A stretch of 62,439 nucleotides of DNA, from positions 1-62,439 of the IMG/VR virus record IMGVR_UViG_3300006737_000032. The stretch is one strand, 5' to 3'. The translations under genes and the position numbers were made by a program. The notes under the pieces are model-generated. The model was not told where the DNA came from and searched no databases. It worked only from the letters and a program-made list of their open reading frames with translations. Shown here piece after piece: positions 1 to 62,439 of the stretch. The stretch is from a virus (lineage: Duplodnaviria > Caudoviricetes). Positions within the stretch are counted from its first letter, which is position 1, and each line of letters opens with the position of its first letter.

Positions 1-2
1 AA

Positions 3-170
3 AACCTATGGACAACCAACGGCTACGTTGTCAGCTACGGGACACCTGTCGCTCGCATTGAGGGTGACACCCTGCAACAACTTGGCTACTGGTCAGTAAC
101 AACACAAAGACACATTAACTACGTCGCAGAACACCTCGGCCTCAAACTTCGTAAACCCAAGAACACATGA
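3..170 (+). CDS. 5'-truncated conserved phage early protein
   Basis: Read by hand: NLWTTNGYVVSYGTPVARIEG..GYWSVTTQRHINYVAEHL..; its TGA overlaps the next ATG (ATGA). Confidence 0.6.
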   Translation, partial: NLWTTNGYVVSYGTPVARIEGDTLQQLGYWSVTTQRHINYVAEHLGLKLRKPKNT

Positions 171-835
171 ACACAATCGAAGAGCTCCGCGACAAAGTTG
201 CGGACATCAAGTACGACACACAGCAAGTGCTCGACAGAATCGACAGCATGGACGCAGCCTATCAGGAGCAGACAGGCCGTGAGAAAGCCCTCCAAAATAA
301 GGTCGGTGAGCTCAAGAATCTTGGCGCCATTCATGCGGAGCGTATTGATGAGATGAAGGAAGCCGCGTTCAAGGCCGCCAACACCATCAAGCATCTCAAA
401 GAGGTGAAGCATGAGCTTGAATCTAAGGTGCAAGGTCAGTACGACGACATCGTCATGCTCCAACGTGAGGTTGCAGAACTCAAGGCTGAGGTAAATGCCC
501 TTGAGCAACCAGAGCAACCTACTATGCCCGTCATCCCCAAGGCAGTAGCCATCGCCATCTTCCGTGAGGGTGTGGCACATGGTGTGTCCAACGCTTGCGA
601 TGAGATTGACAACACCAACGACATCCACATCGAAGAGAGTGGATATACAGGCGGGTTCGAGGTATCGTTCAGCCAATACATCGACCTCTCTGAACACCTC
701 GACCTTGACTGGATGCGCGACAAGGTGGGTGACTACGATGAAGCTTCTGTCATTGAAGCCCTCAAAAACCTGTGTGCAGACAAGAAGTTCGAGTGCCGCA
801 TCCATGGGGTGGACGACAACCCAACAGAAAAATAA
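167..835 (+). CDS. hypothetical protein, N-terminal coiled coil
   Basis: 222-aa ORF, heptad-rich N-terminus, coupled to the upstream gene. Confidence 0.75.
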   Translation: MNTIEELRDKVADIKYDTQQVLDRIDSMDAAYQEQTGREKALQNKVGELKNLGAIHAERIDEMKEAAFKAANTIKHLKEVKHELESKVQGQYDDIVMLQREVAELKAEVNALEQPEQPTMPVIPKAVAIAIFREGVAHGVSNACDEIDNTNDIHIEESGYTGGFEVSFSQYIDLSEHLDLDWMRDKVGDYDEASVIEALKNLCADKKFECRIHGVDDNPTEK

Positions 836-909
836 CCATGAAATTTTTGCAGTTATCAACGATAATTCCTAAATTGCCAACATTCAATTCTATATTTAAT
901 TCAAATCAA

Positions 910-1434
910 ATGAATATCAAGTTCGAAGACTTGGAACTTCCCAAGCAATCCAACGCAGACATCCGTTCTGAGTGGTTCATCAAAGCAGTCAATGACATCA
1001 ACGAGCAGCACGGGTTGTCGCTCAAGGAAATTGGCAGAGAGACAGGTGTATCAATGACTGTCATGTATGCATGCTGGAACATTCAGTCGCCGCTTCACAA
1101 GTTTGGCCGACGTCCAACCGAGACCACAATCAAGAAGATTGCAAAGCGGTTTAACATTGCGCTTCCCGACTATATGATTGAGCGAGACGCTCGGCAAGAA
1201 ACCATCTTCGATTTGGAGAAGAAGAGAACTCCACAAGAGAAGAAAAAAGTTAACTCGGACATCATGACGAAGCAAATCCCCAAGCTCTACAAGGTGGCAC
1301 AGGTGGCAGAATTCCTTGATGTCTGCAGTCAGACTGTCATCAAGTGCATTGAGCGTGGCGAGATTAAGGCGAAGCGAGTGGGCAAGCAGTATCGTATCCG
1401 TGAGCGCGACTTGATCGAGTACATGAACTCATGA
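910..1434 (+). CDS. DNA-binding protein with Cro/C1-type HTH and C-terminal excisionase-like HTH
   Basis: LSLKEIGRETGVSMTVM HTH; LYKVAQVAEFLDVCSQTVIKCIERGEIKAKRVGKQYRI fits the HTH_17/Xis pattern; start moved to ATG 910 after an A-rich leader. Confidence 0.8.
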   Translation: MNIKFEDLELPKQSNADIRSEWFIKAVNDINEQHGLSLKEIGRETGVSMTVMYACWNIQSPLHKFGRRPTETTIKKIAKRFNIALPDYMIERDARQETIFDLEKKRTPQEKKKVNSDIMTKQIPKLYKVAQVAEFLDVCSQTVIKCIERGEIKAKRVGKQYRIRERDLIEYMNS

Positions 1435-1437
1435 CAC

Positions 1438-1833
1438 ATGAACCGACGATTCAGAGTTCGATTCCACCTTGGTCGGGGCCCCAACTACATGACGTGGCAG
1501 GTCACAGACAGAGGCAACGGGAATCACAAGGACTATTACAATCCAGAGGTATGCTCCATCCATATGAAGAACTGCTTGTTCGGCAACAATCCTGCAACGG
1601 CCCAGAAGATATTCGACGGCAACCACAAGACTGTGTGCGCATGGGTGGACTGTGCGGACCTGCACGTATCATACACGAAGGCGCCCGACTACGAGAAGCC
1701 TAACGTAAAGGAGTTGATGCAGTTCAAGTATAATCCACGAAAGTCAATCCACTGGAACACAGACATTAACGACAATGTAGATGGACTAATCGTCGAACAC
1801 TTAGTGACACACAACAAAAAACTCTATGGCTAA
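1438..1833 (+). CDS. conserved phage hypothetical protein
   Basis: 131-aa ORF; RFHLGRGPNYMTWQV and KTVCAWV..YNP motifs resemble small phage proteins. Confidence 0.65.
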   Translation: MNRRFRVRFHLGRGPNYMTWQVTDRGNGNHKDYYNPEVCSIHMKNCLFGNNPATAQKIFDGNHKTVCAWVDCADLHVSYTKAPDYEKPNVKELMQFKYNPRKSIHWNTDINDNVDGLIVEHLVTHNKKLYG

Positions 1834-2005
1834 CAACAACCTTCAGATGAGCGATGAGTTCGGCTCGCCTCGTCATCGACGTCGTAAGATGCAGAGACTC
1901 TTGAAGAAAAACCCAGGTCTCTTAGAGCGATTGACGAAGCAAATGCTGTTAAATGGTTGGAGACCAGAAGGTTATGATGAATCACCTGAAGCATCAGATG
2001 AATGA
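1826..2005 (+). CDS. small hypothetical protein (59 aa)
   Basis: Read by hand: MANNNLQMSDEFGSPRHRRRK..; overlaps the previous stop. Confidence 0.55.
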   Translation: MANNNLQMSDEFGSPRHRRRKMQRLLKKNPGLLERLTKQMLLNGWRPEGYDESPEASDE

Positions 2006-2076
2006 CCTGCTTCTATACAGCTATATAAGCTTATGAATATACCTATATACAAACCTAATCTAAACTGTTAAAAAAC

Positions 2077-2448
2077 ATGTGGGGCAAAGACATGAACAGA
2101 ATCATCAAAGAGTTTGATGATGAAAGCACAGCTGCACGAGTAGCGTCTCGCATGGTAAAAATTGATTTGATGTCAATGCCATTATCAGAATGGTTGACAC
2201 GACCTGCATCAGAGATTGTCAATGAGTACGTCGAAACAGCAGAAGCTGCATCGGGTGTCGCACTCAACAACCTAAGATCACACGCGGCTGGAGAGAAACT
2301 GCTTGACGAGTTGGGGTTTCACGACCAAGACTTCCGTATTGTTTTTGATGAGGCTATAGATGAATTCAGAGACAGCATGCTGGCAACGATGAAGTCTCTG
2401 AACATATACCTCGCGATACAAGAGAGGGCAAAAGAAGAGTTGACATGA
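2077..2448 (+). CDS. hypothetical protein
   Basis: 123-aa ORF, coupled to the next gene. Confidence 0.7.
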   Translation: MWGKDMNRIIKEFDDESTAARVASRMVKIDLMSMPLSEWLTRPASEIVNEYVETAEAASGVALNNLRSHAAGEKLLDELGFHDQDFRIVFDEAIDEFRDSMLATMKSLNIYLAIQERAKEELT

Positions 2449-2993
2449 TGTCCCCAACTGAATACCAAGAGTCTAGAAAGTTTTTGTTTAAGGTGGTTCG
2501 AAAGAGATACGAAGAACTGCTTGGTGCAAAGATGGACCTGAAGTCTCGGAAGCATGAGCAGGTAGTGCATCGTATGGCCCTGTCTAACTCTCTTCGACCG
2601 TTCCTGACATGTCAAAATATTGGAGACATGCTCAGTAAGGACCACTCTTCGATTGTTCACTACCAAAAAGAGCATCATCCTCTGCTAAAACACAGCGCAT
2701 ACTACCGAGAGCAGTTCAGAAGGTCGCTTCATATTGTGAATGAGGTTAGCACGGAAATGGACCTGCACCCAAACATCCTCGGGCGCAATGGCGCCAATGT
2801 TGACGGGCAAGTGCAGGCTATCGCAGACATCATCATGGACCTTGAGAACCTGTTGGACCGAATGCTTGTCAACAGAGAAAATGCAAGAGCGATTTGGAAG
2901 AGAAGATTGGAGGCTATACATTTGCCAACGCGGGACACCAATCCAGCAGGTGGTCTAAGTAAAGACAAACGAAATTTAATTCATTCAAAATGA
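2445..2993 (+). CDS. DnaA C-terminal (domain IV)-like HTH protein
   Basis: LTCQNIGDMLSKDHSSIVHY resembles the DnaA domain IV motif SLPEIGxxFGGRDHTTVLH. Confidence 0.65.
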   Translation: MMSPTEYQESRKFLFKVVRKRYEELLGAKMDLKSRKHEQVVHRMALSNSLRPFLTCQNIGDMLSKDHSSIVHYQKEHHPLLKHSAYYREQFRRSLHIVNEVSTEMDLHPNILGRNGANVDGQVQAIADIIMDLENLLDRMLVNRENARAIWKRRLEAIHLPTRDTNPAGGLSKDKRNLIHSK

Positions 2994-3544
2994 GCACCTA
3001 TAAATTCAAGACCACGAACATTCGTGGCAAGAGCTACGTTGAAGTCAACGAGCGCATCAAGTTCTTCAGACAGGAAGAGCAGTACAAGAACTGGACTATC
3101 GCAACAGACTTTCCAGTCCTCGATTCAGAGCAGTGTTTATGCAAGGCAACGGTGTGTGATACATCGGGTCGGATCGTATCCGTGGGCCACGCCCACGAAG
3201 AGCGGTCATCGTCGAACATCAACAAAACCTCCTATGTCGAAAACTGTGAAACCTCTGCTGTTGGCCGAGCCCTTGCAATCCTTGGAATCGGAATCGAAAC
3301 ATCAATTGCGTCGGCTAACGAAGTCGAAGAAGCTATTGCCAAGCAGCAAGCTATCGCTGAGAACCCTCACGTTCAAAAGCTTAGCAAGGCGCTTGATGCG
3401 CCAGTAGAGAACATCATGGACAAGGCTGTGTCATACATCAAGTCACAGACCGACAAGAAGAAAGCGTTCACTGCGGTTACAAAAAAGTATGGTGAACAGC
3501 TTACAGAGAAGCAGGTTGCTGGACTCAAGAAATTTGTACGATGA
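2990..3544 (+). CDS. ssDNA-annealing protein (Rad52/Sak-like)
   Basis: IRGKSYVEVNERI, GHAHE, NKTSYVENCETSAVGRALAILGIG motifs; adjacent to an exonuclease. Confidence 0.75.
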   Translation: MSTYKFKTTNIRGKSYVEVNERIKFFRQEEQYKNWTIATDFPVLDSEQCLCKATVCDTSGRIVSVGHAHEERSSSNINKTSYVENCETSAVGRALAILGIGIETSIASANEVEEAIAKQQAIAENPHVQKLSKALDAPVENIMDKAVSYIKSQTDKKKAFTAVTKKYGEQLTEKQVAGLKKFVR

Positions 3545-3696
3545 AAAATACACTTCTAATCGCGGCCTTTGTGTCAATGGCCATGTCTTTGACACTCTGG
3601 TTCACAGGCAACCAAATGGCTGGACTGTATGTTGGTATTTGGTGTCCAACAATCCTTGGTCTTGAATCCTTCACTTCTAGCGGAGGCAAATCATGA
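3541..3696 (+). CDS. small two-TM membrane protein (51 aa)
   Basis: Read by hand: MKNTLLIAAFVSMAMSLTLWFTGNQMAGLYVGIWCPTILGL..; ATGA overlaps at both ends. Confidence 0.6.
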   Translation: MKNTLLIAAFVSMAMSLTLWFTGNQMAGLYVGIWCPTILGLESFTSSGGKS

Positions 3697-4460
3697 GCAT
3701 GCGGGACAAGTTGACGGAGAGTGTGGGCAAGCCCCACCTCTCCTACTCTTCCCTAAAGCACGCGCTCGGGGACATGCGTCTCTGGGAGATGTACATGCGA
3801 GGCGAACTCAAGAAAGAGAGCGAAGCTCTTCGATTTGGTAGCTTGTATGACATGATGCTGTTCGAGCCAGAGAAAGCGAATGATACTTACCTTTATCTTG
3901 ACGACACCGATATTGTTGCTGCTATTGGTGGCCGTAACCCTAGAGTTACGAAGAAGTACCGAGAGTGGAAAGCAGAGCAGGCGGAAGCCAATGCGGACAA
4001 AGAGCTGGTATCTAAAGAGGACTGGGAGAAAGCGCAAGAGATGATCAAGCGCCTGAAGGACTGCGGGTTGTATTACAAGCAGTTCGAGGGTGGGAAGTTT
4101 CAAGTGGAGTTCAACGTAGACCTTGATGGTATTCCCCTCAAAGGATTCTTGGACTGTCTGCAAAGCGACCGCATCATTGACAGCAAGTCTTCTAGGGCTA
4201 TTGACAAATTTAGGTATGATGTGAACAGCTGGTCGTATGACATTCAGGCTTATATCTACACCAAGGTGTTTGGCATCAAGGATTTTTATTGGGTTGTGCA
4301 AGAGAAGACGTTCCCGTATTACCCTGCTGACGTAAAGTGCAGCGAAGAAACACTATTCCGTGGCGAGATGAAATTCCATCAAGCCTTGGAGAACATTAAG
4401 AGCTGGTTGGATGAGTCACCTGAACAAAGAGAAACCAATTTTGCAACGTTTGTTGTGTGA
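3693..4460 (+). CDS. PD-(D/E)XK exonuclease (RecE/DUF3799-like)
   Basis: HLSYSSLK, ALRFGSLYD, LKGFLDCL..IIDSKS, YDIQAYIY motifs. Confidence 0.8.
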   Translation: MSMRDKLTESVGKPHLSYSSLKHALGDMRLWEMYMRGELKKESEALRFGSLYDMMLFEPEKANDTYLYLDDTDIVAAIGGRNPRVTKKYREWKAEQAEANADKELVSKEDWEKAQEMIKRLKDCGLYYKQFEGGKFQVEFNVDLDGIPLKGFLDCLQSDRIIDSKSSRAIDKFRYDVNSWSYDIQAYIYTKVFGIKDFYWVVQEKTFPYYPADVKCSEETLFRGEMKFHQALENIKSWLDESPEQRETNFATFVV

Positions 4461-4557
4461 AATGCTATCAGAAGTGGTGATGCATGCGTTCTATTTGTAC
4501 TGCGTATACATCACGCTCCTATGGATCTATCAATTGTTTAATTAAATTCTATATCAC

Positions 4558-4857
4558 ATGAGTGAACAGAAGTATGATAGCGTGCTCGTAGGGTACGCTG
4601 AAGAGCCACGACGTGGCGACGATGGTCAAATCATTGCATGGACTGTGCGAATGAAGGACCACGAACTCAAGGAAATGGTGGACAAGTATGCCACCTCACG
4701 TAATGAACAGGGTCAAGGCGGCAACGTCTACCTTACAATGTTCATGTCTAAGAACGGAAAATCATGCTGTCGCGTGTACGATCCAAACAGCGAGGCCGCA
4801 AAGCAAAAGCGAGCGGCTAAGCAGGCGGAGACTGCAACCGACGATGTCCCGTTCTAA
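4558..4857 (+). CDS. putative ssDNA-binding protein
   Basis: Acidic-aromatic tail DDVPF as in SSBs; replication cluster context. Confidence 0.55.
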   Translation: MSEQKYDSVLVGYAEEPRRGDDGQIIAWTVRMKDHELKEMVDKYATSRNEQGQGGNVYLTMFMSKNGKSCCRVYDPNSEAAKQKRAAKQAETATDDVPF

Positions 4858-5131
4858 GGCTCCAATCTATTTCATGACCGCTCGTGTCGCCTTCAAGAAA
4901 CGGAAGGTTGTACATGAGCGCGTCATGTGGATAGTGTCTGTCTACGACAACCCGAATGACATACGCAACTATGATACGAAGACCATGCATCGACTGGAAA
5001 CAGAGCTGTATGGCAAGAACGCGAAGTCAGAGAAGCACATTATTATTCGGGAAATCATAGAGAAGAAACTGATTTCATACTCTAACCTGACTGTTGATGA
5101 ACACAAGAAGCAAAATCAAATCGAAGTGTAA
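4844..5131 (+). CDS. hypothetical protein
   Basis: In-frame ATG at 4844 (MSRSKAPIYF) overlapping the previous gene end. Confidence 0.55.
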   Translation: MSRSKAPIYFMTARVAFKKRKVVHERVMWIVSVYDNPNDIRNYDTKTMHRLETELYGKNAKSEKHIIIREIIEKKLISYSNLTVDEHKKQNQIEV

Positions 5132-5462
5132 GAAGCTGGAGGACCTTCTGCTTCAAAAAAATGCGAAGTATGGTGACGCTGCCTTGCAGCCCATCAACAT
5201 CTTCTCTAAGGCTAATGCTGTGTCCAGTATCAAAGCTCGTATTGATGACAAGCTTAAGCGAGTCATGAATGCTGGTCCGATTGACGACACCGAAGACACC
5301 CTGCAAGACCTTGCTGGGTACATGATTCTCTTAATGATTGCCAAGGATAATGAAAGTAACGATATTCAAAAACGTCTTCGAGAAGACAACGCCTCATCAC
5401 ATAACACTACAAATAGCGCTGGATCGGATCAAGAATGGTCGGTCGAGTACCATAGTGACTGA
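5094..5462 (+). CDS. nucleotide modification-associated domain 1 (Nmad1/DUF1599-like) protein
   Basis: LLQKNAKYGD..RIDDKLKR..EDTLQDLAGYMIL pattern. Confidence 0.75.
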   Translation: MMNTRSKIKSKCKKLEDLLLQKNAKYGDAALQPINIFSKANAVSSIKARIDDKLKRVMNAGPIDDTEDTLQDLAGYMILLMIAKDNESNDIQKRLREDNASSHNTTNSAGSDQEWSVEYHSD

Positions 5463-7149
5463 GGTTCGAGATGGAAATAAAGAGAAGAAGAAAGAGCTCC
5501 CCGTTGTTTGTTTCAGCGGGGAGTTTTCGTCGAGAGCCGATGACGCGCTCTTCGAGCATTCGGGATTTGTTGTTCTGGACTTTGACCACGTTAACGTTGA
5601 CTCAACCAAGACGTCCCTTGCCACGGATGATTTCATTCATTCATGCTGGACTTCGCCTAGCGGAAACGGCATCAAGGCGCTTGTCAGAATCACGAACCCA
5701 GAAAGACACAGGGACCACTTCCGTGCGCTAGTCACATACTTTGACAAGCAGTATGGGTTGGAGGTAGACCAGAGTGGCATCAATGAATCTCGCGCATGCT
5801 TTGAGTCTCACGACCCAGACATCATCATCAAGGATGAGTGTAAGAGGTTCGGAGCGTTTAACACCGAGAAGGCTGAGGCGCAAGCGCCAATCATAGCCGA
5901 GGGGGAGTACACAGATTACATGCGCCTGAACTTGGCCGCACGTATGATTCGCCGTGCTGATGACGGTGATAAGCACGCTACGTTGCTAAAGGCAGCGAAG
6001 CTGTGTGGTGGGTACATCAGTGCTGGACGCATGGAGGAAGACGAGGTTATCCGTGTCTTGCTAAGGGAGATTAGCAAGCGAGACATCGACTCAGAAGAAC
6101 AGGCTGTTCGCACGATCCGTGATGGGTTGGAGAATGGAAAGGGCATGCCTATTCGTGAGCTTATAGAAGGCGTCAAGGATGCTGAACGTCAGATGCGACT
6201 GCACGATGGGGACATGTCATTCATCTCGTCTGATGACGACGACTTTAAATGGATTGACGACTTCTCTCAAGGCAAGGTGGAGCTAGGCTTGGACACAGGA
6301 GACGCACTTCTCGACGAGCACTTCAGGTACAAGAAAGAGTTTGTCATCATCAACGGTCATAGTAACGTGGGCAAAACAACTACTGCCCTGTACTTCATTG
6401 TCAATGCAGCCATCAGGCATGGGTGGAAATGGGTGCTGTACTCTTCTGAAAACAGAACGGCATCCGTCAAGATGAACTTGATGCAGATGGCCATGAATAA
6501 GAAGGTGGGTGACATGTCGTATTACGAGCGCAAGAAGGCATACAAGTGGGTAAACGATCACTTTGTTATCATCAACAACGACCAAGTATACAGTTACGGT
6601 GACATCGTTCTATTCATGGAGAAAGTCATGGCTCAGCAAACCATTGACGCTATCTTCGTAGACCCATACAACAGCCTGAAGATTGACCTAAGGAACAATG
6701 CCATCAGCACTCATGACTATCACTACGAGGCTGCGTCTACATTCCTGACTTTCAGCAAGGCAAATGATGTGGCCGTGTGGCTGAACATGCATGCCTTTAC
6801 TGAGGCTCAGCGTCGCAAGGGTGAGGATGGATTGCCAACCGCACCATATGCTGAGGACACAGAAGGCGGCGGTAAGTTTGTCAATCGCTGTGACTGTTTT
6901 GTGACAATCCACAGGAAGGTGCAGTCAGCTGACCCCAACATCAGAAAGATGAGTGAGTTTCACGTTCGCAAGGTTCGCGAAGTAGAGACAGGGGGTAGGC
7001 CTACACCGCTTGATGAGCCGTACAGAATCGTCATGAACTTAGGTCACACTGGCTTTTCGGGGTGGCTGAGCCAAAAGCCTCTGTTCGACAACATAGAATT
7101 CAAGAAACAACAAATGCCTTACAGAATAGACTTCTTGTCACAGCAATGA
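5350..7149 (+). CDS. primase-helicase fusion (VirE-N/BT4734-like primase-polymerase domain + DnaB-like helicase)
   Basis: KKKELPVVCFSG, VVLDFDHV, SPSGNGIK in the N-terminus; Walker A GHSNVGKTT and Walker B IFVDPYN in the C-terminus. Confidence 0.85.
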   Translation: MKVTIFKNVFEKTTPHHITLQIALDRIKNGRSSTIVTEVRDGNKEKKKELPVVCFSGEFSSRADDALFEHSGFVVLDFDHVNVDSTKTSLATDDFIHSCWTSPSGNGIKALVRITNPERHRDHFRALVTYFDKQYGLEVDQSGINESRACFESHDPDIIIKDECKRFGAFNTEKAEAQAPIIAEGEYTDYMRLNLAARMIRRADDGDKHATLLKAAKLCGGYISAGRMEEDEVIRVLLREISKRDIDSEEQAVRTIRDGLENGKGMPIRELIEGVKDAERQMRLHDGDMSFISSDDDDFKWIDDFSQGKVELGLDTGDALLDEHFRYKKEFVIINGHSNVGKTTTALYFIVNAAIRHGWKWVLYSSENRTASVKMNLMQMAMNKKVGDMSYYERKKAYKWVNDHFVIINNDQVYSYGDIVLFMEKVMAQQTIDAIFVDPYNSLKIDLRNNAISTHDYHYEAASTFLTFSKANDVAVWLNMHAFTEAQRRKGEDGLPTAPYAEDTEGGGKFVNRCDCFVTIHRKVQSADPNIRKMSEFHVRKVREVETGGRPTPLDEPYRIVMNLGHTGFSGWLSQKPLFDNIEFKKQQMPYRIDFLSQQ

Positions 7150-7162
7150 TTATATTGCATGT

Positions 7163-7609
7163 ATGCGAAAGAAACAACGACGGAGTCGGTCTAGTCGCAG
7201 CAAAAAGTTAGGAAGGTATAAGAGTTCGATAGAAAAGTACTGTGCCGACAAGCTCAAAGAGAATGGTATTGAGTTTGATTATGAGGAGACAGCATTCGAA
7301 CTGCTAGACAAGTTTAGATTCCCGCACGGCTATTGGAAGATGACTTCCAAAGCAAAACTAATGTCCAACAGGACGGGATCTGTTCTGCAGCCTATACGGT
7401 ACACTCCAGATTTTATGGGGAAGTCAGGCAAATGGGTGATAGAAACCAAAGGGTATCTGCCATCACATCATGACTTTCCAATGAGATGGAAGCTTTTTCT
7501 GAGGCACATTGTTGACAATGACCTTGGTTATGCTGTATTTTTAGCTAAGAATAGTCAACAAGTTGATCAGGCTATTCAACAGATACTAAAGATAGAGCGT
7601 CATGACTAG
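7163..7609 (+). CDS. endonuclease I (T7 gp3-like Holliday junction resolvase)
   Basis: YKSSIE..FDYE..YTPDF..IETKG motif. Confidence 0.8.
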   Translation: MRKKQRRSRSSRSKKLGRYKSSIEKYCADKLKENGIEFDYEETAFELLDKFRFPHGYWKMTSKAKLMSNRTGSVLQPIRYTPDFMGKSGKWVIETKGYLPSHHDFPMRWKLFLRHIVDNDLGYAVFLAKNSQQVDQAIQQILKIERHD

Positions 7610-7832
7610 GGACCAGCTAAGCCTAATGTATATGGTGGCTACTATGCGCGTTCATCAAGCCACATCAAACATGTACGAAGAACTTCATGATCTAGATGGC
7701 GATCCACTGGAGGACCCCGACGCAGTAAAAGAGCTGTTGAATGAATTCAAGAGGACTACGATAGAAGAGATTTCTTTAGCTCTGTCAGCGGTCCAAGAGT
7801 TCATAGATGAAGATGGCCACAAGGAAGAGTAG
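7602..7832 (+). CDS. hypothetical acidic protein
   Basis: 76-aa ORF overlapping both neighbours. Confidence 0.6.
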   Translation: MTRDQLSLMYMVATMRVHQATSNMYEELHDLDGDPLEDPDAVKELLNEFKRTTIEEISLALSAVQEFIDEDGHKEE

Positions 7833-8346
7833 GGTAGACCTGCGGCTCGGCAGGGTGGTTGAGAACCGATGGCTTCGGATATTTCCTAACGCCCGAAAGT
7901 CTAGTCAAGAAGAAGACATGTACATGCACGTTGACTTCTGGCATGACAGTGTTGGAGTGGACGTAAAGGGAAACAACTTGCCCGATGAGATCTGGGTAGA
8001 GTTTATCAACGTGAACGGAAAGAAAGGGTGGCTACATGGTGGGGCCAAGTACATAGCATTTGATGTTCCAGAGCTCAGGGGATTCATCAGGGTAAAAAGA
8101 GCAGAGCTTCTTGAGTGGTGCAGACATAATGTAGAGAAGAGTTATGTTCAAAAAAACGACTGCTACCGCAAGCTATACCGCAGGTATGGCCGCAAAGACT
8201 GCATCACAAAGCTTACAATAAACGATCTGGCAGAGCTTACAAGCTACACTCTAATCAACTATGTGTCATGGATTTACCACCCAGTGACTGGAGAAAAGAT
8301 TGAAATAGACCAGCCACGCACCAGGTACAAGAGCACAAATGTGTGA
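7807..8346 (+). CDS. PD-(D/E)XK-like nuclease-fold protein
   Basis: HVDFW..VDVKG..IWVEF.NVNGKKGWL motif. Confidence 0.6.
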   Translation: MKMATRKSRVDLRLGRVVENRWLRIFPNARKSSQEEDMYMHVDFWHDSVGVDVKGNNLPDEIWVEFINVNGKKGWLHGGAKYIAFDVPELRGFIRVKRAELLEWCRHNVEKSYVQKNDCYRKLYRRYGRKDCITKLTINDLAELTSYTLINYVSWIYHPVTGEKIEIDQPRTRYKSTNV

Positions 8347-8409
8347 CACATAATCATCATTATACTACAATATATTGTGTAGAAAAAATTCTGGATCTAG
8401 ATTAGATCC

Positions 8410-8670
8410 ATGAAAACAATCGCGCTGTTATTGCCCGTACTTTTTGTTGGTTGCATGAGCACCCCAGCTAAGGTTTACGTGCAGCCAGAAAAATTCAATT
8501 GCGACCTTATCATCCCTACGATCTGGGATGGCAATCATCCAGTTGAACACTTCGAGCATGAGATGATTCTTGATGCTGTGTACCACGATTATACGGGGTA
8601 TAAGTACACACTGGTAGCAACAGACATCCCGAATGTCTTTGCCCTCCAGGTTGATGTGGATCAACCGTAA
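8410..8670 (+). CDS. putative lipoprotein
   Basis: MKTIALLLPVLFVGC signal peptide with lipobox Cys. Confidence 0.6.
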   Translation: MKTIALLLPVLFVGCMSTPAKVYVQPEKFNCDLIIPTIWDGNHPVEHFEHEMILDAVYHDYTGYKYTLVATDIPNVFALQVDVDQP

Positions 8671-8700
8671 CCTTACTACAGAACATAACGTATCCAGGGT

Positions 8701-8868
8701 ATGTGGTCAACATACATAATGGATTTCTTGCTTTTGTTAGCAAACTATGGCCAGGCCATTGACCCTGAGTCTCATGCTGCGTGCATGGACTTCAACAGCG
8801 ATGGGTTTATTACGATGTATGACTTCCTTGAAATGCTGTCCCAGCAGCCGTTAATCGAAAAGGAATGA
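8701..8868 (+). CDS. 55-aa dockerin/EF-hand-like mini-protein (below the ORF-track cutoff)
   Basis: MWSTYIMDFLLLLANYG..MDFNSDGFITMYDFLEMLSQ; stop overlaps ATG 8865. Confidence 0.6.
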   Translation: MWSTYIMDFLLLLANYGQAIDPESHAACMDFNSDGFITMYDFLEMLSQQPLIEKE

Positions 8869-9098
8869 TAAAGAATACAGAGTACCATCAAGTGGTGAAG
8901 GCTGTTGTTTCGAAGGACTTCAAGTTTATCCACGTTGACGCTGGCATAGGCGACAATGGATTCCAGCGCATTTTTACAGAGACACAAGAAGAGGAAGTCA
9001 TGCACTGCTACCTCTATCCAATTATCGAGCAGATAGTTCGGTCAGAGTTCTACGACCTTAAAGACATGGCGCTTACCATCAAGGTGACGTGGGTCTAA
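8865..9098 (+). CDS. hypothetical protein
   Basis: 77-aa ORF, last of the + strand block, converging on the - strand block. Confidence 0.6.
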   Translation: MIKNTEYHQVVKAVVSKDFKFIHVDAGIGDNGFQRIFTETQEEEVMHCYLYPIIEQIVRSEFYDLKDMALTIKVTWV

Positions 9099-9464
9099 TC
9101 AGAAGTCGTTCAGCATAATGTCATCGACAGCCTCCTGAACCTCGGCAATCGTTGCATCCATTGTCATCATGATGTTGGCTTGGAATCTCTCCGCTTCCTC
9201 CCCCTCGTTGAATACAACAATCGTCGGGACGACAACAATCTTGTGCTTCTTCTGAAGGTCTGGAGCAGTAGCAATGTCCACACGAGCAGTCTCGCAATCG
9301 TTCAGCTTCTCTATCCATGGTACACTGTTTTGGCTGTTAAAACTTGCGTTGAACTCTACAACGCAAATTCCTGATCCGCACACTTCTTTATCCTCTACAG
9401 CGGTCACATAGGTTGCCGCCCACAAGAAAGCAAAGGATGCAATTAGGGTTGATGCTAGTTTCAT
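9099..9464 (-). CDS. secreted thioredoxin-fold protein lacking canonical CXXC
   Basis: Signal peptide; VVEFNASFN, RVDIATAPDLQKKHKIVVVPTIVVFNEGEEAERF thioredoxin pattern. Confidence 0.7.
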   Translation of the reverse strand: MKLASTLIASFAFLWAATYVTAVEDKEVCGSGICVVEFNASFNSQNSVPWIEKLNDCETARVDIATAPDLQKKHKIVVVPTIVVFNEGEEAERFQANIMMTMDATIAEVQEAVDDIMLNDF

Positions 9465-9467
9465 GTC

Positions 9468-9755
9468 TCATTTGAGTTGATCTATTTTTTCTTCAATACG
9501 CTTGATGTCCTCTTTGATTTCCGTGACGTCTTCTTGAGTTGTCATGATGGTTTGACGAACAAGCTGATCTTTCATGTCAAACTCCATGCGGGTGATCTCG
9601 GGCTCGGAAGGTAAAGGCAGTTCCTTTGCCTCGGCAATGTCAGCCTGCAGTGCAAACCACATACCTACAATCGTCCCTATGCCAGCCGCTACCATCCCAA
9701 GCGTCTTGAGGTCGAGCGTTACTTTAGTGTCCTCTCCAATTTGTTGTGCCATCAC
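9468..9755 (-). CDS. single-TM coiled-coil membrane protein
   Basis: TM LGMVAAGIGTIVGMWFAL, C-terminal coiled coil. Confidence 0.65.
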   Translation of the reverse strand: MMAQQIGEDTKVTLDLKTLGMVAAGIGTIVGMWFALQADIAEAKELPLPSEPEITRMEFDMKDQLVRQTIMTTQEDVTEIKEDIKRIEEKIDQLK

Positions 9756-10798
9756 AATAGTATGTAGTTGATTCCTACAGAGAAGTCATGCCACTCTCTG
9801 TTCCAGTATCTGTTGTATTTCCCTTCGGTAAACACACCGAGGCTTTTTGTAATCTTCGTTCCAAACACAAGCCCAAACCCTAAATCTATCCACTGACTGC
9901 TGTTGACAAAGTTGTGGTATGAATACTCTCCGTCTGTGTCAAGGTGGTACGGCATCACGTTGCCCCATGAGTGCAGCCAAAAGTTTTTTTCGTAGTGGTA
10001 GAAATCAAAGCCCACAACCACCGAGTGCAGCCACTGGCCATCGAGCTCAGATCTTTTTTCAGATACATAGTCATCAAGAACCTGAGGGATGACCACCTGC
10101 TCCCATACTGCCTGATCATTGGCAACTACGACGCCGTCTGGCGAAAAGAATTCTCCTGTGTTTACATCAACACTGTACCCCTGCTCTAGAGCTAGGGCTG
10201 TGTAGTGAATCTGATTGTTTTCAAGAAGCCACTGTTGAAGTGGATCGTATCCATACGGTTGTGATATGCGCTGCACCACACCTGCATTCAGAGATAGCTT
10301 CTTACCAATCTTGACCCTTCCCCTTTGTGAAGCCTCAAAGTATCGAACATCAGCAAACCCATCTTGCAAGTATTCTGCCTTGACTATCCAGCTGTCTGCT
10401 ACATATCGGGCGAAGTAGTCTTGGTCCAAGAAGTTTTTGCCCTGCTGTCTTCTCCAGTCAGCTTCAGCAAGAAACTCAAACCCTGAGTACTTACCGACTG
10501 TCGCAGCGTCACCGTATGTTTTTTCTGTGCCGTCGTAAAAGATGTTGGCTCTGTTTTCGTATCCAAACCTTGCAATCTTCCTGACACCCAGCGTTAGTGA
10601 ATAATCAAACGGAGTCTCCACGACATCGGTCGTCAACGGACCAGTGGCAACAGAGAATACGTCTTGGTCAGATACTGAGTTGCCTCCATTTACAGCCGCG
10701 TAAAATGTGGCGCGTCTCAATACATTCTTGTAGAAGTCGCTTTGACCGTAAGAGAGCACTGGCAGAATCGCCAGCAAAAGTGTAATCAAACGATTCAT
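9752..10798 (-). CDS. putative outer-membrane beta-barrel protein
   Basis: Signal peptide MNRLITLLLAILPVLSYG-Q; alternating aromatic beta-strands; C-terminal FSVGINY. Confidence 0.65.
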   Translation of the reverse strand: MNRLITLLLAILPVLSYGQSDFYKNVLRRATFYAAVNGGNSVSDQDVFSVATGPLTTDVVETPFDYSLTLGVRKIARFGYENRANIFYDGTEKTYGDAATVGKYSGFEFLAEADWRRQQGKNFLDQDYFARYVADSWIVKAEYLQDGFADVRYFEASQRGRVKIGKKLSLNAGVVQRISQPYGYDPLQQWLLENNQIHYTALALEQGYSVDVNTGEFFSPDGVVVANDQAVWEQVVIPQVLDDYVSEKRSELDGQWLHSVVVGFDFYHYEKNFWLHSWGNVMPYHLDTDGEYSYHNFVNSSQWIDLGFGLVFGTKITKSLGVFTEGKYNRYWNREWHDFSVGINYILL

Positions 10799-13167
10799 TG
10801 TCTTACGATTCTTTCCTTTTTGATTCGGCCTTTGTAGTTGGCTACAATCGTATACACTCCAGGTGCTGGAAGCTCCACACTACTGGGCGACTCAACTAAG
10901 ATCTCGCGACCAACAGCGTCGAACGCTCTGACTATTGTCCCCACTGGGGCCTGAATGTTTACTACCCCACTAGTCGGGTTGGGGAAGAAGCGAAGCAATG
11001 ACCGCACAGCCATATCCACTGAAGTGACCCCGTCACCACAGTAGTCGTACATCTCCGCACACACCGCATCCCATGATGTCTCACAGCAGTACGGGTCAAC
11101 CTCAATCACCCAAGAGTAGCAGTAGTCATTAGCCCAGTACGGTTCTCCAGGTCCAGTGATGCATCCAGCGTCATACACACAATCGTCTGTTGGCGTGTTG
11201 GCCTCTTCATCATAGTTGTATGCGTCAATGTCCATGCACCCCTCGATCACATCTATGCATGATTCGATATCTACGTTAGCCTCTGGGTCATAGTTCAGCG
11301 CTTCAGGATCTGTGCATCCAAATACAGCTAGTGTGACGCAGCTTCCATCATCGTAGTCTGCTTCATATCCCTGTGTGTAGTACTCCAGATAGCCAGCTTG
11401 AGTACACCCAGCGTTGTAGTAACAGCTTCCGTCCTCTGTGTTTACGCTGGAGTCATAGTTCTGTGCGAGCTCATCTGTACACCCATACATAAACGGCACA
11501 CAGCTAGTCCCACAGTACGGCATGAAGCTGTATACATTCCACTCAGGATTCTTGAATGGCTGCAGTGCCCCTTGACCGTTGTCAAAGAATGGATTAAGCC
11601 CCTCTACCATCAGCGTGTCTCCAGCTTCATTAGTTATCAAGATGGAGTTGTGAAGTGTTTGAAACTCAGTCTCTTGTGGAGGCTGTTGTGGGCTGCCTAT
11701 CTCGAAGTAGTATACGTCTACCTTTTCGTCAGAGTCAAGCACTAAGTCCCATGATTGAGAAAACTCTCCAGGACCCATGCTAAATATCCATTGCAAATCA
11801 CCTTGCTTCACGCCTATGTGTGAGTTGCCCCAGCCGTCTCCAGCAGCATCACCAATTCGAATTGTTGTAACACAGGGACTGTTTAGATCTGAGATCGTAG
11901 CAGTTGAGTCGTAGTTAAATGACTCTGGGTCCATACATCCCCACGTATGCAGCGTAAGACAGTCGTCTGGTTCTGTCGCTTCTGGGTTGTAGTCAACGTA
12001 GTCGTCATCCATGCACCCTACTATGACGCTGTCGGGGGCACACGGCTCTACAAACACAGCCCCAGAGTAATGTACGTTGCCATCATTGTCGGAGTAGGCG
12101 AGGTCCTCCAACTCCCAAACAACCTCTTCGTCACACGCAGTGATAACGACGCCTCCGTCTTGACCTCCGCTTGCTGATCCGTTAAGACCGTCTCCGTATG
12201 TGTCCGTCAGGATAAGCTCAAAGCCTAGCGCAACGCAAAAGTCATACGTATACGTGGCCAGCTGATCTCCAAAGTTAAATCCACCAGGAAGCACCTGTTC
12301 ATAGAACTGGCCAACAGCTAGATCAACAAGCGTAAACCCAGTTTCATTGGGCCAGTTGTCTAGTGTTAGCTCCATAGACACAAAGGCTTGCCCCTCTGGG
12401 CATTCGCTTACGTTGCAGCTTCCGTCATCGGTAGTTGCCCATGGATTGTAGTTGTTGGACGAATCGTCCATGCAGCCAGGTATAGGAAACTGACATGGAT
12501 CAAGAATGAATGGAACTGTGATTTGCTCTGTATTAAAATCAAAGACAGATATATCAAGTCCGCAGTCATTGCTCAAGCCAAACCACCCCTCACCAAACTG
12601 ACAGCATATTCCATCACCAAAGGCATCATTCACCACAAGGTTGTACTCACCAGAGGGAAGGGGTATTGTTTGTTGTGTGTATGTTGAGTCTTGATATGGG
12701 CCCCCAGATGCGTATGGGTCATCAGATCCAACCATGTATATGTCCCATGTGCTTTCTCCCCCGTATGCATCAGACTGAAACTCTAGGGTCACCCAGCTGG
12801 GCTGTGCTGCGGCAGCCATACCCAACATCATGAGCACTGCCGTCGCTGTGTTTTTGATTACTCGCATGCCATTCTCTGCTCTTCTCTCTGCTCTTCTGGT
12901 CTTTCTTCTGTTTTTTCTGACAATCTTATTGGCTTGCCTTTTCTTGTATCGAGACACCCTACCCTTCTCTCTTTTCTCTTTTGCAGCCCTAGCTCTTTCT
13001 GAGGGAGACAGCTCACTCCAAGTTGCGGGTGTGTCTTTTGACACACGAACAGTAGGGCGGAAGGTTCTGTCCCCTCCGCTATAGCCTTTTTTGCCTCTTG
13101 GCGTTCTCCATTTTTCTTTGAACCAACGCTTGAGAGCCAGACCTTTTGCTGTCTTGCGTACAGCCAT
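10795..13167 (-). CDS. T9SS (Por) C-terminal sorting domain protein with GC(T/M)D repeats and a basic N-terminal extension
   Basis: FFPNPTSGVVNI..FDAVGR..PGVYTI..ERIVRQ type A CTD; many GCxDxxAxNY repeats; internal signal peptide from Met at 12867. Confidence 0.8.
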   Translation of the reverse strand: MAVRKTAKGLALKRWFKEKWRTPRGKKGYSGGDRTFRPTVRVSKDTPATWSELSPSERARAAKEKREKGRVSRYKKRQANKIVRKNRRKTRRAERRAENGMRVIKNTATAVLMMLGMAAAAQPSWVTLEFQSDAYGGESTWDIYMVGSDDPYASGGPYQDSTYTQQTIPLPSGEYNLVVNDAFGDGICCQFGEGWFGLSNDCGLDISVFDFNTEQITVPFILDPCQFPIPGCMDDSSNNYNPWATTDDGSCNVSECPEGQAFVSMELTLDNWPNETGFTLVDLAVGQFYEQVLPGGFNFGDQLATYTYDFCVALGFELILTDTYGDGLNGSASGGQDGGVVITACDEEVVWELEDLAYSDNDGNVHYSGAVFVEPCAPDSVIVGCMDDDYVDYNPEATEPDDCLTLHTWGCMDPESFNYDSTATISDLNSPCVTTIRIGDAAGDGWGNSHIGVKQGDLQWIFSMGPGEFSQSWDLVLDSDEKVDVYYFEIGSPQQPPQETEFQTLHNSILITNEAGDTLMVEGLNPFFDNGQGALQPFKNPEWNVYSFMPYCGTSCVPFMYGCTDELAQNYDSSVNTEDGSCYYNAGCTQAGYLEYYTQGYEADYDDGSCVTLAVFGCTDPEALNYDPEANVDIESCIDVIEGCMDIDAYNYDEEANTPTDDCVYDAGCITGPGEPYWANDYCYSWVIEVDPYCCETSWDAVCAEMYDYCGDGVTSVDMAVRSLLRFFPNPTSGVVNIQAPVGTIVRAFDAVGREILVESPSSVELPAPGVYTIVANYKGRIKKERIVRQ

Positions 13168-13427
13168 TACTTCTTGCTCTTGCCGTAATTAGCTGCGCCC
13201 ATTTTTCTGCACTTAGCGATCCTACCACTAGCATATGCGCTTGGGAATACTTTCTCTCCAGCCTTGACTTTGTGGTAGCACGCGTCTTTTTTGGTTTTGA
13301 CCTTACCTCCCTTCTTGTATTTTGGAACGGCGCCCCCGTCTTTCATGTAGCCCATCTTGTTTCGGACGTCTTTTGAAAGCTTCTTCAGGCCTACCTGATC
13401 GCCTGTTGGTTCTTTTAGTGACTTCAT
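13167..13427 (-). CDS. small basic phage protein
   Basis: KDACYHKVK..FPSAYASGRIAKCRKMG; very Lys-rich. Confidence 0.7.
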   Translation of the reverse strand: MKSLKEPTGDQVGLKKLSKDVRNKMGYMKDGGAVPKYKKGGKVKTKKDACYHKVKAGEKVFPSAYASGRIAKCRKMGAANYGKSKK

Positions 13428-13681
13428 GATTTCGGGTGGTTTGCTTGCTTAAATTTTGCTTGCTTAACCGCCCCTGGATGAGGCTTGTAGTCACCCTTCA
13501 TCAAGTAGTATCTACCCTGTTCTTCCATCCAATGAAAACCTTTTGGTGGGTCTACCATAACAGACTTGTTTGAGATAGAAAGCTTTGGAGCCTTTCCTCC
13601 TTTCTTAAGAACCTTCATGCCCTTTTGAGTCTTGGGTGGTCTTCCTACTTGATCTCCATATGTACCTTTTCCTTGTGGCAT
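13424..13681 (-). CDS. small basic phage protein
   Basis: Likely start MPQGKGTYGDQVGRPPK; Lys-rich. Confidence 0.65.
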   Translation of the reverse strand: MPQGKGTYGDQVGRPPKTQKGMKVLKKGGKAPKLSISNKSVMVDPPKGFHWMEEQGRYYLMKGDYKPHPGAVKQAKFKQANHPKS

Positions 13682-13691
13682 ATTTTTTATT

Positions 13692-13997
13692 TTAACAGTT
13701 CCACTTTCTAAGCGCCTTGTTGATACGAGAGTTTGGATCTCTCGCAGTCTTTGCACTGGTTAATCTTTTCTTCATGCCTTTCATTCTGGCGCAGAAAGAC
13801 TTCCGTCTTTTGGCTGACTTGCTGCCCTTCTTGAGCTTTGATGGCTTAGTGGTTACAGCAGTCTTGAGCTTGCTACCAGGATTGGCTGCTCTATATCTTC
13901 TTACACCCTTGGCGGTCAAACCTCCAGATGCAGACTTGTCTCCGCTTTTGACGGAGAACTTCTTGGGCATCCTTCCTTTTTTCTTGACCTTAGGCAT
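13692..13997 (-). CDS. small basic phage protein (DUF6321-like)
   Basis: GGLTAKG..NPGSKLK..RRKSFCARMKG..DPNSRINKALRKWNC. Confidence 0.75.
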   Translation of the reverse strand: MPKVKKKGRMPKKFSVKSGDKSASGGLTAKGVRRYRAANPGSKLKTAVTTKPSKLKKGSKSAKRRKSFCARMKGMKKRLTSAKTARDPNSRINKALRKWNC

Positions 13998-14814
13998 ATG
14001 TCTTTACTGTTCTGTACGGCATAGCAGCTCTGCCGCCATGCTCGTTCATCCTTGGGTTTGGTTTTCCAGAGATCTTCTTGCTGGTAAGCGGTTTGATCAG
14101 GTCGTTGTAGACAGCATTGAACATTGGCTTGTTCGTATCATACAACTCCTTCAGGGTTGGCCCTAACTTCTTGGCAATCGTATCCCCATCCTTCAGTAGC
14201 ACGTCGTCGATACGGGTCTGTGTAAAGATCTTGTCAACAGCCTCCTGAAAAATCTTGACAGCCTTCTGTTCTTCTATGACACCATCCGCCAGAGCTTTAT
14301 CAAGCTTTCCTTGAAGATTCAGTATAGCCTGACTCTCTTCTTTGCTTGCATTCTGTATAGCTCGTTGGGCTTGAGTTTGAAGTTTACTCTTCTCAATTCT
14401 ACCCTTCAAGGCCCTTATGGCTGGATCAGATGCCTTTCTTGCAGCCTTCGCTGCAGGGTTATCGGACTTAACAAACATCGCCATCTCGTCTTCAGGGATG
14501 CCCATCTTTCTCAGCTCCGCCAAGTCAGCGGCGTCTACGCCTTGCTTTGCCAGAGCACCAAGAGAGTCGTCGGACTTTGATGTTAGGATTCTTTTCATCG
14601 CTTCAATGCCAGCCTTTCCGCCCCTGTATCCGAGTCTAGTAAGCTCACCCACACCCACAGCATCGAGCAAAAGGTCGGGGCGCATGGTGACGGGCCCGTC
14701 TTCAAAACCGTAGAGCTGCATAGATGGGCTCAGGTTAGACGGTGCCAGCCTAGGTTCAGCAACAGCCTCGGGAGGATGCGTGCCGCCGTGTGGATATCGT
14801 CTGACAGACTTCAT
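13990..14814 (-). CDS. hypothetical, possible virion cargo protein
   Basis: 274-aa helical ORF with YPHGG and NEHGG motifs. Confidence 0.65.
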   Translation of the reverse strand: MKSVRRYPHGGTHPPEAVAEPRLAPSNLSPSMQLYGFEDGPVTMRPDLLLDAVGVGELTRLGYRGGKAGIEAMKRILTSKSDDSLGALAKQGVDAADLAELRKMGIPEDEMAMFVKSDNPAAKAARKASDPAIRALKGRIEKSKLQTQAQRAIQNASKEESQAILNLQGKLDKALADGVIEEQKAVKIFQEAVDKIFTQTRIDDVLLKDGDTIAKKLGPTLKELYDTNKPMFNAVYNDLIKPLTSKKISGKPNPRMNEHGGRAAMPYRTVKTYA

Positions 14815-15248
14815 TTTCTAGATTTCTCGATGGTGCGACCAGCAAAGTATGCACCAAATGATGTTAGCATTAGTATCTCTAACAAAGATACGTAACTATC
14901 TTTTACGTTAAATGGCCATGCATCCATGCTGTCGGCCACCATCGTTGCCATGAACATTGTCATCAGAGCGATAAGAGTAAGGGGCCTGATAAGCTTTGCC
15001 AGCTTGACATCGCTACCCATGTCCGCCTTCCATCTTTCGCTGACGTTGTTCTGAAACTGAACCTCTGCATCAAGCATCGCCTTGGCTTCTGCTGGATCAA
15101 CGTTTGGCTCTTTGTCTAGTAGATTTTTTACTACTCCAAGTCCACCGCTGTCGGGCAGTAAGTCAGCTACAACGCCCAGTACACCTGGGGCCTTGTCTTT
15201 TAGCCATCCGCCAAGCTTGGTGTCTTTGATCTTTTTTTTATCACTCAT
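14811..15248 (-). CDS. holin (3TM/GTA-holin-like)
   Basis: Start MSDKKKIKD; RWKADM.SD..LAKLIRPLTL, TM segments, GAYFAGRTIEK. Confidence 0.7.
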   Translation of the reverse strand: MSDKKKIKDTKLGGWLKDKAPGVLGVVADLLPDSGGLGVVKNLLDKEPNVDPAEAKAMLDAEVQFQNNVSERWKADMGSDVKLAKLIRPLTLIALMTMFMATMVADSMDAWPFNVKDSYVSLLEILMLTSFGAYFAGRTIEKSRK

Positions 15249-18200
15249 TTGATTCTGGTATTGGGTCTCCACCGCGTTCTGACATGTCGAGGATTGCCCG
15301 TGTTTGTTCTTCTGTAAGGTTTCTTCTTCTGCACTCTGCAACGATGAGACGGACAAGCTCTAGATTAAACGCCGCAGCATTTTTCATGATTGTTACCGAT
15401 TGCTCTACTTTCTCGTCCATCGACAAAGACTTATACCAGGTCTCTCTTTCCACCATGGCGTCAACCTGTTTGTCGGTAAGCTGTGATGGGGGCAGGTATA
15501 CATTTGCGATATACGAAGTAGATGCGTCATCACTCAGGCCAGCGGCTTCGTGCATAGCGGTGATCTCGCCCACATTCAAGTCCAATCGGACCGTCATGTT
15601 CGTAACGTCTTGGCCCTTGGAGTGGTTCCTGTTGTGGATCTCCATGTAGTCTTGAGCTGCAGTCGCTATCTTCTTTGGGTCTCCAAGCTCTGGTTGCTTG
15701 GTGAACGGAGAGAATGATCTGTATTTGACTTGGTTCGCATACTCGTTCCACTCTTTTGTCTTGTTGGCACCAGCAACATCTACTGGCAGGTACGTGACTC
15801 TGAATCCAAGCAGACCGTATACGGCGTCTTCGAGCGTGTACTCTTTGTATCTGGTCTTTGGAGGGAAGTACTCGTAGAACTGATCCATGGCATTCTCCAA
15901 CGGGTGTCCGTTCGGAAGCTCTTCGTCACCAGACACAAGCTTAAAGACCTCTTCCACAGCCCCAGCTCTTAAGAATTCTGTTACGTTTCCAACAAATCCA
16001 GGTGCGACCTTCTTGAGGAATTGAACAAACACCTTGTCGGGTTGACGTATAGCTGCAGAAAGGGGTGACTCCCCAGGCTCAGTGTCTACAATTGACATGC
16101 CTCCCTCTTGTGTGTTTTGATAGAGCTCCTGAAGGAACCCAAACGTCACATCGCTAGAGAAGAACGGTGACCCAGCCTCCCACAAAGCAGACTGCAGTTT
16201 ATCTTGGAAGTTTACATCGTCAGGGTCCATGCCCATTACTGCCTTCAACGGCTTGAGAATAGCCTCGTGGGGTAGCATATAGGACATGTCCATGAAGTAT
16301 GGTGATCCATTCTCCACCCCCAAGTAAAACAGGTTAGATAGCTTCTGCCACTCTGGTCCAAGACTTCTTACTGCCTCATCGTCTTGATCTGTGAACCCGA
16401 GTCTGTCTTTGCTTTCTTCAGCAAGAGCATAAGCACTAACAAGAGACGCGGTGAGTCCCGCTGCCCTTCTCATAGCCATGCCTGTTCTTCCCGCTTGAAA
16501 GTCTTCAGCAATAAATTTGAATTGGTTGGTGGTTGTGCGCCACATCTCGTATGGGAATGACACAAAGGAACCAGCCAGTGGAAATCTTCTCAACTCTTTT
16601 GTGCCCCTAGAGATCTTGCTGTATGTGGGGTAGCCGTCCCTCACTCTCTGCGCAGCCTTGGCTTCTGCCTCTGCTACCGACATGCCCGAATCAAGAAACG
16701 CTTTGCGCTCTTGATAGTATCCATTGACCTTGTAGAAGTCATCACCAAATGCATACAGCTTCTGAGCGGTCTCCATCACCCTGTTGCCTTTCAGGATTCT
16801 GTTGACGTCGCCGCCCATGCTATCATTCAAGGTCTCCATGAGCTCTCGTGCATTTGCACCATCATTCAACACGCCAAGCTCAATGAGTTTTCTTACTTCA
16901 ACCCTGTATGTTTGATTTCTCTTAAACTTTCCATGCACCCCCCAAGCCATCTGCATGGCATCAAGGGTTGCCATTGGGTTTCTGGCAAAAGGAATGTGGC
17001 CGTTTGCAGCTGACAAGCCTAGCCCACTGATCAAGTTTCTTGCAGTGGTGGTTGGAGCCAGCACTGTTTTACCAACCTTGACGGCTGCGGACGCCTGAAC
17101 GAGCGTCTTGTATAAACCATCGTCGAGCGACTTGAGTGGCATTAGGTTGTCGAATGCCGTCTTAAAGTTCTGTGGTACGTATAGGTCAGCCAGTGGCAAC
17201 CAAGCCTCTGACGTAGGCGACAGCTTCACCATCTTTCCATTTGGTGAGTCCATCCCCTCAAACTCTACGCCCATGCGAGCCATCCCAGAGTCTCTAAGAA
17301 TCAACGACATTTCTGTTTGCCACCTTGCATTTGACAAGTACGAGTTCAGCTTTGACGCTGTTGTCACGTAGGCATTCATTGGGTCTTTGATCTTACCTAG
17401 CAAATCTTCAATCGGCTTGGGTAAATCTTTCTTAGCCTTCAAGAACGGTGCGTCCATAGCCCCCATCATGCTGAAGCCTCCGCCTCCATTTCTCTGGTTC
17501 TTTAGACCTATGAGATATGCGTTGAGCTCTCTCCGCGCCAGTTTTTGACGCTCCGCCTTTGTAAGCGGCACATCACCAAACGGCTGATCATATCTCTCTG
17601 CGATGTAGTCGATCGCGTTCTTGTATATCTTCTGAATGTCTGGGGGCATGGCATCATATCCACCCTCCTGTGTTAACAAGTCAAGTCTTCTGCCCCCATC
17701 GTTGAACAGTTCATACGATGTGGTCAAATATCTACCTTTGTTTGATCTGATCTTTTCGATCAGCTCTGCTCTTGCCTTTGCTTGTTCTGGCGTGCCCAAT
17801 GGCTGTTTCTCAAGCGTAGCAATAAGAGACTCCGACAAGCCGTCAATCTGCTCCCTAAAGAACGTAAGCTGTTCTTTGGAGTCCGCGCTAAGGTTGTTGA
17901 GCCTTGGGTCGTCCATTTTGATCTTGCCCTCCAGAGCTTCCAGCATCGCTGCCTGAGTGTCCTTGAGCATAGCTCCCTTGATTCTGATTCCGCCAGGTCC
18001 ACGGCGCACCTGTCTAAGCAGGTTTCTCCAAGACCGAGCATCAAACGATACCTCATTTATCCATGCAGAAGCAAGGCGCTCTCTGCTTCGGACGACCTCT
18101 TCAATCTCTGGGTTTTTGATTCCGCCGTTGCTCTTGAACCATTTGTTCCAAACGTTTTTGGCCTTCTGGCCGAACCTCTTGACAGTGGCGGACCTTTTGT

Positions 18201-20793
18201 TTCTCCTAGCGTCGGGAGACAGCGTTGGGTCGAGGTCACCTGGAAGTGGGACGTCTGTATCAGTTCTTGTCTGAGGTGTTGTGCGCTCGGAGACGGCCTT
18301 CTGAACGTCATCTATCGTTACCTCGTCTTCTTCTCTTCTTTCCTCCCTCTCTCTTACACCACGACGAGCGTCTGCAGAGCCTTCGTAGCCCTTTCTATTT
18401 TCTTGATAAACCTCATCAAGTCTCGACAACACCCCAGCAGCCTGTTCTTTGTACTGCATCCGAAGGTTCGGATCGTTGGTGGCGTCAAAGTTCAGCTTAA
18501 GCCTATCAAGAGTCACAACAAGATTGCTGACCTCCAGCAACTGCTCAGGATTGTTCTTTCTCAAGTAGTTGAGATAGTTCTCATTCTGTCGTCTTAGGGT
18601 GAGAGCTTTGTCTCTAGCATTTCTAATAGCAAGGTTGGCCTCAGCCGCAAAGCGCGGGTCCAGCTGTCCGTTCTTGGCAATCTTTTGAGTGTAGTCCTTA
18701 ACGAGATCGTCAAGCCTAGAAATCTCATCTGCATTCATGGGTATCAACTCGTTTGATCGAGCCGTCCCTTTGATGTGTCTCGCCGCACTACCTACGGTGT
18801 GCATCAAGCTTGTAAGAGGGATGATACCCAAGGACTGGTCAATGGCCCTAGTAATAGCTGATTCAAAGTCCATAACCCCACCCTGTACCTCTGCCTCAGC
18901 AAGCTGTTGCAAGAATATGTTGAACGTGGTTGCAATAGACCCCTCAGTGACGGCAATTCTTTGCCCCTGCATATAGCCCCTGAACCAGTTCTTAAGCTCG
19001 TTCTTGGCCGCTGTTTGATACGACCCCATAAGGGCTCTGTTCATTGCAACGTTAGACCCGAAGTCTCCTGCAAGGACGGCGGCTCCATACCCAAACCTAC
19101 CTGCGAAGTTGGTTTTGATGGTGAACTGCTTCTTGAGAACGTTTGGATCAAATGAATCGGCTTTCTCAGCCGCTTCGTAGTAGCTGTATTCCTTTCCATC
19201 AGCATCTACAAACGTATCAAACGAGATATCATTTCTGATTCTTGTCATCTCAACGGCTCCACCCTGAAGAGCCATAAACGCAGCAGTGCCAGTAACGCCT
19301 AGATACGGGTTCAAAGCCATGGCCGTCATGTATGGCAGGCCCTCCGCTGTCATGTCCAGGCTTTGCTTAAAAGCATTTTCAAAGTCACCACTTGCAATAC
19401 TTGAAGCAATGCCTTTTTGATACTCGTTCATCTCGGCCTGAAGCTGTTCTGAATCTATCTCTCTTCTTCGGATGCCGTTCTCAACCTCAAACATGTAGGC
19501 CTCCTGCTGATTCATGAATCTAATACCCCCCTCTACAGAGTCGTCGGGTACCGCGTACAATCCGCCTGATTCGAGACCTGTCGAGCCCTTAAGCAATGGT
19601 GCGTAAAGGTTTCCGCCTAAGTAGGCTGCAGCATTGTACAGGTTTTCGAACGCTCCAGCTGCTTTATCAACAAACTCACCTTCAAAACCTATTGATGGCC
19701 TGGGCCCGCCTTTAGCAAAAACTCTAAGCGTAGGCTTGTTGCCAACCACACCATCTCCAGACAGATCAATGGACATGCCATATCTCTTTCGGAACTGGTT
19801 CTCAAGCTGTGCAAGCTTAAGTTTTGCTTCATCTGTTGGAGCCCCTTCCTCTGTAACCTGTTGATACTCAGCTGGAAGAGCACGCTTGAGGGACAAGGCC
19901 ATGTCTTGGCTCATGTACTGCATCTCCAACTCAGCACGCTTTTTCTCGATGGCCTTTTCCGTCTGCTTGATACCCTTTTTATACGCTTGTCTGTTTGCTA
20001 CGTCTCTAGGCACACCTCTTCTGCGCATGCCTCTGCTTCCACCAGGCCCTTCAAGCGCTCTTTTAACCCAGTCTTCGTTTTCTTTGAGGGCGTCTTCTAG
20101 TGGCACACCATTGTTTACCATCTCCGATGTCTTTTCATCGAGGACGTATGCGATTGCCAGCCTATCTAGTACGTCATTGTATCTTCTGTGAGGAACTCCA
20201 TCCTCACCCTCAATTACACTAAGCAAACTTTCTGGAAGGAGGCCCCTGTTCCTTTCGCTGAATGCATTACTAGACGCTTGAACTGGAGCCGCTGCAGATC
20301 TAGCAAACTTGTCGAAGCTGGAGGTTTGCATGTTAAATATCATGCGGTCCATAACCTCGTCAGGGTTGTTGTTTAGCAGGTTGTATGGGTTGAGCTTGTG
20401 CCCCCCAACAGCGTCCTCTCCGTACAATGTTTGAACACCCTCAAAGTTTGCCGCCTGAACGTTTAAGCTCGTTGGCAGAAAGTCATCTACAAGGTCGTCC
20501 CAATTGTCACTTAGATTGTAGCCCGAATCTCCAGCTTCTGGCTGTTGAGGCTGATCTGTAGTCGAGGTAGGCGCCGTAGAAACCTGCTCCGAACTGGATT
20601 CCGATTGAGAGCTGTCTTGACTTTTTTTTTTAGGGTCGCCCTGATCCTGTGTGGCACCTTCGTAGAGGCCCCTCATGTATCTGCGAGCCTCACCTGTGTT
20701 GTACCCAGATCTGCCAAGCGCTCTAAAGGCCTGGTCAATCGAATAGTTCTGCCCCTGATACTCGGTGTACAGTTTTTGCAGTTCTTCTTCCAT
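15241..20793 (-). CDS. large putative ejected/core virion protein
   Basis: 1850-aa helical ORF downstream of tail genes; no polymerase motif seen. Confidence 0.7.
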   Translation of the reverse strand: MEEELQKLYTEYQGQNYSIDQAFRALGRSGYNTGEARRYMRGLYEGATQDQGDPKKKSQDSSQSESSSEQVSTAPTSTTDQPQQPEAGDSGYNLSDNWDDLVDDFLPTSLNVQAANFEGVQTLYGEDAVGGHKLNPYNLLNNNPDEVMDRMIFNMQTSSFDKFARSAAAPVQASSNAFSERNRGLLPESLLSVIEGEDGVPHRRYNDVLDRLAIAYVLDEKTSEMVNNGVPLEDALKENEDWVKRALEGPGGSRGMRRRGVPRDVANRQAYKKGIKQTEKAIEKKRAELEMQYMSQDMALSLKRALPAEYQQVTEEGAPTDEAKLKLAQLENQFRKRYGMSIDLSGDGVVGNKPTLRVFAKGGPRPSIGFEGEFVDKAAGAFENLYNAAAYLGGNLYAPLLKGSTGLESGGLYAVPDDSVEGGIRFMNQQEAYMFEVENGIRRREIDSEQLQAEMNEYQKGIASSIASGDFENAFKQSLDMTAEGLPYMTAMALNPYLGVTGTAAFMALQGGAVEMTRIRNDISFDTFVDADGKEYSYYEAAEKADSFDPNVLKKQFTIKTNFAGRFGYGAAVLAGDFGSNVAMNRALMGSYQTAAKNELKNWFRGYMQGQRIAVTEGSIATTFNIFLQQLAEAEVQGGVMDFESAITRAIDQSLGIIPLTSLMHTVGSAARHIKGTARSNELIPMNADEISRLDDLVKDYTQKIAKNGQLDPRFAAEANLAIRNARDKALTLRRQNENYLNYLRKNNPEQLLEVSNLVVTLDRLKLNFDATNDPNLRMQYKEQAAGVLSRLDEVYQENRKGYEGSADARRGVREREERREEDEVTIDDVQKAVSERTTPQTRTDTDVPLPGDLDPTLSPDARRNKRSATVKRFGQKAKNVWNKWFKSNGGIKNPEIEEVVRSRERLASAWINEVSFDARSWRNLLRQVRRGPGGIRIKGAMLKDTQAAMLEALEGKIKMDDPRLNNLSADSKEQLTFFREQIDGLSESLIATLEKQPLGTPEQAKARAELIEKIRSNKGRYLTTSYELFNDGGRRLDLLTQEGGYDAMPPDIQKIYKNAIDYIAERYDQPFGDVPLTKAERQKLARRELNAYLIGLKNQRNGGGGFSMMGAMDAPFLKAKKDLPKPIEDLLGKIKDPMNAYVTTASKLNSYLSNARWQTEMSLILRDSGMARMGVEFEGMDSPNGKMVKLSPTSEAWLPLADLYVPQNFKTAFDNLMPLKSLDDGLYKTLVQASAAVKVGKTVLAPTTTARNLISGLGLSAANGHIPFARNPMATLDAMQMAWGVHGKFKRNQTYRVEVRKLIELGVLNDGANARELMETLNDSMGGDVNRILKGNRVMETAQKLYAFGDDFYKVNGYYQERKAFLDSGMSVAEAEAKAAQRVRDGYPTYSKISRGTKELRRFPLAGSFVSFPYEMWRTTTNQFKFIAEDFQAGRTGMAMRRAAGLTASLVSAYALAEESKDRLGFTDQDDEAVRSLGPEWQKLSNLFYLGVENGSPYFMDMSYMLPHEAILKPLKAVMGMDPDDVNFQDKLQSALWEAGSPFFSSDVTFGFLQELYQNTQEGGMSIVDTEPGESPLSAAIRQPDKVFVQFLKKVAPGFVGNVTEFLRAGAVEEVFKLVSGDEELPNGHPLENAMDQFYEYFPPKTRYKEYTLEDAVYGLLGFRVTYLPVDVAGANKTKEWNEYANQVKYRSFSPFTKQPELGDPKKIATAAQDYMEIHNRNHSKGQDVTNMTVRLDLNVGEITAMHEAAGLSDDASTSYIANVYLPPSQLTDKQVDAMVERETWYKSLSMDEKVEQSVTIMKNAAAFNLELVRLIVAECRRRNLTEEQTRAILDMSERGGDPIPESNE

Positions 20794-22526
20794 TATTGTT
20801 GCGCGTTAATTACGTCCTGTAGAGGTGTTCCCGTTTGACCAACATCTCCCGCCTTTTTATATTCTTCTCTAACCGCTGCTTCAAGGGCAATAAACGCCTC
20901 AGAATATTCGTCGTTGTCGTCTGTGATAGGAACAATTATGAACTTGGGTTCGGGCTTCTTGTCCCACCCCGCTATGTTCCAGTAATCATCGTTTTCAAAA
21001 AGCTCTCGCTCTTGTTCGGTGCCTATGAACCCGTCAAAAACACCCCTTCCCTGTCCACGAAGGTCTGCGTTTACCTTTTCAACCAAGATGATATTGTCAT
21101 CGTAGTAAGGAATAATTCTGCTGATTCTTTCTGCGGTCTCGTTTTCACTTCGAGCGTATGTAAGATTTAGTGCGTTAGGCAGCGGAATGTCAAGGCGTGG
21201 CCTTCCAACAAGACTTCTCATTGTTTCGGCATCATTCCCATAAATTCTGTCGAGCTTGTAGTCTTCCTCTTGCCCAGGTGCCATGGGCGACACAGATGTT
21301 GGGAGACCTTCTCTTTTCTCCTTCAGTACGTTGGCCCACAAAACCTCCTCACCAGCTCTTCCTCCGCCTCCGCTTCTTCGGGTGGTGAGATTAGACTGAT
21401 AAAGACCCACTACCCTGTCGAGGTACAAGTCCATTGGTGTCTTCCAACCAAGCGCTGGAGGCTGTTGCTTAAACTTCTCTGGGTCATACTGCTCACCAGC
21501 TTCCTTCGTACCATCAAACGTTTCGTTGGCATAGTCTCTAAGAGATGACTCCTGCAGCGATGCGTCGTTCGAAAATATCATCATTAGACCGCGCTTGATA
21601 TTCTCTCTAGCCTGATCCTCACTGATAGGATTTTTGTCGTCGTTAATAGCTTTGTCAGCCTGAGCCACAAGCTTTTGAACTTTTGCTGAAGCAAAGAAAG
21701 ACGTAGGGTCTTGATAGTTTGGTCTGGTCTCAGGTTGGAACCACTGCCTCTCACCTCTAGCTGGGTGCAACCAGCTCGGCCCAGACACCTTGATAGGCTC
21801 TTTGTTGATCGGCTGATTTGTAACAGGGTCAATAATAGAGAGCGTAGTCACACCAGTCACAGGGTCTGTCTCGTACATAGGCTCAGCTCTCTGACCGTTG
21901 CCTAGGTCGTATTTAGCTTCGCTTCTAATGCGTTGCTCGTACATGTCGCGCATCGCCATGCCCGTTGATGGGTCTCTGTAGTCGCCAATCTTTGTCTTGA
22001 CGCCATTGATAATCATCGGCTCATAGCTGCCGTACACTGTGTGGTTGTGGTATACACCACGACGAACGTTCAGGTCATCAGAAGACACAACAGGGCTGCC
22101 CTGACCTCTGTAGAGGGTGGGGTCCTGAATCAGCTGCCCATAAACATCGTATGCACTGTTCTGACCCTTCATGAGCTCAGACTGCATATTGCCAGCACCC
22201 TCCAGTCTATCCATAGTCTGAACCACAAAAGGAATAAACTGCTCTGGGTTTGGGTGAAACATAGCCTGCTGTCGCAGGTCGTTGTACGTTTCCTGATACT
22301 CGTTTATGTCTTGTGTTGACCAGTTAGAAAAATTTGCTGATATCTTGTTAAGCTGCATAAGCTGCTTGTTCCTTTCGGTTGCAGCTTGCTTAGCTCTGTC
22401 AGCCTGTTGTTTTGCCATAGCCCCCTGCACAGCAGAAAGCTTTTCAAATGGCTGAGATAGCTGATCAGCTAGATTCTTCGAAGGCTCCACTCTGGGAGCT
22501 ACATACTGGTACTCAAATTCAGACAT
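20793..22526 (-). CDS. putative ejected/core virion protein
   Basis: 577-aa ORF, coupled (TAATG) within the cargo cluster. Confidence 0.65.
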   Translation of the reverse strand: MSEFEYQYVAPRVEPSKNLADQLSQPFEKLSAVQGAMAKQQADRAKQAATERNKQLMQLNKISANFSNWSTQDINEYQETYNDLRQQAMFHPNPEQFIPFVVQTMDRLEGAGNMQSELMKGQNSAYDVYGQLIQDPTLYRGQGSPVVSSDDLNVRRGVYHNHTVYGSYEPMIINGVKTKIGDYRDPSTGMAMRDMYEQRIRSEAKYDLGNGQRAEPMYETDPVTGVTTLSIIDPVTNQPINKEPIKVSGPSWLHPARGERQWFQPETRPNYQDPTSFFASAKVQKLVAQADKAINDDKNPISEDQARENIKRGLMMIFSNDASLQESSLRDYANETFDGTKEAGEQYDPEKFKQQPPALGWKTPMDLYLDRVVGLYQSNLTTRRSGGGGRAGEEVLWANVLKEKREGLPTSVSPMAPGQEEDYKLDRIYGNDAETMRSLVGRPRLDIPLPNALNLTYARSENETAERISRIIPYYDDNIILVEKVNADLRGQGRGVFDGFIGTEQERELFENDDYWNIAGWDKKPEPKFIIVPITDDNDEYSEAFIALEAAVREEYKKAGDVGQTGTPLQDVINAQQ

Positions 22527-23806
22527 TACGCCATCACTTGTTCAGTCTCTTTAAACTGAGGCTGTCCTAGAATAGATTCCATAGCTTGATAGTATGCCAT
22601 CCACTCTTCGTTTGAGGGCTCTCTTCCGTCGTCAAGAATGCCCTTGATTTCGCCGTGGCTATCCATCATGGCTGAGCCTTGTTGATCATTGAGCATTACC
22701 TCACCACCCATGGCCTCACCGACCTTTTGACCGTCGTTGTTGATCATGTGAATTGGGTTGGTCGTATGTGAAGGTTCGCCTGGGAATGGACCTTGAATTG
22801 GAGGCTGTCCTTTGCCTCCACCCATGATCTGATCCAAGACACTACCCCCCATCATATACTTCATCGCGCCACCATCGCCATATTCTTGAGGCATCATGCC
22901 ACCACCAGGGTATTTTCTGCCGTACTCGGCTTTACCCTTTTCGTCAGGCTTTGGGATGACACCCTTTCCCATTAAGACATCTTTTTGGGTGACCTCTCCA
23001 TCACCACTGTAATCTGGGAACGTCTTGCCCCCTTGTCCGTAAAAATTCATTTTTCCTCCGTTTTCTACAAAAAGTGACAATCCAGCTTCAAGAACGCCCT
23101 GTCCAATCTGACCAAATGCCTGTCTTCTGGCTTGCTCTTCTGCAACTTTGTTTTGAGCTGCAGTTCTTGCGGCTTCTTCTGAGTATCCAAGCTTTCTTAG
23201 ATCCAATTCGTACTGTCTTTGCAGGTTTGAGTCTGCAATGTTTTGCTCTGCAGCCCCTAGTGCAGTCCTAGCGGCAACAGTATTCTGGAAATCAGACTCT
23301 CTGGCTGCCAGTATAGCTGATGGGTCTGTCACGGTGCCAAGACCACTTAAGAGAGCCCTTGGGTCTGCAGACTCCAAGACGTTAAGGTTCTGTGCCTGCC
23401 TTGAGAGTATGGGGTCGATGTTGGTTTTTCTGCTCGCCATCAAATTGTAGGCGTCAGAAGTATTCTGGCTGAGGGTTCTGTCGTACTTGCCTTCCGCTTC
23501 AGAGTAAAAATCTTCAATAGCTGTCTTGGCTTTGTTATACTCAGCTTCAGCTTCAGCGATTCTTCCCTTAGATCCGACAAGATTTGCTATGCCACCAATA
23601 ATGCCAGTGCCACCGCTTGCTATGCTTGGACCTCCGCTTGCACCCATCTGTCCAGTAGATGCGGACACATACGATCCCGTGAACGGATTGTATTCGTAGT
23701 CCGTTGGGGTCATATTTACATATGGGTTCGAATATCCGTAAGGGTTGAGTGGATCTACTTGACCCTGATCTGTTGGTTCTTCATGTACTGTACCGTCGTG
23801 TGCCAT
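22526..23806 (-). CDS. putative ejected/core virion protein
   Basis: Gly-rich amphipathic segments, coiled coil, repeated YxxGG, PDYSGDGEVTQKD. Confidence 0.65.
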   Translation of the reverse strand: MAHDGTVHEEPTDQGQVDPLNPYGYSNPYVNMTPTDYEYNPFTGSYVSASTGQMGASGGPSIASGGTGIIGGIANLVGSKGRIAEAEAEYNKAKTAIEDFYSEAEGKYDRTLSQNTSDAYNLMASRKTNIDPILSRQAQNLNVLESADPRALLSGLGTVTDPSAILAARESDFQNTVAARTALGAAEQNIADSNLQRQYELDLRKLGYSEEAARTAAQNKVAEEQARRQAFGQIGQGVLEAGLSLFVENGGKMNFYGQGGKTFPDYSGDGEVTQKDVLMGKGVIPKPDEKGKAEYGRKYPGGGMMPQEYGDGGAMKYMMGGSVLDQIMGGGKGQPPIQGPFPGEPSHTTNPIHMINNDGQKVGEAMGGEVMLNDQQGSAMMDSHGEIKGILDDGREPSNEEWMAYYQAMESILGQPQFKETEQVMA

Positions 23807-23815
23807 GCTGTAAAT

Positions 23816-24817
23816 TTAAGCATTTTGACCTAAACTGTGGTCCAGCTTGGTTGGCTCGTATTCTACGTTGAATGCCATAGCCTCCACAGGGGCGGTCGAA
23901 TTGTTTCTCATGAACACATATGCGTACTGTCCGCGCATAGTGTCGCCGTCAAGTTTTGAAGATGTAGCCGTCCATACAGCGTTGTTGGTGGTGTATGGCT
24001 GTGACATCCATTCAAACGGGTATGCCTGAAGAATAGAAAACGGAATTGTCATCTTCATCGTCACCTCGCCATCTGAAGGGCTGTATGATTGCACTTCTGC
24101 TGCGTTGATGTTGATTGCCCCTGAGTATCCAATACCCGTGACAGACACAAAACCGTTGGGGGTGAGATAGCTTCTCCCCCCAAACTCTTCAACATCAAAG
24201 ACTGCAAGAACGCCCTTACCAGATCTAACTCTCTCCCCAATCTTTCCTATAGGCACGGTCCAAGTCAGGTCAAGGTTGTCCTGTCCAAGACCCAAATCGC
24301 CTGCGGGTTCGAAAGGCATGAACGACACAATGCTGTCTGGTATGCTGAAGCTGTACGCTATGTTTGCTGAGCTATTAACCTCTGAGCGCGGCATAGCCGC
24401 ATACATGATTCCCTCTTTCCTTTGGAAGCCCTTGACCTCCCCGAACTGGTATTCGTTGGAGTTAAGAGACCCAGAGGGGTGAATGTTTGTTGATACGTGC
24501 CCAGACCAAAGACTAGAGTTTGTCTCGATAGACAGTGACTTGTAGATCTTTGTTGAGCTGGGGTTGTAGTTGCTTACAAATGCGAGCGACGTATCGTACT
24601 GAAAGCCGTAGAAGTTGTTTCTAGTTTCGTTGTCGTCGTGCCTCCAGATCTTGGACATGGCATCGCCTTCACCGCCTGGCCATTTTGAGTTGCAAGACAC
24701 GACATTGTTGTCTACGGTGGCATATGCTGTAGGCGTAAAGCTATAGCGCGTTCTCCACACCTTGTCTTTGTGTGCGAATGCAAAGGTTACACCCTTATGA
24801 TTGTTGTTCTGACTCAT
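23816..24817 (-). CDS. C-terminal portion of tail stabilization/nozzle-like protein
   Basis: TFAF..W.TRYSF.P, WRHD..RNNFYGFQY, N.NPS..K..KSLSIE motifs. Confidence 0.6.
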   Translation of the reverse strand: MSQNNNHKGVTFAFAHKDKVWRTRYSFTPTAYATVDNNVVSCNSKWPGGEGDAMSKIWRHDDNETRNNFYGFQYDTSLAFVSNYNPSSTKIYKSLSIETNSSLWSGHVSTNIHPSGSLNSNEYQFGEVKGFQRKEGIMYAAMPRSEVNSSANIAYSFSIPDSIVSFMPFEPAGDLGLGQDNLDLTWTVPIGKIGERVRSGKGVLAVFDVEEFGGRSYLTPNGFVSVTGIGYSGAININAAEVQSYSPSDGEVTMKMTIPFSILQAYPFEWMSQPYTTNNAVWTATSSKLDGDTMRGQYAYVFMRNNSTAPVEAMAFNVEYEPTKLDHSLGQNA

Positions 24818-26913
24818 GATGTGTATGAAATGTCATCGCTCAAAGTCTTTCTTCCGAAGTACTCTCTCGATTCTCTTACGTAATTGTCTACTGATTCTTC
24901 TCCAAGGTTGTCGTTCCATGCAATAAACTCCATGCTGTTGGCGATGCCCGTTGGATTTGGGAGGCCCGAGAACAACTGCCTAACACCCAGCAGCAAGCCG
25001 TCATCGTTATTGCTTGCCGTAAAGGTAACGGTTGCTGGGAGGTCTGTGTTTGGGGTTCTGTAATAGTCAGCATAGAATCCCCACCCAGACAGGAAGCTGT
25101 GGTAGCTCACCTGATTAAACTCCATGTTGCATGCAAAAGAAGATACAGGGTCGTTCCTAAAATCCTCTGAGTTAAAGTTTGTTTGAGCCCATGTGTTGAT
25201 GGCCAATCCATCTATTTCAAAGTTACCCCAGTTTGAGCTATAGGGTTGTGTTTCAGTTCCAATGTTGCTGTCGTTGACCTGATCCAAATACGACTCTCTC
25301 ATCATCGAGTGACCCCCCTCAAAGCTCCCCCTAATAGCGCTGCCGCGAAGATGGCCGAAGCCTGAGCCTTGAGAGGTTTCAAACCCAGATTTGAATATCG
25401 TTCTCTTAGCCTTTGTGTACGACGGGATTCCGTTGGCGTTAAAGATATACTGTGACGCATCTGGCTCAAAGAATGGGTTGAAGTCTTGCTTCAGGTACAT
25501 CATGCCAGAGTCATACACCCCACCATACGGGTTGTCTGAGGAGCCCCCAAACTGAGCCCTACCCTCCCAGCCAGATATCCATTCATTTCCACCGATGGTT
25601 CCGTACTGCTCTTGTGGGTAGAGATAGCACCTCCACCCCTTCCACTGATCGTGTCTGAGACTTTGAAAATCAACAACAGGGTCATCGCCAAACTGTGACC
25701 AGGGCCTGTCCCCAAGGCCGATAGTACTTCCAATACCTACGCACGGGATATTCCCGTAGCTTACAATCTTTTTGATTGGGACGTTAAAGCTGTTTTCAAA
25801 ATCATTCCAGGCAATCAAAAGTCCGCTTGTCCTAAACGGGTGCATGGGCTCGTGTCCAGGCTCTCTACTTTTGAATCCGTTGTCGTTTACACCTTGGTCG
25901 CACCATTCCTGAATTGTAACCACACAGGAGCCTTGAAGACTTTTTACTGGGGATGTGCTTCCTACAAGTGGAGATATGTTGGGGCTATTGTACCTATCAT
26001 TGAAGTCAGCTTCTTCTTCTGGGGACAGACCTGGCTGAAAAACTGCCAATGGGTCTTCCATCAACAGAAGAATTTTTTCGTAATCAAAGTACCCGTCTTC
26101 AGTGAACCCAATATCCACAGGTTCTGTAAGGAACGGGTAGTCTGCCTCTAATTCAAGATAAGCGTTTCGGAAATCAAAGTTAAAAAGGAACTCAACCCCC
26201 AAACTTTGTGGGTTCCAGCTCGATGAGGGGGTTTCTCTAGGGTATTGCGCCCATGCAATTCCTGGGGCGTTGAAGTTGTTAAGGCTTCTTTTGTCGTAGT
26301 CAAGCTTAACCCTCATGCACGGCCCGTCGTAGTCAGACCGTAGCTTTCTCAAGCTGCATGCAAATGCCACGTCATCAGGGTGGTCGTCCAAGTACATGGG
26401 GTACGACTCTGGCACGGGCGCAGGCCCTGTAGGGACTTCATATCCAGCGTACTCAAGGGCAATGAGCAGGTCCGAAATGTTAATAGATCCATCTCCATTG
26501 GCGTCAAACTGTCCAAGCTCTTCGTTACCCAATGCAACCTGAGTTCCTAGCAGCTCAGAATAAACAGCATTGATATCCCCTGTAGAGACGTACCCGTTTC
26601 CGTTTAGGTCAAGCGCAGATGGAGAAAAATCAAACGTCTCAAGCACTTCGAATGCAGAGGCGTGATTGATCTCTCTCTCTTGGAATTCATCTTCAAAGTT
26701 CTCTGCGTCGTTCTGAAGATCGAGCTGTACTCTTCCGATACTTGATAAGCCGTCATAAAGATTTGGGTCAATGACATCAGGGTCAGGCTGACTGCCCTGC
26801 CCAAGCGGGAACCCAAGGTCGCACACGTCGATAGTCAAAGACTCGTTCTGCAAGTCTTCGTTGTCAAAAACGACACGCCATAGGCTTTGTGTTACTTGAA
26901 CTGTTGCCATCAC
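24814..26913 (-). CDS. tail-associated protein with dockerin-like repeats and a ConA/LamG-like domain
   Basis: DLNGNGYVSTGD and DANGDGSINISDLL; ACSLRKLRSDYDGPCMRV. Confidence 0.65.
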   Translation of the reverse strand: MMATVQVTQSLWRVVFDNEDLQNESLTIDVCDLGFPLGQGSQPDPDVIDPNLYDGLSSIGRVQLDLQNDAENFEDEFQEREINHASAFEVLETFDFSPSALDLNGNGYVSTGDINAVYSELLGTQVALGNEELGQFDANGDGSINISDLLIALEYAGYEVPTGPAPVPESYPMYLDDHPDDVAFACSLRKLRSDYDGPCMRVKLDYDKRSLNNFNAPGIAWAQYPRETPSSSWNPQSLGVEFLFNFDFRNAYLELEADYPFLTEPVDIGFTEDGYFDYEKILLLMEDPLAVFQPGLSPEEEADFNDRYNSPNISPLVGSTSPVKSLQGSCVVTIQEWCDQGVNDNGFKSREPGHEPMHPFRTSGLLIAWNDFENSFNVPIKKIVSYGNIPCVGIGSTIGLGDRPWSQFGDDPVVDFQSLRHDQWKGWRCYLYPQEQYGTIGGNEWISGWEGRAQFGGSSDNPYGGVYDSGMMYLKQDFNPFFEPDASQYIFNANGIPSYTKAKRTIFKSGFETSQGSGFGHLRGSAIRGSFEGGHSMMRESYLDQVNDSNIGTETQPYSSNWGNFEIDGLAINTWAQTNFNSEDFRNDPVSSFACNMEFNQVSYHSFLSGWGFYADYYRTPNTDLPATVTFTASNNDDGLLLGVRQLFSGLPNPTGIANSMEFIAWNDNLGEESVDNYVRESREYFGRKTLSDDISYTS

Positions 26914-28952
26914 TCCAAATTTAAGGCCTCTAGGGCGAGTCTATTTTGCCTCAACTCTACAAAAGACAGGACTCTGTTGTACACTGAAGCAGAGTGCAGC
27001 TCACATGAAGAAACCGCGTTACTAGGTGGCAGTATGAAAGAGTTGTTGTTAGCGTATGGATATCTCATGCACATACCGCCGCTTTGGATCGCAGTCATGA
27101 GTATTCGGTCCTCTGAGTCGTCGAAGTACGGGTCCACTCGGTCGTGAAAGTGCCCGTCAAACCTCTTGTCACCTATTGATTTGGATATAGAGATGCCATT
27201 GACATGCGCAGACATAGTCTGTCCATTGAATGTGATGGCCAGATAGTTCCAGCTGTTATACTCGATAAGAGAACCCCCGCCACTTGTTTGATCGTCAGTG
27301 ATGTATAGGTCGTGATTTTGCGTGTAGGGACCTGGCGAACCAAGTGCGCTTGCTACGTCAAAAGGAATTGTGAAGTCAGAGTCTAAGTACTCTTGATACG
27401 ACACCCCATTGATATCTTCTTGATCGGGGGCACCCCTATGCCCAGGTTTTGGGTAGTCTTCCTTGGTTGTTCTCCAAGTGAAAAAGAATTTACCAGTGTC
27501 TGAATTTTCTCTTAAGTAGATAGGGTAGACTCCCGTACCATGAAGAGGTACAGTATACAGAATTTTGCTTCCAGGTGAAGTGGCCTGCAGTGGCTTGAAG
27601 AAGAACTCAAGCGTCATAGACGTGCTGACCCCCATCTTTCCAGGCTCTTGAGTGGTTGGGCCACAATGGTTTTGAAACGCAGGTGGTGATGTAGCAGGTG
27701 CCCCAGGGTTGCCGCCACCCAGTGGAAAGCATTGGAATGCGTCGAAGTATCGACGCTTTAACATGTCCTGGTTTATGTTGCTGGCACCCAAGTGAAAGTA
27801 AAGACTGGACTCAGGGAAGTTTGTTGTTTCCAGAGCAACTGGGTCGTTAGTATTCAACATCAAAAAACCAGAGTTTTCGTTGTAACTATCAAGGCTTCTG
27901 CCCCTGAAGTTCGCTCTTGTCTCTTCGTAAAAGTCTTCTCCAAGCTCCTTAAGGACTGGGTGAAAATCAAAGGCTAGATTTCTAAGAGGGAATATGTAGC
28001 CCTCTGCGGTATAAATATCCAGACCGTCAGAACTGGATACGCCTAGGTCGTGATTACTCGAAACAAAGTACGCTGTATCTGGGGTGTACGACTTGGGGGT
28101 AACTCTAAAGAAGCAACCATTCTTTACGAGCTCATCTTCAACGGTCGGGTCGAGCGGGGTGTCAATACAGATTGTGCCTACGTATTCCTTGGCCAACAAA
28201 AAGTCTTCTTCTGTCACGACCCCGTCACCATCAATATCAAACCTGATTGGAATTTGCGTGCTAAAATCATAGATACGCTCAATGTCAGACTGCGTAACGT
28301 ATCCGTCACCATCGACGTCAAGGGTGCATGGCTTAAACTGATCTGAGCCAAAGTCCTCTTCAACTCTTACTTCAGAAAAATTCTTTACATCATACAGCTC
28401 TGTAGGTCCCACCTCTAGCTTTTCTGCTAAATCTTTGACGCCAAGACGAATTGTTCCAATAGAGCCGCTGGTTACTGACTCGCCAAAGTCAGGGTATATC
28501 AAGTTGCAGATATCAATGGAGACAATGTTTTGTCCAAACGGAGATACTATCTCTTCAGCTCTAACGTTCAGTGAAAAATCTCTATCTGTCAAAGACAAGT
28601 CAGGGACAACGGTCTGTAGCTGAGTTGCAGTTATTTTTTCTTCAGCTACTGACTCTACAGGAGTTAAAATAGCATGGGGTGCGTCAACGTGCTTGGCGCC
28701 AACCATAGCCCCCTTGGTAGGGTGGATGTGATACGGACCAACATAAGGGTTTCCGTCAGGCGTCAAGAATTCTCCCCCACCTGTGTAAAGATTTTCTGAT
28801 ACTCCCGAGCCTTTAGCCTCAGGAAGCTCAGAGTAAGCGTTTGAAGTGTCACCACTTGAAGGCGTGCTAGGAGGCGCGCTAGGAGGCGCAACAGGACGTC
28901 TTCTTTGTCTGTTGTTGTTTGCAGAGGAGCCTGTAGTTCCGTAATAACTCAT
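26910..28952 (-). CDS. tail-associated protein with dockerin-like repeats and a LamG domain
   Basis: DVDGDGYVTQSD and DIDGDGVVTEED; MTLEFFFKP..WNYLAITFNG..HVNG..VYNRVLS. Confidence 0.7.
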   Translation of the reverse strand: MSYYGTTGSSANNNRQRRRPVAPPSAPPSTPSSGDTSNAYSELPEAKGSGVSENLYTGGGEFLTPDGNPYVGPYHIHPTKGAMVGAKHVDAPHAILTPVESVAEEKITATQLQTVVPDLSLTDRDFSLNVRAEEIVSPFGQNIVSIDICNLIYPDFGESVTSGSIGTIRLGVKDLAEKLEVGPTELYDVKNFSEVRVEEDFGSDQFKPCTLDVDGDGYVTQSDIERIYDFSTQIPIRFDIDGDGVVTEEDFLLAKEYVGTICIDTPLDPTVEDELVKNGCFFRVTPKSYTPDTAYFVSSNHDLGVSSSDGLDIYTAEGYIFPLRNLAFDFHPVLKELGEDFYEETRANFRGRSLDSYNENSGFLMLNTNDPVALETTNFPESSLYFHLGASNINQDMLKRRYFDAFQCFPLGGGNPGAPATSPPAFQNHCGPTTQEPGKMGVSTSMTLEFFFKPLQATSPGSKILYTVPLHGTGVYPIYLRENSDTGKFFFTWRTTKEDYPKPGHRGAPDQEDINGVSYQEYLDSDFTIPFDVASALGSPGPYTQNHDLYITDDQTSGGGSLIEYNSWNYLAITFNGQTMSAHVNGISISKSIGDKRFDGHFHDRVDPYFDDSEDRILMTAIQSGGMCMRYPYANNNSFILPPSNAVSSCELHSASVYNRVLSFVELRQNRLALEALNLE

Positions 28953-30451
28953 TACACTCCGTATTTTTGAGTAAGGAAGGTGTATTGGGTAGCTATGTCG
29001 GCCTCGCTAAAAGCCTGATTGTATGCTCTGAAGCTGTAGATATCAATGCCCCTGGACTGGTTAATTCCTCCTCCAGTCGACCGTCCTACCTTAAAGTTTG
29101 AGTTCGAGCGAATCAAAGCTATACCTGCAGTTCCTTGGGTTACGAGCTGCCCATCTATAAACAGCTTCGAGATGTTCGTGGCTGGATTGCTTGTAAACTG
29201 CACTACGCACTTCTTGCCAAACTGATTAAACCCGAAATCGTCTAAGCCCAGAAAGTCAGATTGATGACTCCTGTGAGTGTTCATCGTCCCACCACCAACA
29301 CCCTCAAGTTGAGATACGTATGGGTTGTTCGGGTTTGGACCTTGACCGTAATTACTGTCGACCCTCAACGTAAAACCTCTGTACGGGACGATCCCTTGGT
29401 CAACACCATTTTCATCTACGTACCATGGGAACAGTGCGTACTGATTAAGATTTGTAAGGTTGGGGCCATCAAGGAAAGTTCCAAAGTGCCACCCGCCATT
29501 TAAGTAGGTCTGATACCCCAGCCATGTGCATGAGGCAGGATGTGAGAGGACTGGCTTAGGACCACCAGGTCCAGTATACCCCGTCATATCAAGGCTGTTG
29601 GACTCGGTAATTCCCATTCTAAACACTACATCCCATGAGTACGCTTCGTCAGCTGCTGGTATAAAGTCCTCTTTGAATATGAGCACTGCATCCTCCCATG
29701 CATCTCCCGATCCGCTGAATGGTTCTTCCCATTGGTGACCTTGACGCTGGAAGTTACGCTGTTTTGTTAGTCCATCGCTATCACTATAGTAGACCCCAGT
29801 CTTAATACTTCCGTCAGCATTTTGATCTGGAATACCAGAATTACCACCAAGCACTGAAAAGTCATATCCGTTGCCTGATGAATCTACCCATACGTCTGAT
29901 CCGTCGTACTCAAAGCAGTCTAGGCTTAGCACTGGCTGAGGCACAGGTGGTGGATCACCTATTGGTGCATTGCACAGCGTGCCCACATACTGAAGCGCAA
30001 GCTGCCTGTCGTTTTCTGTGACAAGTCCACTGTTGTCAAGGTCGTAGTTTAGGTTCGTTGTGTTGACGTATATGTCGTACAGGTCTTGTACATCCTGAAC
30101 GGTAATGATCCCGTCTTGATTTCTGTCAAGCAAACACGGGTCAAAGTTCGAGTCAACAAACGTCACCACAGTGCTGAGACTTAATTTGTTTCCTACAAAA
30201 CCAGAAGGCTCAAACTGCTGAAGCTCATACTGAGCGATATCTTCTATTGCCTCAAACAGAATGTCCCCAAGAGACATACTGTCTCCGTATCCCTCCTGCA
30301 AGAAATCTACATTTCCATTGACGCGATCAATAGTTAAGTCGCACAAGTCAAAGCTTAGAGCTTGGCCCTGTGGGTTTGTTGGGGAGATTTCTCCCCCAGA
30401 GATAGTGGCTACAAACGCTCGCCCATCCGAAGAGATCTGAGTGCTCGGCAT
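28952..30451 (-). CDS. tail-associated protein with dockerin-like repeats and a LamG domain
   Basis: DRNQDGIITVQD and DLDNSGLVTEND; WVDSSGNGYD..KLFIDGQL..FRAYNQAFS. Confidence 0.7.
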   Translation of the reverse strand: MPSTQISSDGRAFVATISGGEISPTNPQGQALSFDLCDLTIDRVNGNVDFLQEGYGDSMSLGDILFEAIEDIAQYELQQFEPSGFVGNKLSLSTVVTFVDSNFDPCLLDRNQDGIITVQDVQDLYDIYVNTTNLNYDLDNSGLVTENDRQLALQYVGTLCNAPIGDPPPVPQPVLSLDCFEYDGSDVWVDSSGNGYDFSVLGGNSGIPDQNADGSIKTGVYYSDSDGLTKQRNFQRQGHQWEEPFSGSGDAWEDAVLIFKEDFIPAADEAYSWDVVFRMGITESNSLDMTGYTGPGGPKPVLSHPASCTWLGYQTYLNGGWHFGTFLDGPNLTNLNQYALFPWYVDENGVDQGIVPYRGFTLRVDSNYGQGPNPNNPYVSQLEGVGGGTMNTHRSHQSDFLGLDDFGFNQFGKKCVVQFTSNPATNISKLFIDGQLVTQGTAGIALIRSNSNFKVGRSTGGGINQSRGIDIYSFRAYNQAFSEADIATQYTFLTQKYGV

Positions 30452-30456
30452 GGTGT

Positions 30457-33400
30457 TTAGATTTCTTTAAACCTAAACCCTGGAGCTCCATCTATAATTC
30501 TTCCTGTAATAGTTATGCTGTCTGTGGGTAGTATTTCAACTCCAAGCGTATTGCTAACCTGAAGCTCTACGCGAACTCTGGCCCTTCTACCTGCTGGAAA
30601 GTTAGTTCCGTCAAAAGCGTAACTGTTGTTAACCGACTGAATAACATTGTCTTGATTGACAACAATCTGCCATGTACCGTTTTGCTGCTGAGCAAATGCT
30701 TGGTCCACCAAAACATCACCGATGTAGATATTGGCAACGACGTTACCAACTTGCAGATCCGTAGGGTCTACAAGATCTATGTTGAGAGGGAACGTAAATG
30801 ACTGCAGGTTGTCTCCGCCATTGTTGTACGTAACAGTAAACTCAGCCTGATAAGGTCCAATCATTGCCTGCAACGCAGACGTACTGTTGGCTGTTGGGTG
30901 CGCCGTAACTGTCAGAACTGACGACTCCCCAGGCTGTAGCTCGTAGCCAGTTATTGCAACGTCAAAGACGCCGAGCGGGTCGTTCAGGAAGGTTGAAGCA
31001 ATGAAGCTTACGCAGTCCCCGTCGTTCTGGAAAGAAGGTGCTGAATCCTCATATACCTCTGAACTTCCAATTCCAACTGCTCCAAAAGACACCCCGTTAG
31101 ATTCAACTCCAATAGAGTCAACCATAGACCCCAGAGCGCCTGGAGCACAGGGCGTATCGTCGGTGGTCTGAATACACGTTCCATTGTTGAACGTGGCTGT
31201 AGGGTTGTAGTTGAGAGAAGTTGGGTCGGTACAGCCATAAACAAGGTCAGGCTCAAAGTCGCTCGCAACAGAGTCGAGCGTCGTTGGTCTAAGCAGAGTT
31301 ACGAGGTACTCTTCTTTTACTGGGTCGTACCCGCCAACAACTCTAACGTCTTTTTTATCTGCCCTTCCAGACAAGTCAAGGATGTCTTGGAAGGCTTTTC
31401 TAAAGTACGTTGACATCTTAACATCAGAGATATCCTCTACGCCAGAACCTGATGAGAATCTAAACACCTTTCCTAAGGTCTTGTGCGCAAAGTATACGTC
31501 TTTGTCCACCTTAACAACAGACTCTGGGTTGTTGTCAGATCCGCCTCTTGTTGCATACACGCGCTCCTTACCAAGAACGTCATTCGCTGCAATCAACTGC
31601 TCTTGACCCGTAGCATTTGCCAGAAGGGTGGCCGACACGGGTACGAGTGTGACTCTGTCCTTTTGAATTACCAGAAGGTTCCCGTCGTAGTCACAGATAT
31701 AGTTGATGTTTCCGTAAGCTTCTTCAAGATCCTTGAATGGGAATGCTGGCAAGCTAAACGAAGAGTACCTAAATGCCCTGCCCTCTGGCTGGCTTTTCTC
31801 AGAGTAGATAAGACCAGTCTCTCTTCTTGTAGTTCTTGCATTTTGCACCACTACGTTCTGACGACCAAGGACGCCAAGCTTTGACGCGAATAGGTCGGAG
31901 GCGCTGTAGTCCTCTACAAATGCACTCAAGAAGTTTGACTTGTAGTCAACCTCACCATCAAACACTGTGATGTCTGGATTACCAATCAGAGGCGTATACT
32001 GACCAAGCGACTCTTCGTTAAAGTTGACGGCTGCCTGTCTGAAAAACACATCACCCTCGTTTGTTTGGATGTACGTTGTCGAGTGTTTTTTGTCTCCAGA
32101 GCTGGTTTCTAGCGTTCTGTAAACGTCACCAATCTCATAGTATACTCTGTTCTCGTCGTAAGTTGAAGGCTTCTTTGGAGAGAAGATTTCAAATATGACG
32201 TTCTGGTTCCACTTAGACTGCTCATCGGCGATCTCTGTGAAGTTAAATCCAGTTGCACTGGGGTTATTGTTGACAACTACAAACTCACCAATAAACTTCT
32301 GGTTTTCAAACTGATTGTTAAACGACCCTTCGCCTGTTGTCGCAGTAGTATCTCCGAGAGGGTTTGTGTATTCGTCGCTTGTAGGCAAAAGATTAACTAC
32401 CTCTACAACATCAAACACGTAGTTGTATGGGTATACTCTGTCATTGGCTTCGCCATAAGACAAAATTCTTAGCTTATCACCAACTGCATACCTGTACCTT
32501 ATATCTGTTTGGTCAACACCAATCGCACCAAACTCCTTGGTATGAGAGATTGGATGATTCTGGAGGTAGTGTAGGGGTATGTAAATCTTACCCTCGATAA
32601 CATCAGCGAGCTCTTCTCCATACTCTTGTATAAATGCATCGGAGGTGCTGTACTGAATGAAGTCACCGATCGTACTGTTTGGCGCATAAGCAAGCTGGTA
32701 TGCGTCTGCCCACTTTGGGGGGTCGTGAAATAACTGTACGCCGACATCTACTGCGCCCTTTGGAGCAGCCCTCTCTTCGTTGGAATATCCTGGTACATAA
32801 AAAGACCCAAGTGGATTGACAAAACTTCTTCTTCCAGCATCGTCATAATACACAACCCCCATGTTGTGGAATGCGCTCGTCTTAAATGACCTCGCTGTCT
32901 GCAGGCTGCTTGGGAAGAAGTCAAAGATCGGTGTAGAGAAAAACTCCGCTGTAGCACTTTCGCTTTCAAACGATACCCCAACGTTGGTGGTTGCGTTTAC
33001 ATAGTTTTTAGCAAGAGAGAATACGTTTCCGTTTTCAGTGTTACTGACTGGAGGAAACAGAATTGTCGATTCTGAAACTTCGTCTGAGTTTTCAAACAAA
33101 CCTATGGTATGATAGCCCTGTATCTGAGGCATCATAGATCTTGGCTGACCCCCAGTTCCATTGTCATAGTGGTCTTCAACAGTGGCTCCGTTTGGACCAA
33201 ATGATGCAGCCCTAAAGCCAAGCTTGTTCGTATCGCTGTTGCCGCTTGTAACGTGGCCTAGATAGATTTTACCAGTAAAGTATGGACCCAACAACACTCT
33301 TTCAAACGTTGACTGTCGGTCTGAAGATGCAATCGCTGATGGGTTGTACATCGCAATACCCAAGGCAGAATCTTTTCTGGCCTGAGTTACAAGGTCACTG

Positions 33401-36400
33401 GTAATTCCGTTGTCTGCATTAGGGAAGAACCCCCCAGGTCCGACTTCTCCATCCATAATAGAAAACGGGAAAAGCGCTGGTGGTGCTTCCGAAAGGCCCT
33501 GAAAAACACCCCCGATACCCCCCAATTGTGAGAACAACGTTGTCACGGCCTCCTCTGTGAGTAAGCTCTCTTGAATCATTAAGGCTCTGTCACTCTGACC
33601 AAATGGTAAGTTGACAGGTGAGGTTGTGGCGAGAGCAGGGTGAAAATGAATACTCGTTGCATATCCAATGGCATTGCGCATCGCAATTCCAAAGTGCCTA
33701 GCCTCTGGGTTTACGTTTCCATTTGAAAACGCATCGGCATGATCTGGCCCTCCAAACTCCGCTGTGTAACCCCCAGGCAAAAACCTTGTATTGGGCACGA
33801 CGCCATTGGCACTGATGTTGTCATCATACTCTTCGTCTGTGCTTGCACTAAACGTGGATGGGAGCCAGCCAATGTACTTGGTAGCCCTTGTGACATTGTA
33901 TAACTCGCTTTCTTGTATGAGAAGTGGATCAACGAGCGTGTTGGCTTGACCAGTGGCGCCATCCAAAAGACCAAAGATTTGGTCCTCAGTATTGTTTTGC
34001 ATTGAGCTTCTCTTGACAGCGACCCATGGGCTTTGACCATCAACCTGAGGCTTCCATTGCCTAATACACGTCCAAAGATCCAAGTTTTCAATCGACTTGA
34101 TACCAAGCTTAAAAACAAACGTGTCGTCATCAACATCGTCAAGGACAGACGAATCTTGCGCAGTAGCACCTGCATACGTCCCAACTTTAACCTGCTCTAG
34201 ATAAAAAGTAACCTTCTGTGTTTTGGCGATGACAGCAGCTCTGCAATACTTGTTGCCGTTTGGTTCTTCATCAAACGAACCAGCAGCCATCATAATCTTG
34301 TCTGCGTTGGCACTTCCTGGCTGTATCTGGCCATAGTCATCAAGAACCAAATTCTGATCTACAAATGGATTTATGGATCTATTCTGCACCACAAAACCAG
34401 ACTCAAAATTATCTCCAGAGTAATCAGAAATCGTAAGTGCTCTTTTTACAATTCTTTTTATGATTGATTTAGCGCCTCCGTTTTGATACTGATTTGTATT
34501 GCACAGAATATCTAACCTAAATGTAAGCGCGTCACCCTCCACAATGTATGGGTTTGCTGCACTGGTGCCCAGTTCAAACTGCTTAGAAAAACCGCCAGCG
34601 AAGCCAGCAACCCCATTGTTGAATCTTCTGGTCCAGTTCAGGGATGCAATGCCTGGAGTTCTTCCAAAGGCTCTGTATGCATTCTTAGCTACCTGAATTG
34701 CATAGTCTGCAGTCCCAGCAGTTTCATTACCAATCAAACTGCCGCCCCTCAGGAAGTTTTCTCCAGAGGACAGCGGGCTTGCGTACTTAAGTTCAACAAA
34801 GTTGTCGGTGTCGTCTTTCAGGCCACCCATCTGTCTTGATGCGTGGAAGCTGTCGCCCGATCCTGAAGGAGAGGCTTTCTCTGTGTTGTATATGTGCCAG
34901 TTTCTGCTTGGCTTTAGCGTTACAGAAATTCTAATCGTATCACCACTAGACACGTTATCAGGAACCTGATTAAAGCTAATAGAGAATCCTGCTGCCTTGT
35001 TCTGTACAACTCCACCCATTGGGGTTGGGCTAAACGCAGACGTATTAGCGTTAGTGAGGTTTAGAGGACTTTCATTTTGTTCTCTATCACTTGGGGAGAT
35101 AAACGTGTTAACAGTTCCAGCCGCTGCAAAAAGTTCGTCAGGTCTGTCAGCAGGTATAACTGTGATGTTTGATTCACACCGCACACCTTCGTACCCTTCT
35201 TGATAGTTTCCATAGACGAGTCTGTTGTCTACAACAGTCTGAGCCTCAGCCTTTTGAGGAACAGCATCAAAGAACTTATTGACCTCGTCTGGAGATATGG
35301 CTGTAGACACCCTATCGTTGTAGAAGTCAAATTCAAAATACCCGAAACCGTCTAGGGTGTAGTCGTCAGTTGATTTGACCTCATCGAGCAAGAAAGTGTT
35401 TCCGAACTCACCCTCTCTGGCCAGCACTCTTACAGCGATGATGTTGTACCAAGGCCTAGAGTCTCCGTTAAGTTGCGAAGAATAGAACGTTGGCACCCTG
35501 ACCTTGCAAAGGTTGAAGGACTGGTGATTGGGAGCTGGGTTGTCACCCTGAGCAATAACCGACGGAGGAAATGCTGACGGAGAGTACACCGATATCGGGC
35601 TCTCTGATCCATCAGCAAACACAAACTGATAAGAAAACTGAAACCCTGGAGCATCACTAAAGTTAGACGTGTTGCGTAGAGGGTCGTTGGTAAAGTTTAC
35701 CGTTGGTCTAATCAGCGGTGTAGGGCGCACGGCATGAGAGAAAATAATCTCTTCTGTCCCATTTGTTGGGAATCCCAGCTTGTGAAAGTTGGTGGCCGTA
35801 AAAGGCACCTGAGCGCTTGTGTAGTATCCATCAGAAACCTGAGTTCCCGAAACAGACGCTCCAGATACGACTGCTGCTGCGCCACCTGCAAAACTCAAGT
35901 AACACATAGACTGAACGACGTCAATCTTTTTGGGCTCACTGAGGTTGTCCGTGAAGTACAGGTGAATGCCCTTTTCAAATGTGTCTACAAACTTATTTGC
36001 AAGAGACGATGGGGTAAAGGCACTGCCTGGCAGCCCAACAGGAAAAGATGTTTCTTTGCTGTACACCACGTTACCCTGCACAACAGAGTCTTGCTTGAAG
36101 TTCAAAAAACTTCCCACGCACACAGTCCTTATGACGTGCTTTCTATCTGGCGCCCCATATGTAAGGAAGTTGGTATCAAAGGTCCCCCCAGTAGACTGAT
36201 TCACGTATTGCCTAGTGTACTCAGCTGGAAGCGAGAACACCCCATACGGATCGTACATCTCAATAGAGTGGCGAGATGGATCTTCATGATATACGAAGAA
36301 GAAAGCAACCTTCAGCCTGTCATCAACGACGCTTCCGACAACTTTTTGATCTCCGCTAAAAATGGCTGGGCCATCAATACCATTTAAGGCCTGGGCGCCA

Positions 36401-36597
36401 GCCTCAAGGCCCGTGGCAAACTCAACCAATGAGTTACCCTTTAGGTTTTTAACTACCCCCGCATCCCCACCTCCATCTTCACTAGATGCGTTGTCTCCAT
36501 ACACCACGTTTACGGCGTCAATGAGCGCTGTGCTGGGTACCAGCTTATAGTCCGTGCTCTTGTCTAGAGCTCGGGGGGTAATTTTATTGATAGCCAT
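30457..36597 (-). CDS. tail stabilization/nozzle-like protein, N-terminal major portion with added C-terminal Ig-like modules
   Basis: ALDKSTDYKLV..DAVNV, LYFTDN.SEPKKI, VPQKAEAQ..NRLVYGNY, GVVYYD..GR, NPES, GGYDP motifs; follows ring proteins. Confidence 0.75.
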   Translation of the reverse strand: MAINKITPRALDKSTDYKLVPSTALIDAVNVVYGDNASSEDGGGDAGVVKNLKGNSLVEFATGLEAGAQALNGIDGPAIFSGDQKVVGSVVDDRLKVAFFFVYHEDPSRHSIEMYDPYGVFSLPAEYTRQYVNQSTGGTFDTNFLTYGAPDRKHVIRTVCVGSFLNFKQDSVVQGNVVYSKETSFPVGLPGSAFTPSSLANKFVDTFEKGIHLYFTDNLSEPKKIDVVQSMCYLSFAGGAAAVVSGASVSGTQVSDGYYTSAQVPFTATNFHKLGFPTNGTEEIIFSHAVRPTPLIRPTVNFTNDPLRNTSNFSDAPGFQFSYQFVFADGSESPISVYSPSAFPPSVIAQGDNPAPNHQSFNLCKVRVPTFYSSQLNGDSRPWYNIIAVRVLAREGEFGNTFLLDEVKSTDDYTLDGFGYFEFDFYNDRVSTAISPDEVNKFFDAVPQKAEAQTVVDNRLVYGNYQEGYEGVRCESNITVIPADRPDELFAAAGTVNTFISPSDREQNESPLNLTNANTSAFSPTPMGGVVQNKAAGFSISFNQVPDNVSSGDTIRISVTLKPSRNWHIYNTEKASPSGSGDSFHASRQMGGLKDDTDNFVELKYASPLSSGENFLRGGSLIGNETAGTADYAIQVAKNAYRAFGRTPGIASLNWTRRFNNGVAGFAGGFSKQFELGTSAANPYIVEGDALTFRLDILCNTNQYQNGGAKSIIKRIVKRALTISDYSGDNFESGFVVQNRSINPFVDQNLVLDDYGQIQPGSANADKIMMAAGSFDEEPNGNKYCRAAVIAKTQKVTFYLEQVKVGTYAGATAQDSSVLDDVDDDTFVFKLGIKSIENLDLWTCIRQWKPQVDGQSPWVAVKRSSMQNNTEDQIFGLLDGATGQANTLVDPLLIQESELYNVTRATKYIGWLPSTFSASTDEEYDDNISANGVVPNTRFLPGGYTAEFGGPDHADAFSNGNVNPEARHFGIAMRNAIGYATSIHFHPALATTSPVNLPFGQSDRALMIQESLLTEEAVTTLFSQLGGIGGVFQGLSEAPPALFPFSIMDGEVGPGGFFPNADNGITSDLVTQARKDSALGIAMYNPSAIASSDRQSTFERVLLGPYFTGKIYLGHVTSGNSDTNKLGFRAASFGPNGATVEDHYDNGTGGQPRSMMPQIQGYHTIGLFENSDEVSESTILFPPVSNTENGNVFSLAKNYVNATTNVGVSFESESATAEFFSTPIFDFFPSSLQTARSFKTSAFHNMGVVYYDDAGRRSFVNPLGSFYVPGYSNEERAAPKGAVDVGVQLFHDPPKWADAYQLAYAPNSTIGDFIQYSTSDAFIQEYGEELADVIEGKIYIPLHYLQNHPISHTKEFGAIGVDQTDIRYRYAVGDKLRILSYGEANDRVYPYNYVFDVVEVVNLLPTSDEYTNPLGDTTATTGEGSFNNQFENQKFIGEFVVVNNNPSATGFNFTEIADEQSKWNQNVIFEIFSPKKPSTYDENRVYYEIGDVYRTLETSSGDKKHSTTYIQTNEGDVFFRQAAVNFNEESLGQYTPLIGNPDITVFDGEVDYKSNFLSAFVEDYSASDLFASKLGVLGRQNVVVQNARTTRRETGLIYSEKSQPEGRAFRYSSFSLPAFPFKDLEEAYGNINYICDYDGNLLVIQKDRVTLVPVSATLLANATGQEQLIAANDVLGKERVYATRGGSDNNPESVVKVDKDVYFAHKTLGKVFRFSSGSGVEDISDVKMSTYFRKAFQDILDLSGRADKKDVRVVGGYDPVKEEYLVTLLRPTTLDSVASDFEPDLVYGCTDPTSLNYNPTATFNNGTCIQTTDDTPCAPGALGSMVDSIGVESNGVSFGAVGIGSSEVYEDSAPSFQNDGDCVSFIASTFLNDPLGVFDVAITGYELQPGESSVLTVTAHPTANSTSALQAMIGPYQAEFTVTYNNGGDNLQSFTFPLNIDLVDPTDLQVGNVVANIYIGDVLVDQAFAQQQNGTWQIVVNQDNVIQSVNNSYAFDGTNFPAGRRARVRVELQVSNTLGVEILPTDSITITGRIIDGAPGFRFKEI

Positions 36598-37508
36598 TAG
36601 TACTTAGGTGCCTGCTTAAAGTTCTTTCTGATCGTCTTCAGAGCCTCTTCTTTGGTAAAGTTGCTCATTCTAGCGTTGGCCTTTCTTCGCTCGTTGTAAT
36701 ACTCAGAACGGGCTCTCGCCTTTTCGTTTGCAGGCACGCTAGACTTCCTTTCAATCAACTTGTAGTACATGTAGGACCGAAGAGCTTCTTCGATATACAC
36801 GTGAACCTCTGGATCAGATGACCTAGCCTCGTCCGCGATGTACTCAATAACTACCTCGCTGTAGTTGTTAGACGTGTCAATCTCGATTCTATTCTGATCA
36901 AGGTTGAGTCTGTACTCTCCGTGGTGGTGACCGCCGCCAATGCCGTACATACGACCAAAGCCACCCTCGTACAGGTAGTTGTCAAAGATGTAGTAGTCCC
37001 TTACGTCTCCATTGCCCTGCCCTGCGCCAGTAGTAGCGCTCTTGTCGTCCACTCGGTCTCCAATAGAGTTGTCGCTAATATCCATCGGGTTGGCATCAAA
37101 CACATCTGTGAGGGTGCCTGTAAGGGCTTCCTCAGTAACACCAGCAGGCAGTGAGCCCCCATACTTACCCTGATCGTCCAGCGATGTGTCGGTTGCTGTC
37201 TGCATTCTGCGAGACATGTTCAGATTCTTGTTCTGAGTGAACACGTAAAGCAGTCCGTCACTACCCACAACCCCAACCTTAGACAGGTCAACAAAGTCGT
37301 CAGGAAGTGAGACAGTGTTGTTTGTAGAGTTGATGCTCAGCTTAAGAGATTTTACCTTCTTACCAAGGTCAAATCCAATTTCTCGAATGCCACGAAGTGC
37401 AAAGTTTCTGATTGCAGAGTCTGATACATTGTTTGCAAAGTCATCAGAGTCAGATGTCAGAATGAAGTCCTTTACAAGCTGGCTAAGTTTTACTTTGTTA
37501 TGACTCAT
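36597..37508 (-). CDS. tail ring/adaptor protein
   Basis: ALRGIREIGFD..KSLKL..LPDDFV..VIEYIAD; position after the capsid cluster. Confidence 0.65.
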   Translation of the reverse strand: MSHNKVKLSQLVKDFILTSDSDDFANNVSDSAIRNFALRGIREIGFDLGKKVKSLKLSINSTNNTVSLPDDFVDLSKVGVVGSDGLLYVFTQNKNLNMSRRMQTATDTSLDDQGKYGGSLPAGVTEEALTGTLTDVFDANPMDISDNSIGDRVDDKSATTGAGQGNGDVRDYYIFDNYLYEGGFGRMYGIGGGHHHGEYRLNLDQNRIEIDTSNNYSEVVIEYIADEARSSDPEVHVYIEEALRSYMYYKLIERKSSVPANEKARARSEYYNERRKANARMSNFTKEEALKTIRKNFKQAPKY

Positions 37509-38254
37509 AATCTAGCTGATTCTTGTACTGCGGCTTGACTAACAACCCCATCTCTGAGCCTGATGCCCACCAACTTAGCGATTTCCATAACAAGCTCATA
37601 GCTGTAATGCTCTGGCAGCATGAAGTCGATTGATTGTTCAGGAGAAAAAACCTCTAAGCCGTCAAACTCTTCTGTCGCGTAGAACGGCTTGTCGTCAACG
37701 TAGTTGGAGTTGAAGTCAATACCGCCTGGGCGTCGGTAGTATGTGATGTCTATGGATTCAATGCTTGATGGAAATACCTCGATTTCATCGGTAATCAAGG
37801 CTACAGGAAAATCGTCAGTAGGGGTAGACAGATTGCTACCCAAGATCTTACCCATCTTCTCTACGTCGTACACCAACTCAATGTTGGTTCTATCAAGCTC
37901 AAAAACACCAGACTCCTCCCCAGCACCTTTGCTAATTGAAATGAGTCTTGAGAAGTTTGATGGCTTCAAAAACACATTCCCTTGATTTGAGTCGGTCACG
38001 GTGTAGTTATGCTCTCTTGTTACAAACACAGAGAGGTCTTCTAGTGTGCGCTTTCGCATAGACTTGTCACGTCCTGGGTCCAGCCTTTGAACCTGTGCTT
38101 TCTTGGCCTCAAGAAGCTCTGAAAACAATTCGTTGTAGATGCTCAGCTGAGCAATGTATGCGAACCGATTGAACACGGCTGGAGTGATAAACCCCTTCTG
38201 TTCTTTGTTTGTCAGGTCCTTCAGAGTCCTGTATACCGTCTGTACACTAGCCAT
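37505..38254 (-). CDS. tail tubular/ring protein
   Basis: MASVQTVY..NKEQKGFITP..FN..AQL..F; Y.R.P and F.LP motifs. Confidence 0.65.
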   Translation of the reverse strand: MASVQTVYRTLKDLTNKEQKGFITPAVFNRFAYIAQLSIYNELFSELLEAKKAQVQRLDPGRDKSMRKRTLEDLSVFVTREHNYTVTDSNQGNVFLKPSNFSRLISISKGAGEESGVFELDRTNIELVYDVEKMGKILGSNLSTPTDDFPVALITDEIEVFPSSIESIDITYYRRPGGIDFNSNYVDDKPFYATEEFDGLEVFSPEQSIDFMLPEHYSYELVMEIAKLVGIRLRDGVVSQAAVQESARL

Positions 38255-38258
38255 ACCA

Positions 38259-38266
38259 CAAATATA
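38259..38266 (-). promoter_or_regulatory. Bacteroidota -7 promoter element TATATTTG
   Basis: Matches TAnnTTTG, 4 nt before ATG 38254, just after a terminator. Confidence 0.65.
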
Positions 38267-38267
38267 C

Positions 38268-38296
38268 AAAAACAAAAGAGGCCCCGAAGGGCCTCC
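38268..38296 (-). terminator. intrinsic terminator
   Basis: GAGGCCC-TTCG-GGGCCTC followed by a T-rich tract on the - strand. Confidence 0.75.
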
Positions 38297-38298
38297 TT

Positions 38299-39132
38299 TT
38301 ATGCTAGACGTTCAAGTCTTTCCTCTAGTGTGCTTAGCACCGAGGCCCCTTTTTCTGTCAGGCAGAATCGGGACATTACGTCCAATGGGTCCTGACCCAC
38401 AGGGACAGAGACAATCATTGAATTGCTGTCAAACCAGTTGACAGACTTAGAGCCAAGCTTGATAATCTGGTAGTCAGCGGCCTGCTGAATAACAGAACGA
38501 CACTTTACCTGAGGAGAGTCAAATGACTCCATAAACTCTTGCGTTTTGGTTTTGGCAACGCGCAGCAAATTGAATCTAATGTCAGATACAGAAGAGTTGA
38601 TATTGATGCCAAAGTACATGGCAACAGGCAACAACTCTTGAATGTCTTTGTCTCTTACCATGGAGATTGCATCTGTAAGAGCAAACTCCTTTTGGAGCTC
38701 TTGCTCTGCATCTCTTTTCTTGTCAACAAGTCTAAAGATGCTGCCGCCATTCGCTTGATTGAACGGGTGCTTCTCCATAAATACACGCAAGTTCGGAGCC
38801 GCCTTGGGGACAAACAGCCTACCATCGCGGAAGATAACAGACTGTCGAGTAGCGTTTTCTGATTGCTCATCGCGCCACACAGAAGGCTCGTTCGGGCAGT
38901 AGCGAAGCTCGCGTACAGTGTCTTTTTCTGCATCAAATACAGTGACGCCTTTTTGTGGCAACATAAAGACCACCCCAGAATTACGAATCAACTCGTACTC
39001 TGCGTTAGGGTTTACAAATTCCTTGCGCTTAATAGGCAAAGACTTCTTAGCCACTGGAGCTTGTGCAACATGCTCTTCCTTTGGCTTTTGTTGGGCTTTA
39101 GGCCGCCCAGGGCGCTTTTTGGTTTGTTCCAT
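38299..39132 (-). CDS. conserved phage protein
   Basis: 277-aa ORF; RELRYCPNEPS...IFRDGRL.VP. Confidence 0.7.
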   Translation of the reverse strand: MEQTKKRPGRPKAQQKPKEEHVAQAPVAKKSLPIKRKEFVNPNAEYELIRNSGVVFMLPQKGVTVFDAEKDTVRELRYCPNEPSVWRDEQSENATRQSVIFRDGRLFVPKAAPNLRVFMEKHPFNQANGGSIFRLVDKKRDAEQELQKEFALTDAISMVRDKDIQELLPVAMYFGININSSVSDIRFNLLRVAKTKTQEFMESFDSPQVKCRSVIQQAADYQIIKLGSKSVNWFDSNSMIVSVPVGQDPLDVMSRFCLTEKGASVLSTLEERLERLA

Positions 39133-39146
39133 GATATTGAATTGAG

Positions 39147-40382
39147 TTATGGTGTATATTTATTTGCGAGGGCTCTGGCAAGAGAGGCGGCTGACGAAGC
39201 CCCAATGTCTCTTTCAATAACCCCAAATCGAGCAACGTTACCAACGAACTTATCGCCGAGGCCGTTGCCTAGGTATTTGATCAATAAGTTCCCGTCAGTT
39301 CTTGCGTTGGCCCCTTCAGTGTTTGCGTTTACGAAGGCATCAAGATCCCCATCGTTTGTATGGAAAAACAAATTGTTCGAAGTATCTCTTCTGATAACAA
39401 ACACATATGCTGTTCTTCTAATTTCTGACGGAAGATGAGAGTCTATAATTGGATTTGGTGTCCCTGCAACCACTGATTCACCTCTCTCGTTAGCAAATTT
39501 CAGAACGTAAGCACCATTGTTGAACGCATCCGCAAATGCAAGAGTCAAACCCTGACCAGAAGTGGCGCTTCCCTGAACCAAGGGGCCAAGCTTAGGTAAG
39601 TCGTCGATGTCTGAGGTGCTTTTTCCGATAACAGCAAACATTGTAAAGTCACCAGACCTCACGTAGTTGTTTGCAAGTTGAACGTTATTTACTCCAGCAA
39701 AATCAGCTGCAGCAGTGGCCAATCCGTTGTTAGCTCTGCCTGTTGAATCATCAAAGTTCAGCGTGCCGCTAATAGCGGACACGTTGTATGTGCTGCCTCC
39801 AGAGCCACTATTTGTCCATGCGTTTACGTTGCCGCCTGACTCACCCAGACCTGTTTCGTTAAGGTCAATTACTGGCTTGTTGTCAGCTCCAAAGTCGATT
39901 CCTGCAATGACGTTGCCAGTTCCGAAGGCTGTTCCTGCGGTTCCGCCAATGAATGTGTTTCTGCTTGCGTCCCCCGTAGATCTTACAACAGGAAGCTCTC
40001 TAACCTCTGAGGTCACATCAGAAAAAGACTCAAGCTTGACATTCTTGACATTGCTGCTACCAACAGCATCAAACTTCATGACGCTCTGCTTGGAGCCTGA
40101 AGAGTAAACAAAAGACATGATGTCGCCAATCAAAGCTTCTTCCTTGCCCTCTTCGCACGATACTGTTACAGATGTTTTTCTAAACGATTCTCCGTCTAGG
40201 AGGTTGCTCTCTTCGTAGATCGTGGCGTCGTTGAATACGATGCCCACCTTTCCAACTGATGCAGAGATAAAGCCTATTCTGTCAGCGGGTACAGCAAATA
40301 AGTCAAGACCCTCGCCACTATCAGACGTCAGGGTGCTGGAAGCATTGAGCTCTCGGCGCTTGAACAGGAAAAACTTTTTCAT
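39147..40382 (-). CDS. structural protein with ConA/LamG-like C-terminus
   Basis: 411-aa Gly/Ser-rich beta protein with its own promoter. Confidence 0.6.
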   Translation of the reverse strand: MKKFFLFKRRELNASSTLTSDSGEGLDLFAVPADRIGFISASVGKVGIVFNDATIYEESNLLDGESFRKTSVTVSCEEGKEEALIGDIMSFVYSSGSKQSVMKFDAVGSSNVKNVKLESFSDVTSEVRELPVVRSTGDASRNTFIGGTAGTAFGTGNVIAGIDFGADNKPVIDLNETGLGESGGNVNAWTNSGSGGSTYNVSAISGTLNFDDSTGRANNGLATAAADFAGVNNVQLANNYVRSGDFTMFAVIGKSTSDIDDLPKLGPLVQGSATSGQGLTLAFADAFNNGAYVLKFANERGESVVAGTPNPIIDSHLPSEIRRTAYVFVIRRDTSNNLFFHTNDGDLDAFVNANTEGANARTDGNLLIKYLGNGLGDKFVGNVARFGVIERDIGASSAASLARALANKYTP

Positions 40383-40398
40383 TGCATTAAAGGTATTG

Positions 40399-40406
40399 CA
40401 AATATA
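40399..40406 (-). promoter_or_regulatory. Bacteroidota -7 promoter element TATATTTG
   Basis: TAnnTTTG immediately downstream of a terminator. Confidence 0.6.
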
Positions 40407-40409
40407 GTG

Positions 40410-40437
40410 AAAAAGAAAAAGGCCCCGTAGGGCCTTT
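40410..40437 (-). terminator. intrinsic terminator
   Basis: AAAGGCCC-TACG-GGGCCTTT plus T-tract on the - strand. Confidence 0.75.
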
Positions 40438-40457
40438 CTCGTAGCGTGTATCTCAGA

Positions 40458-40958
40458 TTAGAGCTGATCGTCACCAAATGGTGTAACGGTGTTTCCTGAT
40501 CCAACCAGTGCCACTTGTGCAACCCAGCACTTAGCGGCATTTGAGTCAGAAATGCCCCAAACATTGATAGTAGAACCAACGTGTCCACCAGTAGTAGTTC
40601 CATTCATGGTGATGTGGTCATTCTCTCCATCAGTAGCTGCAGAAACATCATCCAGCTGATCAGCAGTAGTATTTACAACAATACCACCACCCAAGAAACC
40701 AGCAGCATCCGTTGCCGTTTTAACGACGTGATCTGCAGTAGCAGTCACAGCCGTAATAAACGTGAAGTGAAGGCCCTTTTGAGGAGTTGGAAGAGTAAAT
40801 GAAGAAGCGCCAGCTGCATCAAAGACGCATACAGCACCAGATTGATTGGCAGTGAGCGTTACATCAGTTCCGCCGTTCAAAACGACAGCACCCTGGTATG
40901 CCCCCTTAATGTTGTTAGCTACAACGTTTTTCGCTTGCAGCTTATCAAAGTGTCCCAT
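40458..40958 (-). CDS. auxiliary capsid/decoration-like protein
   Basis: TLTANQSGAV..FTLPTP..GLHFTF beta-rich motif. Confidence 0.55.
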   Translation of the reverse strand: MGHFDKLQAKNVVANNIKGAYQGAVVLNGGTDVTLTANQSGAVCVFDAAGASSFTLPTPQKGLHFTFITAVTATADHVVKTATDAAGFLGGGIVVNTTADQLDDVSAATDGENDHITMNGTTTGGHVGSTINVWGISDSNAAKCWVAQVALVGSGNTVTPFGDDQL

Positions 40959-40984
40959 AATTATAGGTTTTTTTCGTGTTTGTT

Positions 40985-41020
40985 AAAAGAAAAAGCAAAG
41001 GGGGCCGAAGCCCCATTCGC
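40985..41020 (-). terminator. intrinsic terminator after the capsid genes
   Basis: GGGGC-TTCG-GCCCC plus T-tract on the - strand. Confidence 0.7.
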
Positions 41021-41028
41021 ATTAGTCA

Positions 41029-41496
41029 TCAAAATTGTCTGAAAGTAACGTGAACTTCCACTTCGTTTTTGCCAGCTCCAGTCGTAACTTCTGCAGCGCC
41101 AGTAACGAATCTTCCAAACAATGTTCTGTCATCAGTTGTAACTGCAGCTGCGTTGCCATAAGAAGCAACAGCATCAGAGTTTACGCCATCAACAATGTCG
41201 CAGACTTTAACAACTCCAGCATTCACTGTAGTGTTATCGCCTCCGCTAAGGTAGTTGACGTTTGCAACAACTTGTTGACCCGTGTGATCATTACCTGTTC
41301 CAAGGTTGAAAGCAATGTTGACGGCACTACCTACGGTAACGTCGCCCACAGTTCTAATCAACACAGACTCGATGATGCTGTTAGCAGGCTGTTCCAGGGC
41401 GAACTTCGTAGTTGCGCCATTAGAAAAAGCATCTGCAATACGCACCTGTCTTGAAACAGTAATAGATCCAGGTACTTGGTGTCTTACTCTAGCCAT
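41029..41496 (-). CDS. auxiliary capsid protein candidate
   Basis: 155-aa beta-rich ORF directly after the major capsid gene. Confidence 0.55.
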   Translation of the reverse strand: MARVRHQVPGSITVSRQVRIADAFSNGATTKFALEQPANSIIESVLIRTVGDVTVGSAVNIAFNLGTGNDHTGQQVVANVNYLSGGDNTTVNAGVVKVCDIVDGVNSDAVASYGNAAAVTTDDRTLFGRFVTGAAEVTTGAGKNEVEVHVTFRQF

Positions 41497-41532
41497 AATG
41501 ATTTAGGTTTTAATAGTTAAACAATAAGACTA

Positions 41533-42984
41533 TTAACCCTTGATCATTACGTGCTGGTTTGCAGCGCGAACGCAGAGGCCAATTTCAGAACGGTAGTGGA
41601 ACGCAGCCTGGTCAGTACCAGCATCGCCGTTGTTGGTGTGACCCAACACGCCGCCACCAGTCACCCAGTGCTCCATTTCACGAGAGTATCCATTTGCTTC
41701 CTTGTAGAACATGGAGAGAGCAGGAACGTTGATACCTGAACGAGCGTCAGTAACGTTCATCAAAGGCACCATAGCGCCCTGCAAGAAGTTACCAGCACCC
41801 AACAAGGTTGGATCGTTCAACAGCTTCCAGTCATGCTTGTGGAAAGAGTAACCTCCACGAGTGAATGACTTAAAGCCGAGCTTCACTGCCATGTCAGCGT
41901 CGTTCTGGAATGCACCGAACTGAGCTGGCAAACCAGCAGTCACTCCAGTTGCGATACCAGCTGCGAGCATGTCGTCAATAGCCAAAGACTGCTTTCTGTT
42001 CAAGTACATAGCGTACTCAGAAGGTGCGCCCTGCTTGTCGAGCTCCAAGATCAAGTCGTCAAACTCAGCAAAGCTATCCATTGGGTTAGCATTGGCGTTT
42101 TGAACAACGATACCTCTGTCTTCGATAGCTGAGAAGTAACCTTCAGAACCAGCCATCTCGTCGTCGAGGTTGGTTCCAGCTGTTGATGAATCAGAAGGCT
42201 CGTTTCTCTTCTGTCCGAAGAGCAACATCAGCTCTCTCTGATCTTCAAACTTAGCGCGAGCTTCTTGCTCACCCTTCATGAACCAGCGGTATTCGCCACC
42301 ACCAATGTTCACCCAGCCGATGTTAGTCGCCTGCGATCCGTTGACTTCGTAACGACCCTTAACGATCATGTAAGAGTTGCTGTACTTGCGAACCCCGATG
42401 TCATCGTATGCAGTTGGCTGGTTGGTGCCTTGTGCGTACATGTTACCGAGCTTGATCAAAGTACCGCCAGCAGAAGCGTCGATATCAGTATCTTCAACAG
42501 CAGCTGAGTCGTCGAGCTTAACCATAACAACTTGCGTTGCATCGCCGCTGCCTGAACCGCCAGACTTAACGATGAAGCGAGCACCAGTTGCTGCGTCCAT
42601 CAAAACGTCGTTAGCCTGAACATTAGAGGCAACGTCAGAGTTGGCAGTAGCGTCGATGCTTACGCTTACGCCAGAACCAGCAATAGTGGTGTCAGCAGCT
42701 GCGTAGGTCAACTTAGCGTGACGACGACCCAATTCCCACCAGTCGAACTGGTCAGAGGTGCCGCCTGCGTTGATAGCTCCAGTGAGCTTCAAGAAACCAG
42801 TGATACCCTGGTCGCCGTAAGTCTCAACCAAGTCAGGAAGGACGTGGTCCTTCGTGGTCTTGATCAAAGAATCAATAGTTGTGTATGTCTCGGGTGTAAT
42901 CCGAAACGATGGTCTGAGTCCAGCTGCGTTTGCTGCTACGCTAGTAGCATCCACTGCTGGCTGACCTGAAAGAATATTAGCCAT
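41533..42984 (-). CDS. major capsid protein
   Basis: 483 aa, downstream of scaffold; W.ELGRRH, VNGSQATNIGWV, GF.SFTRG.YSF.K.DWK.LNDP motifs; strong codon bias. Confidence 0.85.
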   Translation of the reverse strand: MANILSGQPAVDATSVAANAAGLRPSFRITPETYTTIDSLIKTTKDHVLPDLVETYGDQGITGFLKLTGAINAGGTSDQFDWWELGRRHAKLTYAAADTTIAGSGVSVSIDATANSDVASNVQANDVLMDAATGARFIVKSGGSGSGDATQVVMVKLDDSAAVEDTDIDASAGGTLIKLGNMYAQGTNQPTAYDDIGVRKYSNSYMIVKGRYEVNGSQATNIGWVNIGGGEYRWFMKGEQEARAKFEDQRELMLLFGQKRNEPSDSSTAGTNLDDEMAGSEGYFSAIEDRGIVVQNANANPMDSFAEFDDLILELDKQGAPSEYAMYLNRKQSLAIDDMLAAGIATGVTAGLPAQFGAFQNDADMAVKLGFKSFTRGGYSFHKHDWKLLNDPTLLGAGNFLQGAMVPLMNVTDARSGINVPALSMFYKEANGYSREMEHWVTGGGVLGHTNNGDAGTDQAAFHYRSEIGLCVRAANQHVMIKG

Positions 42985-42996
42985 AATTTTTTATTC

Positions 42997-44130
42997 TTAG
43001 ATGTTAAAAACTGTTTTGGATTTACCTCCACGCAACAGCGATCTTACTTGCTGTGCGAGAGGGTTTTCCTCATTCATGTTTTGAGCACTTGATGGAGTCG
43101 TGTTCGTTGACACATTAGCAGCATTGCTAACGATAGTCTTCTGCCCATCACCCAAGCCTTGGCGGTATGCCGAGGAAACGATTGTGTCAATGTTATCAAT
43201 GACAGCGAGGTGAGAGTTCAGCTTATCGTAGTCCCAGTTGCCCTGGCCATCGACATACGAGTCAAAGAAGTTCTCAATGTTGTTGGTTCTACCCTTGAGC
43301 TGACCTCTGTATTCGTCATTGATGCCGAACATAAAGGTCTTATCGTTCCCTAAATCAAACTCCAAACCTTGCAGGGCGTCCGTTTCGGTTGCCATAGATT
43401 GGTAGAAGCCATCATCAAAGCGCGATGCTTGTTGGGTAGAGGGGGTTTGAACAGCCTCTGGTGTTTTGAACTTGTCTCGGATAGTTTCGATTTCTCTCCG
43501 AGCGTCGGTTGCATCAACCTTCAGCTGAATCATGGATGCTCGAACTGTTGCGTCATCATGGACGTTAGAGTCGAGCTTGTATCTGCTTTCAAAAAGCGTG
43601 TTAACCTCGTCGTATGACAAGTTTGGATACTGCTGTGAGTATTGAACTCGCATCGCTGTCACATCGTCCATTTCGGTCGTGTTCATAGACTGATACGTAA
43701 ACCAATCCTCTGGCTTGCGGCCTGTTTCGGCAACAAAGTCAGCAATAGCCTGCACGCGATCGTCGATTGCAGGTTGTTGTGCTTGAGTGAAATAGTCAAA
43801 CGATTCAATGTCTTTTCCGAGCCTTTCGCTCATGAACGTTAGAACCGCAGCTTCGATTTCCTCGTCGCTATAATCTTCTTCTTGTTGTTGCACCGCCTCT
43901 TGAACTGGCTGTTCTGCTTGGGGCTGTGCTTCTGTAATTTGTTCGAGCGTAGATGGCTCCTCTGCAGGGGCTGGCTCTGGGTCCACGTATGGGGTTTCCG
44001 CAGGCTGTTCTGGCTGAGCTTCTACTTGTGGTGCAGAGTCTTGTTGCATGCTGGCAGCAAGCTGCTCTGGCGTGTCAAAGATCTCTGCTTTCTCGAACGA
44101 TTCTTCTTGGAGGTGAATTGTGTTTTCCAT
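42997..44130 (-). CDS. scaffolding protein
   Basis: Acidic Pro/Glu/Gln-rich N-terminus, AYRQG..D near the C-terminus, immediately upstream of MCP. Confidence 0.7.
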   Translation of the reverse strand: MENTIHLQEESFEKAEIFDTPEQLAASMQQDSAPQVEAQPEQPAETPYVDPEPAPAEEPSTLEQITEAQPQAEQPVQEAVQQQEEDYSDEEIEAAVLTFMSERLGKDIESFDYFTQAQQPAIDDRVQAIADFVAETGRKPEDWFTYQSMNTTEMDDVTAMRVQYSQQYPNLSYDEVNTLFESRYKLDSNVHDDATVRASMIQLKVDATDARREIETIRDKFKTPEAVQTPSTQQASRFDDGFYQSMATETDALQGLEFDLGNDKTFMFGINDEYRGQLKGRTNNIENFFDSYVDGQGNWDYDKLNSHLAVIDNIDTIVSSAYRQGLGDGQKTIVSNAANVSTNTTPSSAQNMNEENPLAQQVRSLLRGGKSKTVFNI

Positions 44131-44150
44131 TGTATTGAATTATTGTTTTA

Positions 44151-44522
44151 TTACATATAGGCGATTACTGTATCGTTCGCGCCCGTAGCAACCTCTGTAA
44201 ATCTGCCATAGATGGTAGTTCCAGCAGGAACATTGATTGCGACTGCGACGGTTGGGATAAACTCGTATATACCAGCACTGTGAGTGCCATTAAGGTTGAC
44301 ACCTGTTTTTTCGTCGGCAGGAGTCTCTTGATTCGCCAAGTACGTAGACCCATCAGATGCGTCGTTTTGATCAAGTCCCTGTGAAATACCACCCTTTACA
44401 CTAATTGTATCGGTGGCAGTGTCGAGCGACAAAACGGTAATCGCCCTGAAAAATTGATTTTCTGGAGCCGATACCGTAGTAGCCCCTGTAATAAGAACTG
44501 GCTTTAGATTTCTTTCTAGCAT
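44151..44522 (-). CDS. small structural protein
   Basis: VPAGTTIYGRFTEV..G..VIAY. Confidence 0.6.
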   Translation of the reverse strand: MLERNLKPVLITGATTVSAPENQFFRAITVLSLDTATDTISVKGGISQGLDQNDASDGSTYLANQETPADEKTGVNLNGTHSAGIYEFIPTVAVAINVPAGTTIYGRFTEVATGANDTVIAYM

Positions 44523-44533
44523 TGCTCTAAGTA

Positions 44534-44941
44534 TTATGCAAGTGTGACTGCTGAGTTGTCCAAACCGAACACTCCGTATTCAATCATGGTGTTGACCTTG
44601 GTGGCAATGCATTGATATGTCTTGTCTACTGCAACAGGAATAAATGCAAACTCGCCACCGCCAATCTTAGCAACAAGCGCTGTATTGGATTCGGTTTCGT
44701 TTCTCACCGTGATGTAATTCTCTTTCTCTGGGTCCAGATTCTGGATGTAGAGATAGGCGCTTTCAAGCTTGTCGTTAGCCTTGTAAATAACAAGGTCGTC
44801 TGTATCAGCAGCCGTACCCTTTACTTTGGCGCGTACAATACTGCCAGAGTCAGCCAACAAATTAGCAGCCACATTAAGGCTGACTGCAGTTGACATGACA
44901 TCAGCACTTGAGAGCCCCAATGTGACTCTTACCGTTGCCAT
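44534..44941 (-). CDS. small structural protein (paralogue of 44941-45342)
   Basis: Shared MAT..TL.LSS.D, YI.N and GG.F.FIP motifs. Confidence 0.65.
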   Translation of the reverse strand: MATVRVTLGLSSADVMSTAVSLNVAANLLADSGSIVRAKVKGTAADTDDLVIYKANDKLESAYLYIQNLDPEKENYITVRNETESNTALVAKIGGGEFAFIPVAVDKTYQCIATKVNTMIEYGVFGLDNSAVTLA

Positions 44942-45342
44942 TATGCTTCGTAAATAACGAGGAACTCAACAGTCATATTGACATCAGACGTGTCAATATC
45001 AATGTCATTTTCACCGTCGTAAGGAATGAACATAAAGTCACCGCCATAAAGGAAGCCAAGAGAAAGGTTAGACGCTCCAAGTTCAACCTTAACAAACTCA
45101 GAGTTGCTGGTTGAGGTGTTTTTGATGTAAACCTTGTGAGCCTTTCCTGCAGTGTAATCTGCAGCAGCGATCAGAGTTGTATTAGCCTGAGCGCTAGCGA
45201 AGAACTTACGAGCGACGCCTGTGGTTTGATCCAAACCAGAAGCAGAATTAGCCTTAGTCAACGTTGCCGTCGTGCTAAGTGACAAAGCATCTCCAGTCAA
45301 ATCAGAGCTGGAAATGGTAATTGTTGCAGTAGTAGTAGCCAT
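44941..45342 (-). CDS. small structural protein
   Basis: KVYIKNTS..LYGGDFMFIPY; own promoter. Confidence 0.65.
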   Translation of the reverse strand: MATTTATITISSSDLTGDALSLSTTATLTKANSASGLDQTTGVARKFFASAQANTTLIAAADYTAGKAHKVYIKNTSTSNSEFVKVELGASNLSLGFLYGGDFMFIPYDGENDIDIDTSDVNMTVEFLVIYEA

Positions 45343-45363
45343 TTTGAGTTAGTGTTGTTTTTG

Positions 45364-45371
45364 CAAATATA
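45364..45371 (-). promoter_or_regulatory. Bacteroidota -7 promoter element TATATTTG
   Basis: TAnnTTTG in a short intergenic gap followed by an A-rich leader. Confidence 0.6.
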
Positions 45372-45372
45372 A

Positions 45373-46035
45373 TCAATCAACAGTATTTATTTTGCCGATG
45401 CTTGCTGTAGCAACCGTATTGACTTTTGCAATGCTTCCAGAGGCTACACCGTTAACCTTGTGACCGTATCCAGTAGCGGCCAAAGTGTAGTCTAGAGTTA
45501 TCGTAGTGCTGAAATCTATCGAAATGTCCTCAGTAGCATTTGTGTCTGTATTCTGAAAATCAGAATCATGCATAATCACAGCTACTGTAAAGTCATTGTT
45601 ATTCTGAATATCAGACAGAGCCGCTGATGTTAGGGTATACTCGTTGTTTGATGTGGACCACGTAGTGAGCTCTGTAGAGTAGGCGGTGCTGTAGTCCAAA
45701 GAGCTAAACATGTCTGAAGTAGAAATGGCTGTACCTCCATCCCCACCAAAGGCTGTGCTTTTCACGAGAATCGTGTCGTTTGGATCTGGCTGATTAGAAC
45801 TTCCCCCCTGTATGTCAATATGGGCTGCTGTTACAGTCCCTGTGATGCTGCTTGTATCAAAATGAATGAAAGCTCTAGTGAATCTATGAGCGCCCCTACC
45901 AACAAAAAACTGCACAGAGAGATCTCCAGTTGGCCCATCAGTAGCAGTGCCTGAATCAGAAGTTCTGGCTGTACTAAAGTTTGAGTTTGTAACACCCACA
46001 ATACGGCCTACTCTGTTTGCGTTTATCGTAGGCAT
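45373..46035 (-). CDS. tail fibre-associated protein
   Basis: RAFIHFDTSSI; C-terminal repeated IAKVN.V. Confidence 0.6.
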   Translation of the reverse strand: MPTINANRVGRIVGVTNSNFSTARTSDSGTATDGPTGDLSVQFFVGRGAHRFTRAFIHFDTSSITGTVTAAHIDIQGGSSNQPDPNDTILVKSTAFGGDGGTAISTSDMFSSLDYSTAYSTELTTWSTSNNEYTLTSAALSDIQNNNDFTVAVIMHDSDFQNTDTNATEDISIDFSTTITLDYTLAATGYGHKVNGVASGSIAKVNTVATASIGKINTVD

Positions 46036-47357
46036 TATGCAGTGACCTCTACAAAGGTTTTGTCTGGATCAAAGTATATCACTCTAGTAGTAGCATTTAC
46101 ACAATACCCAATCACCCTAACAATGTCGCCATTTCCTGAAGGGGCAGTATTTGTTATCTCTCCAGTCGTAGTGCTCACATAAACAATCTGACCCGTTGTT
46201 AACCCAGAAAAGCTAGTGTGCCTAGCAAATCCACGGACAAGGAATCTAGTAGTATCATCAGCTACAGCTATCCCTATCATTCCGCTAGACGTTGAAGCTG
46301 CATTAGCGTCTGTCTCTTCCCACTGCTGACTAGAGTCCAAGTAATACAGCTTACCCTGCTCAATGTTACCATCAATCCCACTGGGACCGCTTCCAAAGGT
46401 AACAGCCTCTCCGTGATATTGGTCCGCAGTATCTGGGAAAGAAAATACTTCAACTCCAGTAACAACAAGATTATTACCGTCAAAGGTCAAGTTGCTTTCA
46501 GCAGATATGGCGTTTGTGCCATCTCCCGTAAGCAAAGAGTTAGCCGATAAACTAGTTGCCCCTGTGCCACCTTTAGATACGGGGACAGTATTAGAAAGCG
46601 TATTCCCAGCAGCAGTAATTGTAATAGGTGCCGTGCCGTCAAAGTCTACTCCGTTGATTGCTCTTGCTGTTGCAAGTGCTGTAGCTGTTGCAGCATTGCC
46701 AGTAGTGCTTTGGTTAAGGGTGGGAACATTGTTTGCATGTATTGTGCCAGCACCATCAGATGTAAGGTCTACGGGTATGGCATCAACTTCAAGGTCAATC
46801 GTTCCGTCATCATCTTGATACGTGGCAGAGATTCGTGTCTCCGTGTTGCCAGAAAACATACCGCCTACAATATCCTGAACCTGCTCGGTGCTTAGCTGAG
46901 TGTTTGTATCAGCAGAAGCTATCGTAACTGTGTCGCTTGATGCGTTTGTTGTAATAGTTACGTTAGACCCAGCGGCAAGAGTGAGGGTGTCATCCACTCC
47001 ATCAGCAACCACATTGTCCTGACCAGATACAGCCAGTGTGGTAAAGGCATTGGGTGAGGTACCATCAGATCCAGCTGGACCTTGAGGCCCTGTAGCGCCC
47101 TGAGGACCCGTGGAGCCTTGAGGCCCCGTAGAACCTGTTGGACCTTGCGGTCCTGTGGCTCCTGTTGCGCCCGTAGCTCCTGTAGCACCCGTAGCACCAG
47201 TATCTCCTTTTGGACCCTTGTTAGTAACTATAATCTGACTCGCTTCTTTTTCAGATACAGATACAGAGGTTGATGTCGATGTAAAAGAAACAGAAGTCCC
47301 TCCGTTTACAGATACAGAAACTGAATTACCAGCTGTTGTAGTAACGCTTACAGACAT
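46035..47357 (-). CDS. tail fibre protein with collagen-like repeat
   Basis: G-X-Y run [12 protein letters not shown]..; [13 protein letters not shown] and VSKGGTG fibre motifs. Confidence 0.8.
47072..47219 (-). repeat. collagen-like G-X-Y coding repeat
   Basis: Imperfect 9-nt repeats encoding GAT/GPQ triplets; boundaries approximate. Confidence 0.8.
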
Positions 47358-47815
47358 CAGAAGAACTCAGATACATCGGGGTTTACAACAAACGATCCTT
47401 TAAGAACTGTTGTGTGGGCGTCCAACCCGCTGGAGCTAGGCTTTATGTGTTGAAAGTCATACGTGTAAGAGCCTGCTTTGATCTTGCTCATAACTTCTGC
47501 AGAAGCTTCAATAGTTACCTGACCGCTGTCATTGGCTACAGGCTCTTCAAACAAAAAGTTGGTTGTCTTTTGTCCTGACTTTGCTTTAGCTGCTGCTGGG
47601 GTGGCCAAAATGATTTCATCTCTTGTCTTGCCAGATCTCTTGTCGCCAAATGGCACTCTGTTCTTTACCTGCATAACAAAGACGTAATTGTCCGTTGCCA
47701 GAGTTAGAGCTGTTCCAGCGGAGTCTTTTAGAGTTAGCGTCATAGAAAACGTGTCACCTTTTTTGCAGGTGATATTCAATACCTCCGTGACGTCAAAATT
47801 TACCGACTGTGCCAT
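47357..47815 (-). CDS. Ig-like/BppU-like fibre adaptor protein
   Basis: [25 protein letters not shown]. Confidence 0.6.
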
Positions 47816-50250
47816 TATTCAGCGAATAGTTTGTCTATTAGTTTTGTAGGCCCTTTCTGAACCTCTTCTCTTTTGCCCTGGCGTTGAGAAATGAGCTTGC
47901 TCTGATCTGACGTTTGAGTGGAGAGTCTGTCATCTTTTCTGTCTTCTTTCAGAACCTCAAGCTTTTCTCTAAACTCCTGGTCTTCTTCTCTGAATCCAAG
48001 CGTAGCCTTGGCCTTAATCATCTCGATTTCTTTTCTAAACTCGTGACGCATTGTTTCGAGCTTAGTCTCCATTTCGTTTTTGACCTTCATCTTTTCAATG
48101 TCAAGCTTGGCTTCCATCTCAGCCTCTTTCATTTTGAGCTGTGAGCTGGCCTGAGCCGCTTGCATAGCCTCTTGCTTTTGCACGTCAGAGTTTTGTTTTG
48201 CCTGAGCTTGCATGCGCTGCATGCGTTTTTTTCTTCTGACGATAAGCAGTCGTTCAGCTTGGTTTACATCTTTGAGCTGCCGAATTGCAATGGCGTCTTC
48301 AAGATCAATTTCTTTTTGCTGAATCGCCATCTGAATGTTTTGCTCTAAATATGCTTTGTCTTTTTCCTCCATGTCTTTGGAGATTACCACTCCAAAATTG
48401 TACATGGGCAGATCATCAAACGATGTTAGAGCATCCATGTTTTCATCACCAAGAGCTCTTACGTAGGCCTGATGAAGAACAGACTCCTTTGGAATAATCT
48501 GAACGCACTTGACAATGTCTTCACAAACCTTTTTGTAAAGGTTGAGTGCAGCATTTGTGATGTCGTATGTGGCATTATTGCTTGCAGCAATTGCTTGTTG
48601 CTGAACACCAACAAGAGCATCACCCTTTGGAGTAGACGCATCCACAGCTTCATTGATTCCCGTAGTGTCTCGAATCATTCTAAGGTAGTGGTTGTACAAA
48701 CCAATCAGCTCATTGATGTTTCGAATGCTGTTTCCAATCTCTCTTACTGGAGGATTTTGGAATCCACCCTCTGGGTTCTTGCTTCTGTAGTAGAAGACAC
48801 CTGTTTGTTCGTAGATATCATGAAGATCCAATGGCTGAAGCTCACCACCCTTTCCAAGCTGAACGTTTTCCAGCCCCTCAATATCAATAATCAATCCGTC
48901 AGGCTTAGCCTTAGCAATAGCTTGCTGAATCTTCAAGTGGGTGAGTTGCAACATGTCCGCAAATCCAGTGCAGCTATCAACCATTGACTTCGGGATCATA
49001 TCCTGAATGTTGGTTGATGTTACCGAATAAGACAACCTGGCTCTAGTCAAGTCATGCATATTCTTTGGAATGTTCTTTTTCTTGCCGTATCCAAACATAT
49101 AGGGGCACTCAAGAACATAGCTGCCTTCATAGACAACTTCAATATCCATGCAGGTAGACTCTCTCTTAAAGACGCTGCCTTTGGGCTTTTTGTAATTAAA
49201 GCCCTTGTAGAAGAAGTTAGACCCGCCATGGCGATTCTCTTTTTCTTCAAAATGCATTGTCTCTACAGTCAGAAACTCAAAGTCAAGAACAGACACAGTG
49301 TACTCGTCATAGCCATAGTACATAGAGTTTGTATCTGTGTCATAGTGCTTCTTATTGTACTTTGAGTGGTTGTTTCCATCTCTACCTTTAACCTTGTCTG
49401 CAATCTTTTGAAGATCATTTTCGTCAAGCTCATCGCCAGCCAAACGCCTGAGTTCTGCAATAGTGACTTTTTTGATGTGACCCGCATAGGTCAAGTCGTT
49501 AAAGCCAGGATCTTCCGTGTAGTTGTGAATAAACATTACGGGGTCTACGTACTCCGTCGTAATGCCATAGTTTGGATCGTTAGTTCTTTTGACAACGCTC
49601 ATTCCAAGGCCTACCAAATCGCTCACACAGCGTCTAAATATCTTCTCAGAAAAATCATTCCAAGTAAGAGTCAGGTGAGTTGCCATTTGCGCAGAAATCT
49701 CTGCGCCAGTTTTGACGTTATCACCAAACAGAATATCAACTTCTTCTTTACTGTCGGGAAGTGTGTTGGGGTCCTGTCCAAGGTCGAGACCAGTTCGCTG
49801 CTTAAAATCAACAAGCAAGTCCTTGTTCTTGACTTGAGCCTGTACAAACTTCTTCTGTCTATTCTTCTCGGAAGAAGACAGCGGATCAACAGCCTCAAGA
49901 TTGGGGTACAGGTTGGTCCCAAGAATTTTGTTTACTACGACACGAACAAACTTAGGCAAAACAGGAACTGGGGTGTAGTCAATGTTCATCAGGCTGCCGT
50001 CCCCATTGTTAGGGTCAAGGCTGCTCAGAAGTTGTTTGTAGATATTTGTATCTTGTGTTCCAGTGGCATACCTTCGGCTTCTTTCAAAAAGTCTATTTCG
50101 TTTGCCGAGAAGAGACCCTGTGTCCGTCATTCTCCCCCACTGAGAATCAATAGCTTTGGCATACTGGATGCCATAGTTTTTGCTTGACTTCTCTTCTGGC
50201 GAAGCAAGCGGATCTGGAAACCCCTTAATTGTTCCTTGGTTGTCTTGCAT
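47815..50250 (-). CDS. portal protein
   Basis: 811 aa directly after the terminase; PVLPKFV, N.YL.MIRD.TGINEA.D, C-terminal coiled coil. Confidence 0.85.
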   Translation of the reverse strand: MQDNQGTIKGFPDPLASPEEKSSKNYGIQYAKAIDSQWGRMTDTGSLLGKRNRLFERSRRYATGTQDTNIYKQLLSSLDPNNGDGSLMNIDYTPVPVLPKFVRVVVNKILGTNLYPNLEAVDPLSSSEKNRQKKFVQAQVKNKDLLVDFKQRTGLDLGQDPNTLPDSKEEVDILFGDNVKTGAEISAQMATHLTLTWNDFSEKIFRRCVSDLVGLGMSVVKRTNDPNYGITTEYVDPVMFIHNYTEDPGFNDLTYAGHIKKVTIAELRRLAGDELDENDLQKIADKVKGRDGNNHSKYNKKHYDTDTNSMYYGYDEYTVSVLDFEFLTVETMHFEEKENRHGGSNFFYKGFNYKKPKGSVFKRESTCMDIEVVYEGSYVLECPYMFGYGKKKNIPKNMHDLTRARLSYSVTSTNIQDMIPKSMVDSCTGFADMLQLTHLKIQQAIAKAKPDGLIIDIEGLENVQLGKGGELQPLDLHDIYEQTGVFYYRSKNPEGGFQNPPVREIGNSIRNINELIGLYNHYLRMIRDTTGINEAVDASTPKGDALVGVQQQAIAASNNATYDITNAALNLYKKVCEDIVKCVQIIPKESVLHQAYVRALGDENMDALTSFDDLPMYNFGVVISKDMEEKDKAYLEQNIQMAIQQKEIDLEDAIAIRQLKDVNQAERLLIVRRKKRMQRMQAQAKQNSDVQKQEAMQAAQASSQLKMKEAEMEAKLDIEKMKVKNEMETKLETMRHEFRKEIEMIKAKATLGFREEDQEFREKLEVLKEDRKDDRLSTQTSDQSKLISQRQGKREEVQKGPTKLIDKLFAE

Positions 50251-50279
50251 TTCGCAGAAATTACTCGCGTATAGTATTG

Positions 50280-50287
50280 CAAATATA
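50280..50287 (-). promoter_or_regulatory. Bacteroidota -7 promoter element TATATTTG
   Basis: TAnnTTTG upstream of the portal gene. Confidence 0.6.
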
Positions 50288-50292
50288 GGGAA

Positions 50293-52413
50293 TCAACCGA
50301 TTACCTTATATCGCCTGAAAAACTTGCTCTCTGCAAAGTCTTTCTTTGGTTTTTGTTTTTGTTTTTGCGCAGCAAGAAGGCATAACCCAGAACTAATTGT
50401 AAGGTCAAACTTAGTTCTGTTGTCAATCCTAAAACCAATCCAGTCTTCTAGCGTTCTGTTGAAGTACATAGCGCCAAACTCACCAGTGTCTGCGTTAAAC
50501 CCAACGTGCTCGTGAATAAAAGCTTCAATAGCTTGAGCATGAGCTTGGATAACGTCTTGTGAATTAGACGGTATACCCTTTGTTTTTACCTTAGAAACGC
50601 CTGATGAAGATTTTAGGTGGGACGGTCTTCCTAGCAGGTAGCCATCGTAGCCCCTTTGTTCAAAATATCTGGCTATCCCATACTTGTTGTTCTCAATTAG
50701 GAGGGGGTATCCGTAAAACACAGCAGCCATCAAACAATCCTCATAGAAGATACTAGCAAGTGGTGGGCGAGACGCATACTCAACAACAAATATGTTGCAC
50801 GGATGGTGCATGTTGAATTTATTGTACAAATGCATGGCACCCTTGGAACCTCTTCCATCAACTGTGGCATCAAGATCATAGGAGTCAATACCGCCGACGC
50901 CTAGCCATGGATGCGGTGGGACCCTCTTTCCCCGCTCCAACTTTTCTTTGCTCCTTAGTTCGTCTGGCGGCATCCAAGCGACCCTAAACCTACCGTTAGG
51001 GTCAGGCTTAAATACAACCTTGGTATCTTTCTGGCCGTTTTGCCATACAAAGTTTCCTACAACAACTGGATTTGGATACAGCTCATCGTTGCTTTGGATC
51101 TGCTCATAGATCTTTGCAATATTAAAGGTACTGCCCTGAACGCTGTCTCTGAACGCTTCATCTTCTGTAAATGGGAACTGTCGGATAACCTCATTTAATT
51201 CAGTAGCGTTGTCCGTCAGGGCTTGACGCTCGTTCTTGAGGTACGTCCTAGCCCCCATGTATATGTCTTCGCCATCAAGACCTTCTGCAGTTTTGATTGG
51301 ATCATTCACAATCGGATTGCCATGCCTATCAAAAAAACCTTCTAGAGACTCAAACGCAGGAATAAACAATCTATACAGACCCGTCTTCGTTCTTCCATTC
51401 GCATTCCTCTCTATAGGATTCGAGTCCCTCCATAATTCTTTGTACTCTTTTCCGCCCTTGTCCATTGGATTTACCGTGCTTCCGACCAGGGCCTTTCCGA
51501 TTATTTTTCGCCCGACGATCAAACACGTCCGTTGAATCCTCCAGGCATCTCTTATGTCTGTAGGTCTTTCCCATTTTCCAGCCTCATCGAGGTACAAGAT
51601 ATGGAGCTTCTCTCCATCGTAAGCATTGTTTGTGGTGTTCTTCCAGTTGACTATCGTATTAAGAGCTTCGCCCGTTTGCGCAGTCTTATTCTTCTTCGTG
51701 ATTCTCTTACTTGGCTCGCGAAAAGCCAACTCCATGCGTGGGTTAGTGGTACCATCTTGAATGGGCTTGAAGAAAAAGGGGTAGTGGCGGAACATGTAGA
51801 CCACCTTCTTCATGAATATATTTTCTTGTGCGTCCTTACCAGTCTTTGACTGGATACCTAGGAGCTTATCTTTGACCTGCGTGGCTTCATCAAGAAGCAC
51901 AGCGGAGCAGATATTGGTGTACCCACTCCGCCTACACTTAGTGTACAGCTGTCCGATACAGCGGGGGTCCGCCTCACACGCAGCTAAATGTAAGAAAATA
52001 TCTCTTTGGAAACTCAAGAAGTTCGGATAACCTATGTCCATCCGAGTCCACTGAAGCATCATGTAGTGCCTGCCCGTAATATATGTAGGCTTACCGTCAT
52101 TGTAAAACCAAAAGCCGTTACGCCTACGGCTAAATTCCTTCTCGATATACGGAGAAAACTTTTGTCTGAACTCTCTCGGCGTTTCAGACCATTCGTCCAT
52201 ACTCTTAACCCTAGACAGCTCCTCTGGCATAGAAACCCTCTGCCACAGCTGCATGTCGTTTGGACGTCCATATCCTTCAATCTCCTCTTTGGGAGGCTGA
52301 GCGGGAAGTGCAATGAGTATATCACCGACCGAAATAATGTCTCCCGTTGTACCCTCGGGGCAAATTGAGATAACAGCCTCATCGTATTCTTGTATGTTTA
52401 GGAGTCCAGCCAT
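50293..52413 (-). CDS. terL: terminase large subunit
   Basis: KCRRSGYT Walker A-like, YLDEAGKW Walker B, VGST motif, nuclease GIDSYD, IENN, FDLTIS. Confidence 0.9.
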   Translation of the reverse strand: MAGLLNIQEYDEAVISICPEGTTGDIISVGDILIALPAQPPKEEIEGYGRPNDMQLWQRVSMPEELSRVKSMDEWSETPREFRQKFSPYIEKEFSRRRNGFWFYNDGKPTYITGRHYMMLQWTRMDIGYPNFLSFQRDIFLHLAACEADPRCIGQLYTKCRRSGYTNICSAVLLDEATQVKDKLLGIQSKTGKDAQENIFMKKVVYMFRHYPFFFKPIQDGTTNPRMELAFREPSKRITKKNKTAQTGEALNTIVNWKNTTNNAYDGEKLHILYLDEAGKWERPTDIRDAWRIQRTCLIVGRKIIGKALVGSTVNPMDKGGKEYKELWRDSNPIERNANGRTKTGLYRLFIPAFESLEGFFDRHGNPIVNDPIKTAEGLDGEDIYMGARTYLKNERQALTDNATELNEVIRQFPFTEDEAFRDSVQGSTFNIAKIYEQIQSNDELYPNPVVVGNFVWQNGQKDTKVVFKPDPNGRFRVAWMPPDELRSKEKLERGKRVPPHPWLGVGGIDSYDLDATVDGRGSKGAMHLYNKFNMHHPCNIFVVEYASRPPLASIFYEDCLMAAVFYGYPLLIENNKYGIARYFEQRGYDGYLLGRPSHLKSSSGVSKVKTKGIPSNSQDVIQAHAQAIEAFIHEHVGFNADTGEFGAMYFNRTLEDWIGFRIDNRTKFDLTISSGLCLLAAQKQKQKPKKDFAESKFFRRYKVIG

Positions 52414-52424
52414 GAATTAAATTG

Positions 52425-52498
52425 TGCGCCTGTCAGGACTCGAACCTGAAACCTGCGCATTAGAAGTGCGCTGCTCTATCCTGTTGAGCTACAGGCGC
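52425..52498 (-). tRNA. tRNA-Arg(TCT)
   Basis: Canonical cloverleaf: GCGCCTG/CAGGCGC acceptor, GCGCA-CTTCTAA-TGCGC anticodon arm, GGTTCGAGTCC T arm; no encoded CCA. Confidence 0.95.
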
Positions 52499-52508
52499 GT
52501 ATTAAAAA

Positions 52509-52516
52509 CAAAGATA
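52509..52516 (-). promoter_or_regulatory. Bacteroidota -7 promoter element TATCTTTG
   Basis: TAnnTTTG 10 nt upstream of tRNA-Arg. Confidence 0.55.
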
Positions 52517-52522
52517 ACAAAG

Positions 52523-52599
52523 TCCGCGAGGCGGGGCTTGAACCCGCGTGTAACCAACTACCCTTTCTACAAGGTATAAGCTTGAGGGGATACTCGCGG
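52523..52599 (-). ncRNA. non-canonical tRNA-like RNA, UAU (Ile) anticodon
   Basis: CCGCGAG/CTCGCGG acceptor, GCGGG-TTCAAGC-CCCGC T arm, CAAG-CTTATAC-CTTG anticodon arm, no conventional D arm. Confidence 0.75.
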
Positions 52600-52944
52600 T
52601 TATGAGTTGCGACGATTGTGAGTTTGTTTTCTGTGGCAGTTGGCGCAACGCACTTGGCACTTTCGAATCTCTTTCTTTATTGTGTCCATACCATAAGACT
52701 GGTTTACCATATCTGCAATGTTGTGAACTTTCTCACCGCACACATGATCAAACTCCAAGACAATTGGATCTGATTCTCCGCAATCGACACAAGAAAGTTT
52801 GCTTTTAATTCTTTGGATAAACTCTCGGGCCCACTTTCTTTGGTTCCTGTTTCTTCTTTTAGCCCTGACCTTATACTGCTCTTTGTACTTTTCGTAATGA
52901 GCAGCAGAAGCTTTTCTTTGATCTTCGCGGTCTTTGTAGGGCAT
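52600..52944 (-). CDS. HNH endonuclease
   Basis: CVDCG..LEFDHV..C.VRCANCHR. Confidence 0.85.
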   Translation of the reverse strand: MPYKDREDQRKASAAHYEKYKEQYKVRAKRRNRNQRKWAREFIQRIKSKLSCVDCGESDPIVLEFDHVCGEKVHNIADMVNQSYGMDTIKKEIRKCQVRCANCHRKQTHNRRNS

Positions 52945-53234
52945 TACTTCGAGAATCTTTCGGCAAATCCGCCTGAATAGTCTTTGGCTTCTTCTAACTC
53001 TCCATTGCTCTTTAGATCGTTGATCATTTGCTCAAGGCGCTGGCGCTCCACAAGCAGCTCTTTGCAATCAGTGGCCGTTTGCTTGATAGACTGTAGTTCA
53101 GCCTTTCGTGCGCTACCATTGATGTCTGGATCAACAGGCTTTTTGATTTCGTCGATCATGTTGTTGATAGCAGCCTCCATGGACGACATTAGCCTTCCAG
53201 CAGCCTCAATCGTTGTGAACTTCTTCTTCGACAT
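52944..53234 (-). CDS. hypothetical, terminase small subunit candidate
   Basis: 96-aa helical protein upstream of terL; GFAERFSK tail; function inferred from position only. Confidence 0.5.
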   Translation of the reverse strand: MSKKKFTTIEAAGRLMSSMEAAINNMIDEIKKPVDPDINGSARKAELQSIKQTATDCKELLVERQRLEQMINDLKSNGELEEAKDYSGGFAERFSK

Positions 53235-53802
53235 ACATTAGGTCTTCGACACGGGTGCGGTAGTATTCCGTTCCGTCAATCTTGATACGATAGTCTCTGT
53301 TTTCCTTGAAACAAACGACGTCGCCTTTCTTTACGCCAATAGCCTTCAAATGTTTCGAGTCAAAGGCAACCTTGCCCTTTGTTGGAAGCTTTTCTTTGAG
53401 CGATACGATTTGGACTTCTGTCTCTTCCTTTTCTTCTTCAACAGGAAGCAACAGACTCCAGCCATCAAGTGGGGTAATCTTACCCTTCTTATTCTTATAG
53501 GCAATCGCCTGATTGTTTACTGCGTGCTCTGGATCAAACTTTACAAAGTAACTGTCATCTATGCCCGTAAGCTTTTGTCCGCCCTGCATAACAACAAGGT
53601 GATGAAAGTACAGCGTATCTCCAACCTTTACAGGTGTCTTATACTTGGCTGGCGTAGCGATGACGGGACCGTCGGTTACCCGATTATTAAACTCACCCAT
53701 TTCAAATCGGGTGTCAATAAACAGTTCAACACCACCTTTCGTGGTGATTGTATCGTTGATGGGTTTGTCCAGCTCAACGATAAACATATTTAGCGACCTC
53801 AT
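53206..53802 (-). CDS. GroES-like co-chaperonin (tandem domains)
   Basis: TKGGVELF..GPVIA..VKVGDTLYF, then GKV..GVKKGDVVCF..EYYRTRVEDL. Confidence 0.65.
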   Translation of the reverse strand: MRSLNMFIVELDKPINDTITTKGGVELFIDTRFEMGEFNNRVTDGPVIATPAKYKTPVKVGDTLYFHHLVVMQGGQKLTGIDDSYFVKFDPEHAVNNQAIAYKNKKGKITPLDGWSLLLPVEEEKEETEVQIVSLKEKLPTKGKVAFDSKHLKAIGVKKGDVVCFKENRDYRIKIDGTEYYRTRVEDLMYVEEEVHND

Positions 53803-53948
53803 TGTTTGTACGGAAACTTATCGTTCAGATACTCTTTCCGCTGCTCGCATCCACAGTCTTTGGACACACGCTCTACCAGTCTTTTAAGTCCAGTTGCCTT
53901 GGTAAACTTCTCGACAGTATCGCCAAGGCCTTTTGATTTGTGGCTCAT
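53799..53948 (-). CDS. small conserved phage protein (49 aa)
   Basis: Read by hand: MSHKSKGLGDTVEKFTKATGLK..DCGCEQRKEYLN. Confidence 0.7.
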   Translation of the reverse strand: MSHKSKGLGDTVEKFTKATGLKRLVERVSKDCGCEQRKEYLNDKFPYKQ

Positions 53949-53950
53949 AA

Positions 53951-54190
53951 TTAAAAATTTAAGTCAAATTCAATAATGCATGGCATATCATCGACAGACT
54001 TCCACAGCACATTTGCCCCATCTTCTTCTTCGAGGTACACCAGATATCTGTTCTTGCCATGTCTGTACAAGAACGCCTCGTCATTAACAATCGCACTAAC
54101 CTTGCTGCTACCAGCCCGCATGCCGACGTAGTACGCCATGGCATCTTTAGGGTCTCGACCAATAATGATCTTACGAATAACTCCTTCCAT
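53951..54190 (-). CDS. conserved phage hypothetical protein
   Basis: IRKIIIGRDPKDAMAYYVG..LWK..MPCIIEFDLNF. Confidence 0.7.
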   Translation of the reverse strand: MEGVIRKIIIGRDPKDAMAYYVGMRAGSSKVSAIVNDEAFLYRHGKNRYLVYLEEEDGANVLWKSVDDMPCIIEFDLNF

Positions 54191-54484
54191 TTAATTTAAA
54201 CTTATGCCCAGCCCGTCTAGCAAGTCATTGATGTCTGGGCCTTCAGGATCTTTATATGTGTCGCTTGCAAAGTTAAGCAACTCTTCGAGTTCTTCTCTGT
54301 TGTTGAGATTGTAACCATAGATGGCTCTGAGCTGACTCGTGTCTGGGTCTGGACCTTCTGATGGTTCAACCACCCCGACGACAAACAAAGACATCACCTC
54401 ATCCCGCACCCCGTACTCGTCAATCAGGCTGTCCATCTCTACTGCAAGTCTCTGAATTTCAAAAAGAAAACCGTCCTTCTCCAT
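54191..54484 (-). CDS. acidic hypothetical protein
   Basis: Likely start MEKDGF at 54484. Confidence 0.6.
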   Translation of the reverse strand: MEKDGFLFEIQRLAVEMDSLIDEYGVRDEVMSLFVVGVVEPSEGPDPDTSQLRAIYGYNLNNREELEELLNFASDTYKDPEGPDINDLLDGLGISLN

Positions 54485-54491
54485 ACCTTTG
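54484..54491 (+). promoter_or_regulatory. Bacteroidota -7 promoter element TACCTTTG
   Basis: TAnnTTTG upstream of the lone + strand gene in the late block. Confidence 0.55.
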
Positions 54492-54512
54492 TGCTTATCC
54501 AAGTTTATTTCA

Positions 54513-54932
54513 ATGCCACATAAGAGGTCCAACAATAAGATGTTCCGTGAGTTCTCACGCCTCAATCAAAGGTACGTAAAAAGAAACTACCTCAAGAACC
54601 TGAGAACTACCATGGACGAGTTTTGCGAACAGCATGAGGTCTTTGAAAAAGAGCTGATGTTTATGCTGTGGTGCTATGATCTAGAGTTCTGGACACTGAA
54701 ATATGCAGCACAAGACTTTAAGGTATCAACCAAACATGTGGGTGGTAGATATGTATACCCGCTCATGAAAGAGGGGTACGTATACAAGTACTTTGATAAG
54801 CTAACGCCCTCCAATACAAGAGAAGATCACTTGTTTAGAGACGAGCTCAAGTACAACTACAGGGTTAGGTACTCTCTGTCGCAGAAAGGCCGCCTGCTAG
54901 TACAGAGATTTTACAGAGAGTTCGAAGACTAA
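54513..54932 (+). CDS. winged-helix (MarR-like) DNA-binding protein
   Basis: PLMKEGYV..RYSLSQKGRLLV wing motif; divergent orientation. Confidence 0.55.
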   Translation: MPHKRSNNKMFREFSRLNQRYVKRNYLKNLRTTMDEFCEQHEVFEKELMFMLWCYDLEFWTLKYAAQDFKVSTKHVGGRYVYPLMKEGYVYKYFDKLTPSNTREDHLFRDELKYNYRVRYSLSQKGRLLVQRFYREFED

Positions 54933-54933
54933 G

Positions 54934-55413
54934 TCAGAGCGACTTAAACATCACTTCGTAGTACGTCTTGCCTTCATCGTCGCGACAAGCCTTGAGGCAC
55001 CTTTTACGATTAACGCCATCATGAACATAACTGATGTGAACCCAATCAGGATTGTTGTCATCACCAAATTCCCACACCATCTGATCAAACGTAACATTCT
55101 CTCGTAGCCATTCGAAGATTTCAGCGTTTGTACAGCCTCCGAACACGTCTGCATCAAGGTCAAGTGCTCGTCCCTCCATATGTTGGCTGCGATTTGAGCC
55201 ACCGATTGCACGGTTGAGCTCAGGCCCACGATAGCCTGACGACACGTATATAGGGCACCCGAAAGCGTCCCTAAGAGGTTGAAATACGTGTTCTGCAATC
55301 GACTTAAGATTTTCGATAACCCACTCATCATCAGGTGTATTATTGATCCCAAGGCGGGATGCTGTTGTGCTCTTGGTGCATTCAGCAAGAGTAAGATTCT
55401 TTGACAGCTTCAT
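54934..55413 (-). CDS. endolysin, peptidase M15A family
   Basis: SSGYR..LN..IGG...SQH..GRALD, FDQ..WE, WVHISY. Confidence 0.9.
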   Translation of the reverse strand: MKLSKNLTLAECTKSTTASRLGINNTPDDEWVIENLKSIAEHVFQPLRDAFGCPIYVSSGYRGPELNRAIGGSNRSQHMEGRALDLDADVFGGCTNAEIFEWLRENVTFDQMVWEFGDDNNPDWVHISYVHDGVNRKRCLKACRDDEGKTYYEVMFKSL

Positions 55414-55420
55414 TTATTGT

Positions 55421-55810
55421 TTATTCGTAAGCCCCGCAGCCAGCGCCCTGACATCCAGCGCTTTTTCCCTGACCCCCACTAAAATCCTTTTTTCTGCCTC
55501 TGCTTTTAATGGCCTTGATGGGATTTAGGGTTCGATTTGCTCGCCTCTTTCTGCGATTTTCTCTTCTTCTCTTTCGCTTTGCCTTTCTTCGCAGTTGCTC
55601 TTGCAGCTTCTTAATACCCTCGGCGCCTCCACCAGTTCTTCGAATCGTTCTGTCAACCTTTCTCTCTTCTTTTTTAAGTTCTTTCGTGAACTTTTTGTCA
55701 CCCCTAAGAACAGCAGCTTTAGACTTGTCTTGCTCTTCCTTGGTCATGGCAAAAGGGTTGCCTTCGGGACCACCGTGTTTTCCGCCGTGCTTATACTTCT
55801 TTACTTCCAT
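55421..55810 (-). CDS. basic hypothetical protein
   Basis: Lys/Arg-rich, YKHGG motif. Confidence 0.65.
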   Translation of the reverse strand: MEVKKYKHGGKHGGPEGNPFAMTKEEQDKSKAAVLRGDKKFTKELKKEERKVDRTIRRTGGGAEGIKKLQEQLRRKAKRKRRRENRRKRRANRTLNPIKAIKSRGRKKDFSGGQGKSAGCQGAGCGAYE

Positions 55811-56259
55811 TATGTTGCTACTGCAAAGATTTCTACATCAGCAGTTTCTCCACCCGTTCCTGTCGCGTCGGCACTGATAAAGTCGATCTGTGAAAGAGAA
55901 ATGGTTGTGTTTACGGCGGCGGAGTCGCAATCCATCTTGTCATTAAAGATAATGTACGACTCAGACCCGCCGAGCTGAACAAAGTATTCCTTGGTATTTG
56001 CTGTATCCTGAATCCGAAGGTCAACAGTATTCGACGCAGCCAAGTTTGTAATTCTCAAATACTGCAGAGTGGTGTCTGCAATTGCCCCACCCGATGGGTT
56101 GGTAGCCTGAAACTCAAGAATGTTTTGCTCGGTGTTTGTAACAGTGAGGACCCTGGTGAACACTTCGCTTACACTACTAATGCTAAGCTGGTTTTTGTTT
56201 CCACGGTCCTTGCCGTTGATCGTCAACTCCTCTTGAATGGTAACGGTCATTGTAGCCAT
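55810..56259 (-). CDS. small structural protein
   Basis: MATMTVTIQEELTING..YLRITNL..DVEIFAV. Confidence 0.65.
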   Translation of the reverse strand: MATMTVTIQEELTINGKDRGNKNQLSISSVSEVFTRVLTVTNTEQNILEFQATNPSGGAIADTTLQYLRITNLAASNTVDLRIQDTANTKEYFVQLGGSESYIIFNDKMDCDSAAVNTTISLSQIDFISADATGTGGETADVEIFAVAT

Positions 56260-56263
56260 GCGT

Positions 56264-56271
56264 CAAAGATA
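56264..56271 (-). promoter_or_regulatory. Bacteroidota -7 promoter element TATCTTTG
   Basis: TAnnTTTG 4 nt before ATG 56259. Confidence 0.6.
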
Positions 56272-56285
56272 ATGAATTTACTGTA

Positions 56286-57218
56286 TCAGAAAATCTCGTT
56301 GAGCATTTCTACAACATTCTCAGCCCCGTACACTGCAGCAAGTTCTCTAAAGGCTTTGGTATCATTCTCTATCAAAGATGGAATGTCATCATATGCATAT
56401 TCGTAGTTCATAGGATTGCCCGAATAAGCGTTCATGTCATATCGAATCTCATTAAGACGAGCAAGGGTTTCCGTTGGTTGCCCCACATATGCTAAGAAGT
56501 CTGCAGCATCCATCCCAAGTCTATTTCCTGCTTCAGAAAGCGCTTCATAGTTTTTGGTAAAATCCTCTGAGCCTTGATTCATACTCAACCGTTTTCGGTA
56601 CTTGTCCATTATCGCCACATTTCCAGGATTGTTATGTACGTCAGTAGCATGAGTCATTTCATGTACGTACGTAGACATAGGTCTCATGGGGTCTATTTGA
56701 ACCTCCACATTCATTCTTTCTTGTTGTGGTCGCATACCCATAGTAAATGGATTTCGCTGAGACCCCTTGCCAGATCTTACAGGGCCAGCACTTCTTGTTA
56801 CCCTCCCTCCTGTAAATGGATCTTTATCTTCAAAATTCATATTCCCCATAGAACCCATAAAGTCACCGTAGTGGTCGGACAAGACATTTGCAAGACCCTC
56901 ATACGTAACCATTTCATCAGTTCTGTTGGGGTACATTCTAGAAAGAATATTATATGCCTCTGTTCTTGTAGCAGGTTCAGGAGGTCCATCACCCTGTGTA
57001 AAGGCAAGATTCTGAGCAATCTTAGATCTTACTTCAGGTTGAGCATAGAAGTCACCTAAGAAGTCCATAGCATAATTGCTTTTATTTCCAATCATTCTGC
57101 GATCAAGGTCCTTAATCAAATCTTCGTTTGATTTTTTCTTAGGGTCACCATGCGGTCCACCGTGCTCGTAGCTCTTGATGAGTCTTCTGCCAGCAGGTTT
57201 TTTTCGTCTGGGGTTCAT
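56286..57218 (-). CDS. zincin-like metallopeptidase, possible virion cargo
   Basis: HEMTH (HExxH) and downstream PTETLARL. Confidence 0.65.
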   Translation of the reverse strand: MNPRRKKPAGRRLIKSYEHGGPHGDPKKKSNEDLIKDLDRRMIGNKSNYAMDFLGDFYAQPEVRSKIAQNLAFTQGDGPPEPATRTEAYNILSRMYPNRTDEMVTYEGLANVLSDHYGDFMGSMGNMNFEDKDPFTGGRVTRSAGPVRSGKGSQRNPFTMGMRPQQERMNVEVQIDPMRPMSTYVHEMTHATDVHNNPGNVAIMDKYRKRLSMNQGSEDFTKNYEALSEAGNRLGMDAADFLAYVGQPTETLARLNEIRYDMNAYSGNPMNYEYAYDDIPSLIENDTKAFRELAAVYGAENVVEMLNEIF

Positions 57219-57919
57219 CTTCCAATTCTGTTTTGGGTTCTGTAGTACTGAAGCTCTTCTTCTTCTACAGGTCGCACTCTCTTTCTATTCCCATCTTTAA
57301 TAAGGTAATAGTTTGGCTCTTGTCCAGTCCGCATGCGTGGGTTGGCCGACATTATGAGTTCCTTCTGAACTTGAGGTATGTCCATTGGAACAGACTCCTG
57401 AAGCTCTCTGGCAGGCAACTCCTGACGACCAGCCTTCAATGGCTTCATGGGCTTTAGTGGTTCGGGGCCTGAAGCAGCGAATAGCGGTAGGGCTGGAGAA
57501 TGACCCACAGCAGGTGCAAAATAACTTGACCCTTGAGCAACACCTGGGACTTGTACAAGCTGAAATGCAAACGTATCAGACGCATCGCCCTCTTTGTTAT
57601 ATAGCGGGTCTGCCGCTTTGTTGATTTTGATCTTCCCTTGACGCTGTAGGTCTTCTGAAACACCTATGATCTCATCATAGAGGTTTCGAATCTTATTGTT
57701 CCGAGCATCAAACTCTTCTCTTGTAAGACCACTTTGTCGAAAGATCTTAGGACCCTGCATTTTGTCAATGTCGGACCCAGCTTCATGGTAGTCCGCCATA
57801 AACTGCTTGCGCGTATCCATGTCATAGTACTGTTGATTGTAACCAGACTCTTCTAAGAGCTGGTTGTATTGGTCAATCAGAGCCTGTAGTTCTGGGGGTA
57901 GTGATCGGACTGCCTGCAT
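57215..57919 (-). CDS. hypothetical protein
   Basis: 234-aa first gene of the - strand block. Confidence 0.65.
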   Translation of the reverse strand: MQAVRSLPPELQALIDQYNQLLEESGYNQQYYDMDTRKQFMADYHEAGSDIDKMQGPKIFRQSGLTREEFDARNNKIRNLYDEIIGVSEDLQRQGKIKINKAADPLYNKEGDASDTFAFQLVQVPGVAQGSSYFAPAVGHSPALPLFAASGPEPLKPMKPLKAGRQELPARELQESVPMDIPQVQKELIMSANPRMRTGQEPNYYLIKDGNRKRVRPVEEEELQYYRTQNRIGR

Positions 57920-57924
57920 AGGTA

Positions 57925-57932
57925 CAAATATA
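57925..57932 (-). promoter_or_regulatory. Bacteroidota -7 promoter element TATATTTG
   Basis: TAnnTTTG 5 nt before ATG 57919. Confidence 0.6.
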
Positions 57933-58572
57933 GCACAGCAAGCCTTGCGTCTAAATCAATAACTGATTCCACGTACCAACAAAAAACACTCTGAACAGCT
58001 GTATATGCTTATGAGCGTTTGCTACCACCTTATCAGCTATGCGAAGGTATAAATTTTTTTTTCAAAAGTCAAGATTGAAGTAACTCTTGAGGCAACAGGC
58101 TGTAAGTTATTGATTAGGCTGTTGTTAAACGCTTGCGTGCGGAAACTATGCGCGAACGATACTGGCAAAATCTGATCAGAAACACGTGGTTTGGGGATTA
58201 TATACATTTGTACACGTCCGTCACGTCTGCCCGAACGCGACCCTTGACCCCACCCCCCTTAACATCTTCGATGTTACTGCAAAACTTTCTGACTTTTTAC
58301 CTTCGGTAACCATCGGTTTCAAAAATCGTCAGGATTCTATAGCAATTCCAAGCAGGGGGACAAAACCCCACACGTTACAGCACGCAGTCCGAAGGACCAC
58401 GCATGGTAACGCACAGGGTTTGCTGTTGACAATTCAAATACCAACACAAAAATCTCACCTCGCCTCGCATGATGCCCACGTCATGCCTGCACATGAGGCC
58501 GCTTCTTTACCTGTTTCCACGCGGACTACTACGTAGTCTTCAGGCGGGAGAAATCGCGCAGGAAGAAGGGGC

Positions 58573-58604
58573 TTGGATTTTGCCGAAAGTTGACCATACC
58601 TTTG
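58573..58604 (+). promoter_or_regulatory. early promoter, Bacteroidota -33/-7 type
   Basis: TTG (58573) - 21 nt - TACCTTTG (58597-58604), upstream of the first early ORF. Confidence 0.7.
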
Positions 58605-58644
58605 CAGCGGCAATCTTGCCAACTCAAACTTCAATTCATCTCCG

Positions 58645-58836
58645 ATGAAATCAATCAACACTCAGACTCTGAAAGAGTCTTACAAGCAGTCAGTTACACT
58701 GACTGAAGCCCGTATTCAAGCTTTGCTTGAGCTGTTTTGGACTGCTGACATAGAGAGCCTTTGGCTCTGTCTTGAGTTCTGTGAACTCAGTACCGAAGAG
58801 CAAGCTGTCATCGTAGATGAAATCGAAAACCACTAA
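58645..58836 (+). CDS. early hypothetical protein
   Basis: 63 aa, preceded by the TCAAACTTCAA leader. Confidence 0.65.
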   Translation: MKSINTQTLKESYKQSVTLTEARIQALLELFWTADIESLWLCLEFCELSTEEQAVIVDEIENH

Positions 58837-59383
58837 TTCATCGAAGATGAAGTACTCAGCAACAGCTGCAGCTAAAGCTGCAAACCAAGCCATCAACCAT
58901 CCATCCATGGTTCGTAAGAACCATGCCATCAAGCTTCTGAAAGAAGCTCTGAAGGTCATTGAGAACCTCGAAGAGGTTCCAATGGAATCTTGGGACTATC
59001 CATCAGAACCTCTTCCAGAGGTACTGAACATCAGTCATCTTATGACTGAATGGGACTTCATGTTCACCGAAGGTGAAACGATGTCTTTGACTTGTCCGAA
59101 GGACAAGATTGAACTGCCGAAGGCAGTATTCGACGAAGTCGATGAATGGCTTGAACTTCTACTTGACTTCGAAAATCTTGCAGATTTCGAAACCGACGAA
59201 GATGGCACTATCTACTTCGTAGATTGTGATGAAGCCTCCAATACTGATGTTTACATCAGTAAGATTCAAGCTTTGCTTGAGCCCTTTGGAATGAAATTCC
59301 AATGCACATTCCTCGAAGAGGAATATGAGAAAGCCAATGCTCTTCCCTTGGAAGAGAAACTCCGACGATTCGAACTCTGCTAA
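58817..59383 (+). CDS. acidic early hypothetical protein
   Basis: 188-aa ORF (start may be 58847), Glu/Asp-rich. Confidence 0.65.
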   Translation: MKSKTTNSSKMKYSATAAAKAANQAINHPSMVRKNHAIKLLKEALKVIENLEEVPMESWDYPSEPLPEVLNISHLMTEWDFMFTEGETMSLTCPKDKIELPKAVFDEVDEWLELLLDFENLADFETDEDGTIYFVDCDEASNTDVYISKIQALLEPFGMKFQCTFLEEEYEKANALPLEEKLRRFELC

Positions 59384-59406
59384 AGCAGAGAGATTGCCGA
59401 CCAACT

Positions 59407-59459
59407 GAGGGGACTCTCAGACACTCTGAGTCTTACGAAGAGTGTCAGAGAGGACCCTC
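59407..59459 (+). other. tandem-GA hairpin A
   Basis: GAGGG-GA-CTCTC-A-GACACTCT-GA-GTCTTAC-GA-AGAGTGTC-A-GAGAG-GA-CCCTC. Confidence 0.75.
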
Positions 59460-59498
59460 CCAAACCATTCAAACTTCAATTTTCAAATTTCATTTCCA

Positions 59499-60128
59499 AT
59501 GAAAAAGTCAACCAACAGAGTCGAACTGCTGAAAGCAGTTTCAGTTTCAGTCAATGAGTTCTACTTCTCACCGTCAACGGTGAGAAAGGGTCAAGCAAGA
59601 CAAGCCATCAAAGAACTCTCTGAGTTCGTTGAAGCCATCGAGTTGCCGAAGGCAACCAAGTCAAAGACATCTGACAAGCAGTCCCAAGGGACTGATGAGA
59701 TGATGGAGTTGTTCAAGCAGTTCCTCATGTCACAGGGTATGATGCCCGATGCACCGAAGGTGACCAAGACCAAGCCGAAGGCTAAGGCCAAGCCGAAGCG
59801 TCGTCGTAAGACGACCATCAAGAAAGCTACTCCACAGCAACGAGTTGCTGACAGACAAGAGAAAGCCTTTCATGGAAAGGCTGACAGCCCAGTCAAGCCT
59901 TGTTCCAAGGCTAAGACAGCTTCGGTAGAAGCTGCTCGGCAGTCAGTTCAACAGCTTGGCGAAGCCAACGGCAGTGATGAGAGAATCCGTCAACGAGCTT
60001 TAGCTCGTAAGGCTGAAGTCCTCAAAGCTTTCCAAGCGAAGCTTGATGCAGAGTTCCCCTTGGATGGAACATCCAATGAGGTTTCATTCTCTGACTTGTC
60101 ACTCCGTGAACTCCGTGACATGATGTGA
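59499..60128 (+). CDS. basic early hypothetical protein
   Basis: Start MKKSTN after the leader motif; Lys-rich centre. Confidence 0.7.
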   Translation: MKKSTNRVELLKAVSVSVNEFYFSPSTVRKGQARQAIKELSEFVEAIELPKATKSKTSDKQSQGTDEMMELFKQFLMSQGMMPDAPKVTKTKPKAKAKPKRRRKTTIKKATPQQRVADRQEKAFHGKADSPVKPCSKAKTASVEAARQSVQQLGEANGSDERIRQRALARKAEVLKAFQAKLDAEFPLDGTSNEVSFSDLSLRELRDMM

Positions 60129-60140
60129 TATCATATGACA

Positions 60141-60196
60141 GGCACACTGACGAGGCTTCAATAGCCGAAACACCCCCTTCGGGGGGTGTCTGTGTC
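60141..60196 (+). ncRNA. type I hammerhead ribozyme (HHR1)
   Basis: Stem I GGCACA/TGTGTC, core CTGACGA, stem II GGCT-TCAAT-AGCC, GAAA, stem III CACCCCC-TTCG-GGGGGTG, GTC site; cleavage after 60190. Confidence 0.92.
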
Positions 60197-60217
60197 AAAC
60201 TTCAAACTTCATCTACG

Positions 60218-60322
60218 ATGGACATTATTCTCTACGGCATGCTCATGCCAATCGCAGGTATCATACTCATCATGATATGGGTCGATGCCAACCACAACCA
60301 AAACGACAACATTGGGGGGTGA
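60218..60322 (+). CDS. 34-aa single-TM peptide
   Basis: MDIILYGMLMPIAGIILIMIWVDANH..; follows the leader motif. Confidence 0.6.
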   Translation: MDIILYGMLMPIAGIILIMIWVDANHNQNDNIGG

Positions 60323-60372
60323 GTATATACACTCTATGAGTTCTTACGAATAGAGTGATATACGAACCACCC
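60315..60372 (+). other. tandem-GA hairpin B
   Basis: GGT-GA-GTATAT-A-CACTCTAT-GA-GTTCTTAC-GA-ATAGAGTG-ATATAC-GA-ACC. Confidence 0.75.
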
Positions 60373-60395
60373 ATAAACCTTCAAACTTCAACACC

Positions 60396-60761
60396 ATGGC
60401 CTCAACACAATCATTGTATCACCTCATCCAAAGCGGTGAGGGGTTCAGCGTCAAGACAGACGGAATGACATATAACGGACTTGGCTACGCTGTCGGCGGA
60501 GCCGCTGACTGCAAGCTGTTCAAATGTGCCAATGAATCGCTGTCATTCATTGCATTTGAACAAGAGTTCAAAAAAATCCAAGCGTCATCACATGGTGACC
60601 CGTTCCAAGTGATAGGTGGATGGGTCGATGACCAAGGGTTCTTCTATCTCGAACTTTCTGACGTAGTCAGGTCACACTATGTGGCAATGGAACTTGCTAA
60701 GGCAAGAAACGAAAAAGCCATCTACGACTTCAACAACGCAAGCTCAATCGAGGTACACTGA
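60396..60761 (+). CDS. conserved phage early protein
   Basis: GFS..GYAVG..IGGWVD..YLELS..A...NEKAIYD; stop codon lies inside the HHR2 core. Confidence 0.75.
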   Translation: MASTQSLYHLIQSGEGFSVKTDGMTYNGLGYAVGGAADCKLFKCANESLSFIAFEQEFKKIQASSHGDPFQVIGGWVDDQGFFYLELSDVVRSHYVAMELAKARNEKAIYDFNNASSIEVH

Positions 60762-60803
60762 CGAGTCCTGAGTGGACGAAACACCCTTCGGGGTGTCTGT
60801 ATC
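60752..60803 (+). ncRNA. type I hammerhead ribozyme (HHR2)
   Basis: Stem I GGTACA/TGTATC, core CTGACGA, stem II GTCC-TGAGT-GGAC, GAAA, stem III CACCC-TTCG-GGGTG, GTC site; cleavage after 60797. Confidence 0.92.
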
Positions 60804-60822
60804 AAACTTCAAATCATCTACG

Positions 60823-61425
60823 ATGAATCCAAAAACATTTGACAAGATGATGTCAAAGATGCGTAGCAACGTATCACATTGGCATGACATGGCAACGGAT
60901 GATGTCATACAAGATGGTGTGGCATGGTACGACGAAGCCAAGGGCTTTGCTCTGATGCTGTCCAATGAATTCGACATATCACCACTCCGTGCAGGGGGAG
61001 TCATCTCGGCTCTCTCTCCGAGAAACAGATGGGAACGAAACAAGATTGATGCTTGGAACGTCTTTCAAGCTGTACATGATGACGTATCACACGATCGTGT
61101 GAAGGTCAGCACCTTCAATTCCAACAAGGTCAAGGCATTCAACATTGCAAAGGGACTGATTCAAGTCCACGAAGCAAGCCGAAAGACTCACCGATTCGCT
61201 TTGAATGTGGGTGCATTTGATATGAATGCTGTCACGATTGATACATGGATGGTGTACAGCTTTCAGACCAAGTCGAAGACTCGGAAGAACTTGGACAACC
61301 AGATTACACCGAAGCAATACGACCTATTGGAACGCAAGTTCCAACGCATCTCATATGACATGGGGTATGCCCCTGCACATTTGCAAGCTGTGGTATGGTT
61401 GGTCATCAGAGAACTATGGACATGA
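60823..61425 (+). CDS. phage protein, possibly HhH-GPD/DNA-glycosylase-like fold
   Basis: G.AWY..A, GVISALSPRNRWERN, KT..F..N, VTIDTWM, LQAVVW; fold assignment tentative. Confidence 0.6.
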   Translation: MNPKTFDKMMSKMRSNVSHWHDMATDDVIQDGVAWYDEAKGFALMLSNEFDISPLRAGGVISALSPRNRWERNKIDAWNVFQAVHDDVSHDRVKVSTFNSNKVKAFNIAKGLIQVHEASRKTHRFALNVGAFDMNAVTIDTWMVYSFQTKSKTRKNLDNQITPKQYDLLERKFQRISYDMGYAPAHLQAVVWLVIRELWT

Positions 61426-61574
61426 CAAAGAAAATACAATTCATCATCCCTAACGGAAGAAAGTTTGTTGTTGTTAAAACATTCAAAGACAAAAACCACT
61501 ACGACAACTACGTATCATATATGCGTAGAGAAAACCGCTTCATCTTTGATGAGGTGTGGAACGTAACTAACTGA
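61422..61574 (+). CDS. small hypothetical protein (50 aa)
   Basis: Read by hand: MTKKIQFIIPNGRKF..; ATGA overlap. Confidence 0.6.
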   Translation: MTKKIQFIIPNGRKFVVVKTFKDKNHYDNYVSYMRRENRFIFDEVWNVTN

Positions 61575-61599
61575 AACACAAACACATAATACATATTAC

Positions 61600-61752
61600 A
61601 TGAAGAATCGAGTTAACTATGCGTTCCTTGCCTTCCTCGCATGGATGGCGGCACTGATGGTCGTAGTCGTTTTGCAAGGCTGTACGACATATGATGCACA
61701 TACGCAGTACATCAAACCTGTTGGCAACACCGAATGTGCCGCTTACAACTAA
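61600..61752 (+). CDS. small lipoprotein (50 aa)
   Basis: Read by hand: MKNRVNYAFLAFLAWMAALMVVVVLQGC, lipobox LQGC. Confidence 0.6.
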   Translation: MKNRVNYAFLAFLAWMAALMVVVVLQGCTTYDAHTQYIKPVGNTECAAYN

Positions 61753-61754
61753 TG

Positions 61755-61815
61755 TAGTGTGAGTGTGTATCACCTTCTTAAACGAAGTGTAGAAGTGATA
61801 CACACGAACACACTA
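61755..61815 (+). other. tandem-GA hairpin C
   Basis: GTGT-GA-GTGTGTATCA-C-CTTCT..AGAAG-TGATACACAC-GA-ACAC. Confidence 0.7.
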
Positions 61816-61836
61816 AACCACTCAAACTTCAACCCC

Positions 61837-62151
61837 ATGAAATTCAAACTAGACTTCAAGACCACGCTACCACACGTAGCTATGACCACGGCATACGACA
61901 TTGACATAGACCGAGCCACGGGCGTAGAGATGGACACCACCGTAGAGATTGACCCCAACCACGGAACAGGTGGGTGGTACGAAACCTACGACCTTGACAC
62001 GGGAGGTGACCGCTTCTATGCAGGAGGAATCCTCGAAGTGTATTGGGATGACAACGGAGATGTACGCCTCACGGGGTACGATGGATGCTTCGAACTCCCT
62101 GAATTTATCACCGATGCTCTTGAAAAGAAGGGCGTAATCATTGACCTATGA
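61837..62151 (+). CDS. acidic early hypothetical protein
   Basis: Start MKFKLDF after the leader motif; GYDGCFELP motif. Confidence 0.7.
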   Translation: MKFKLDFKTTLPHVAMTTAYDIDIDRATGVEMDTTVEIDPNHGTGGWYETYDLDTGGDRFYAGGILEVYWDDNGDVRLTGYDGCFELPEFITDALEKKGVIIDL

Positions 62152-62342
62152 GCGATTACAAAAATCACGACACCTGCCACAAGTGCGGAGGCACTGGCAT
62201 CTTCCTCGAATCCCAAGAGGTTGGCTACGGCCAACACGGAACATCCATGTGGCTCTACGACTACGAATGCGAGGACTGCCAAGCAACGTGGGACATAAGC
62301 CTTGAACTCACCCCTGTATCACGAGAAAACCACGAATCATGA
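62148..62342 (+). CDS. small zinc-ribbon protein
   Basis: CHKCGG and CEDC. Confidence 0.65.
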   Translation: MSDYKNHDTCHKCGGTGIFLESQEVGYGQHGTSMWLYDYECEDCQATWDISLELTPVSRENHES

Positions 62343-62439
62343 CACAAGAACAATGCGAACGTGCAGTCAAGGCACTGAAAGAATCAGGCTTCTCTGCCTC
62401 CCATGTAATGGGTGAGCCTGACGACCACGGAGTGTGGTT
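62339..62439 (+). CDS. 3'-truncated hypothetical protein
   Basis: MTQEQCERAVKALKESGF.. runs off the contig end. Confidence 0.5.
   Translation, partial: MTQEQCERAVKALKESGFSASHVMGEPDDHGVW

Follow-up and report, generated by a model that had tools for sequence, protein, structure and literature searches.

What kind of RNA carries the outer parts of a tRNA around a middle whose parts stand in a different order? The question is raised by a 77-nt element on the minus strand (52599..52523) of IMGVR_UViG_3300006737_000032, a complete 62,439-base IMG/VR virus record of phage source, the whole of which was analysed and is referred to here as the window. From 5' to 3', the element runs CCGCGAG UA UCCCCU CAAG-CUUAUAC-CUUG UAGAAA GGG U AGUUGGUUA CAC GCGGG-UUCAAGC-CCCGC CUCGCGG A. 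The initial annotation of this DNA had listed a 7-bp acceptor stem, U8-A9, a T arm, a discriminator A, a hairpin with a UAU anticodon and a D-loop-like strand 3' of the anticodon, and all of these are present in the minus-strand sequence. The features of the locus are given below in the order of the RNA; counts refer to the 142-sequence alignment described in the next section.

52600..52944, minus strand: HNH endonuclease ORF, its stop codon abutting the 5' end of the element (PHROG 2255 "HNH endonuclease", E 2.3e-26)
52593..52599, minus strand: acceptor stem 5' strand CCGCGAG, RNA positions 1-7, which pairs with 52524-52530
52591..52592, minus strand: U8 A9 connector (142/142 aligned sequences, an invariance imposed by the search motif for most of them)
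52587..52590, minus strand: U10 and the enclosing-stem 5' strand C11 C12 C13 (11:39, 12:38 and 13:37 paired in 100% of cells)
52570..52584, minus strand: anticodon hairpin CAAG-CUUAUAC-CUUG, positions 16-30, with the anticodon UAU at 52578..52576
52564..52569, minus strand: linker UAGAAA, positions 31-36, with the probable role of joining the anticodon stem to the enclosing-stem 3' strand
52560..52563, minus strand: enclosing-stem 3' strand G37 G38 G39, which covaries with its partner strand, and U40 (U10/U40 is U/U in 142/142)
52548..52559, minus strand: D-loop-like strand A41 G42 UU G45 G46 UU A49 C50 A51 C52 (42:52 covariation, conserved GG)
52531..52547, minus strand: T arm GCGGG-UUCAAGC-CCCGC, positions 53-69 (loop UUCRANY conserved)
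52523..52530, minus strand: acceptor stem 3' strand, positions 70-76, and discriminator A77, the strand pairing with 52593..52599
52424..52498, minus strand: canonical tRNA-Arg(UCU), 24 nt downstream of the element (ARAGORN; Rfam RF00005, 71.8 bits)
50293..52413, minus strand: large terminase (TerL) gene, downstream of both tRNA genes (tblastn)

We consider it likely that the element works as an elongator tRNA-Ile(UAU), with a permuted core and with AUA as its codon, and that it belongs to a phage-borne family in which Ile and Arg tRNAs are rewired. As far as our searches reach, this family is widespread in phages and, within the literature searched, undescribed. The initial annotation did not foresee that the element belongs to a large Ile/Arg family.

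Fold and covariation

The element has two limbs. The first consists of a 7-bp acceptor stem with an unpaired discriminator and a T arm with a 5-bp stem, and all 12 of these pairs covary; in the T loop, U58, U59, C60 and A62 are conserved across the family alignment. The second limb is a single uninterrupted hairpin: its anticodon arm is enclosed by a 3-bp stem (11-13/37-39), and a 12-nt strand with the usual D-loop signatures connects the enclosing stem to the T stem. The anticodon hairpin has a 7-nt loop and a stem of only 4 Watson-Crick pairs plus U15/U31, compared with the standard 5 bp. Its loop has the expected tRNA residues: among the matches listed, A37 (canonical numbering) is found in 176/176 distinct members and U33 in 174/176. 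The window's element does not encode CCA, and the bases after A77 are CUU.

To evaluate the rewired fold across the family, we aligned the window's element with 141 members, a set obtained from 176 distinct sequences by removing each one that differed at 3 or fewer positions from a sequence already kept. Standard pairs fill 97.5% of the 2,840 cells in this alignment, compared with a mean of 64.6% in shuffles (0/500 as high) and 39-46% when the partners were slid by 1-3 columns, and both sides change in 18 of the 20 pairs. These values depend in part on how the sequences were found. Family membership required at least 10 of the 12 acceptor and T-stem pairs, so the pairing of the acceptor stem (96.1% of cells, all 7 pairs covarying) and of the T stem (98% of cells, 5/5 covarying) is partly guaranteed, and the invariance of the core was mostly imposed by the search motif. 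The anticodon hairpin is paired in 100% of cells with all four pairs covarying, though the motif left its 15 positions free.

The stem that encloses the anticodon arm had been proposed to form between CCCU and AGGG. A stem exists there and covaries, as proposed, but the proposed register was wrong: the pairs are 11:39, 12:38 and 13:37 (CCC/GGG). This register is favoured because 12:38 (C/U with G/A) covaries, with U-A in 82, C-G in 57, U-G in 3 and C-A in 0 of the 142 sequences, whereas the earlier register would set C13 opposite A38 in most sequences. The motif permitted all four Y/R combinations at 12:38, and this covariation is therefore not present by construction.

Further covariation lies in the D-loop-like strand. 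Positions 42 and 52 covary in the manner of R15:Y48 (A-U 91, G-C 31, G-G 15, A-C 4, U-G 1; n=142), U8 with A41 is U/A in 142/142 (within the core that the motif mostly fixed), and GG at 45-46 stands opposite T-loop UC in 138/142. In the sequences with UGC in the T loop, 4/4 have AG in place of GG, which amounts to an 18:55-like covariation. These AG and UGC variants (L211, L280, L316 and L317) carry three anticodons (CCU twice, CAU and GAU) and may represent a lineage-specific variant of the elbow contact.

From this covariation we infer a mapping to canonical tRNA in which G37-U40 correspond to canonical 10-13, A41-A49 to 14-21, C50-Y52 to 46-48, U10-C13 to 22-25 and C14 to 26. With this mapping, the D stem and the U8:A14, R15:Y48 and G18G19:T-loop contacts would be retained, and hence the L-shape. 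Three backbone joins would be unlike those of the cloverleaf, namely 9 to 22, 44/45 to 10 and 21 to 46, and the stack of D stem on anticodon stem would be a single continuous hairpin closed via the UAGAAA linker. This linker is U-W-GAAA in the main subfamily, where it was fixed by the motif, and is replaced in divergent subfamilies by linkers of 2-8 nt, as parsed by eye. The idea that the element is a tRNA with a reordered middle, in which an L-shape is possible, thus gains backing from the 12:38 and 42:52 covariation, the GG, the 18:55-like covariation, and the position-20 and discriminator bases that track the anticodon (see below).

The detectors tried do not see this fold. Over the whole window, ARAGORN reported one gene, tRNA-Arg(tct) at 52424-52498, and missed the rewired element; in Rfam at the gathering threshold, the same tRNA-Arg was the sole match, with nothing over the element. 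When the Rfam search was relaxed to E<=10 for 52350-52700, it returned 5 matches, with no tRNA (RF00005) match over the element. The pieces touching it were a 7.8-bit fragment of the tmRNA T arm (gathering 47) and a 20.8-bit YrlA fragment that extends into tRNA-Arg (gathering 69), and a tmRNA or YrlA tRNA-like domain was rejected on these partial matches. A poor score or a miss is what had been expected of this element. The same blindness extends to the family, since ARAGORN yields nothing for 140/141 members given with 30-nt flanks. A covariance model built for the family separates main-family members, at 65 bits or more, from canonical tRNAs, at about 17-27 bits.

Two other folds were considered for the element. 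The single-sequence minimum free energy fold has -28.7 kcal/mol, a modest improvement on shuffles (z -2.77, 1/200 as good), and it was rejected on the family alignment, where its two middle helices pair in just 75.0% and 61.3% of cells. The canonical cloverleaf of RF00005 does not describe the element either: the enclosing stem wraps the anticodon hairpin, and there is no D hairpin 5' of it and no four-way junction. An ordinary cloverleaf, an Rfam match and a lack of covariation in the enclosing stem had each been named beforehand as grounds for abandoning the rewired reading; none of the three occurred, and the enclosing stem moved by one register.

The terminase locus

We used the TerL protein as a query and obtained 80 related viral loci with 76-81% amino-acid identity. 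The full 77-nt element is found in 28 of these at 88-92% identity, as 14 distinct sequences. Compensatory changes among these relatives turn G5-C72 into A-U, C2-G75 into G-C, C54-G68 into U-A and C12-G38 into U-A, and the anticodon hairpin is invariant in all 28. The element is not a relic, and it is beyond chance, because it is conserved at full length in these 28 loci and in hundreds of other viral contigs.

A canonical tRNA-Ile(UAU) takes the position upstream of tRNA-Arg(UCU) in a further 16 of the 80 relatives (ARAGORN); both forms occur together in 0/80. This canonical tRNA is like the element in its slot upstream of tRNA-Arg(UCU), its length (75-77 nt), its 7-bp acceptor, discriminator A, anticodon loop CUUAUAC and D-loop sequence AGUUGGUUA, and its T arm (GCGGG-UUCAAGY-CCCGC). 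What differs is the order of the parts. The canonical form has the D 5' strand, D loop, D 3' strand, anticodon arm and variable loop, whereas the rewired form has the stem 5' strand, anticodon arm, linker, stem 3' strand and D-like loop. The rewired form also has a three-way rather than a four-way junction and a 4-bp anticodon stem, and it goes undetected by ARAGORN and RF00005. In a TerL tree, which came from a quick IQ-TREE run and in which the window's own branch is long, the canonical and rewired states interleave: parsimony gives 12 changes for the rewired state, and the starred branches force at least 7. As one example, the canonical locus L062 is sister to the rewired loci L019 and L020 with 99% support.

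Across the 51 long ORFs of the window, 18% of the Ile codons are AUA, which speaks for a tRNA that reads this codon, and 44% of the Arg codons are AGA. Among the related loci, the AUA share of Ile codons in TerL is 0.236 where the rewired form is present (n=28), 0.318 where the canonical form is present (n=16) and 0.398 in tRNA-less loci (n=26); the difference between rewired- and canonical-bearing loci (Mann-Whitney p 0.004) ignores kinship and is confounded by a GC content that differs between the groups. Simple codon supply is unsupported by this comparison, because AUA use falls rather than rises with the rewired tRNA.

The genes on either side of the tRNAs belong to a phage packaging region. 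By tblastn, TerL is 39-47% identical to large terminases annotated in Flavobacterium phages and in an uncultured Caudoviricetes record, with Cellulophaga phages among the records matched; Pfam gave no match for the HNH ORF or TerL. HNH homologues lie upstream of TerL in 29/80 relatives, with or without tRNAs, and therefore the tRNAs fill a slot between two conserved packaging-region genes. The HNH itself looks like a packaging-region HNH around which the tRNAs have been inserted. We also considered that HNH and tRNA travel as one cassette, and dropped this because the HNH beside the rewired tRNA of phage Bas93 is unrelated (BLASTP E 0.095) and the window's type of HNH precedes TerL in relatives with and without tRNAs. 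In L042, L044 and L045, the HNH gene stands between the rewired tRNA and tRNA-Arg. Promoter and terminator signals scanned for in 52200-53400 were no more numerous than in shuffles, and none near the element on the minus strand was usable. A 198-aa ORF (53206-53802, minus strand) carries a Cpn10 (GroES-like) domain towards its C-terminus (Pfam PF00166, E 4.5e-7).

A phage-borne family and its probable function

Beyond the terminase locus, an invariant 19-mer of the element occurs in at least 118 viral stretches, in at least 139 copies and at least 59 distinct 77-mers, whose acceptor and T stems show many compensatory changes. From cultured-phage homologues we derived a family motif, UAUCYCCY-N15-UWGAAAGRGUA, which leaves the hairpin free. 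A scan of viral sequence for members in which position 34 is not U gave at least 120 stretches, with the anticodons GAU, CCU, CAU and ACG; U34 with a non-A35 gave 24 stretches and 21 members (UCU 19, UCG 2). Scans of the remaining anticodon classes gave 2, 1, 1 and 5 stretches, comprising one atypical UAC copy and otherwise non-tRNA sequence. The family total is at least 306 copies, at least 176 of them distinct, in viral and genome contigs. Among the 176 distinct matches listed, the anticodons are TAT (74), GAT (57), TCT (16), CCT (16), CAT (9), ACG (3) and TCG (1). The classes among the matches listed are Ile (UAU, GAU), CAU (Ile or Met) and Arg (UCU, CCU, ACG, UCG), apart from the one atypical UAC. 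The UAC copy, found with the same sequence on two contigs (L404 and L405), has the loop CUUACUG with no purine at 37, no GG and the T loop CUCAAUC, and is probably decaying, the alternative being a rare member of Val type.

When the same motif was run over 185,579 prokaryote species, each represented by one genome, it gave 50 stretches, of which 49 were evaluated and 21 held members, mostly on contigs of metagenome-assembled genomes. With these 21 set against more than 260 in viral contigs, the family is concentrated in viral sequence. Motif matches that were not tRNAs were excluded throughout: 7/271 in the viral scans, 3/24 in the scan for U34 with non-A35 and 28/49 in the prokaryote genomes, besides those in the scans of the remaining classes. 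One conserved sequence on five contigs (L218, L223, L234, L310 and L407) matches both core motifs without a T arm or acceptor pairing; it is probably unrelated to the family and perhaps coding. The 293 loci that hold members also contain 1974 canonical tRNAs (ARAGORN), which makes them phage tRNA clusters. The 176 distinct sequences show clear purifying selection.

If these RNAs are tRNAs, their synthetase identity elements should change with the anticodon. Among the distinct members in the matches listed, 36/36 Arg types have A directly after GG, at the equivalent of position 20, and 130/131 Ile types have U there; as discriminator, 131/131 Ile types have A, and Arg types have G (20), A (13) or U (3). 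According to Table 1 of PMC9976931, the bacterial Arg identity set is A20, C35, U/G36 and A/G73 or U73, and the bacterial Ile determinants include A73, C4-G69, A35, U36 and A37; the position-20 and discriminator bases of the family match these ArgRS and IleRS sets. The window's element has A77 and C4-G73, the latter being the equivalent of the Ile determinant C4-G69, and the E. coli IleRS determinants U12-A23 and C29-G41 given in the same paper are without an obvious counterpart in the element. CCA is encoded in 23/141 distinct members. The eight commonest 3-nt tails after the discriminator all start with C (125/141 distinct members, the 23 with full CCA among them). Judged by these sequence features, the family RNAs look charged.

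Altogether, we favour a working tRNA. By this explanation, the element would share a transcript with the adjacent tRNA-Arg, RNase P and a 3' nuclease would trim it, and the host would add its CCA and charge it by means of IleRS. It would then read AUA through U34 without a need for lysidine; by established knowledge, the UAU anticodon would make it independent of TilS, as the initial annotation had suggested. Should charging and decoding hold, the tRNA L-shape can be built in nature by another backbone path, which has so far been seen mainly in engineered molecules and, in reduced form, in mitochondria.

How does this fold compare with the unusual tRNAs already known? We found no description of it in the literature, subscription journals and supplementary files lying outside the reach of the search, nor in the available parts of PMC7609411 and PMC13092985; the words "phage" and "virus" are absent from the part of PMC7609411, a 2020 review of non-canonical tRNAs, that could be consulted. 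D-armless mitochondrial tRNAs are shortened and have lost the elbow between G18G19 and the T loop. In them, according to PMC7609411, a flexible connector replaces the D arm, and like the element they have no D hairpin and place the acceptor, anticodon limb and T arm at a three-way junction (e.g., nematode mt-tRNA-Ser(UCU)). The phage form differs in being full length, with a D-stem-like helix, U8, residues like A14, R15:Y48 and G18G19, and a standard T loop, and it comes from phages and not from an organelle. The element was therefore not placed in the D-armless class, given the GG, the 18:55-like covariation and the 12-nt D-like strand that it retains and its phage source.

In permuted tRNA genes of Cyanidioschyzon merolae, processing restores the canonical tRNA. 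The 3' half of these genes lies upstream of the 5' half, as described in PMC3728597, so that they share with the element an order of tRNA parts that departs from the mature canonical one. In the element, however, the acceptor 5' and 3' strands end the 77-nt unit in normal order, with no sign of cutting and rejoining, and it does not belong to the class of permuted (split-order) genes; its internal permutation presumably persists in the mature RNA. The tRNA-Sec and allo-tRNAs, which have 8/4 or 9/3 acceptor/T stems (PMC7609411), are likewise natural departures from the 7/5 cloverleaf that are active or may be active. These alter helix lengths and keep the order of the arms, whereas the rewired family keeps the 7/5 lengths and alters the connectivity.

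Why would a phage carry such a tRNA, when a canonical one fits the same slot? The favoured explanation can be extended: rewiring of a working tRNA may have been selected for escape from a factor, either a host defence or the phage's own weapon, whose targets are Ile and Arg tRNAs recognised by their canonical D arm or hinge. Such an origin would fit the viral enrichment of the family (21 members in the genomes of 185,579 prokaryote species vs more than 260 in viral contigs), its restriction, among the matches listed, to Ile and Arg with CAU ambiguous, and the repeated swaps between canonical and rewired forms, which are expected under alternating selection. We nonetheless regard it as rather unlikely, as no nuclease or defence gene was linked to the element in this analysis, our searches found no literature on Ile/Arg-directed anti-phage tRNases, and many member-bearing loci also have canonical Arg (183/293) or Ile (55/293) tRNAs. 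Member phages include those of Flavobacteriia-type marine hosts, Streptomyces, Rhodococcus, E. coli and Salmonella, as well as crAss-like phages. In its widest form, the extension would have phages of very different hosts share charged, ribosome-active, internally permuted Ile and Arg tRNAs, selected as invisible to a factor (a tRNase, modification enzyme or toxin) that reads the canonical D arm or hinge, and sustaining phage translation when the cell's Ile and Arg tRNAs are disabled. We offer this as a tentative idea that is more probably wrong than right. If these RNAs are charged and active in decoding, the Ile/Arg restriction and the repeated allele swaps give a concrete handle on a possible arms race centred on tRNA.

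The initial annotation had also raised the possibilities of a nuclease-resistant tRNA and of a decoy; in the latter, the element would be a tRNA mimic acting outside translation, as a sponge for a host nuclease that targets tRNAs or for another tRNA-binding defence protein, and a poor cleavage substrate presenting an Ile anticodon loop. Several observations are compatible with such a mimic: the unusual fold, the anticodon hairpin that is invariant among close relatives, the presence, among the matches listed, of two amino-acid identities only, which would fit a specific attacker, and the use of AUA, which is no higher where the element is present. A decoy, however, has no need for position-20 and discriminator bases that switch with the anticodon as ArgRS and IleRS require, nor for a conserved 7-bp acceptor stem. 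The element also alternates with canonical tRNA-Ile(UAU) at the same slot and never joins it, and we found no literature on anti-phage cleavage of tRNA-Ile or tRNA-Arg. The decoy is disfavoured because the synthetase identity elements track the anticodon and a canonical allele swaps in at the same locus, and we judge it to be quite improbable.

Cultured phages, annotation and implications

In cultured phages, blastn with the 77 nt found homologues that carry no annotation: in Streptomyces phages with GAU, and with UAU in Rhodococcus phage Peregrin, bajarodcaudo virus 1 and a crAss-like phage. A GAU query matched 81 records, 77 of them Streptomyces phages, and 78 cover at least 80% of the query. 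With a UCU query, 36 records were matched, from 24 E. coli, 4 Salmonella and 8 Streptomyces phages, including 121Q, PBECO4 and Bas93. Most of the cultured-phage records listed have no annotation at the site, and a few have a protein-coding gene over it. The copy in 121Q encodes CCA.

Two members do carry a tRNA label in GenBank, as tRNA-Leu(taa): 121Q gene 124 (L394 1196-1277) and EGole gene 108 (L396 801-877). By the structure of the family, 121Q gene 124 is a putative tRNA-Arg(UCU) and EGole gene 108 a putative tRNA-Ile(GAU). The Leu reading was rejected, as its TAA falls in the linker or D-like strand, a part whose sequence differs among members, and the window's element has no such TAA; the labels therefore indicate that some pipeline forced a cloverleaf onto these members. 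That the element is itself an ordinary cloverleaf tRNA or a decayed pseudogene, merely scored badly by detectors, is barely credible: these two labels speak for it, whereas no local D hairpin is possible, the "anticodon" TAA lies where it does, ARAGORN misses 140/141 members, covariation favours the rewired fold and purifying selection clearly acts on the 176 distinct sequences.

Provided that these RNAs are charged and decode, inventories of phage tRNAs and analyses of codon supply may undercount Ile and Arg tRNAs, because ARAGORN misses nearly all members and most cultured-phage records are unannotated at the site. This possible undercount covers at least 78 full-length matches in cultured phages, mostly Streptomyces phages, and about 28 records from E. 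coli and Salmonella phages. The members in the E. coli phages 121Q, PBECO4 and Bas93 make the proposed functions directly testable. If a working rewired tRNA is the right explanation, the family would also be a ready-made and possibly orthogonal scaffold for tRNA engineering.

The family extends beyond the main motif. Nine covariance-model matches, scoring 29-60 bits, are also rewired tRNAs but differ in their stem sequences and linkers, as parsed by eye; their anticodons are UAU (four), UCU (two), GAU, UCG and ACG. Phage LilMartin has a second copy, with the anticodon UCU and a linker of 2 nt. In L260 and L297, several rewired tRNAs from different subfamilies (UAU, UCG, ACG, GAU, UCU and a main-family CAU) stand next to each other within single tRNA clusters, and two of the rewired tRNAs in these clusters are about 90 nt long. 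In LilMartin, gp104 (L196 957-1478), annotated as a nucleotidyltransferase, lies directly upstream of the rewired tRNA-Ile(GAU), and the gene order is the same in EGole. This protein has a sub-threshold match to Pfam RlaP, a pol-beta family of RNA-repair pathways, at 22.3 bits with a cut-off of 23.

Follow-up and report, generated by a model that had tools for sequence, protein, structure and literature searches.

Leader-fused type I hammerheads as predicted cistron separators in a phage operon of small genes

Two type I hammerheads between the genes of a phage operon

The sequence analysed here is an uncultured-phage record of 62 kb (the window, 62,439 nt in its full length), in which a + strand block of small genes holds two hammerheads, HH1 at 60141..60196 and HH2 at 60752..60803, both recognised on the + strand by direct reading of the sequence. 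By comparison with copies in related phages, HH1 and HH2 are genuine type I hammerheads whose structure is under selection. It is probable that they are functional self-cleaving ribozymes in a polycistronic + strand mRNA, where they would serve as protein-independent cistron separators or insulators. The Rfam scores alone are weak, but their identity is settled by the relatives, whose copies covary in all three stems.

The large terminase of this phage is closest to those of Flavobacterium, Cellulophaga and Tenacibaculum phages, and Shine-Dalgarno (SD)-like 4-mers precede 6 of 57 ORFs, matching the rate of 0.11 expected at random. Most likely, the host belongs to the Flavobacteriia, in which Shine-Dalgarno sites are not used; initiation in Bacteroidetes is described in PMC6847099 as tuned by mRNA structure rather than by SD pairing. 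The small genes around the hammerheads are putative early genes. A search of positions 58000-62439 for DNA similarity to the phage collection returned no match.

In HH1, stem I pairs GGCACA (60141-60146) with UGUGUC (60191-60196), the core comprises CUGACGA (60147-60153) and GAA (60167-60169), stem II is GGCU/AGCC with the loop UCAAU (60154-60166), and stem III extends from A60170 to U60189 with 8 bp, including A15.1-U16.1, and a UUCG cap (60178-60181). The corresponding elements of HH2 are a stem I of GGUACA (60752-60757) and UGUAUC (60798-60803), a core of CUGACGA (60758-60764) and GAA (60778-60780), a stem II of GUCC/GGAC with the loop UGAGU (60765-60777), and a UUCG-capped stem III of 6 bp (60781-60796). 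C17 is located at 60190 in HH1 and at 60797 in HH2, placing the predicted cleavage at 60190/60191 and 60797/60798. The core (C3 U4 G5 A6 N7 G8 A9 / G12 A13 A14 / A15.1-U16.1 / H17) is complete in both, and their topology, with stem I open and stems II and III capped, is that of type I. An earlier note on this DNA had described two complete hammerheads with core, stems and UUCG caps, a description that proved correct to the base on direct reading; the distances it gave from the predicted cuts to the next AUG, 27 nt for HH1 (AUG 60218) and 25 nt for HH2 (AUG 60823), were also confirmed. The differences between HH1 and HH2 that it had listed are all present as well (stem II GGCU/AGCC versus GUCC/GGAC, C-G versus U-A in stem I, and stem III of 7 versus 5 bp when counted beyond A15.1-U16.1), and its view that they reflect selection on structure is supported by the covariation among the relatives' copies.

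The two motifs are spaced 607 nt apart, and both are intergenic and on the coding strand of the operon. The first cistron after HH1 (60218..60322, +) encodes a 34-aa hydrophobic protein without a Pfam family. The ORF preceding HH2 (60396..60761, +) encodes 121 aa; it has no match among the Pfam and PHROG families, and in the protein atlas it falls only with unnamed viral clusters. In the relatives, no other gene family stands behind a hammerhead as often. The UGA within the CUGA box of HH2 (60759-60761) is the stop codon of this ORF, and ribosomes terminating there would thus unfold stem I of HH2, a point that speaks against the functional reading. After HH2, the first cistron (60823..61425, +) encodes a 200-aa DUF7178 protein (phrog_3842; PF23802, 112.8 bits). 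Neither hammerhead nor leader was found at its relatives in L004-L006 (71-74% identity), where the DUF7178 gene is translationally coupled to the preceding gene; therefore, these loci contribute no covariation data.

Folding and Rfam scores

When folded alone, both the minimum free energy (MFE) and the centroid structures of HH1 and HH2 are the three-way junction of the hammerhead. The MFE of HH1 is -25.6 kcal/mol (z -3.36), while that of HH2 is -17.4 kcal/mol with a z of -0.98, or -0.31 in context, so HH2 is not stabler than its shuffles. Within 121 nt of context, an upstream GUGACA takes the place of the stem I 5' strand in the MFE structure of HH1. As HH2 is close to its shuffles and HH1 has an alternative stem I, folding may depend on co-transcriptional order.

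At gathering scores, the sole Rfam match in the window was a tRNA, with no hammerhead among the results. In E-value mode (2.9-kb search), HH1 matched RF03152 (RAGATH-1-hammerhead) with 28.2 bits (GA 56.3; E 0.068), the alignment spanning the whole model with its small 5' hairpin included, and HH2 matched RF00163 (Hammerhead_1) with 21.2 bits (GA 34; E 0.088). Infernal with the type I model, a check suggested in the earlier note, thus found a match, but only at a sub-threshold score. Neither HH1 nor HH2 attains any Rfam hammerhead gathering score, which we count against the functional reading, and the same scan passed none of 32 family copies (19 loci) and none of 29 copies (12 loci) from the broad scan described below. 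The catalytic core and type I topology are shared with RF03152 and RF00163, whereas scores below the gathering thresholds set these copies apart, and for this reason we do not file them as members of either family as curated.

Covariation among related copies and wider occurrence

A pattern composed of the hammerhead 3' half and the leader matched 92 times in viral contigs, and 49 of the 92 matches also contain the 5' half that had not been requested (CUGAnGA, stem II and the 5' strand of stem I). Alignment A1 was assembled from 46 distinct copies, the window's two and 44 in IMG/VR contigs. The R1 model built from these found 57 copies at 45 loci in 41 related IMG/VR phage records, with a match in every one of the 41 whole records, among them the 14 whose completeness is 94% or more. 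In the window, R1 scored HH1 at 81.7 bits and HH2 at 86.2 bits, with the next best match at 13.3, so that both lie approximately 70 bits clear of background.

Across A1, 98.9% of 736 cells are paired, compared to 24-52% when the partners are slid. Changes on both sides are observed in 8 of the 16 pairs (three of six in stem I, three of four in stem II and two of six in stem III), and the covariation score of 0.366, versus 0.126 for shuffled alignments, was reached by none of 500 shuffles. The G10.1-C11.1 pair closing stem II (pair 17-29) is G-C throughout the 46 copies. The invariance of the core in A1 is partly circular, as the pattern required CGAAAC and GTC and the filter required CTGAnGA; the core is also intact in four copies without the exact leader (L058:409-469, L079:1856-1918, L017:7625-7684 and L090:1931-1992), one of which has a different, fully compensated stem I. 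Most near-complete relatives (10 of 14) have a single copy, and one of the two matches in G034 is not a hammerhead. Thus, repeated punctuation by ribozymes is the exception.

The architecture extends beyond this family. In a broad scan of other viral contigs, 127 of 139 distinct core matches among the matches listed are type I hammerheads with the same architecture. Stem I has a length of exactly 6 bp in all 53 family copies and in 136 of 140 broad-scan copies among the matches listed; it is closed by G-C in 53/53 and 132/136, and flanked by an A on the 5' side in 53/53 and 135/136 and on the 3' side in 53/53 and 134/136, the broad-scan counts again being among the matches listed. The consensus of loop II is U-N-A-N-U. 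Hammerheads need a tertiary contact to be active at cellular Mg2+, and we count against the functional reading that stem I is just 6 bp, open and without a loop, with no obvious loop-loop contact. The conserved flanking A's and the fixed architecture nevertheless hint that loop II and stem I may make such a contact. Pairing of UUGA with UCAA as a pseudoknot that would join loop II to the leader, considered by eye, was rejected, as many copies, including HH1 with its loop UCAAU, are unable to form it.

A copy was also found in a cultured phage, Flavobacterium phage vB_FspP_elemoF_6-3D (NC_055853.1), at 16036-16105 on the - strand, followed by CAAACUUUAA. This copy is absent from the RefSeq annotation, in which an opposite-strand 35-aa CDS, gp66, is annotated over it.

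The leader and its exchangeable upstream elements

The leader CAAACUUCAA is G-poor and has six exact copies in the window, all on the + strand between 58625 and 61832 and each ahead of the AUG of a putative early gene. Every hammerhead in the window is fused to it in a fixed register. The copy following HH1 is located at 60196..60205 (AUG 60218); stem I ends with its C, and the A that comes first in it forms the ribozyme's conserved 3' flank. The copy following HH2 is at 60803..60812 (AUG 60823). Another copy, at 58625..58634 (+; AUG 58645), has no ribozyme and sits behind a TAccTTTG motif (58597-58604), which we take to fit the Bacteroidota -7 promoter consensus. Among 43 distinct instances of a hammerhead with a leader, 39 have the predicted cleavage site 25-27 nt ahead of the AUG. 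In addition, a mini-hairpin at the start codon (CAUC-NNN-GAUG or CAUU-NNN-AAUG) was found at 29 of 43 hammerhead-linked starts versus 10 of 84 hairpin-linked starts. Of 52 copies, 36 have a hairpin of -2.5 kcal/mol or lower upstream, and in many copies a small hairpin 5-8 nt before the ribozyme has a loop that contains the stop codon from upstream.

The remaining leaders in the window stand behind long hairpins on the + strand. The hairpin at 59407..59459, with 2x2 G/A internal loops, has a folding energy of -35.6 kcal/mol (z -5.11; none of 200 shuffles was as stable) and is followed by the leader at 59470-59479 and the AUG at 59499. Those at 60313..60373 (-30.4 kcal/mol, z -6.32) and 61755..61815 (-27.8 kcal/mol, z -5.53) precede leaders at 60382-60391, with the AUG of the 121-aa gene at 60396, and at 61823-61832, with the AUG at 61837.

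At the orthologous genes of relatives, CAAACUUCAA is preceded either by a hammerhead or by a hairpin of approximately 20-25 bp. Counted as rows, in which near-identical contigs are not deduplicated, hammerheads and hairpins number 25 and 2 in the 123-aa family, to which the window's 121-aa gene belongs (the window's own copy being a hairpin row), 7 and 27 in the 48-aa family, 2 and 14 in the 83-aa family, and 1 and 3 in the 54-aa family. Overall, 105 hairpin rows versus 51 hammerhead rows indicate that most of the separating is done by hairpins. The earlier note had proposed that the hammerheads are interchangeable with the GA hairpins, and this holds, because the same leader follows one or the other at orthologous genes. 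Its description of both as cistron separators agrees with their positions between cistrons, whereas its wording of this use as striking was overstated, as PMC3088659 had reported such an arrangement in 2011.

Other separating elements were considered. Stem III was rejected as an intrinsic terminator, as it is followed by no U tract and no terminator-like site was found on the + strand at either motif. A tRNA as a third type of separator, proposed for the T-arm-like sequence directly before the leaders in L021, L023, L030 and L048, was likewise rejected, as ARAGORN calls none.

Proposed function and alternative explanations

According to the cleavage model, each ribozyme would fold once transcribed and cut after C17 (60190 and 60797). 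The upstream piece would keep its stop codon and carry a terminal 2',3'-cyclic phosphate after the compact hairpins of stems II and III, and the downstream piece would begin with a 5'-OH, 6 nt and the unstructured leader CAAACUUCAA, leaving a 5' UTR of 25-27 nt before the AUG. We therefore interpret the ribozyme as a separator or insulator, which would uncouple the stability and translation of the adjoining cistrons and let initiation at the following gene take place in a standard region free of structure. The long hairpins of approximately 20-25 bp in these operons may serve the same end, and they would probably be cut by a double-strand-specific RNase, for example RNase III.

A broader and more tentative possibility is that, in phages of SD-blind Bacteroidota, early cistrons are standard modules consisting of a processing element, CAAACUUCAA and the AUG, in which a fresh 5' end is needed for efficient initiation. 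The processing element would then be a hammerhead, a long hairpin cut by an RNase or a promoter start; in the ribozyme case, the 5'-OH would lie exactly 6 nt before the leader.

Several observations could instead be taken to mean that cleavage sets or switches the expression of the downstream gene rather than processing the mRNA constitutively. The 5'-OH end and the loss of ribosome flow from upstream could lower or raise translation or stability, and translation of the upstream ORF or alternative folds could modulate cleavage efficiency. The overlap of the HH2 CUGA box with the upstream stop codon, the competing stem I in the context fold of HH1, the small upstream hairpins with a stop codon in the loop, and the enrichment of start-codon mini-hairpins at hammerhead-linked starts are all in line with such control, and gene-control roles for phage hammerheads are discussed by Perreault et al. 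(PMC3088659). However, the motif contains no ligand-binding or sensor domain, it is minimal and nearly constant in sequence ahead of unrelated genes, and simple hairpins substitute for it at orthologous positions, which fits generic processing or insulation better than a specific switch. We therefore regard a regulatory role as unlikely. It is less likely still that only the structure matters, with the junction acting as a 3' exonuclease barrier or spacer and self-cleavage irrelevant or lost. Such a role would account for the exchange with plain hairpins, the strong, GC-rich stem III and the scores of both copies below the Rfam gathering thresholds, but a plain hairpin needs no CUGAnGA...GAAA...GUC. 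All catalytic nucleotides are kept in every copy seen, including the four without the exact leader, the broad scan adds at least 127 type I hammerheads with the same core, and the stems covary around a fixed core, although its invariance in A1 is partly imposed.

The tandem arrangement in the same orientation, 607 nt apart, raises the question of whether the two hammerheads excise a 607-nt RNA (60191-60797), ending in a 5'-OH and a 2',3'-cyclic phosphate, that a host ligase circularises into a retrozyme- or viroid-like RNA. The joined ends would pair GGUACA of HH2 with UGUGUC of HH1, one G-U replacing a Watson-Crick pair, and circular or spliced products were raised as a possibility by Perreault et al. 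(PMC3088659). However, the experiments described there sought such products and report none, no RNA ligase domain was found among the 28 distinct window ORFs scanned, the segment codes for ordinary cistrons with their own leaders, and the single copy in most near-complete relatives shows that a flanked unit is not conserved; excision is thus very improbable. Finally, the weak Rfam E-values and the six occurrences of a loose core pattern in the window, a number matched by one of 100 shuffles, might point to a chance resemblance to the hammerhead consensus. This explanation has next to no probability and is refuted by the covariation and R1 results: only HH1 and HH2 among the six loose matches have stems, 57 related copies carry compensatory changes in all three stems, and the R1 scores stand far above background. 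Self-cleaving separators of cistrons remain our preferred reading.

Comparison with known systems

Clusters of hammerheads in prophages of Agrobacterium tumefaciens, Clostridium scindens and Azorhizobium caulinodans are described in PMC3088659 as flanking genes in polycistronic RNAs; they cleave in vitro and, for A. tumefaciens, in vivo, and the role put forward for them is to divide long phage transcripts into mRNAs of gene length, the flanked genes being variable. The hammerheads reported here are similarly intergenic, on the same strand of a phage operon and present in more than one copy nearby. In contrast to the clusters as described there, they are all type I, the host probably belongs to the Flavobacteriia, cleavage is predicted from sequence alone, a conserved non-SD leader follows in a fixed register, and orthologous positions alternate with long hairpins. 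The HHphage of haloviruses HF1 and HF2 is placed 13 nt ahead of an early start codon, with a mapped 5' end at most 3 nt from the cleavage site (PMC3088659), compared to 25-27 nt here; according to the same source, it belongs to an archaeal virus, has a two-nucleotide core insertion, needs high salt and occurs as a single copy.

The arrangement also resembles other systems in which RNA ends are set between or before genes. In coliphage T7, RNase III sites between the early genes yield individual mRNAs and leave a hairpin on the upstream 3' end. The structured RNA between early cistrons is common to both phages, although T7 relies on a host enzyme at every site, whereas here some sites are predicted self-cleaving RNAs and the long hairpins elsewhere are presumed RNase substrates. 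RiboJ, a synthetic ribozyme insulator, offers a further parallel, as self-cleavage just upstream of an ORF sets the 5' end and affects translation. The same likeness extends to the 5' UTR hammerheads of fungal and plant RNA viruses, described in PMC13725137 as enabling translation initiation. Those hammerheads, however, serve eukaryotic cap-independent translation, and RiboJ is engineered; for bacterial ribosomes, and for the present phage, such an effect would be hypothetical.

In a 2019 review (PMC6765202), what genome-encoded hammerheads do in bacteria and phages was still called unresolved. In the literature searched, the present leader-fused family was not found described; Dataset S1 of PMC3088659 or the RAGATH supplements may list related copies.

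Conclusions

Hammerheads between phage genes were already known; what this case adds is the fusion to a leader, the exchange with hairpins, the gap in Rfam coverage and the occurrence in a cultured phage. None of the scanned copies (2 + 32 + 29) passes Rfam, yet the architecture is common among the matches listed, which marks a gap in annotation. Flavobacterium phage vB_FspP_elemoF_6-3D provides a cultured system carrying the motif. In addition, the same genes and leader stand behind a ribozyme in some phages and a hairpin in others, which provides a natural comparison. If early cistrons are built as such modules and need a fresh 5' end for efficient initiation, the hammerheads would be natural translation-enabling insulators, a bacterial counterpart of the 2026 finding in fungal and plant RNA viruses, and genomic hammerheads in phages would have a defined function.

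Two hammerhead ribozymes in the window

The window is a complete-looking virus record of 62,439 bp, of which the stretch 59900-61100 was read base by base. Two hammerheads lie there on the + strand: HH1 at 60141-60196 (GGCACA / CUGACGA / GGCU-UCAAU-AGCC / GAA / ACACCCCC-UUCG-GGGGGUGU / C / UGUGUC) and HH2 at 60752-60803 (GGUACA / CUGACGA / GUCC-UGAGU-GGAC / GAA / ACACCC-UUCG-GGGUGU / C / UGUAUC). Both possess the canonical core (C3-A9, G12-A14, A15.1-U16.1 and C17) and are of type I, because stem I is open while stems II and III are capped. Cleavage is predicted at 60190/91 in HH1 and 60797/98 in HH2, 27 nt and 25 nt ahead of the next AUG (60218 and 60823, respectively). On this reading of the sequence, both elements exist as the earlier note described them, in core, stems, cut sites and AUG spacing. 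When each was folded alone, the MFE and centroid structures were both the three-way junction, at -25.6 kcal/mol (z -3.36) for HH1 and -17.4 kcal/mol (z only -0.98) for HH2.

At the Rfam gathering score (GA), neither element was called. In E-value mode, HH1 scored 28.2 bits against RAGATH-1-hammerhead (GA 56.3, E 0.068) and HH2 21.2 bits against Hammerhead_1 (GA 34, E 0.088); the Infernal comparison proposed in the earlier note gave both elements no more than sub-threshold scores. These scores are weak by themselves, and relatives were therefore sought.

Conservation and covariation among relatives

The search pattern comprised only the 3' half and the following 10-mer (CGAAAC, gap, GTC, gap, CAAACTTCAA) and matched 92 places in viral contigs. 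At 49 of these (44 distinct), the unrequested 5' half was also present, with CUGAnGA, stem II and the 5' strand of stem I; the rest were unrelated sequences. In an alignment of the 44 distinct copies with the two window copies, 98.9% of 736 cells were paired, versus 24-52% with partners slid by 1-3 columns, and two-sided changes occurred at 8 of 16 pairs. One stem II position varies among CG, UA, GC and AU, stem I pairs change as UA/CG, CG/UA and AU/UA, and stem III pairs as AU/GC/CG/UA. The covariation score of 0.366, against 0.126 for shuffled alignments, was reached by none of 500 shuffles, and this covariation of the stems across 46 copies upholds the earlier suggestion of selection on structure. 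That the core does not vary in this alignment partly reflects the search pattern and the CUGAnGA filter; the full core is also kept in four copies lacking the exact 10-mer, and in one of these four, L079:1856-1918, stem I is wholly different and fully compensated.

A covariance model built from the 46 copies (R1) found only HH1 and HH2 in the window (81.7 and 86.2 bits, respectively; runner-up 13.3 bits). It detected 57 copies in 45 loci and hit every one of 41 whole related records at least once, among them all 14 rated at least 94% complete by CheckV, which contain one copy (ten records), two (three) or four (one). One of the two R1 hits in record G034 lacks the hammerhead core. Taken together, HH1 and HH2 are almost certainly true hammerheads.

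None of the copies scanned passed the Rfam GA: 0 of 2 in the window, 0 of 32 from 19 loci of the family (the relatives in IMG/VR phage loci) and 0 of 29 from 12 loci of a broader scan. Their best sub-threshold families were RF03152 and RF00163, at 27-34 bits. The whole group is missed by current Rfam thresholds.

Architecture and distribution in viruses

Stem I has a length of exactly 6 bp, G-C closure and an A on either side in all 53 of the family copies compared, and loop II of the family reads U-N-A-N-U; this conserved architecture suggests a tertiary contact. The broader scan used the 5' half only (CTGANGAG NNN T NNN T NNN CGAAAC) on viral contigs, with at least 119 stretches. Among the matches listed, 127 of 139 distinct ones were complete type I hammerheads, with up to four per contig; many were followed by an ordinary SD and AUG, and in 67 of the 127 the first ATG lay 19-28 nt downstream. 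With loop II positions 1 and 5 freed from U, 140 distinct copies among the matches listed passed the stem filters; stem I was exactly 6 bp in 136, of which 132 were G-C closed, 135 had the 5' A and 134 the 3' A. These listed matches support the view that the phage type I architecture is widespread. Its general form in the broad scan is A, a 6-bp G-C closed stem I and A, with a 4-bp stem II and a U-N-A-N-U loop.

Cultured phages also carry related copies. In Flavobacterium phage vB_FspP_elemoF_6-3D (L097, NC_055853.1 16030-16137), a hammerhead at 16036-16105 on the - strand scores 46.5 bits with R1 and is followed by CAAACUUUAA; it has no RefSeq annotation and is overlain by gp66, an opposite-strand CDS of 35 aa. 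Two stem II mismatches are seen in its R1 alignment. The same phage harbors a type III hammerhead-like element on the - strand (L096:1526-1582, NC_055853.1 about 17865-17921; RF00008 36.3 bits, GA 48.5, E 7e-5), located upstream of the first gene of the same - strand block and followed by AAACUUAAA. Pelagibacter phage HTVC019P (NC_020483.1) has a type I hammerhead-like element at L094:2945-3015 (+; R1 36.7 bits). It has GUA at the cleavage site and occupies an unannotated stretch between gp09 and gp10, and its 5' half recurs at 92-96% identity over 25-29 nt in six further pelagiphage records and in one from an uncultured phage.

Phage, host and gene block

The - strand genes encode the large terminase, portal and virion proteins, and the + strand genes primase/helicase. 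The terminase is nearest (39-47% identity) to those of phages of Flavobacterium (68 records), Cellulophaga (15) and Tenacibaculum. Of 57 long ORFs, only 6 have an SD-like 4-mer ahead of them, a frequency equal to that expected by chance, and the regions upstream of ORFs are A-rich (39%) and G-poor (16%). Ahead of the first gene of the + strand block, about 20 nt before the first copy of the 10-mer, lies TAccTTTG (58597-58604, +), a putative promoter that fits the Bacteroidota -7 promoter consensus; similar TAnnTTTG motifs precede the first 10-mer in relatives L048, L056, L081 and L050. The terminase kinship, the random SD rate and this motif point to a Flavobacteriia-type host. The window also contains a tRNA-Arg (TCT) at 52424-52498 (-, 71.8 bits), and relatives have tRNA-Ile (TAT) as well.

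The + strand block (58,600-62,439) is made up of small ORFs with no assigned function, and no terminator-like site was found on the + strand at the hammerhead motifs. To judge by its layout, this block is plausibly an 'early operon'.

Leader, and exchange of hairpins with hammerheads

There are six exact copies of the 10-mer CAAACTTCAA in the window, all on the + strand (58625-58634, 59470-59479, 60196-60205, 60382-60391, 60803-60812 and 61823-61832; span 58625-61832), each with an AUG 4-19 nt downstream. Being G-poor and variably spaced, the 10-mer probably serves as a leader for SD-independent translation. Two copies directly follow the hammerheads, with the C of the leader as the final stem I base; another comes after the putative promoter, and three follow long irregular hairpins at 59407-59459 (z -5.1), 60313-60373 (z -6.3) and 61755-61815 (z -5.5), all on the + strand. 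None of 200 shuffles was as stable as these hairpins, which are probably sites of RNase III-type processing; in E-value mode they had no Rfam match in the scanned stretches 59500-62439 and 1-9000. They contain symmetric 2x2 G/A internal loops, and hairpins in relatives have Watson-Crick pairs in place of the apical tandem G.A pairs.

The leader has 192 copies in the window and 41 related loci combined; for 165 of them, an AUG lies no more than 30 nt away and the ORF has 30 aa or more. These 165 are preceded by a hammerhead (51), a hairpin-like fold (105) or neither (9), as sorted by a crude energy threshold with near-identical contigs counted as separate rows. The downstream proteins were clustered into gene families, and hammerhead and hairpin rows numbered 25 and 2 in the 123-aa family, 7 and 27 in the 48-aa family, 2 and 14 in the 83-aa family, and 1 and 3 in the 54-aa family; the 121-aa gene of the window at 60396 accounts for one of the two hairpin rows in the first. 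Several gene families are thus seen in both states, in agreement with the earlier proposal that a ribozyme and a hairpin can stand in for each other as separators. The register is fixed: 39 of the 43 distinct cases of a hammerhead joined to a leader have 25-27 nt between the cleavage site and the AUG.

Other features accompany these starts. A start-codon mini-hairpin, CAUC-NNN-GAUG covarying to CAUU-NNN-AAUG, occurs in the window (60210-60220, 60815-60825) and in relatives, at 29 of 43 hammerhead-linked versus 10 of 84 hairpin-linked starts. In 36 of 52 hammerhead copies, a hairpin with a folding energy of -2.5 kcal/mol or lower lies upstream, and in many relatives the upstream stop codon lies in a small-hairpin loop 5-8 nt ahead of the ribozyme (e.g., GAUAU-GUA-AUAUC, ACUGC-UGAAA-GCAGU). 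On the strand opposite the hammerheads, the same 10-mer follows a G/C-rich hairpin as ...GGUCAAACUUCAAUCAACCAA in L007, L015, L017, L021, L023, L027, L030, L048, L054, L056, L071, L074, L089 and others, most of which have no AUG after it. In L017, a family hammerhead (7625-7684, -) is followed 28 nt downstream by a tRNA-like gene (7528-7596, -; Rfam tRNA 38.8 bits), for which ARAGORN calls an anomalous two-base anticodon; the arrangement suggests ribozyme processing of a tRNA leader.

A possible role in transcript processing

Ribosomes of Flavobacteriia-type hosts are reported to ignore SD sequences, with mRNA structure tuning initiation (PMC6847099, PMC7797042). We infer cleavage, the fate of its products and the timing of expression as follows. 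Transcribed inside a polycistronic RNA, the hammerhead would fold and cut after C17. The upstream product would retain its own stop codon (60126-28 for HH1, 60759-61 for HH2) and terminate, after stems II and III, with a cyclic phosphate, and the downstream product would begin with a 5'-OH, six nucleotides and the unstructured leader. In an SD-blind host in which start-proximal structure is decisive, each cistron would receive a standard short 5' UTR independent of upstream sequence, and the hairpins would give an equivalent outcome through a double-strand RNase. RNase III sites lie between the early genes of T7, a parallel to the ribozyme and hairpin processing proposed here.

Several observations count against this processing (insulator) account. 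HH2 is thermodynamically unremarkable, an upstream GUGACA competes for stem I when HH1 is folded in 121 nt of context, and no classical loop-loop contact is found in HH1 or HH2. The UGA in the CUGA box of HH2 (60759-60761) is itself the stop codon of the ORF at 60396-60761, such that ribosomes terminating there would open stem I. With these points weighed, we consider the account as a whole probable; the boldest reading, that initiation on SD-blind ribosomes requires a ribozyme-made 5' end, we regard as rather unlikely.

Relation to known systems

Perreault et al. (PMC3088659) describe hammerheads clustered beside genes on polycistronic prophage RNAs. They propose, from the varying identities of the genes, that long phage transcripts are processed to operon- or gene-length mRNAs, and report that three such arrangements cleave in vitro and one in vivo. 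Their account of haloviruses HF1/HF2 includes a hammerhead situated 13 nt ahead of an early start codon, with a mapped 5' end within 3 nt of the cleavage site. A 2019 review (PMC6765202) restates the polycistronic-processing hypothesis and calls for more work. Since both sources carry this hypothesis, the central idea is already in print, and the cistron-separating use that the earlier note had singled out as striking is not new.

In the main texts searched, we found no published description of this ribozyme joined in constant register to a conserved non-SD leader in phages of Flavobacteriia type, of its exchange with long hairpins at orthologous genes, or of Rfam thresholds missing the whole group. 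The leader fusion, the hairpin exchange and the Rfam gap are useful additions rather than a new kind of element, and a cultured system is available for testing the function of phage hammerheads.

Follow-up and report, generated by a model that had tools for sequence, protein, structure and literature searches.

In phage T7 the polycistronic early transcript is cut between cistrons by RNase III, and the upstream message keeps a stable 3' structure; this early processing is carried out by a host enzyme acting with hairpins. In synthetic insulators of the RiboJ type an engineered self-cleaving ribozyme lies 5' of the leader, strips off the upstream RNA context and defines the 5' end. Clustered hammerheads of phages were described in 2011 as arrays with several ribozymes per transcription unit, bounding variable phage genes or short blocks of them (Perreault et al. 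2011, PMC3088659). As this paper and a 2019 review report them, clustered hammerheads around single prophage genes or short blocks of them show self-cleavage both in vitro and in E. coli, and mRNA processing is the role proposed for them (PMC3088659; review PMC6765202). The cleavage tests given in the 2011 paper concern three arrays, from Clostridium scindens, Azorhizobium caulinodans and Agrobacterium tumefaciens (PMC3088659), and in the words of the review the purpose of phage hammerheads needs more work (PMC6765202). Retrozymes and viroid-like RNAs form another related group; they are non-coding, accumulate as circles and depend on reverse transcriptase or RNA replication. The hammerheads of animal retrozymes are described as type I (PMC7229834).

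The DNA analysed here (the window, 62,439 nt) is the whole of IMG/VR record IMGVR_UViG_3300006737_000032 and carries two hammerheads, HHR1 and HHR2, whose arrangement belongs to the known kind of clustered phage hammerheads described in 2011. As in those arrays, two ribozymes of the same strand, 607 nt apart, flank two small genes. Unlike the arrays as the 2011 paper presents them (PMC3088659), the ribozymes here are without exception of type I, have a helix I of constant length (6 bp), are each joined to a conserved leader with its start codon, belong to marine phages and lie below the Rfam thresholds, and a blastn search of GenBank phage records with ribozyme plus leader (HHR2 as query) gave no match. 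They differ from the RNase III sites of T7 in that the RNA is predicted to cut itself, leaving a 5'-OH and a cyclic phosphate, and from RiboJ-type insulators in being natural, repeated and conserved. The features of the region, all on one strand, are:

59499..60128, + strand: upstream early gene from the ORF list, 209 aa, no family; its stop lies 12 nt 5' of HHR1
60141..60196, + strand: HHR1, type-I hammerhead (sequence, MFE fold, covariance models); predicted cut after C60190
60191..60797, + strand: predicted 607-nt RNA from double cleavage (sequence), bicistronic, with the HHR2 fold at its end
60191..60217, + strand: 27-nt leader without Shine-Dalgarno sequence, UGUGUCAAACUUCAAACUUCAUCUACG, preceding the AUG at 60218
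60218..60322, + strand: gene for a 34-aa hydrophobic peptide of membrane type (ORF list)
60313..60373, + strand: hairpin B, a structured intercistronic module (fold -29.7 kcal/mol, z -6.3)
60396..60761, + strand: 121-aa early gene (ORF list), whose UGA stop is the UGA in the HHR2 core CUGACGA
60752..60803, + strand: HHR2, type-I hammerhead (sequence, MFE fold, covariance models); predicted cut after C60797
60798..60822, + strand: 25-nt leader of the downstream gene (sequence)
60823..61425, + strand: DUF7178 / phrog_3842 gene, 200 aa (PF23802 2.5e-32, phrog_3842 8.9e-39)

HHR1 is composed of GGCACA (60141-46), the core CUGACGA (60147-53), helix II GGCU-UCAAU-AGCC (60154-66), GAA (60167-69), helix III ACACCCCC-UUCG-GGGGGUGU (60170-89), C17 at 60190 and UGUGUC (60191-96). 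The corresponding elements of HHR2 are GGUACA (60752-57), CUGACGA (60758-64), helix II GUCC-UGAGU-GGAC (60765-77), GAA (60778-80), helix III ACACCC-UUCG-GGGUGU (60781-96), C17 at 60797 and UGUAUC (60798-803). The catalytic core (C3 U4 G5 A6 N7 G8 A9 with G12 A13 A14) is present in both, helix III is opened by the A15.1-U16.1 pair and nucleotide 17 is C (not G). In the MFE folds the core is surrounded by three helices, of which II and III are capped by loops while helix I is open. The MFE structure is the three-way hammerhead junction for HHR1 (-27.1 kcal/mol, z -3.6) as well as for HHR2 (-18.9 kcal/mol, z -1.05, i.e. no stabler than shuffled sequence). Helix I is exactly 6 bp long with no extra pairing, and inspection of loop II and the flanks by eye revealed no convincing tertiary pairing.

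The covariance models agree with this assignment. The leave-out model R2, built from relatives only with the window excluded, scores HHR2 at 68.9 bits and HHR1 at 66.9 bits (E ~1e-19 to 1e-20) with the next-best match at 10.5 bits, and model R1 gives 67.5 bits for HHR1 and 69.2 bits for HHR2. With the filters off, the covariance search finds exactly two ribozymes of this type in the whole window and none on its minus strand. The original prediction was correct about the two hammerheads, their cuts (between 60190 and 60191 and between 60797 and 60798) and the length of 607 nt. The loose core pattern taken by itself is close to chance (3 matches against 1.36 expected). At gathering thresholds Rfam reports only tRNA in the whole window. 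HHR2 reaches 21.2 bits with RF00163, under the 34-bit cut-off of that one model, for which HHR1 is not reported; the scores with RF03152 (28.2 bits, for HHR1, and 19.8 bits) are both under its cut-off of 56.3. RF03152 (RAGATH-1) is the best Rfam match of HHR1, including a small hairpin 5' of helix I, but helix II of the Rfam consensus is one pair whereas here it is a regular, covarying helix of 4-5 bp. Ribozymes of the HHR1/HHR2 type are thus overlooked at standard Rfam thresholds.

Related phages supply the comparative evidence. The seed pattern of the family fixed only the core and helix III and gave 23 matches among 22 IMG/VR stretches; in all 23 a helix I of 6 bp and a helix II of 4-5 bp are present as well, neither of which the pattern demanded. 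Among 31 distinct copies all 16 pairs are kept (100% of cells paired), with changes on both sides in 11 of the 16, and covariation scores 0.732, compared with 0.18 after shuffling and at most 0.12 with slid partners, these 31 alignment rows having been picked by a script that demanded pairing. The CUGACGA and GAA columns are invariant in the 31 distinct relatives, as is the A-U pair at the start of helix III, and position 17 is C in 29 and A in two. The structure, conservation and covariation confirm HHR1 and HHR2 as genuine type-I hammerheads, for which self-cleavage is predicted; fast cleavage at cellular Mg2+ is assumed from the conservation.

The module of hammerhead, leader and AUG occurs, always between cistrons, in 75 copies across 46 loci, which were found by window-derived probes and include close relatives, so that the counts are of non-independent events. 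An ATG-led ORF begins 19-59 nt past the cut in 70 of the 75 copies. In 68 copies the end of the upstream ORF falls within -60 to +21 nt of the first base of the ribozyme, and in 24 of these 68 it overlaps the ribozyme. Two to five ribozyme copies, bounding units of 201-1152 nt, are present at 20 of the 46 loci; the pair in the window is thus one ordinary interval of such an array. Helix I of the ribozyme itself is fully paired in 74 of the 75, and compensatory differences between neighbouring ribozymes are frequent, which together point to selection in cis. HHR1 has a copy in one relative (L066) with an identical R1 score of 67.5 bits, which reads the same by eye and whose flanks are 87% identical.

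The phage genome carrying HHR1 and HHR2 encodes terminase, portal and primase/helicase genes. The 24 sequencing runs listed for the stretch are all marine DNA, and the marine phages with hammerhead-leader modules, known from metagenomes only, are apparently lytic. By terminase the closest isolated phages (~39% identity) infect Flavobacterium, Cellulophaga, Tenacibaculum and Maribacter; such hosts fit leaders without Shine-Dalgarno sequences, and the host of this ~62-kb tailed phage is probably a member of the Bacteroidota. In GenBank phage records no blastn match was found for 59400-62439. Flavobacterium phage NC_055853.1 has one weak covariance-model match (36.2 bits) with a badly paired helix II, and the isolated relative MW202828.1 has none. 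A search of a genome collection with the ribozyme pattern matched two archaeal MAG contigs only and is uninformative on the host.

Around the ribozymes the early genes of the ORF list are closely packed on one strand, and no terminator-like site was found on the + strand in 58732-61647, which fits a single transcript. A scan for sigma-70-type promoters gave 9 sites against 5.7 +/- 2.2 expected and is uninformative, as Bacteroidota promoters differ from this type. One weak site of the sigma-70 type lies at 60096-60124, immediately 5' of HHR1. The 209-aa upstream gene has no match in Pfam or PHROG and has homologues of 30-81% identity across many related loci.

The two leaders, the 34-aa ORF, hairpin B and the 121-aa ORF that had been listed for the 607-nt interval are all present. 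Small hydrophobic peptides similar to the 34-aa one occupy the same position in L066 (28 aa) and L003 (34 aa). Hairpin B is followed by a leader (60374-60395) and has 11 copies in related loci, with compensatory changes on both sides at 11 of its 23 pairs; compared with Rfam (ribozymes, RNA families) it gave no match at E up to 10. That it is a decayed hammerhead was considered and rejected, the alignment sharing TACACT and the leader only and the covariance model being silent there. Lying in the same kind of intercistronic slot, hairpin B could be, by analogy with the T7 sites, an enzyme-dependent counterpart of the ribozyme. The 121-aa gene has 19 homologues in related loci. Its product has no Pfam match, a weak PHROG match (0.0011), no PDB sequence match below E 0.9 and no Foldseek match at E <=0.001; the AlphaFold model has pLDDT 92.2 and its best VIA-align Z is 4.1, with no clear PDB match.

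We estimate a probability of about 75% that HHR1 and HHR2 are functional type-I hammerheads acting as intercistronic processing modules in the + strand early operon. Their intercistronic placement is evident from the fixed order of upstream stop codon, hammerhead, leader of 25-27 nt without Shine-Dalgarno sequence, and AUG; cleavage in vivo, the chemistry of the ends and the consequences for stability and translation are inferred. Each ribozyme would cut itself during or after transcription. The upstream message would then end in a compact ribozyme fold with a 2',3'-cyclic phosphate, and the downstream message would carry a 5'-OH and open directly with its leader, which is short and unstructured. 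The 607-nt product would be a linear mRNA with two cistrons, encoding the 34-aa membrane peptide and the 121-aa protein, and would be independent of the adjoining messages in its stability and translation; the DUF7178 / phrog_3842 gene would be the first cistron on the 3' cleavage product of HHR2. Most likely, the long early transcript is cut in this way into separate linear messages. The outcome would be comparable to that of the T7 RNase III sites and of RiboJ-type insulators. The leader motif CAAACTTCAA precedes six consecutive + strand genes, of which only two have a ribozyme; such processing is therefore no general requirement for expressing early genes.

As a tentative refinement of the processing role, the cut may serve translation, a free unstructured 5'-OH end 25-27 nt before the AUG promoting initiation without Shine-Dalgarno pairing. 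In the leader group of the window the distance from cleavage to ATG is mostly 25-27 nt, the leaders have no Shine-Dalgarno sequence, the host is probably of the Bacteroidota, and self-cleavage 5' of ORFs is reported, for RNA viruses of fungi and plants, as enabling initiation (10.1101/2024.05.16.594327; PMC13725137). However, the four neighbouring genes that have no ribozyme carry the same leader motif at similar spacing, so that the spacing may belong to the leader itself, and where this ribozyme family occurs in other phage groups the leaders are 36-59 nt long with a hairpin and a GGAG motif.

An unlikely alternative is that the ~75-nt repeats of ribozyme and leader are patches of DNA-level homology by which early genes are shuffled between co-infecting phages, RNA cleavage being secondary. 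The early region is indeed a mosaic, with the same genes in shifting order and the modules at gene boundaries. HHR2 with its leader has ~45 matching places in related loci (79-95% identity), and marine-run contigs at a depth of 98-121 (against ~4) match 60751-60814 only and then diverge. In L007 identity of 97.5% begins precisely at 61836, one base 5' of a start codon. In L003-L005 similarity ends at 60129 and restarts at 60812/60823; the divergent part (60130-60811/60822) is bounded by the upstream gene's stop and the downstream gene's start, takes in both ribozymes and does not coincide with the interval 60191-60797 between the cuts. Breakpoints at gene boundaries are, however, expected under any phage mosaicism, and the invariant core and the compensatory changes in all three helices show that the RNA fold, beyond mere sequence identity, is under selection. 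The PeSL cassettes of T4-type phages, as described in PMC2839356 and PMC4122927, offer a precedent, being short conserved intergenic modules that border variable early genes and are linked to modular shuffling; unlike the present ribozymes they consist of promoter and stem-loop motifs. A recombination role of the ribozyme modules is only suggested by the mosaic borders, and DNA-level and RNA roles are not mutually exclusive. Among the joints listed for DNA contigs of four runs none skips 60191-60797; those listed (60452 to 60690; 60894 to 61306) stem from diverged relatives.

Closure of the 607-nt RNA into a circle serving as bicistronic mRNA, whether by a reversed hammerhead with a chimeric helix I or by a host ligase of the RtcB type, is very unlikely. 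The 5'-OH and 2',3'-cyclic phosphate ends foreseen for the RNA are expected from established hammerhead chemistry and are the right ones for such closure. The chimera that had been proposed between GGUACA and UGUGUC does form six pairs, two of them G-U, with zero mismatches, and the order of upstream GGCACA and downstream GGUACA is seen again in L051 and L052. At -0.9 kcal/mol the duplex is nevertheless weak, the native helices reaching -3.9 and -5.8. The MFE fold of the junction sequence differs from the hammerhead fold, and that of the linear product lacks the chimeric helix and leaves the 5' end free, with nucleotides 1-17 unpaired. HHR1 and HHR2 differ by a compensatory change of C-G to U-A which keeps the pairing in cis and weakens the chimera. 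The step from the layout to a circular mRNA is not borne out among relatives, where each ribozyme keeps its own helix I and the chimeric helix I contains a mismatch in 14 of the 28 distinct pairs of neighbours (at the base pair adjacent to the cut in 10 of the 14). Where the helices of neighbours differ the chimera is broken in 15 of 18 pairs, and intact chimeras occur mostly where both helices are identical (11). Both genes keep their stops, so that a circle would hold no endless ORF.

Closure of the 607-nt product by a host RtcB-type ligase, with a chimeric junction hammerhead too weak for re-opening, appears highly improbable when taken as a claim of its own. RtcB occurs widely among bacteria (it is present in 10 of 14 control genomes, that of Bacteroides thetaiotaomicron among them) and, to judge from the duplex energy, a weak chimeric ribozyme would re-cut a circle slowly, but the RtcB and RNA-ligase (PF09414) families are absent from the phage. 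A circle or splice alternative was already raised in 2011 for clustered phage hammerheads, and the 2011 paper states that such products were looked for but not detected, data not shown (PMC3088659). In metagenome contigs a 31-nt junction probe (HHR2 helix III with the HHR1 leader) had 0 matches, exact matching on assemblies being a weak test; none of the 27 matches of a leader probe lies at a contig end, which gives no hint of RNA-derived contigs beginning at the cut. The 17-mer suggested as a circle marker, GGGTGTC joined to TGTGTCAAAC, is identical to the genomic HHR1 site and non-diagnostic; an assay of the circle junction needs a probe with HHR2-specific sequence. If the circle were true it would provide the phage with an mRNA that withstands exonucleases and encodes a membrane peptide together with an early protein of unknown fold, and the same could apply to any array unit of the phage group; the comparative data offer no grounds for expecting circles.

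The layout of type-I hammerheads as direct repeats around a unit of a few hundred nt with ends suited to ligation, which is shared with retrozymes and viroid-like RNAs, is all that speaks for a mobile ribozyme-bounded cassette copied back into DNA from the cleaved unit or replicating as RNA, and this reading is close to refuted: the unit is encoded in the DNA of a dsDNA tailed phage and marine-run DNA contigs hold the interval contiguously, its interior is coding with two ORFs conserved in relatives, the minus strand is without a ribozyme, the reverse transcriptase family (PF00078, RVT_1) is absent from the phage, the junction helix is unconserved, the upstream ribozyme accompanies homologues of the 121-aa gene in 15 of 20 cases and a downstream one in 3 of 20 so that the unit as such is not conserved, and the predicted empty site with a single ribozyme is seen in no relative, L003-L005 having no ribozyme there at all. 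The first reading of the 607-nt interval is, as a whole, partly supported.

Thousands of hammerheads are present in phage DNA and their role is still unsettled. The marine phages considered here form a large coherent set with repeated copies, between early genes, of a type-I hammerhead joined to a leader and its start codon, and they supply dozens of natural ribozyme variants for testing. The candidate benefits of cleavage are thereby narrowed to three: stability of the message, insulation, or translation in a host that initiates without Shine-Dalgarno pairing.

The two hammerhead ribozymes HHR1 and HHR2 read from sequence as textbook type-I hammerheads, and the minimum-energy fold of each is the hammerhead three-way junction. 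The predicted scissile bonds lie 3' of C60190 and 3' of C60797, the same positions at which the original prediction had placed the cuts. The cargo it had assigned to the 607-nt RNA between them (60191-60797), namely two leaders, a 34-aa peptide, hairpin B and a 121-aa ORF, is all present in the interval.

Features of the ribozyme-bounded interval and its borders
60141-60196, + strand: HHR1, GGCACA / CUGACGA / GGCU-UCAAU-AGCC / GAA / ACACCCCC-UUCG-GGGGGUGU / C / UGUGUC
directly 5' of the 34-aa peptide gene, + strand: leader of 27 nt, within the interval
60218-60322, + strand: hydrophobic peptide gene, 34 aa
60313-60373, + strand: hairpin B, -29.7 kcal/mol, z -6.3
3' of hairpin B and 5' of the 121-aa ORF, + strand: second leader
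60396-60761, + strand: 121-aa ORF, its stop UGA being the UGA of the HHR2 core
60752-60803, + strand: HHR2, GGUACA / CUGACGA / GUCC-UGAGU-GGAC / GAA / ACACCC-UUCG-GGGUGU / C / UGUAUC
3' of HHR2, + strand: 25-nt leader, then DUF7178 gene

Neither ribozyme is reported by Rfam at curated thresholds; at permissive ones HHR1 scores 28.2 bits against RAGATH-1-hammerhead (cut-off 56.3) and HHR2 21.2 bits against Hammerhead_1 (cut-off 34). In the window the matches to a loose core pattern do not exceed chance (3 vs 1.36 expected). The covariance model R2, built from relatives without any window sequence, gives 68.9 bits for HHR2 and 66.9 bits for HHR1, the next match scoring 10.5 bits. With filters off, covariance searching finds exactly two such ribozymes in the window and none on its minus strand. 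A search of IMG/VR with only the core and helix III fixed returned 23 matches in 22 stretches, all 23 with a helix I of 6 bp and a helix II of 4-5 bp, neither of which the pattern demanded. Among 31 distinct aligned copies the core is invariant, 100% of cells are paired, 11 of 16 pairs show both-side changes and the covariation score is 0.732 vs 0.18 for shuffles, figures to be read with the caveat that the rows were picked by a script that demanded pairing. HHR1 and HHR2 are confirmed as real, conserved and correctly mapped ribozymes, their cleavage being predicted.

Two IMG/VR scans and model searches yielded a family of 75 ribozymes (62 distinct) in 46 loci, the window included. The distance from the cut to an ATG-led ORF is 19-59 nt in 70 of the 75 (mostly 25-27 nt in the window's leader group), and relative to the first ribozyme base the upstream ORF ends at -60 to +21 nt in 68, overlapping the ribozyme in 24 of these. 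Two to five ribozymes occur in 20 of the 46 loci and bound 28 distinct units of 201-1152 nt. The whole layout is kept in the metagenome scaffold L066 (83-96% identical) and the near-identical contig L082 (99.8%). The L066 copy of HHR1 equals that of the window in model score (67.5 bits) and by eye, its flanking coding sequence being 87% identical. The HHR2 counterpart (L066:335-485, - strand) carries a ~105-nt insertion in the helix III loop, with no Rfam family match, and keeps the hammerhead fold (52.4 bits). Marine DNA runs also contain contigs of much greater depth that match the HHR2-leader stretch alone and then diverge, so this module is common to other, more abundant phages.

Several more distant matches were recorded. 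In the isolated Flavobacterium phage elemoF (NC_055853.1, 16045-16102, - strand; locus L055) the ribozyme model has one weak match (36.2 bits), located between gp65 and gp67; its leader is similar and its helix II pairs poorly. The gene gp66, annotated as an overlapping opposite-strand ORF, may be spurious. In related locus L008 a hammerhead (7632-7681, - strand; region L008:7527-7681) lies ~40 nt 5' of a tRNA-like gene (ARAGORN: tRNA-???, irregular anticodon), which suggests that a hammerhead may free a tRNA precursor as well. Among 185,579 species genomes the ribozyme pattern matches two only, in Nitrososphaeria and Nitrosopumilales archaeal MAG contigs (L084:4703-4752 and L085:6155-6200).

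The record is a complete genome (CheckV 100%, 62,439 bp, IMG/VR) with large terminase, portal, structural, tail-fibre-like, primase/helicase and exonuclease genes; a tRNA-Arg (anticodon TCT; 52424-52498, - strand) stands between the terminase gene and the genes beyond. From ~58.6 kb to the window end, + strand genes are tightly packed, with no + strand terminator-like site in 58732-61647. This early region is a mosaic common to the phage group: a 188-aa gene, a 209-aa gene, modules with small genes, the 121-aa gene and, farther on, 104-aa and 64-aa genes, the intercistronic slots being occupied by ribozyme or hairpin B modules. L082 matches 59000-62151 at 99.8% identity and is missing precisely the 64-aa zinc-ribbon gene (62148-62342; gap at window 62152-62338, similarity resuming at 62339), by sequence a one-gene indel between near-identical phages. 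L007 (5292-5895), another related locus, is 97.5% identical to window 61836-62439, starting 1 base 5' of the 104-aa gene start codon, and its homologue of the 121-aa protein shows 41% identity only; the mosaic border here is sharp and coincides with the start of a gene.

Hairpin B recurs as a structured module, with 11 dispersed copies (window 60313-60373, L047:8709-8803, L045:10300-10392, L042, L008, and two each in L034, L041 and L017). It lies in the same kind of intercistronic slot as a hammerhead, with the same leader after it. Compensatory both-side changes occur in 11 of its 23 pairs, and the loop GAGUU(CU)UACGA and stem GUAUAUA/GAUAUAC are conserved. No Rfam family matches it; possible identities are a site for RNase III, a protein-binding site and an undescribed ribozyme. 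The 121-aa early protein (window 60396-60761; 19 homologues, with GFSV, AVGG and GxWV among the invariant residues) is modelled with confidence as an alpha/beta fold (pLDDT 92.2, pTM 0.84), and neither sequence, Foldseek nor VIA-align (best Z 4.1) finds anything convincing in the PDB.

Six early genes in a row on the + strand have the motif CAAACTTCAA ahead of them (58627, 59472, 60198, 60377/60384, 60805 and 61825; 12-27 nt 5' of the start codon), and only two of these genes carry a ribozyme. All six lack a Shine-Dalgarno sequence, and the motif is probably where translation is initiated in this host. Judged by the terminase (~39% identity), the closest isolated phages have Flavobacterium, Cellulophaga, Tenacibaculum and Maribacter as hosts, so this host too is likely a member of Bacteroidota. 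Shine-Dalgarno pairing is little used in Bacteroidota, and such leaders would fit a host of this group. In the ribozyme-less relatives L003-L005 a GC-clamped hairpin GGGGGTGCA...TGTGCCCCC occupies the HHR1 position (L003:2988-3040 and equivalents), and the genes after it have a different leader type, ACACATATCATG.

The best explanation, to which we assign a probability of about 0.75, is that an early transcript of the phage processes itself between cistrons, yielding linear messages among which the 607-nt RNA would count. The cut may mainly serve message stability, insulation or translation. That the repeats have, alongside transcript processing, a DNA-level role in gene shuffling carries a low probability. 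Still less probable is a circle of the 607-nt RNA, which a host ligase may close. The chimeric helix that its junction requires (GGUACA of HHR2 with UGUGUC of HHR1) can indeed form six pairs, two of them G-U, as originally claimed, but the duplex is weak (-0.9 kcal/mol vs -3.9 for HHR2 and -5.8 for HHR1), the junction sequence does not take a hammerhead as its minimum-energy fold, and the linear 607-mer fold leaves the 5' end unpaired. A C-G pair of HHR1 is U-A in HHR2, a compensatory change as expected from selection for pairing in cis. Of the 75 ribozymes, 74 keep their own helix I intact. Among the 28 distinct units, 14 have a mismatch in the chimeric helix, which for 10 of them falls at the pair adjoining the cut; in 11 of the 14 units where this helix is intact the two helices are simply identical. 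Homologues of the 121-aa gene have a ribozyme directly 5' in 15 of 20 cases and directly 3' in 3 of 20; the conserved unit is therefore ribozyme, leader and gene start, not leader, gene and ribozyme. A mobile RNA-borne cassette is hardly credible: L003-L005 do not swap exactly 60191-60797 but depart from the window over 60130-60811/60822, a span that runs from a stop codon to a start codon and takes in both ribozymes, and, as also counts against the circle, the phage has neither a minus-strand ribozyme nor any RtcB, RNA ligase or reverse transcriptase family found among its genes. The circular mRNA or mobile cassette of the original prediction is not supported.

Perreault et al. 2011 (PMC3088659) reported multiple prophage hammerheads around single genes or short gene blocks, showed that they cleave both in E. 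coli and in vitro, and proposed that they process long transcripts of phages; circular or spliced products were considered with none detected (data not shown). Polycistronic transcript processing is again the suggested role of phage hammerheads in a 2019 review (PMC6765202), which calls it unresolved. Among the papers listed by our searches, judged by title and abstract, none shows circular RNAs from phage hammerhead arrays or gives an account of the marine type-I module. A 2026 paper (10.1101/2024.05.16.594327) reports that in RNA viruses of fungi and plants self-cleavage allows translation to be initiated, and this parallels the leader-proximal ribozyme placement in the window's family. Clustered hammerheads bounding genes in prophages were already known from PMC3088659; the modest addition made here is a coherent ribozyme-leader-start module, a second structured module (hairpin B) and a family missed by Rfam thresholds.
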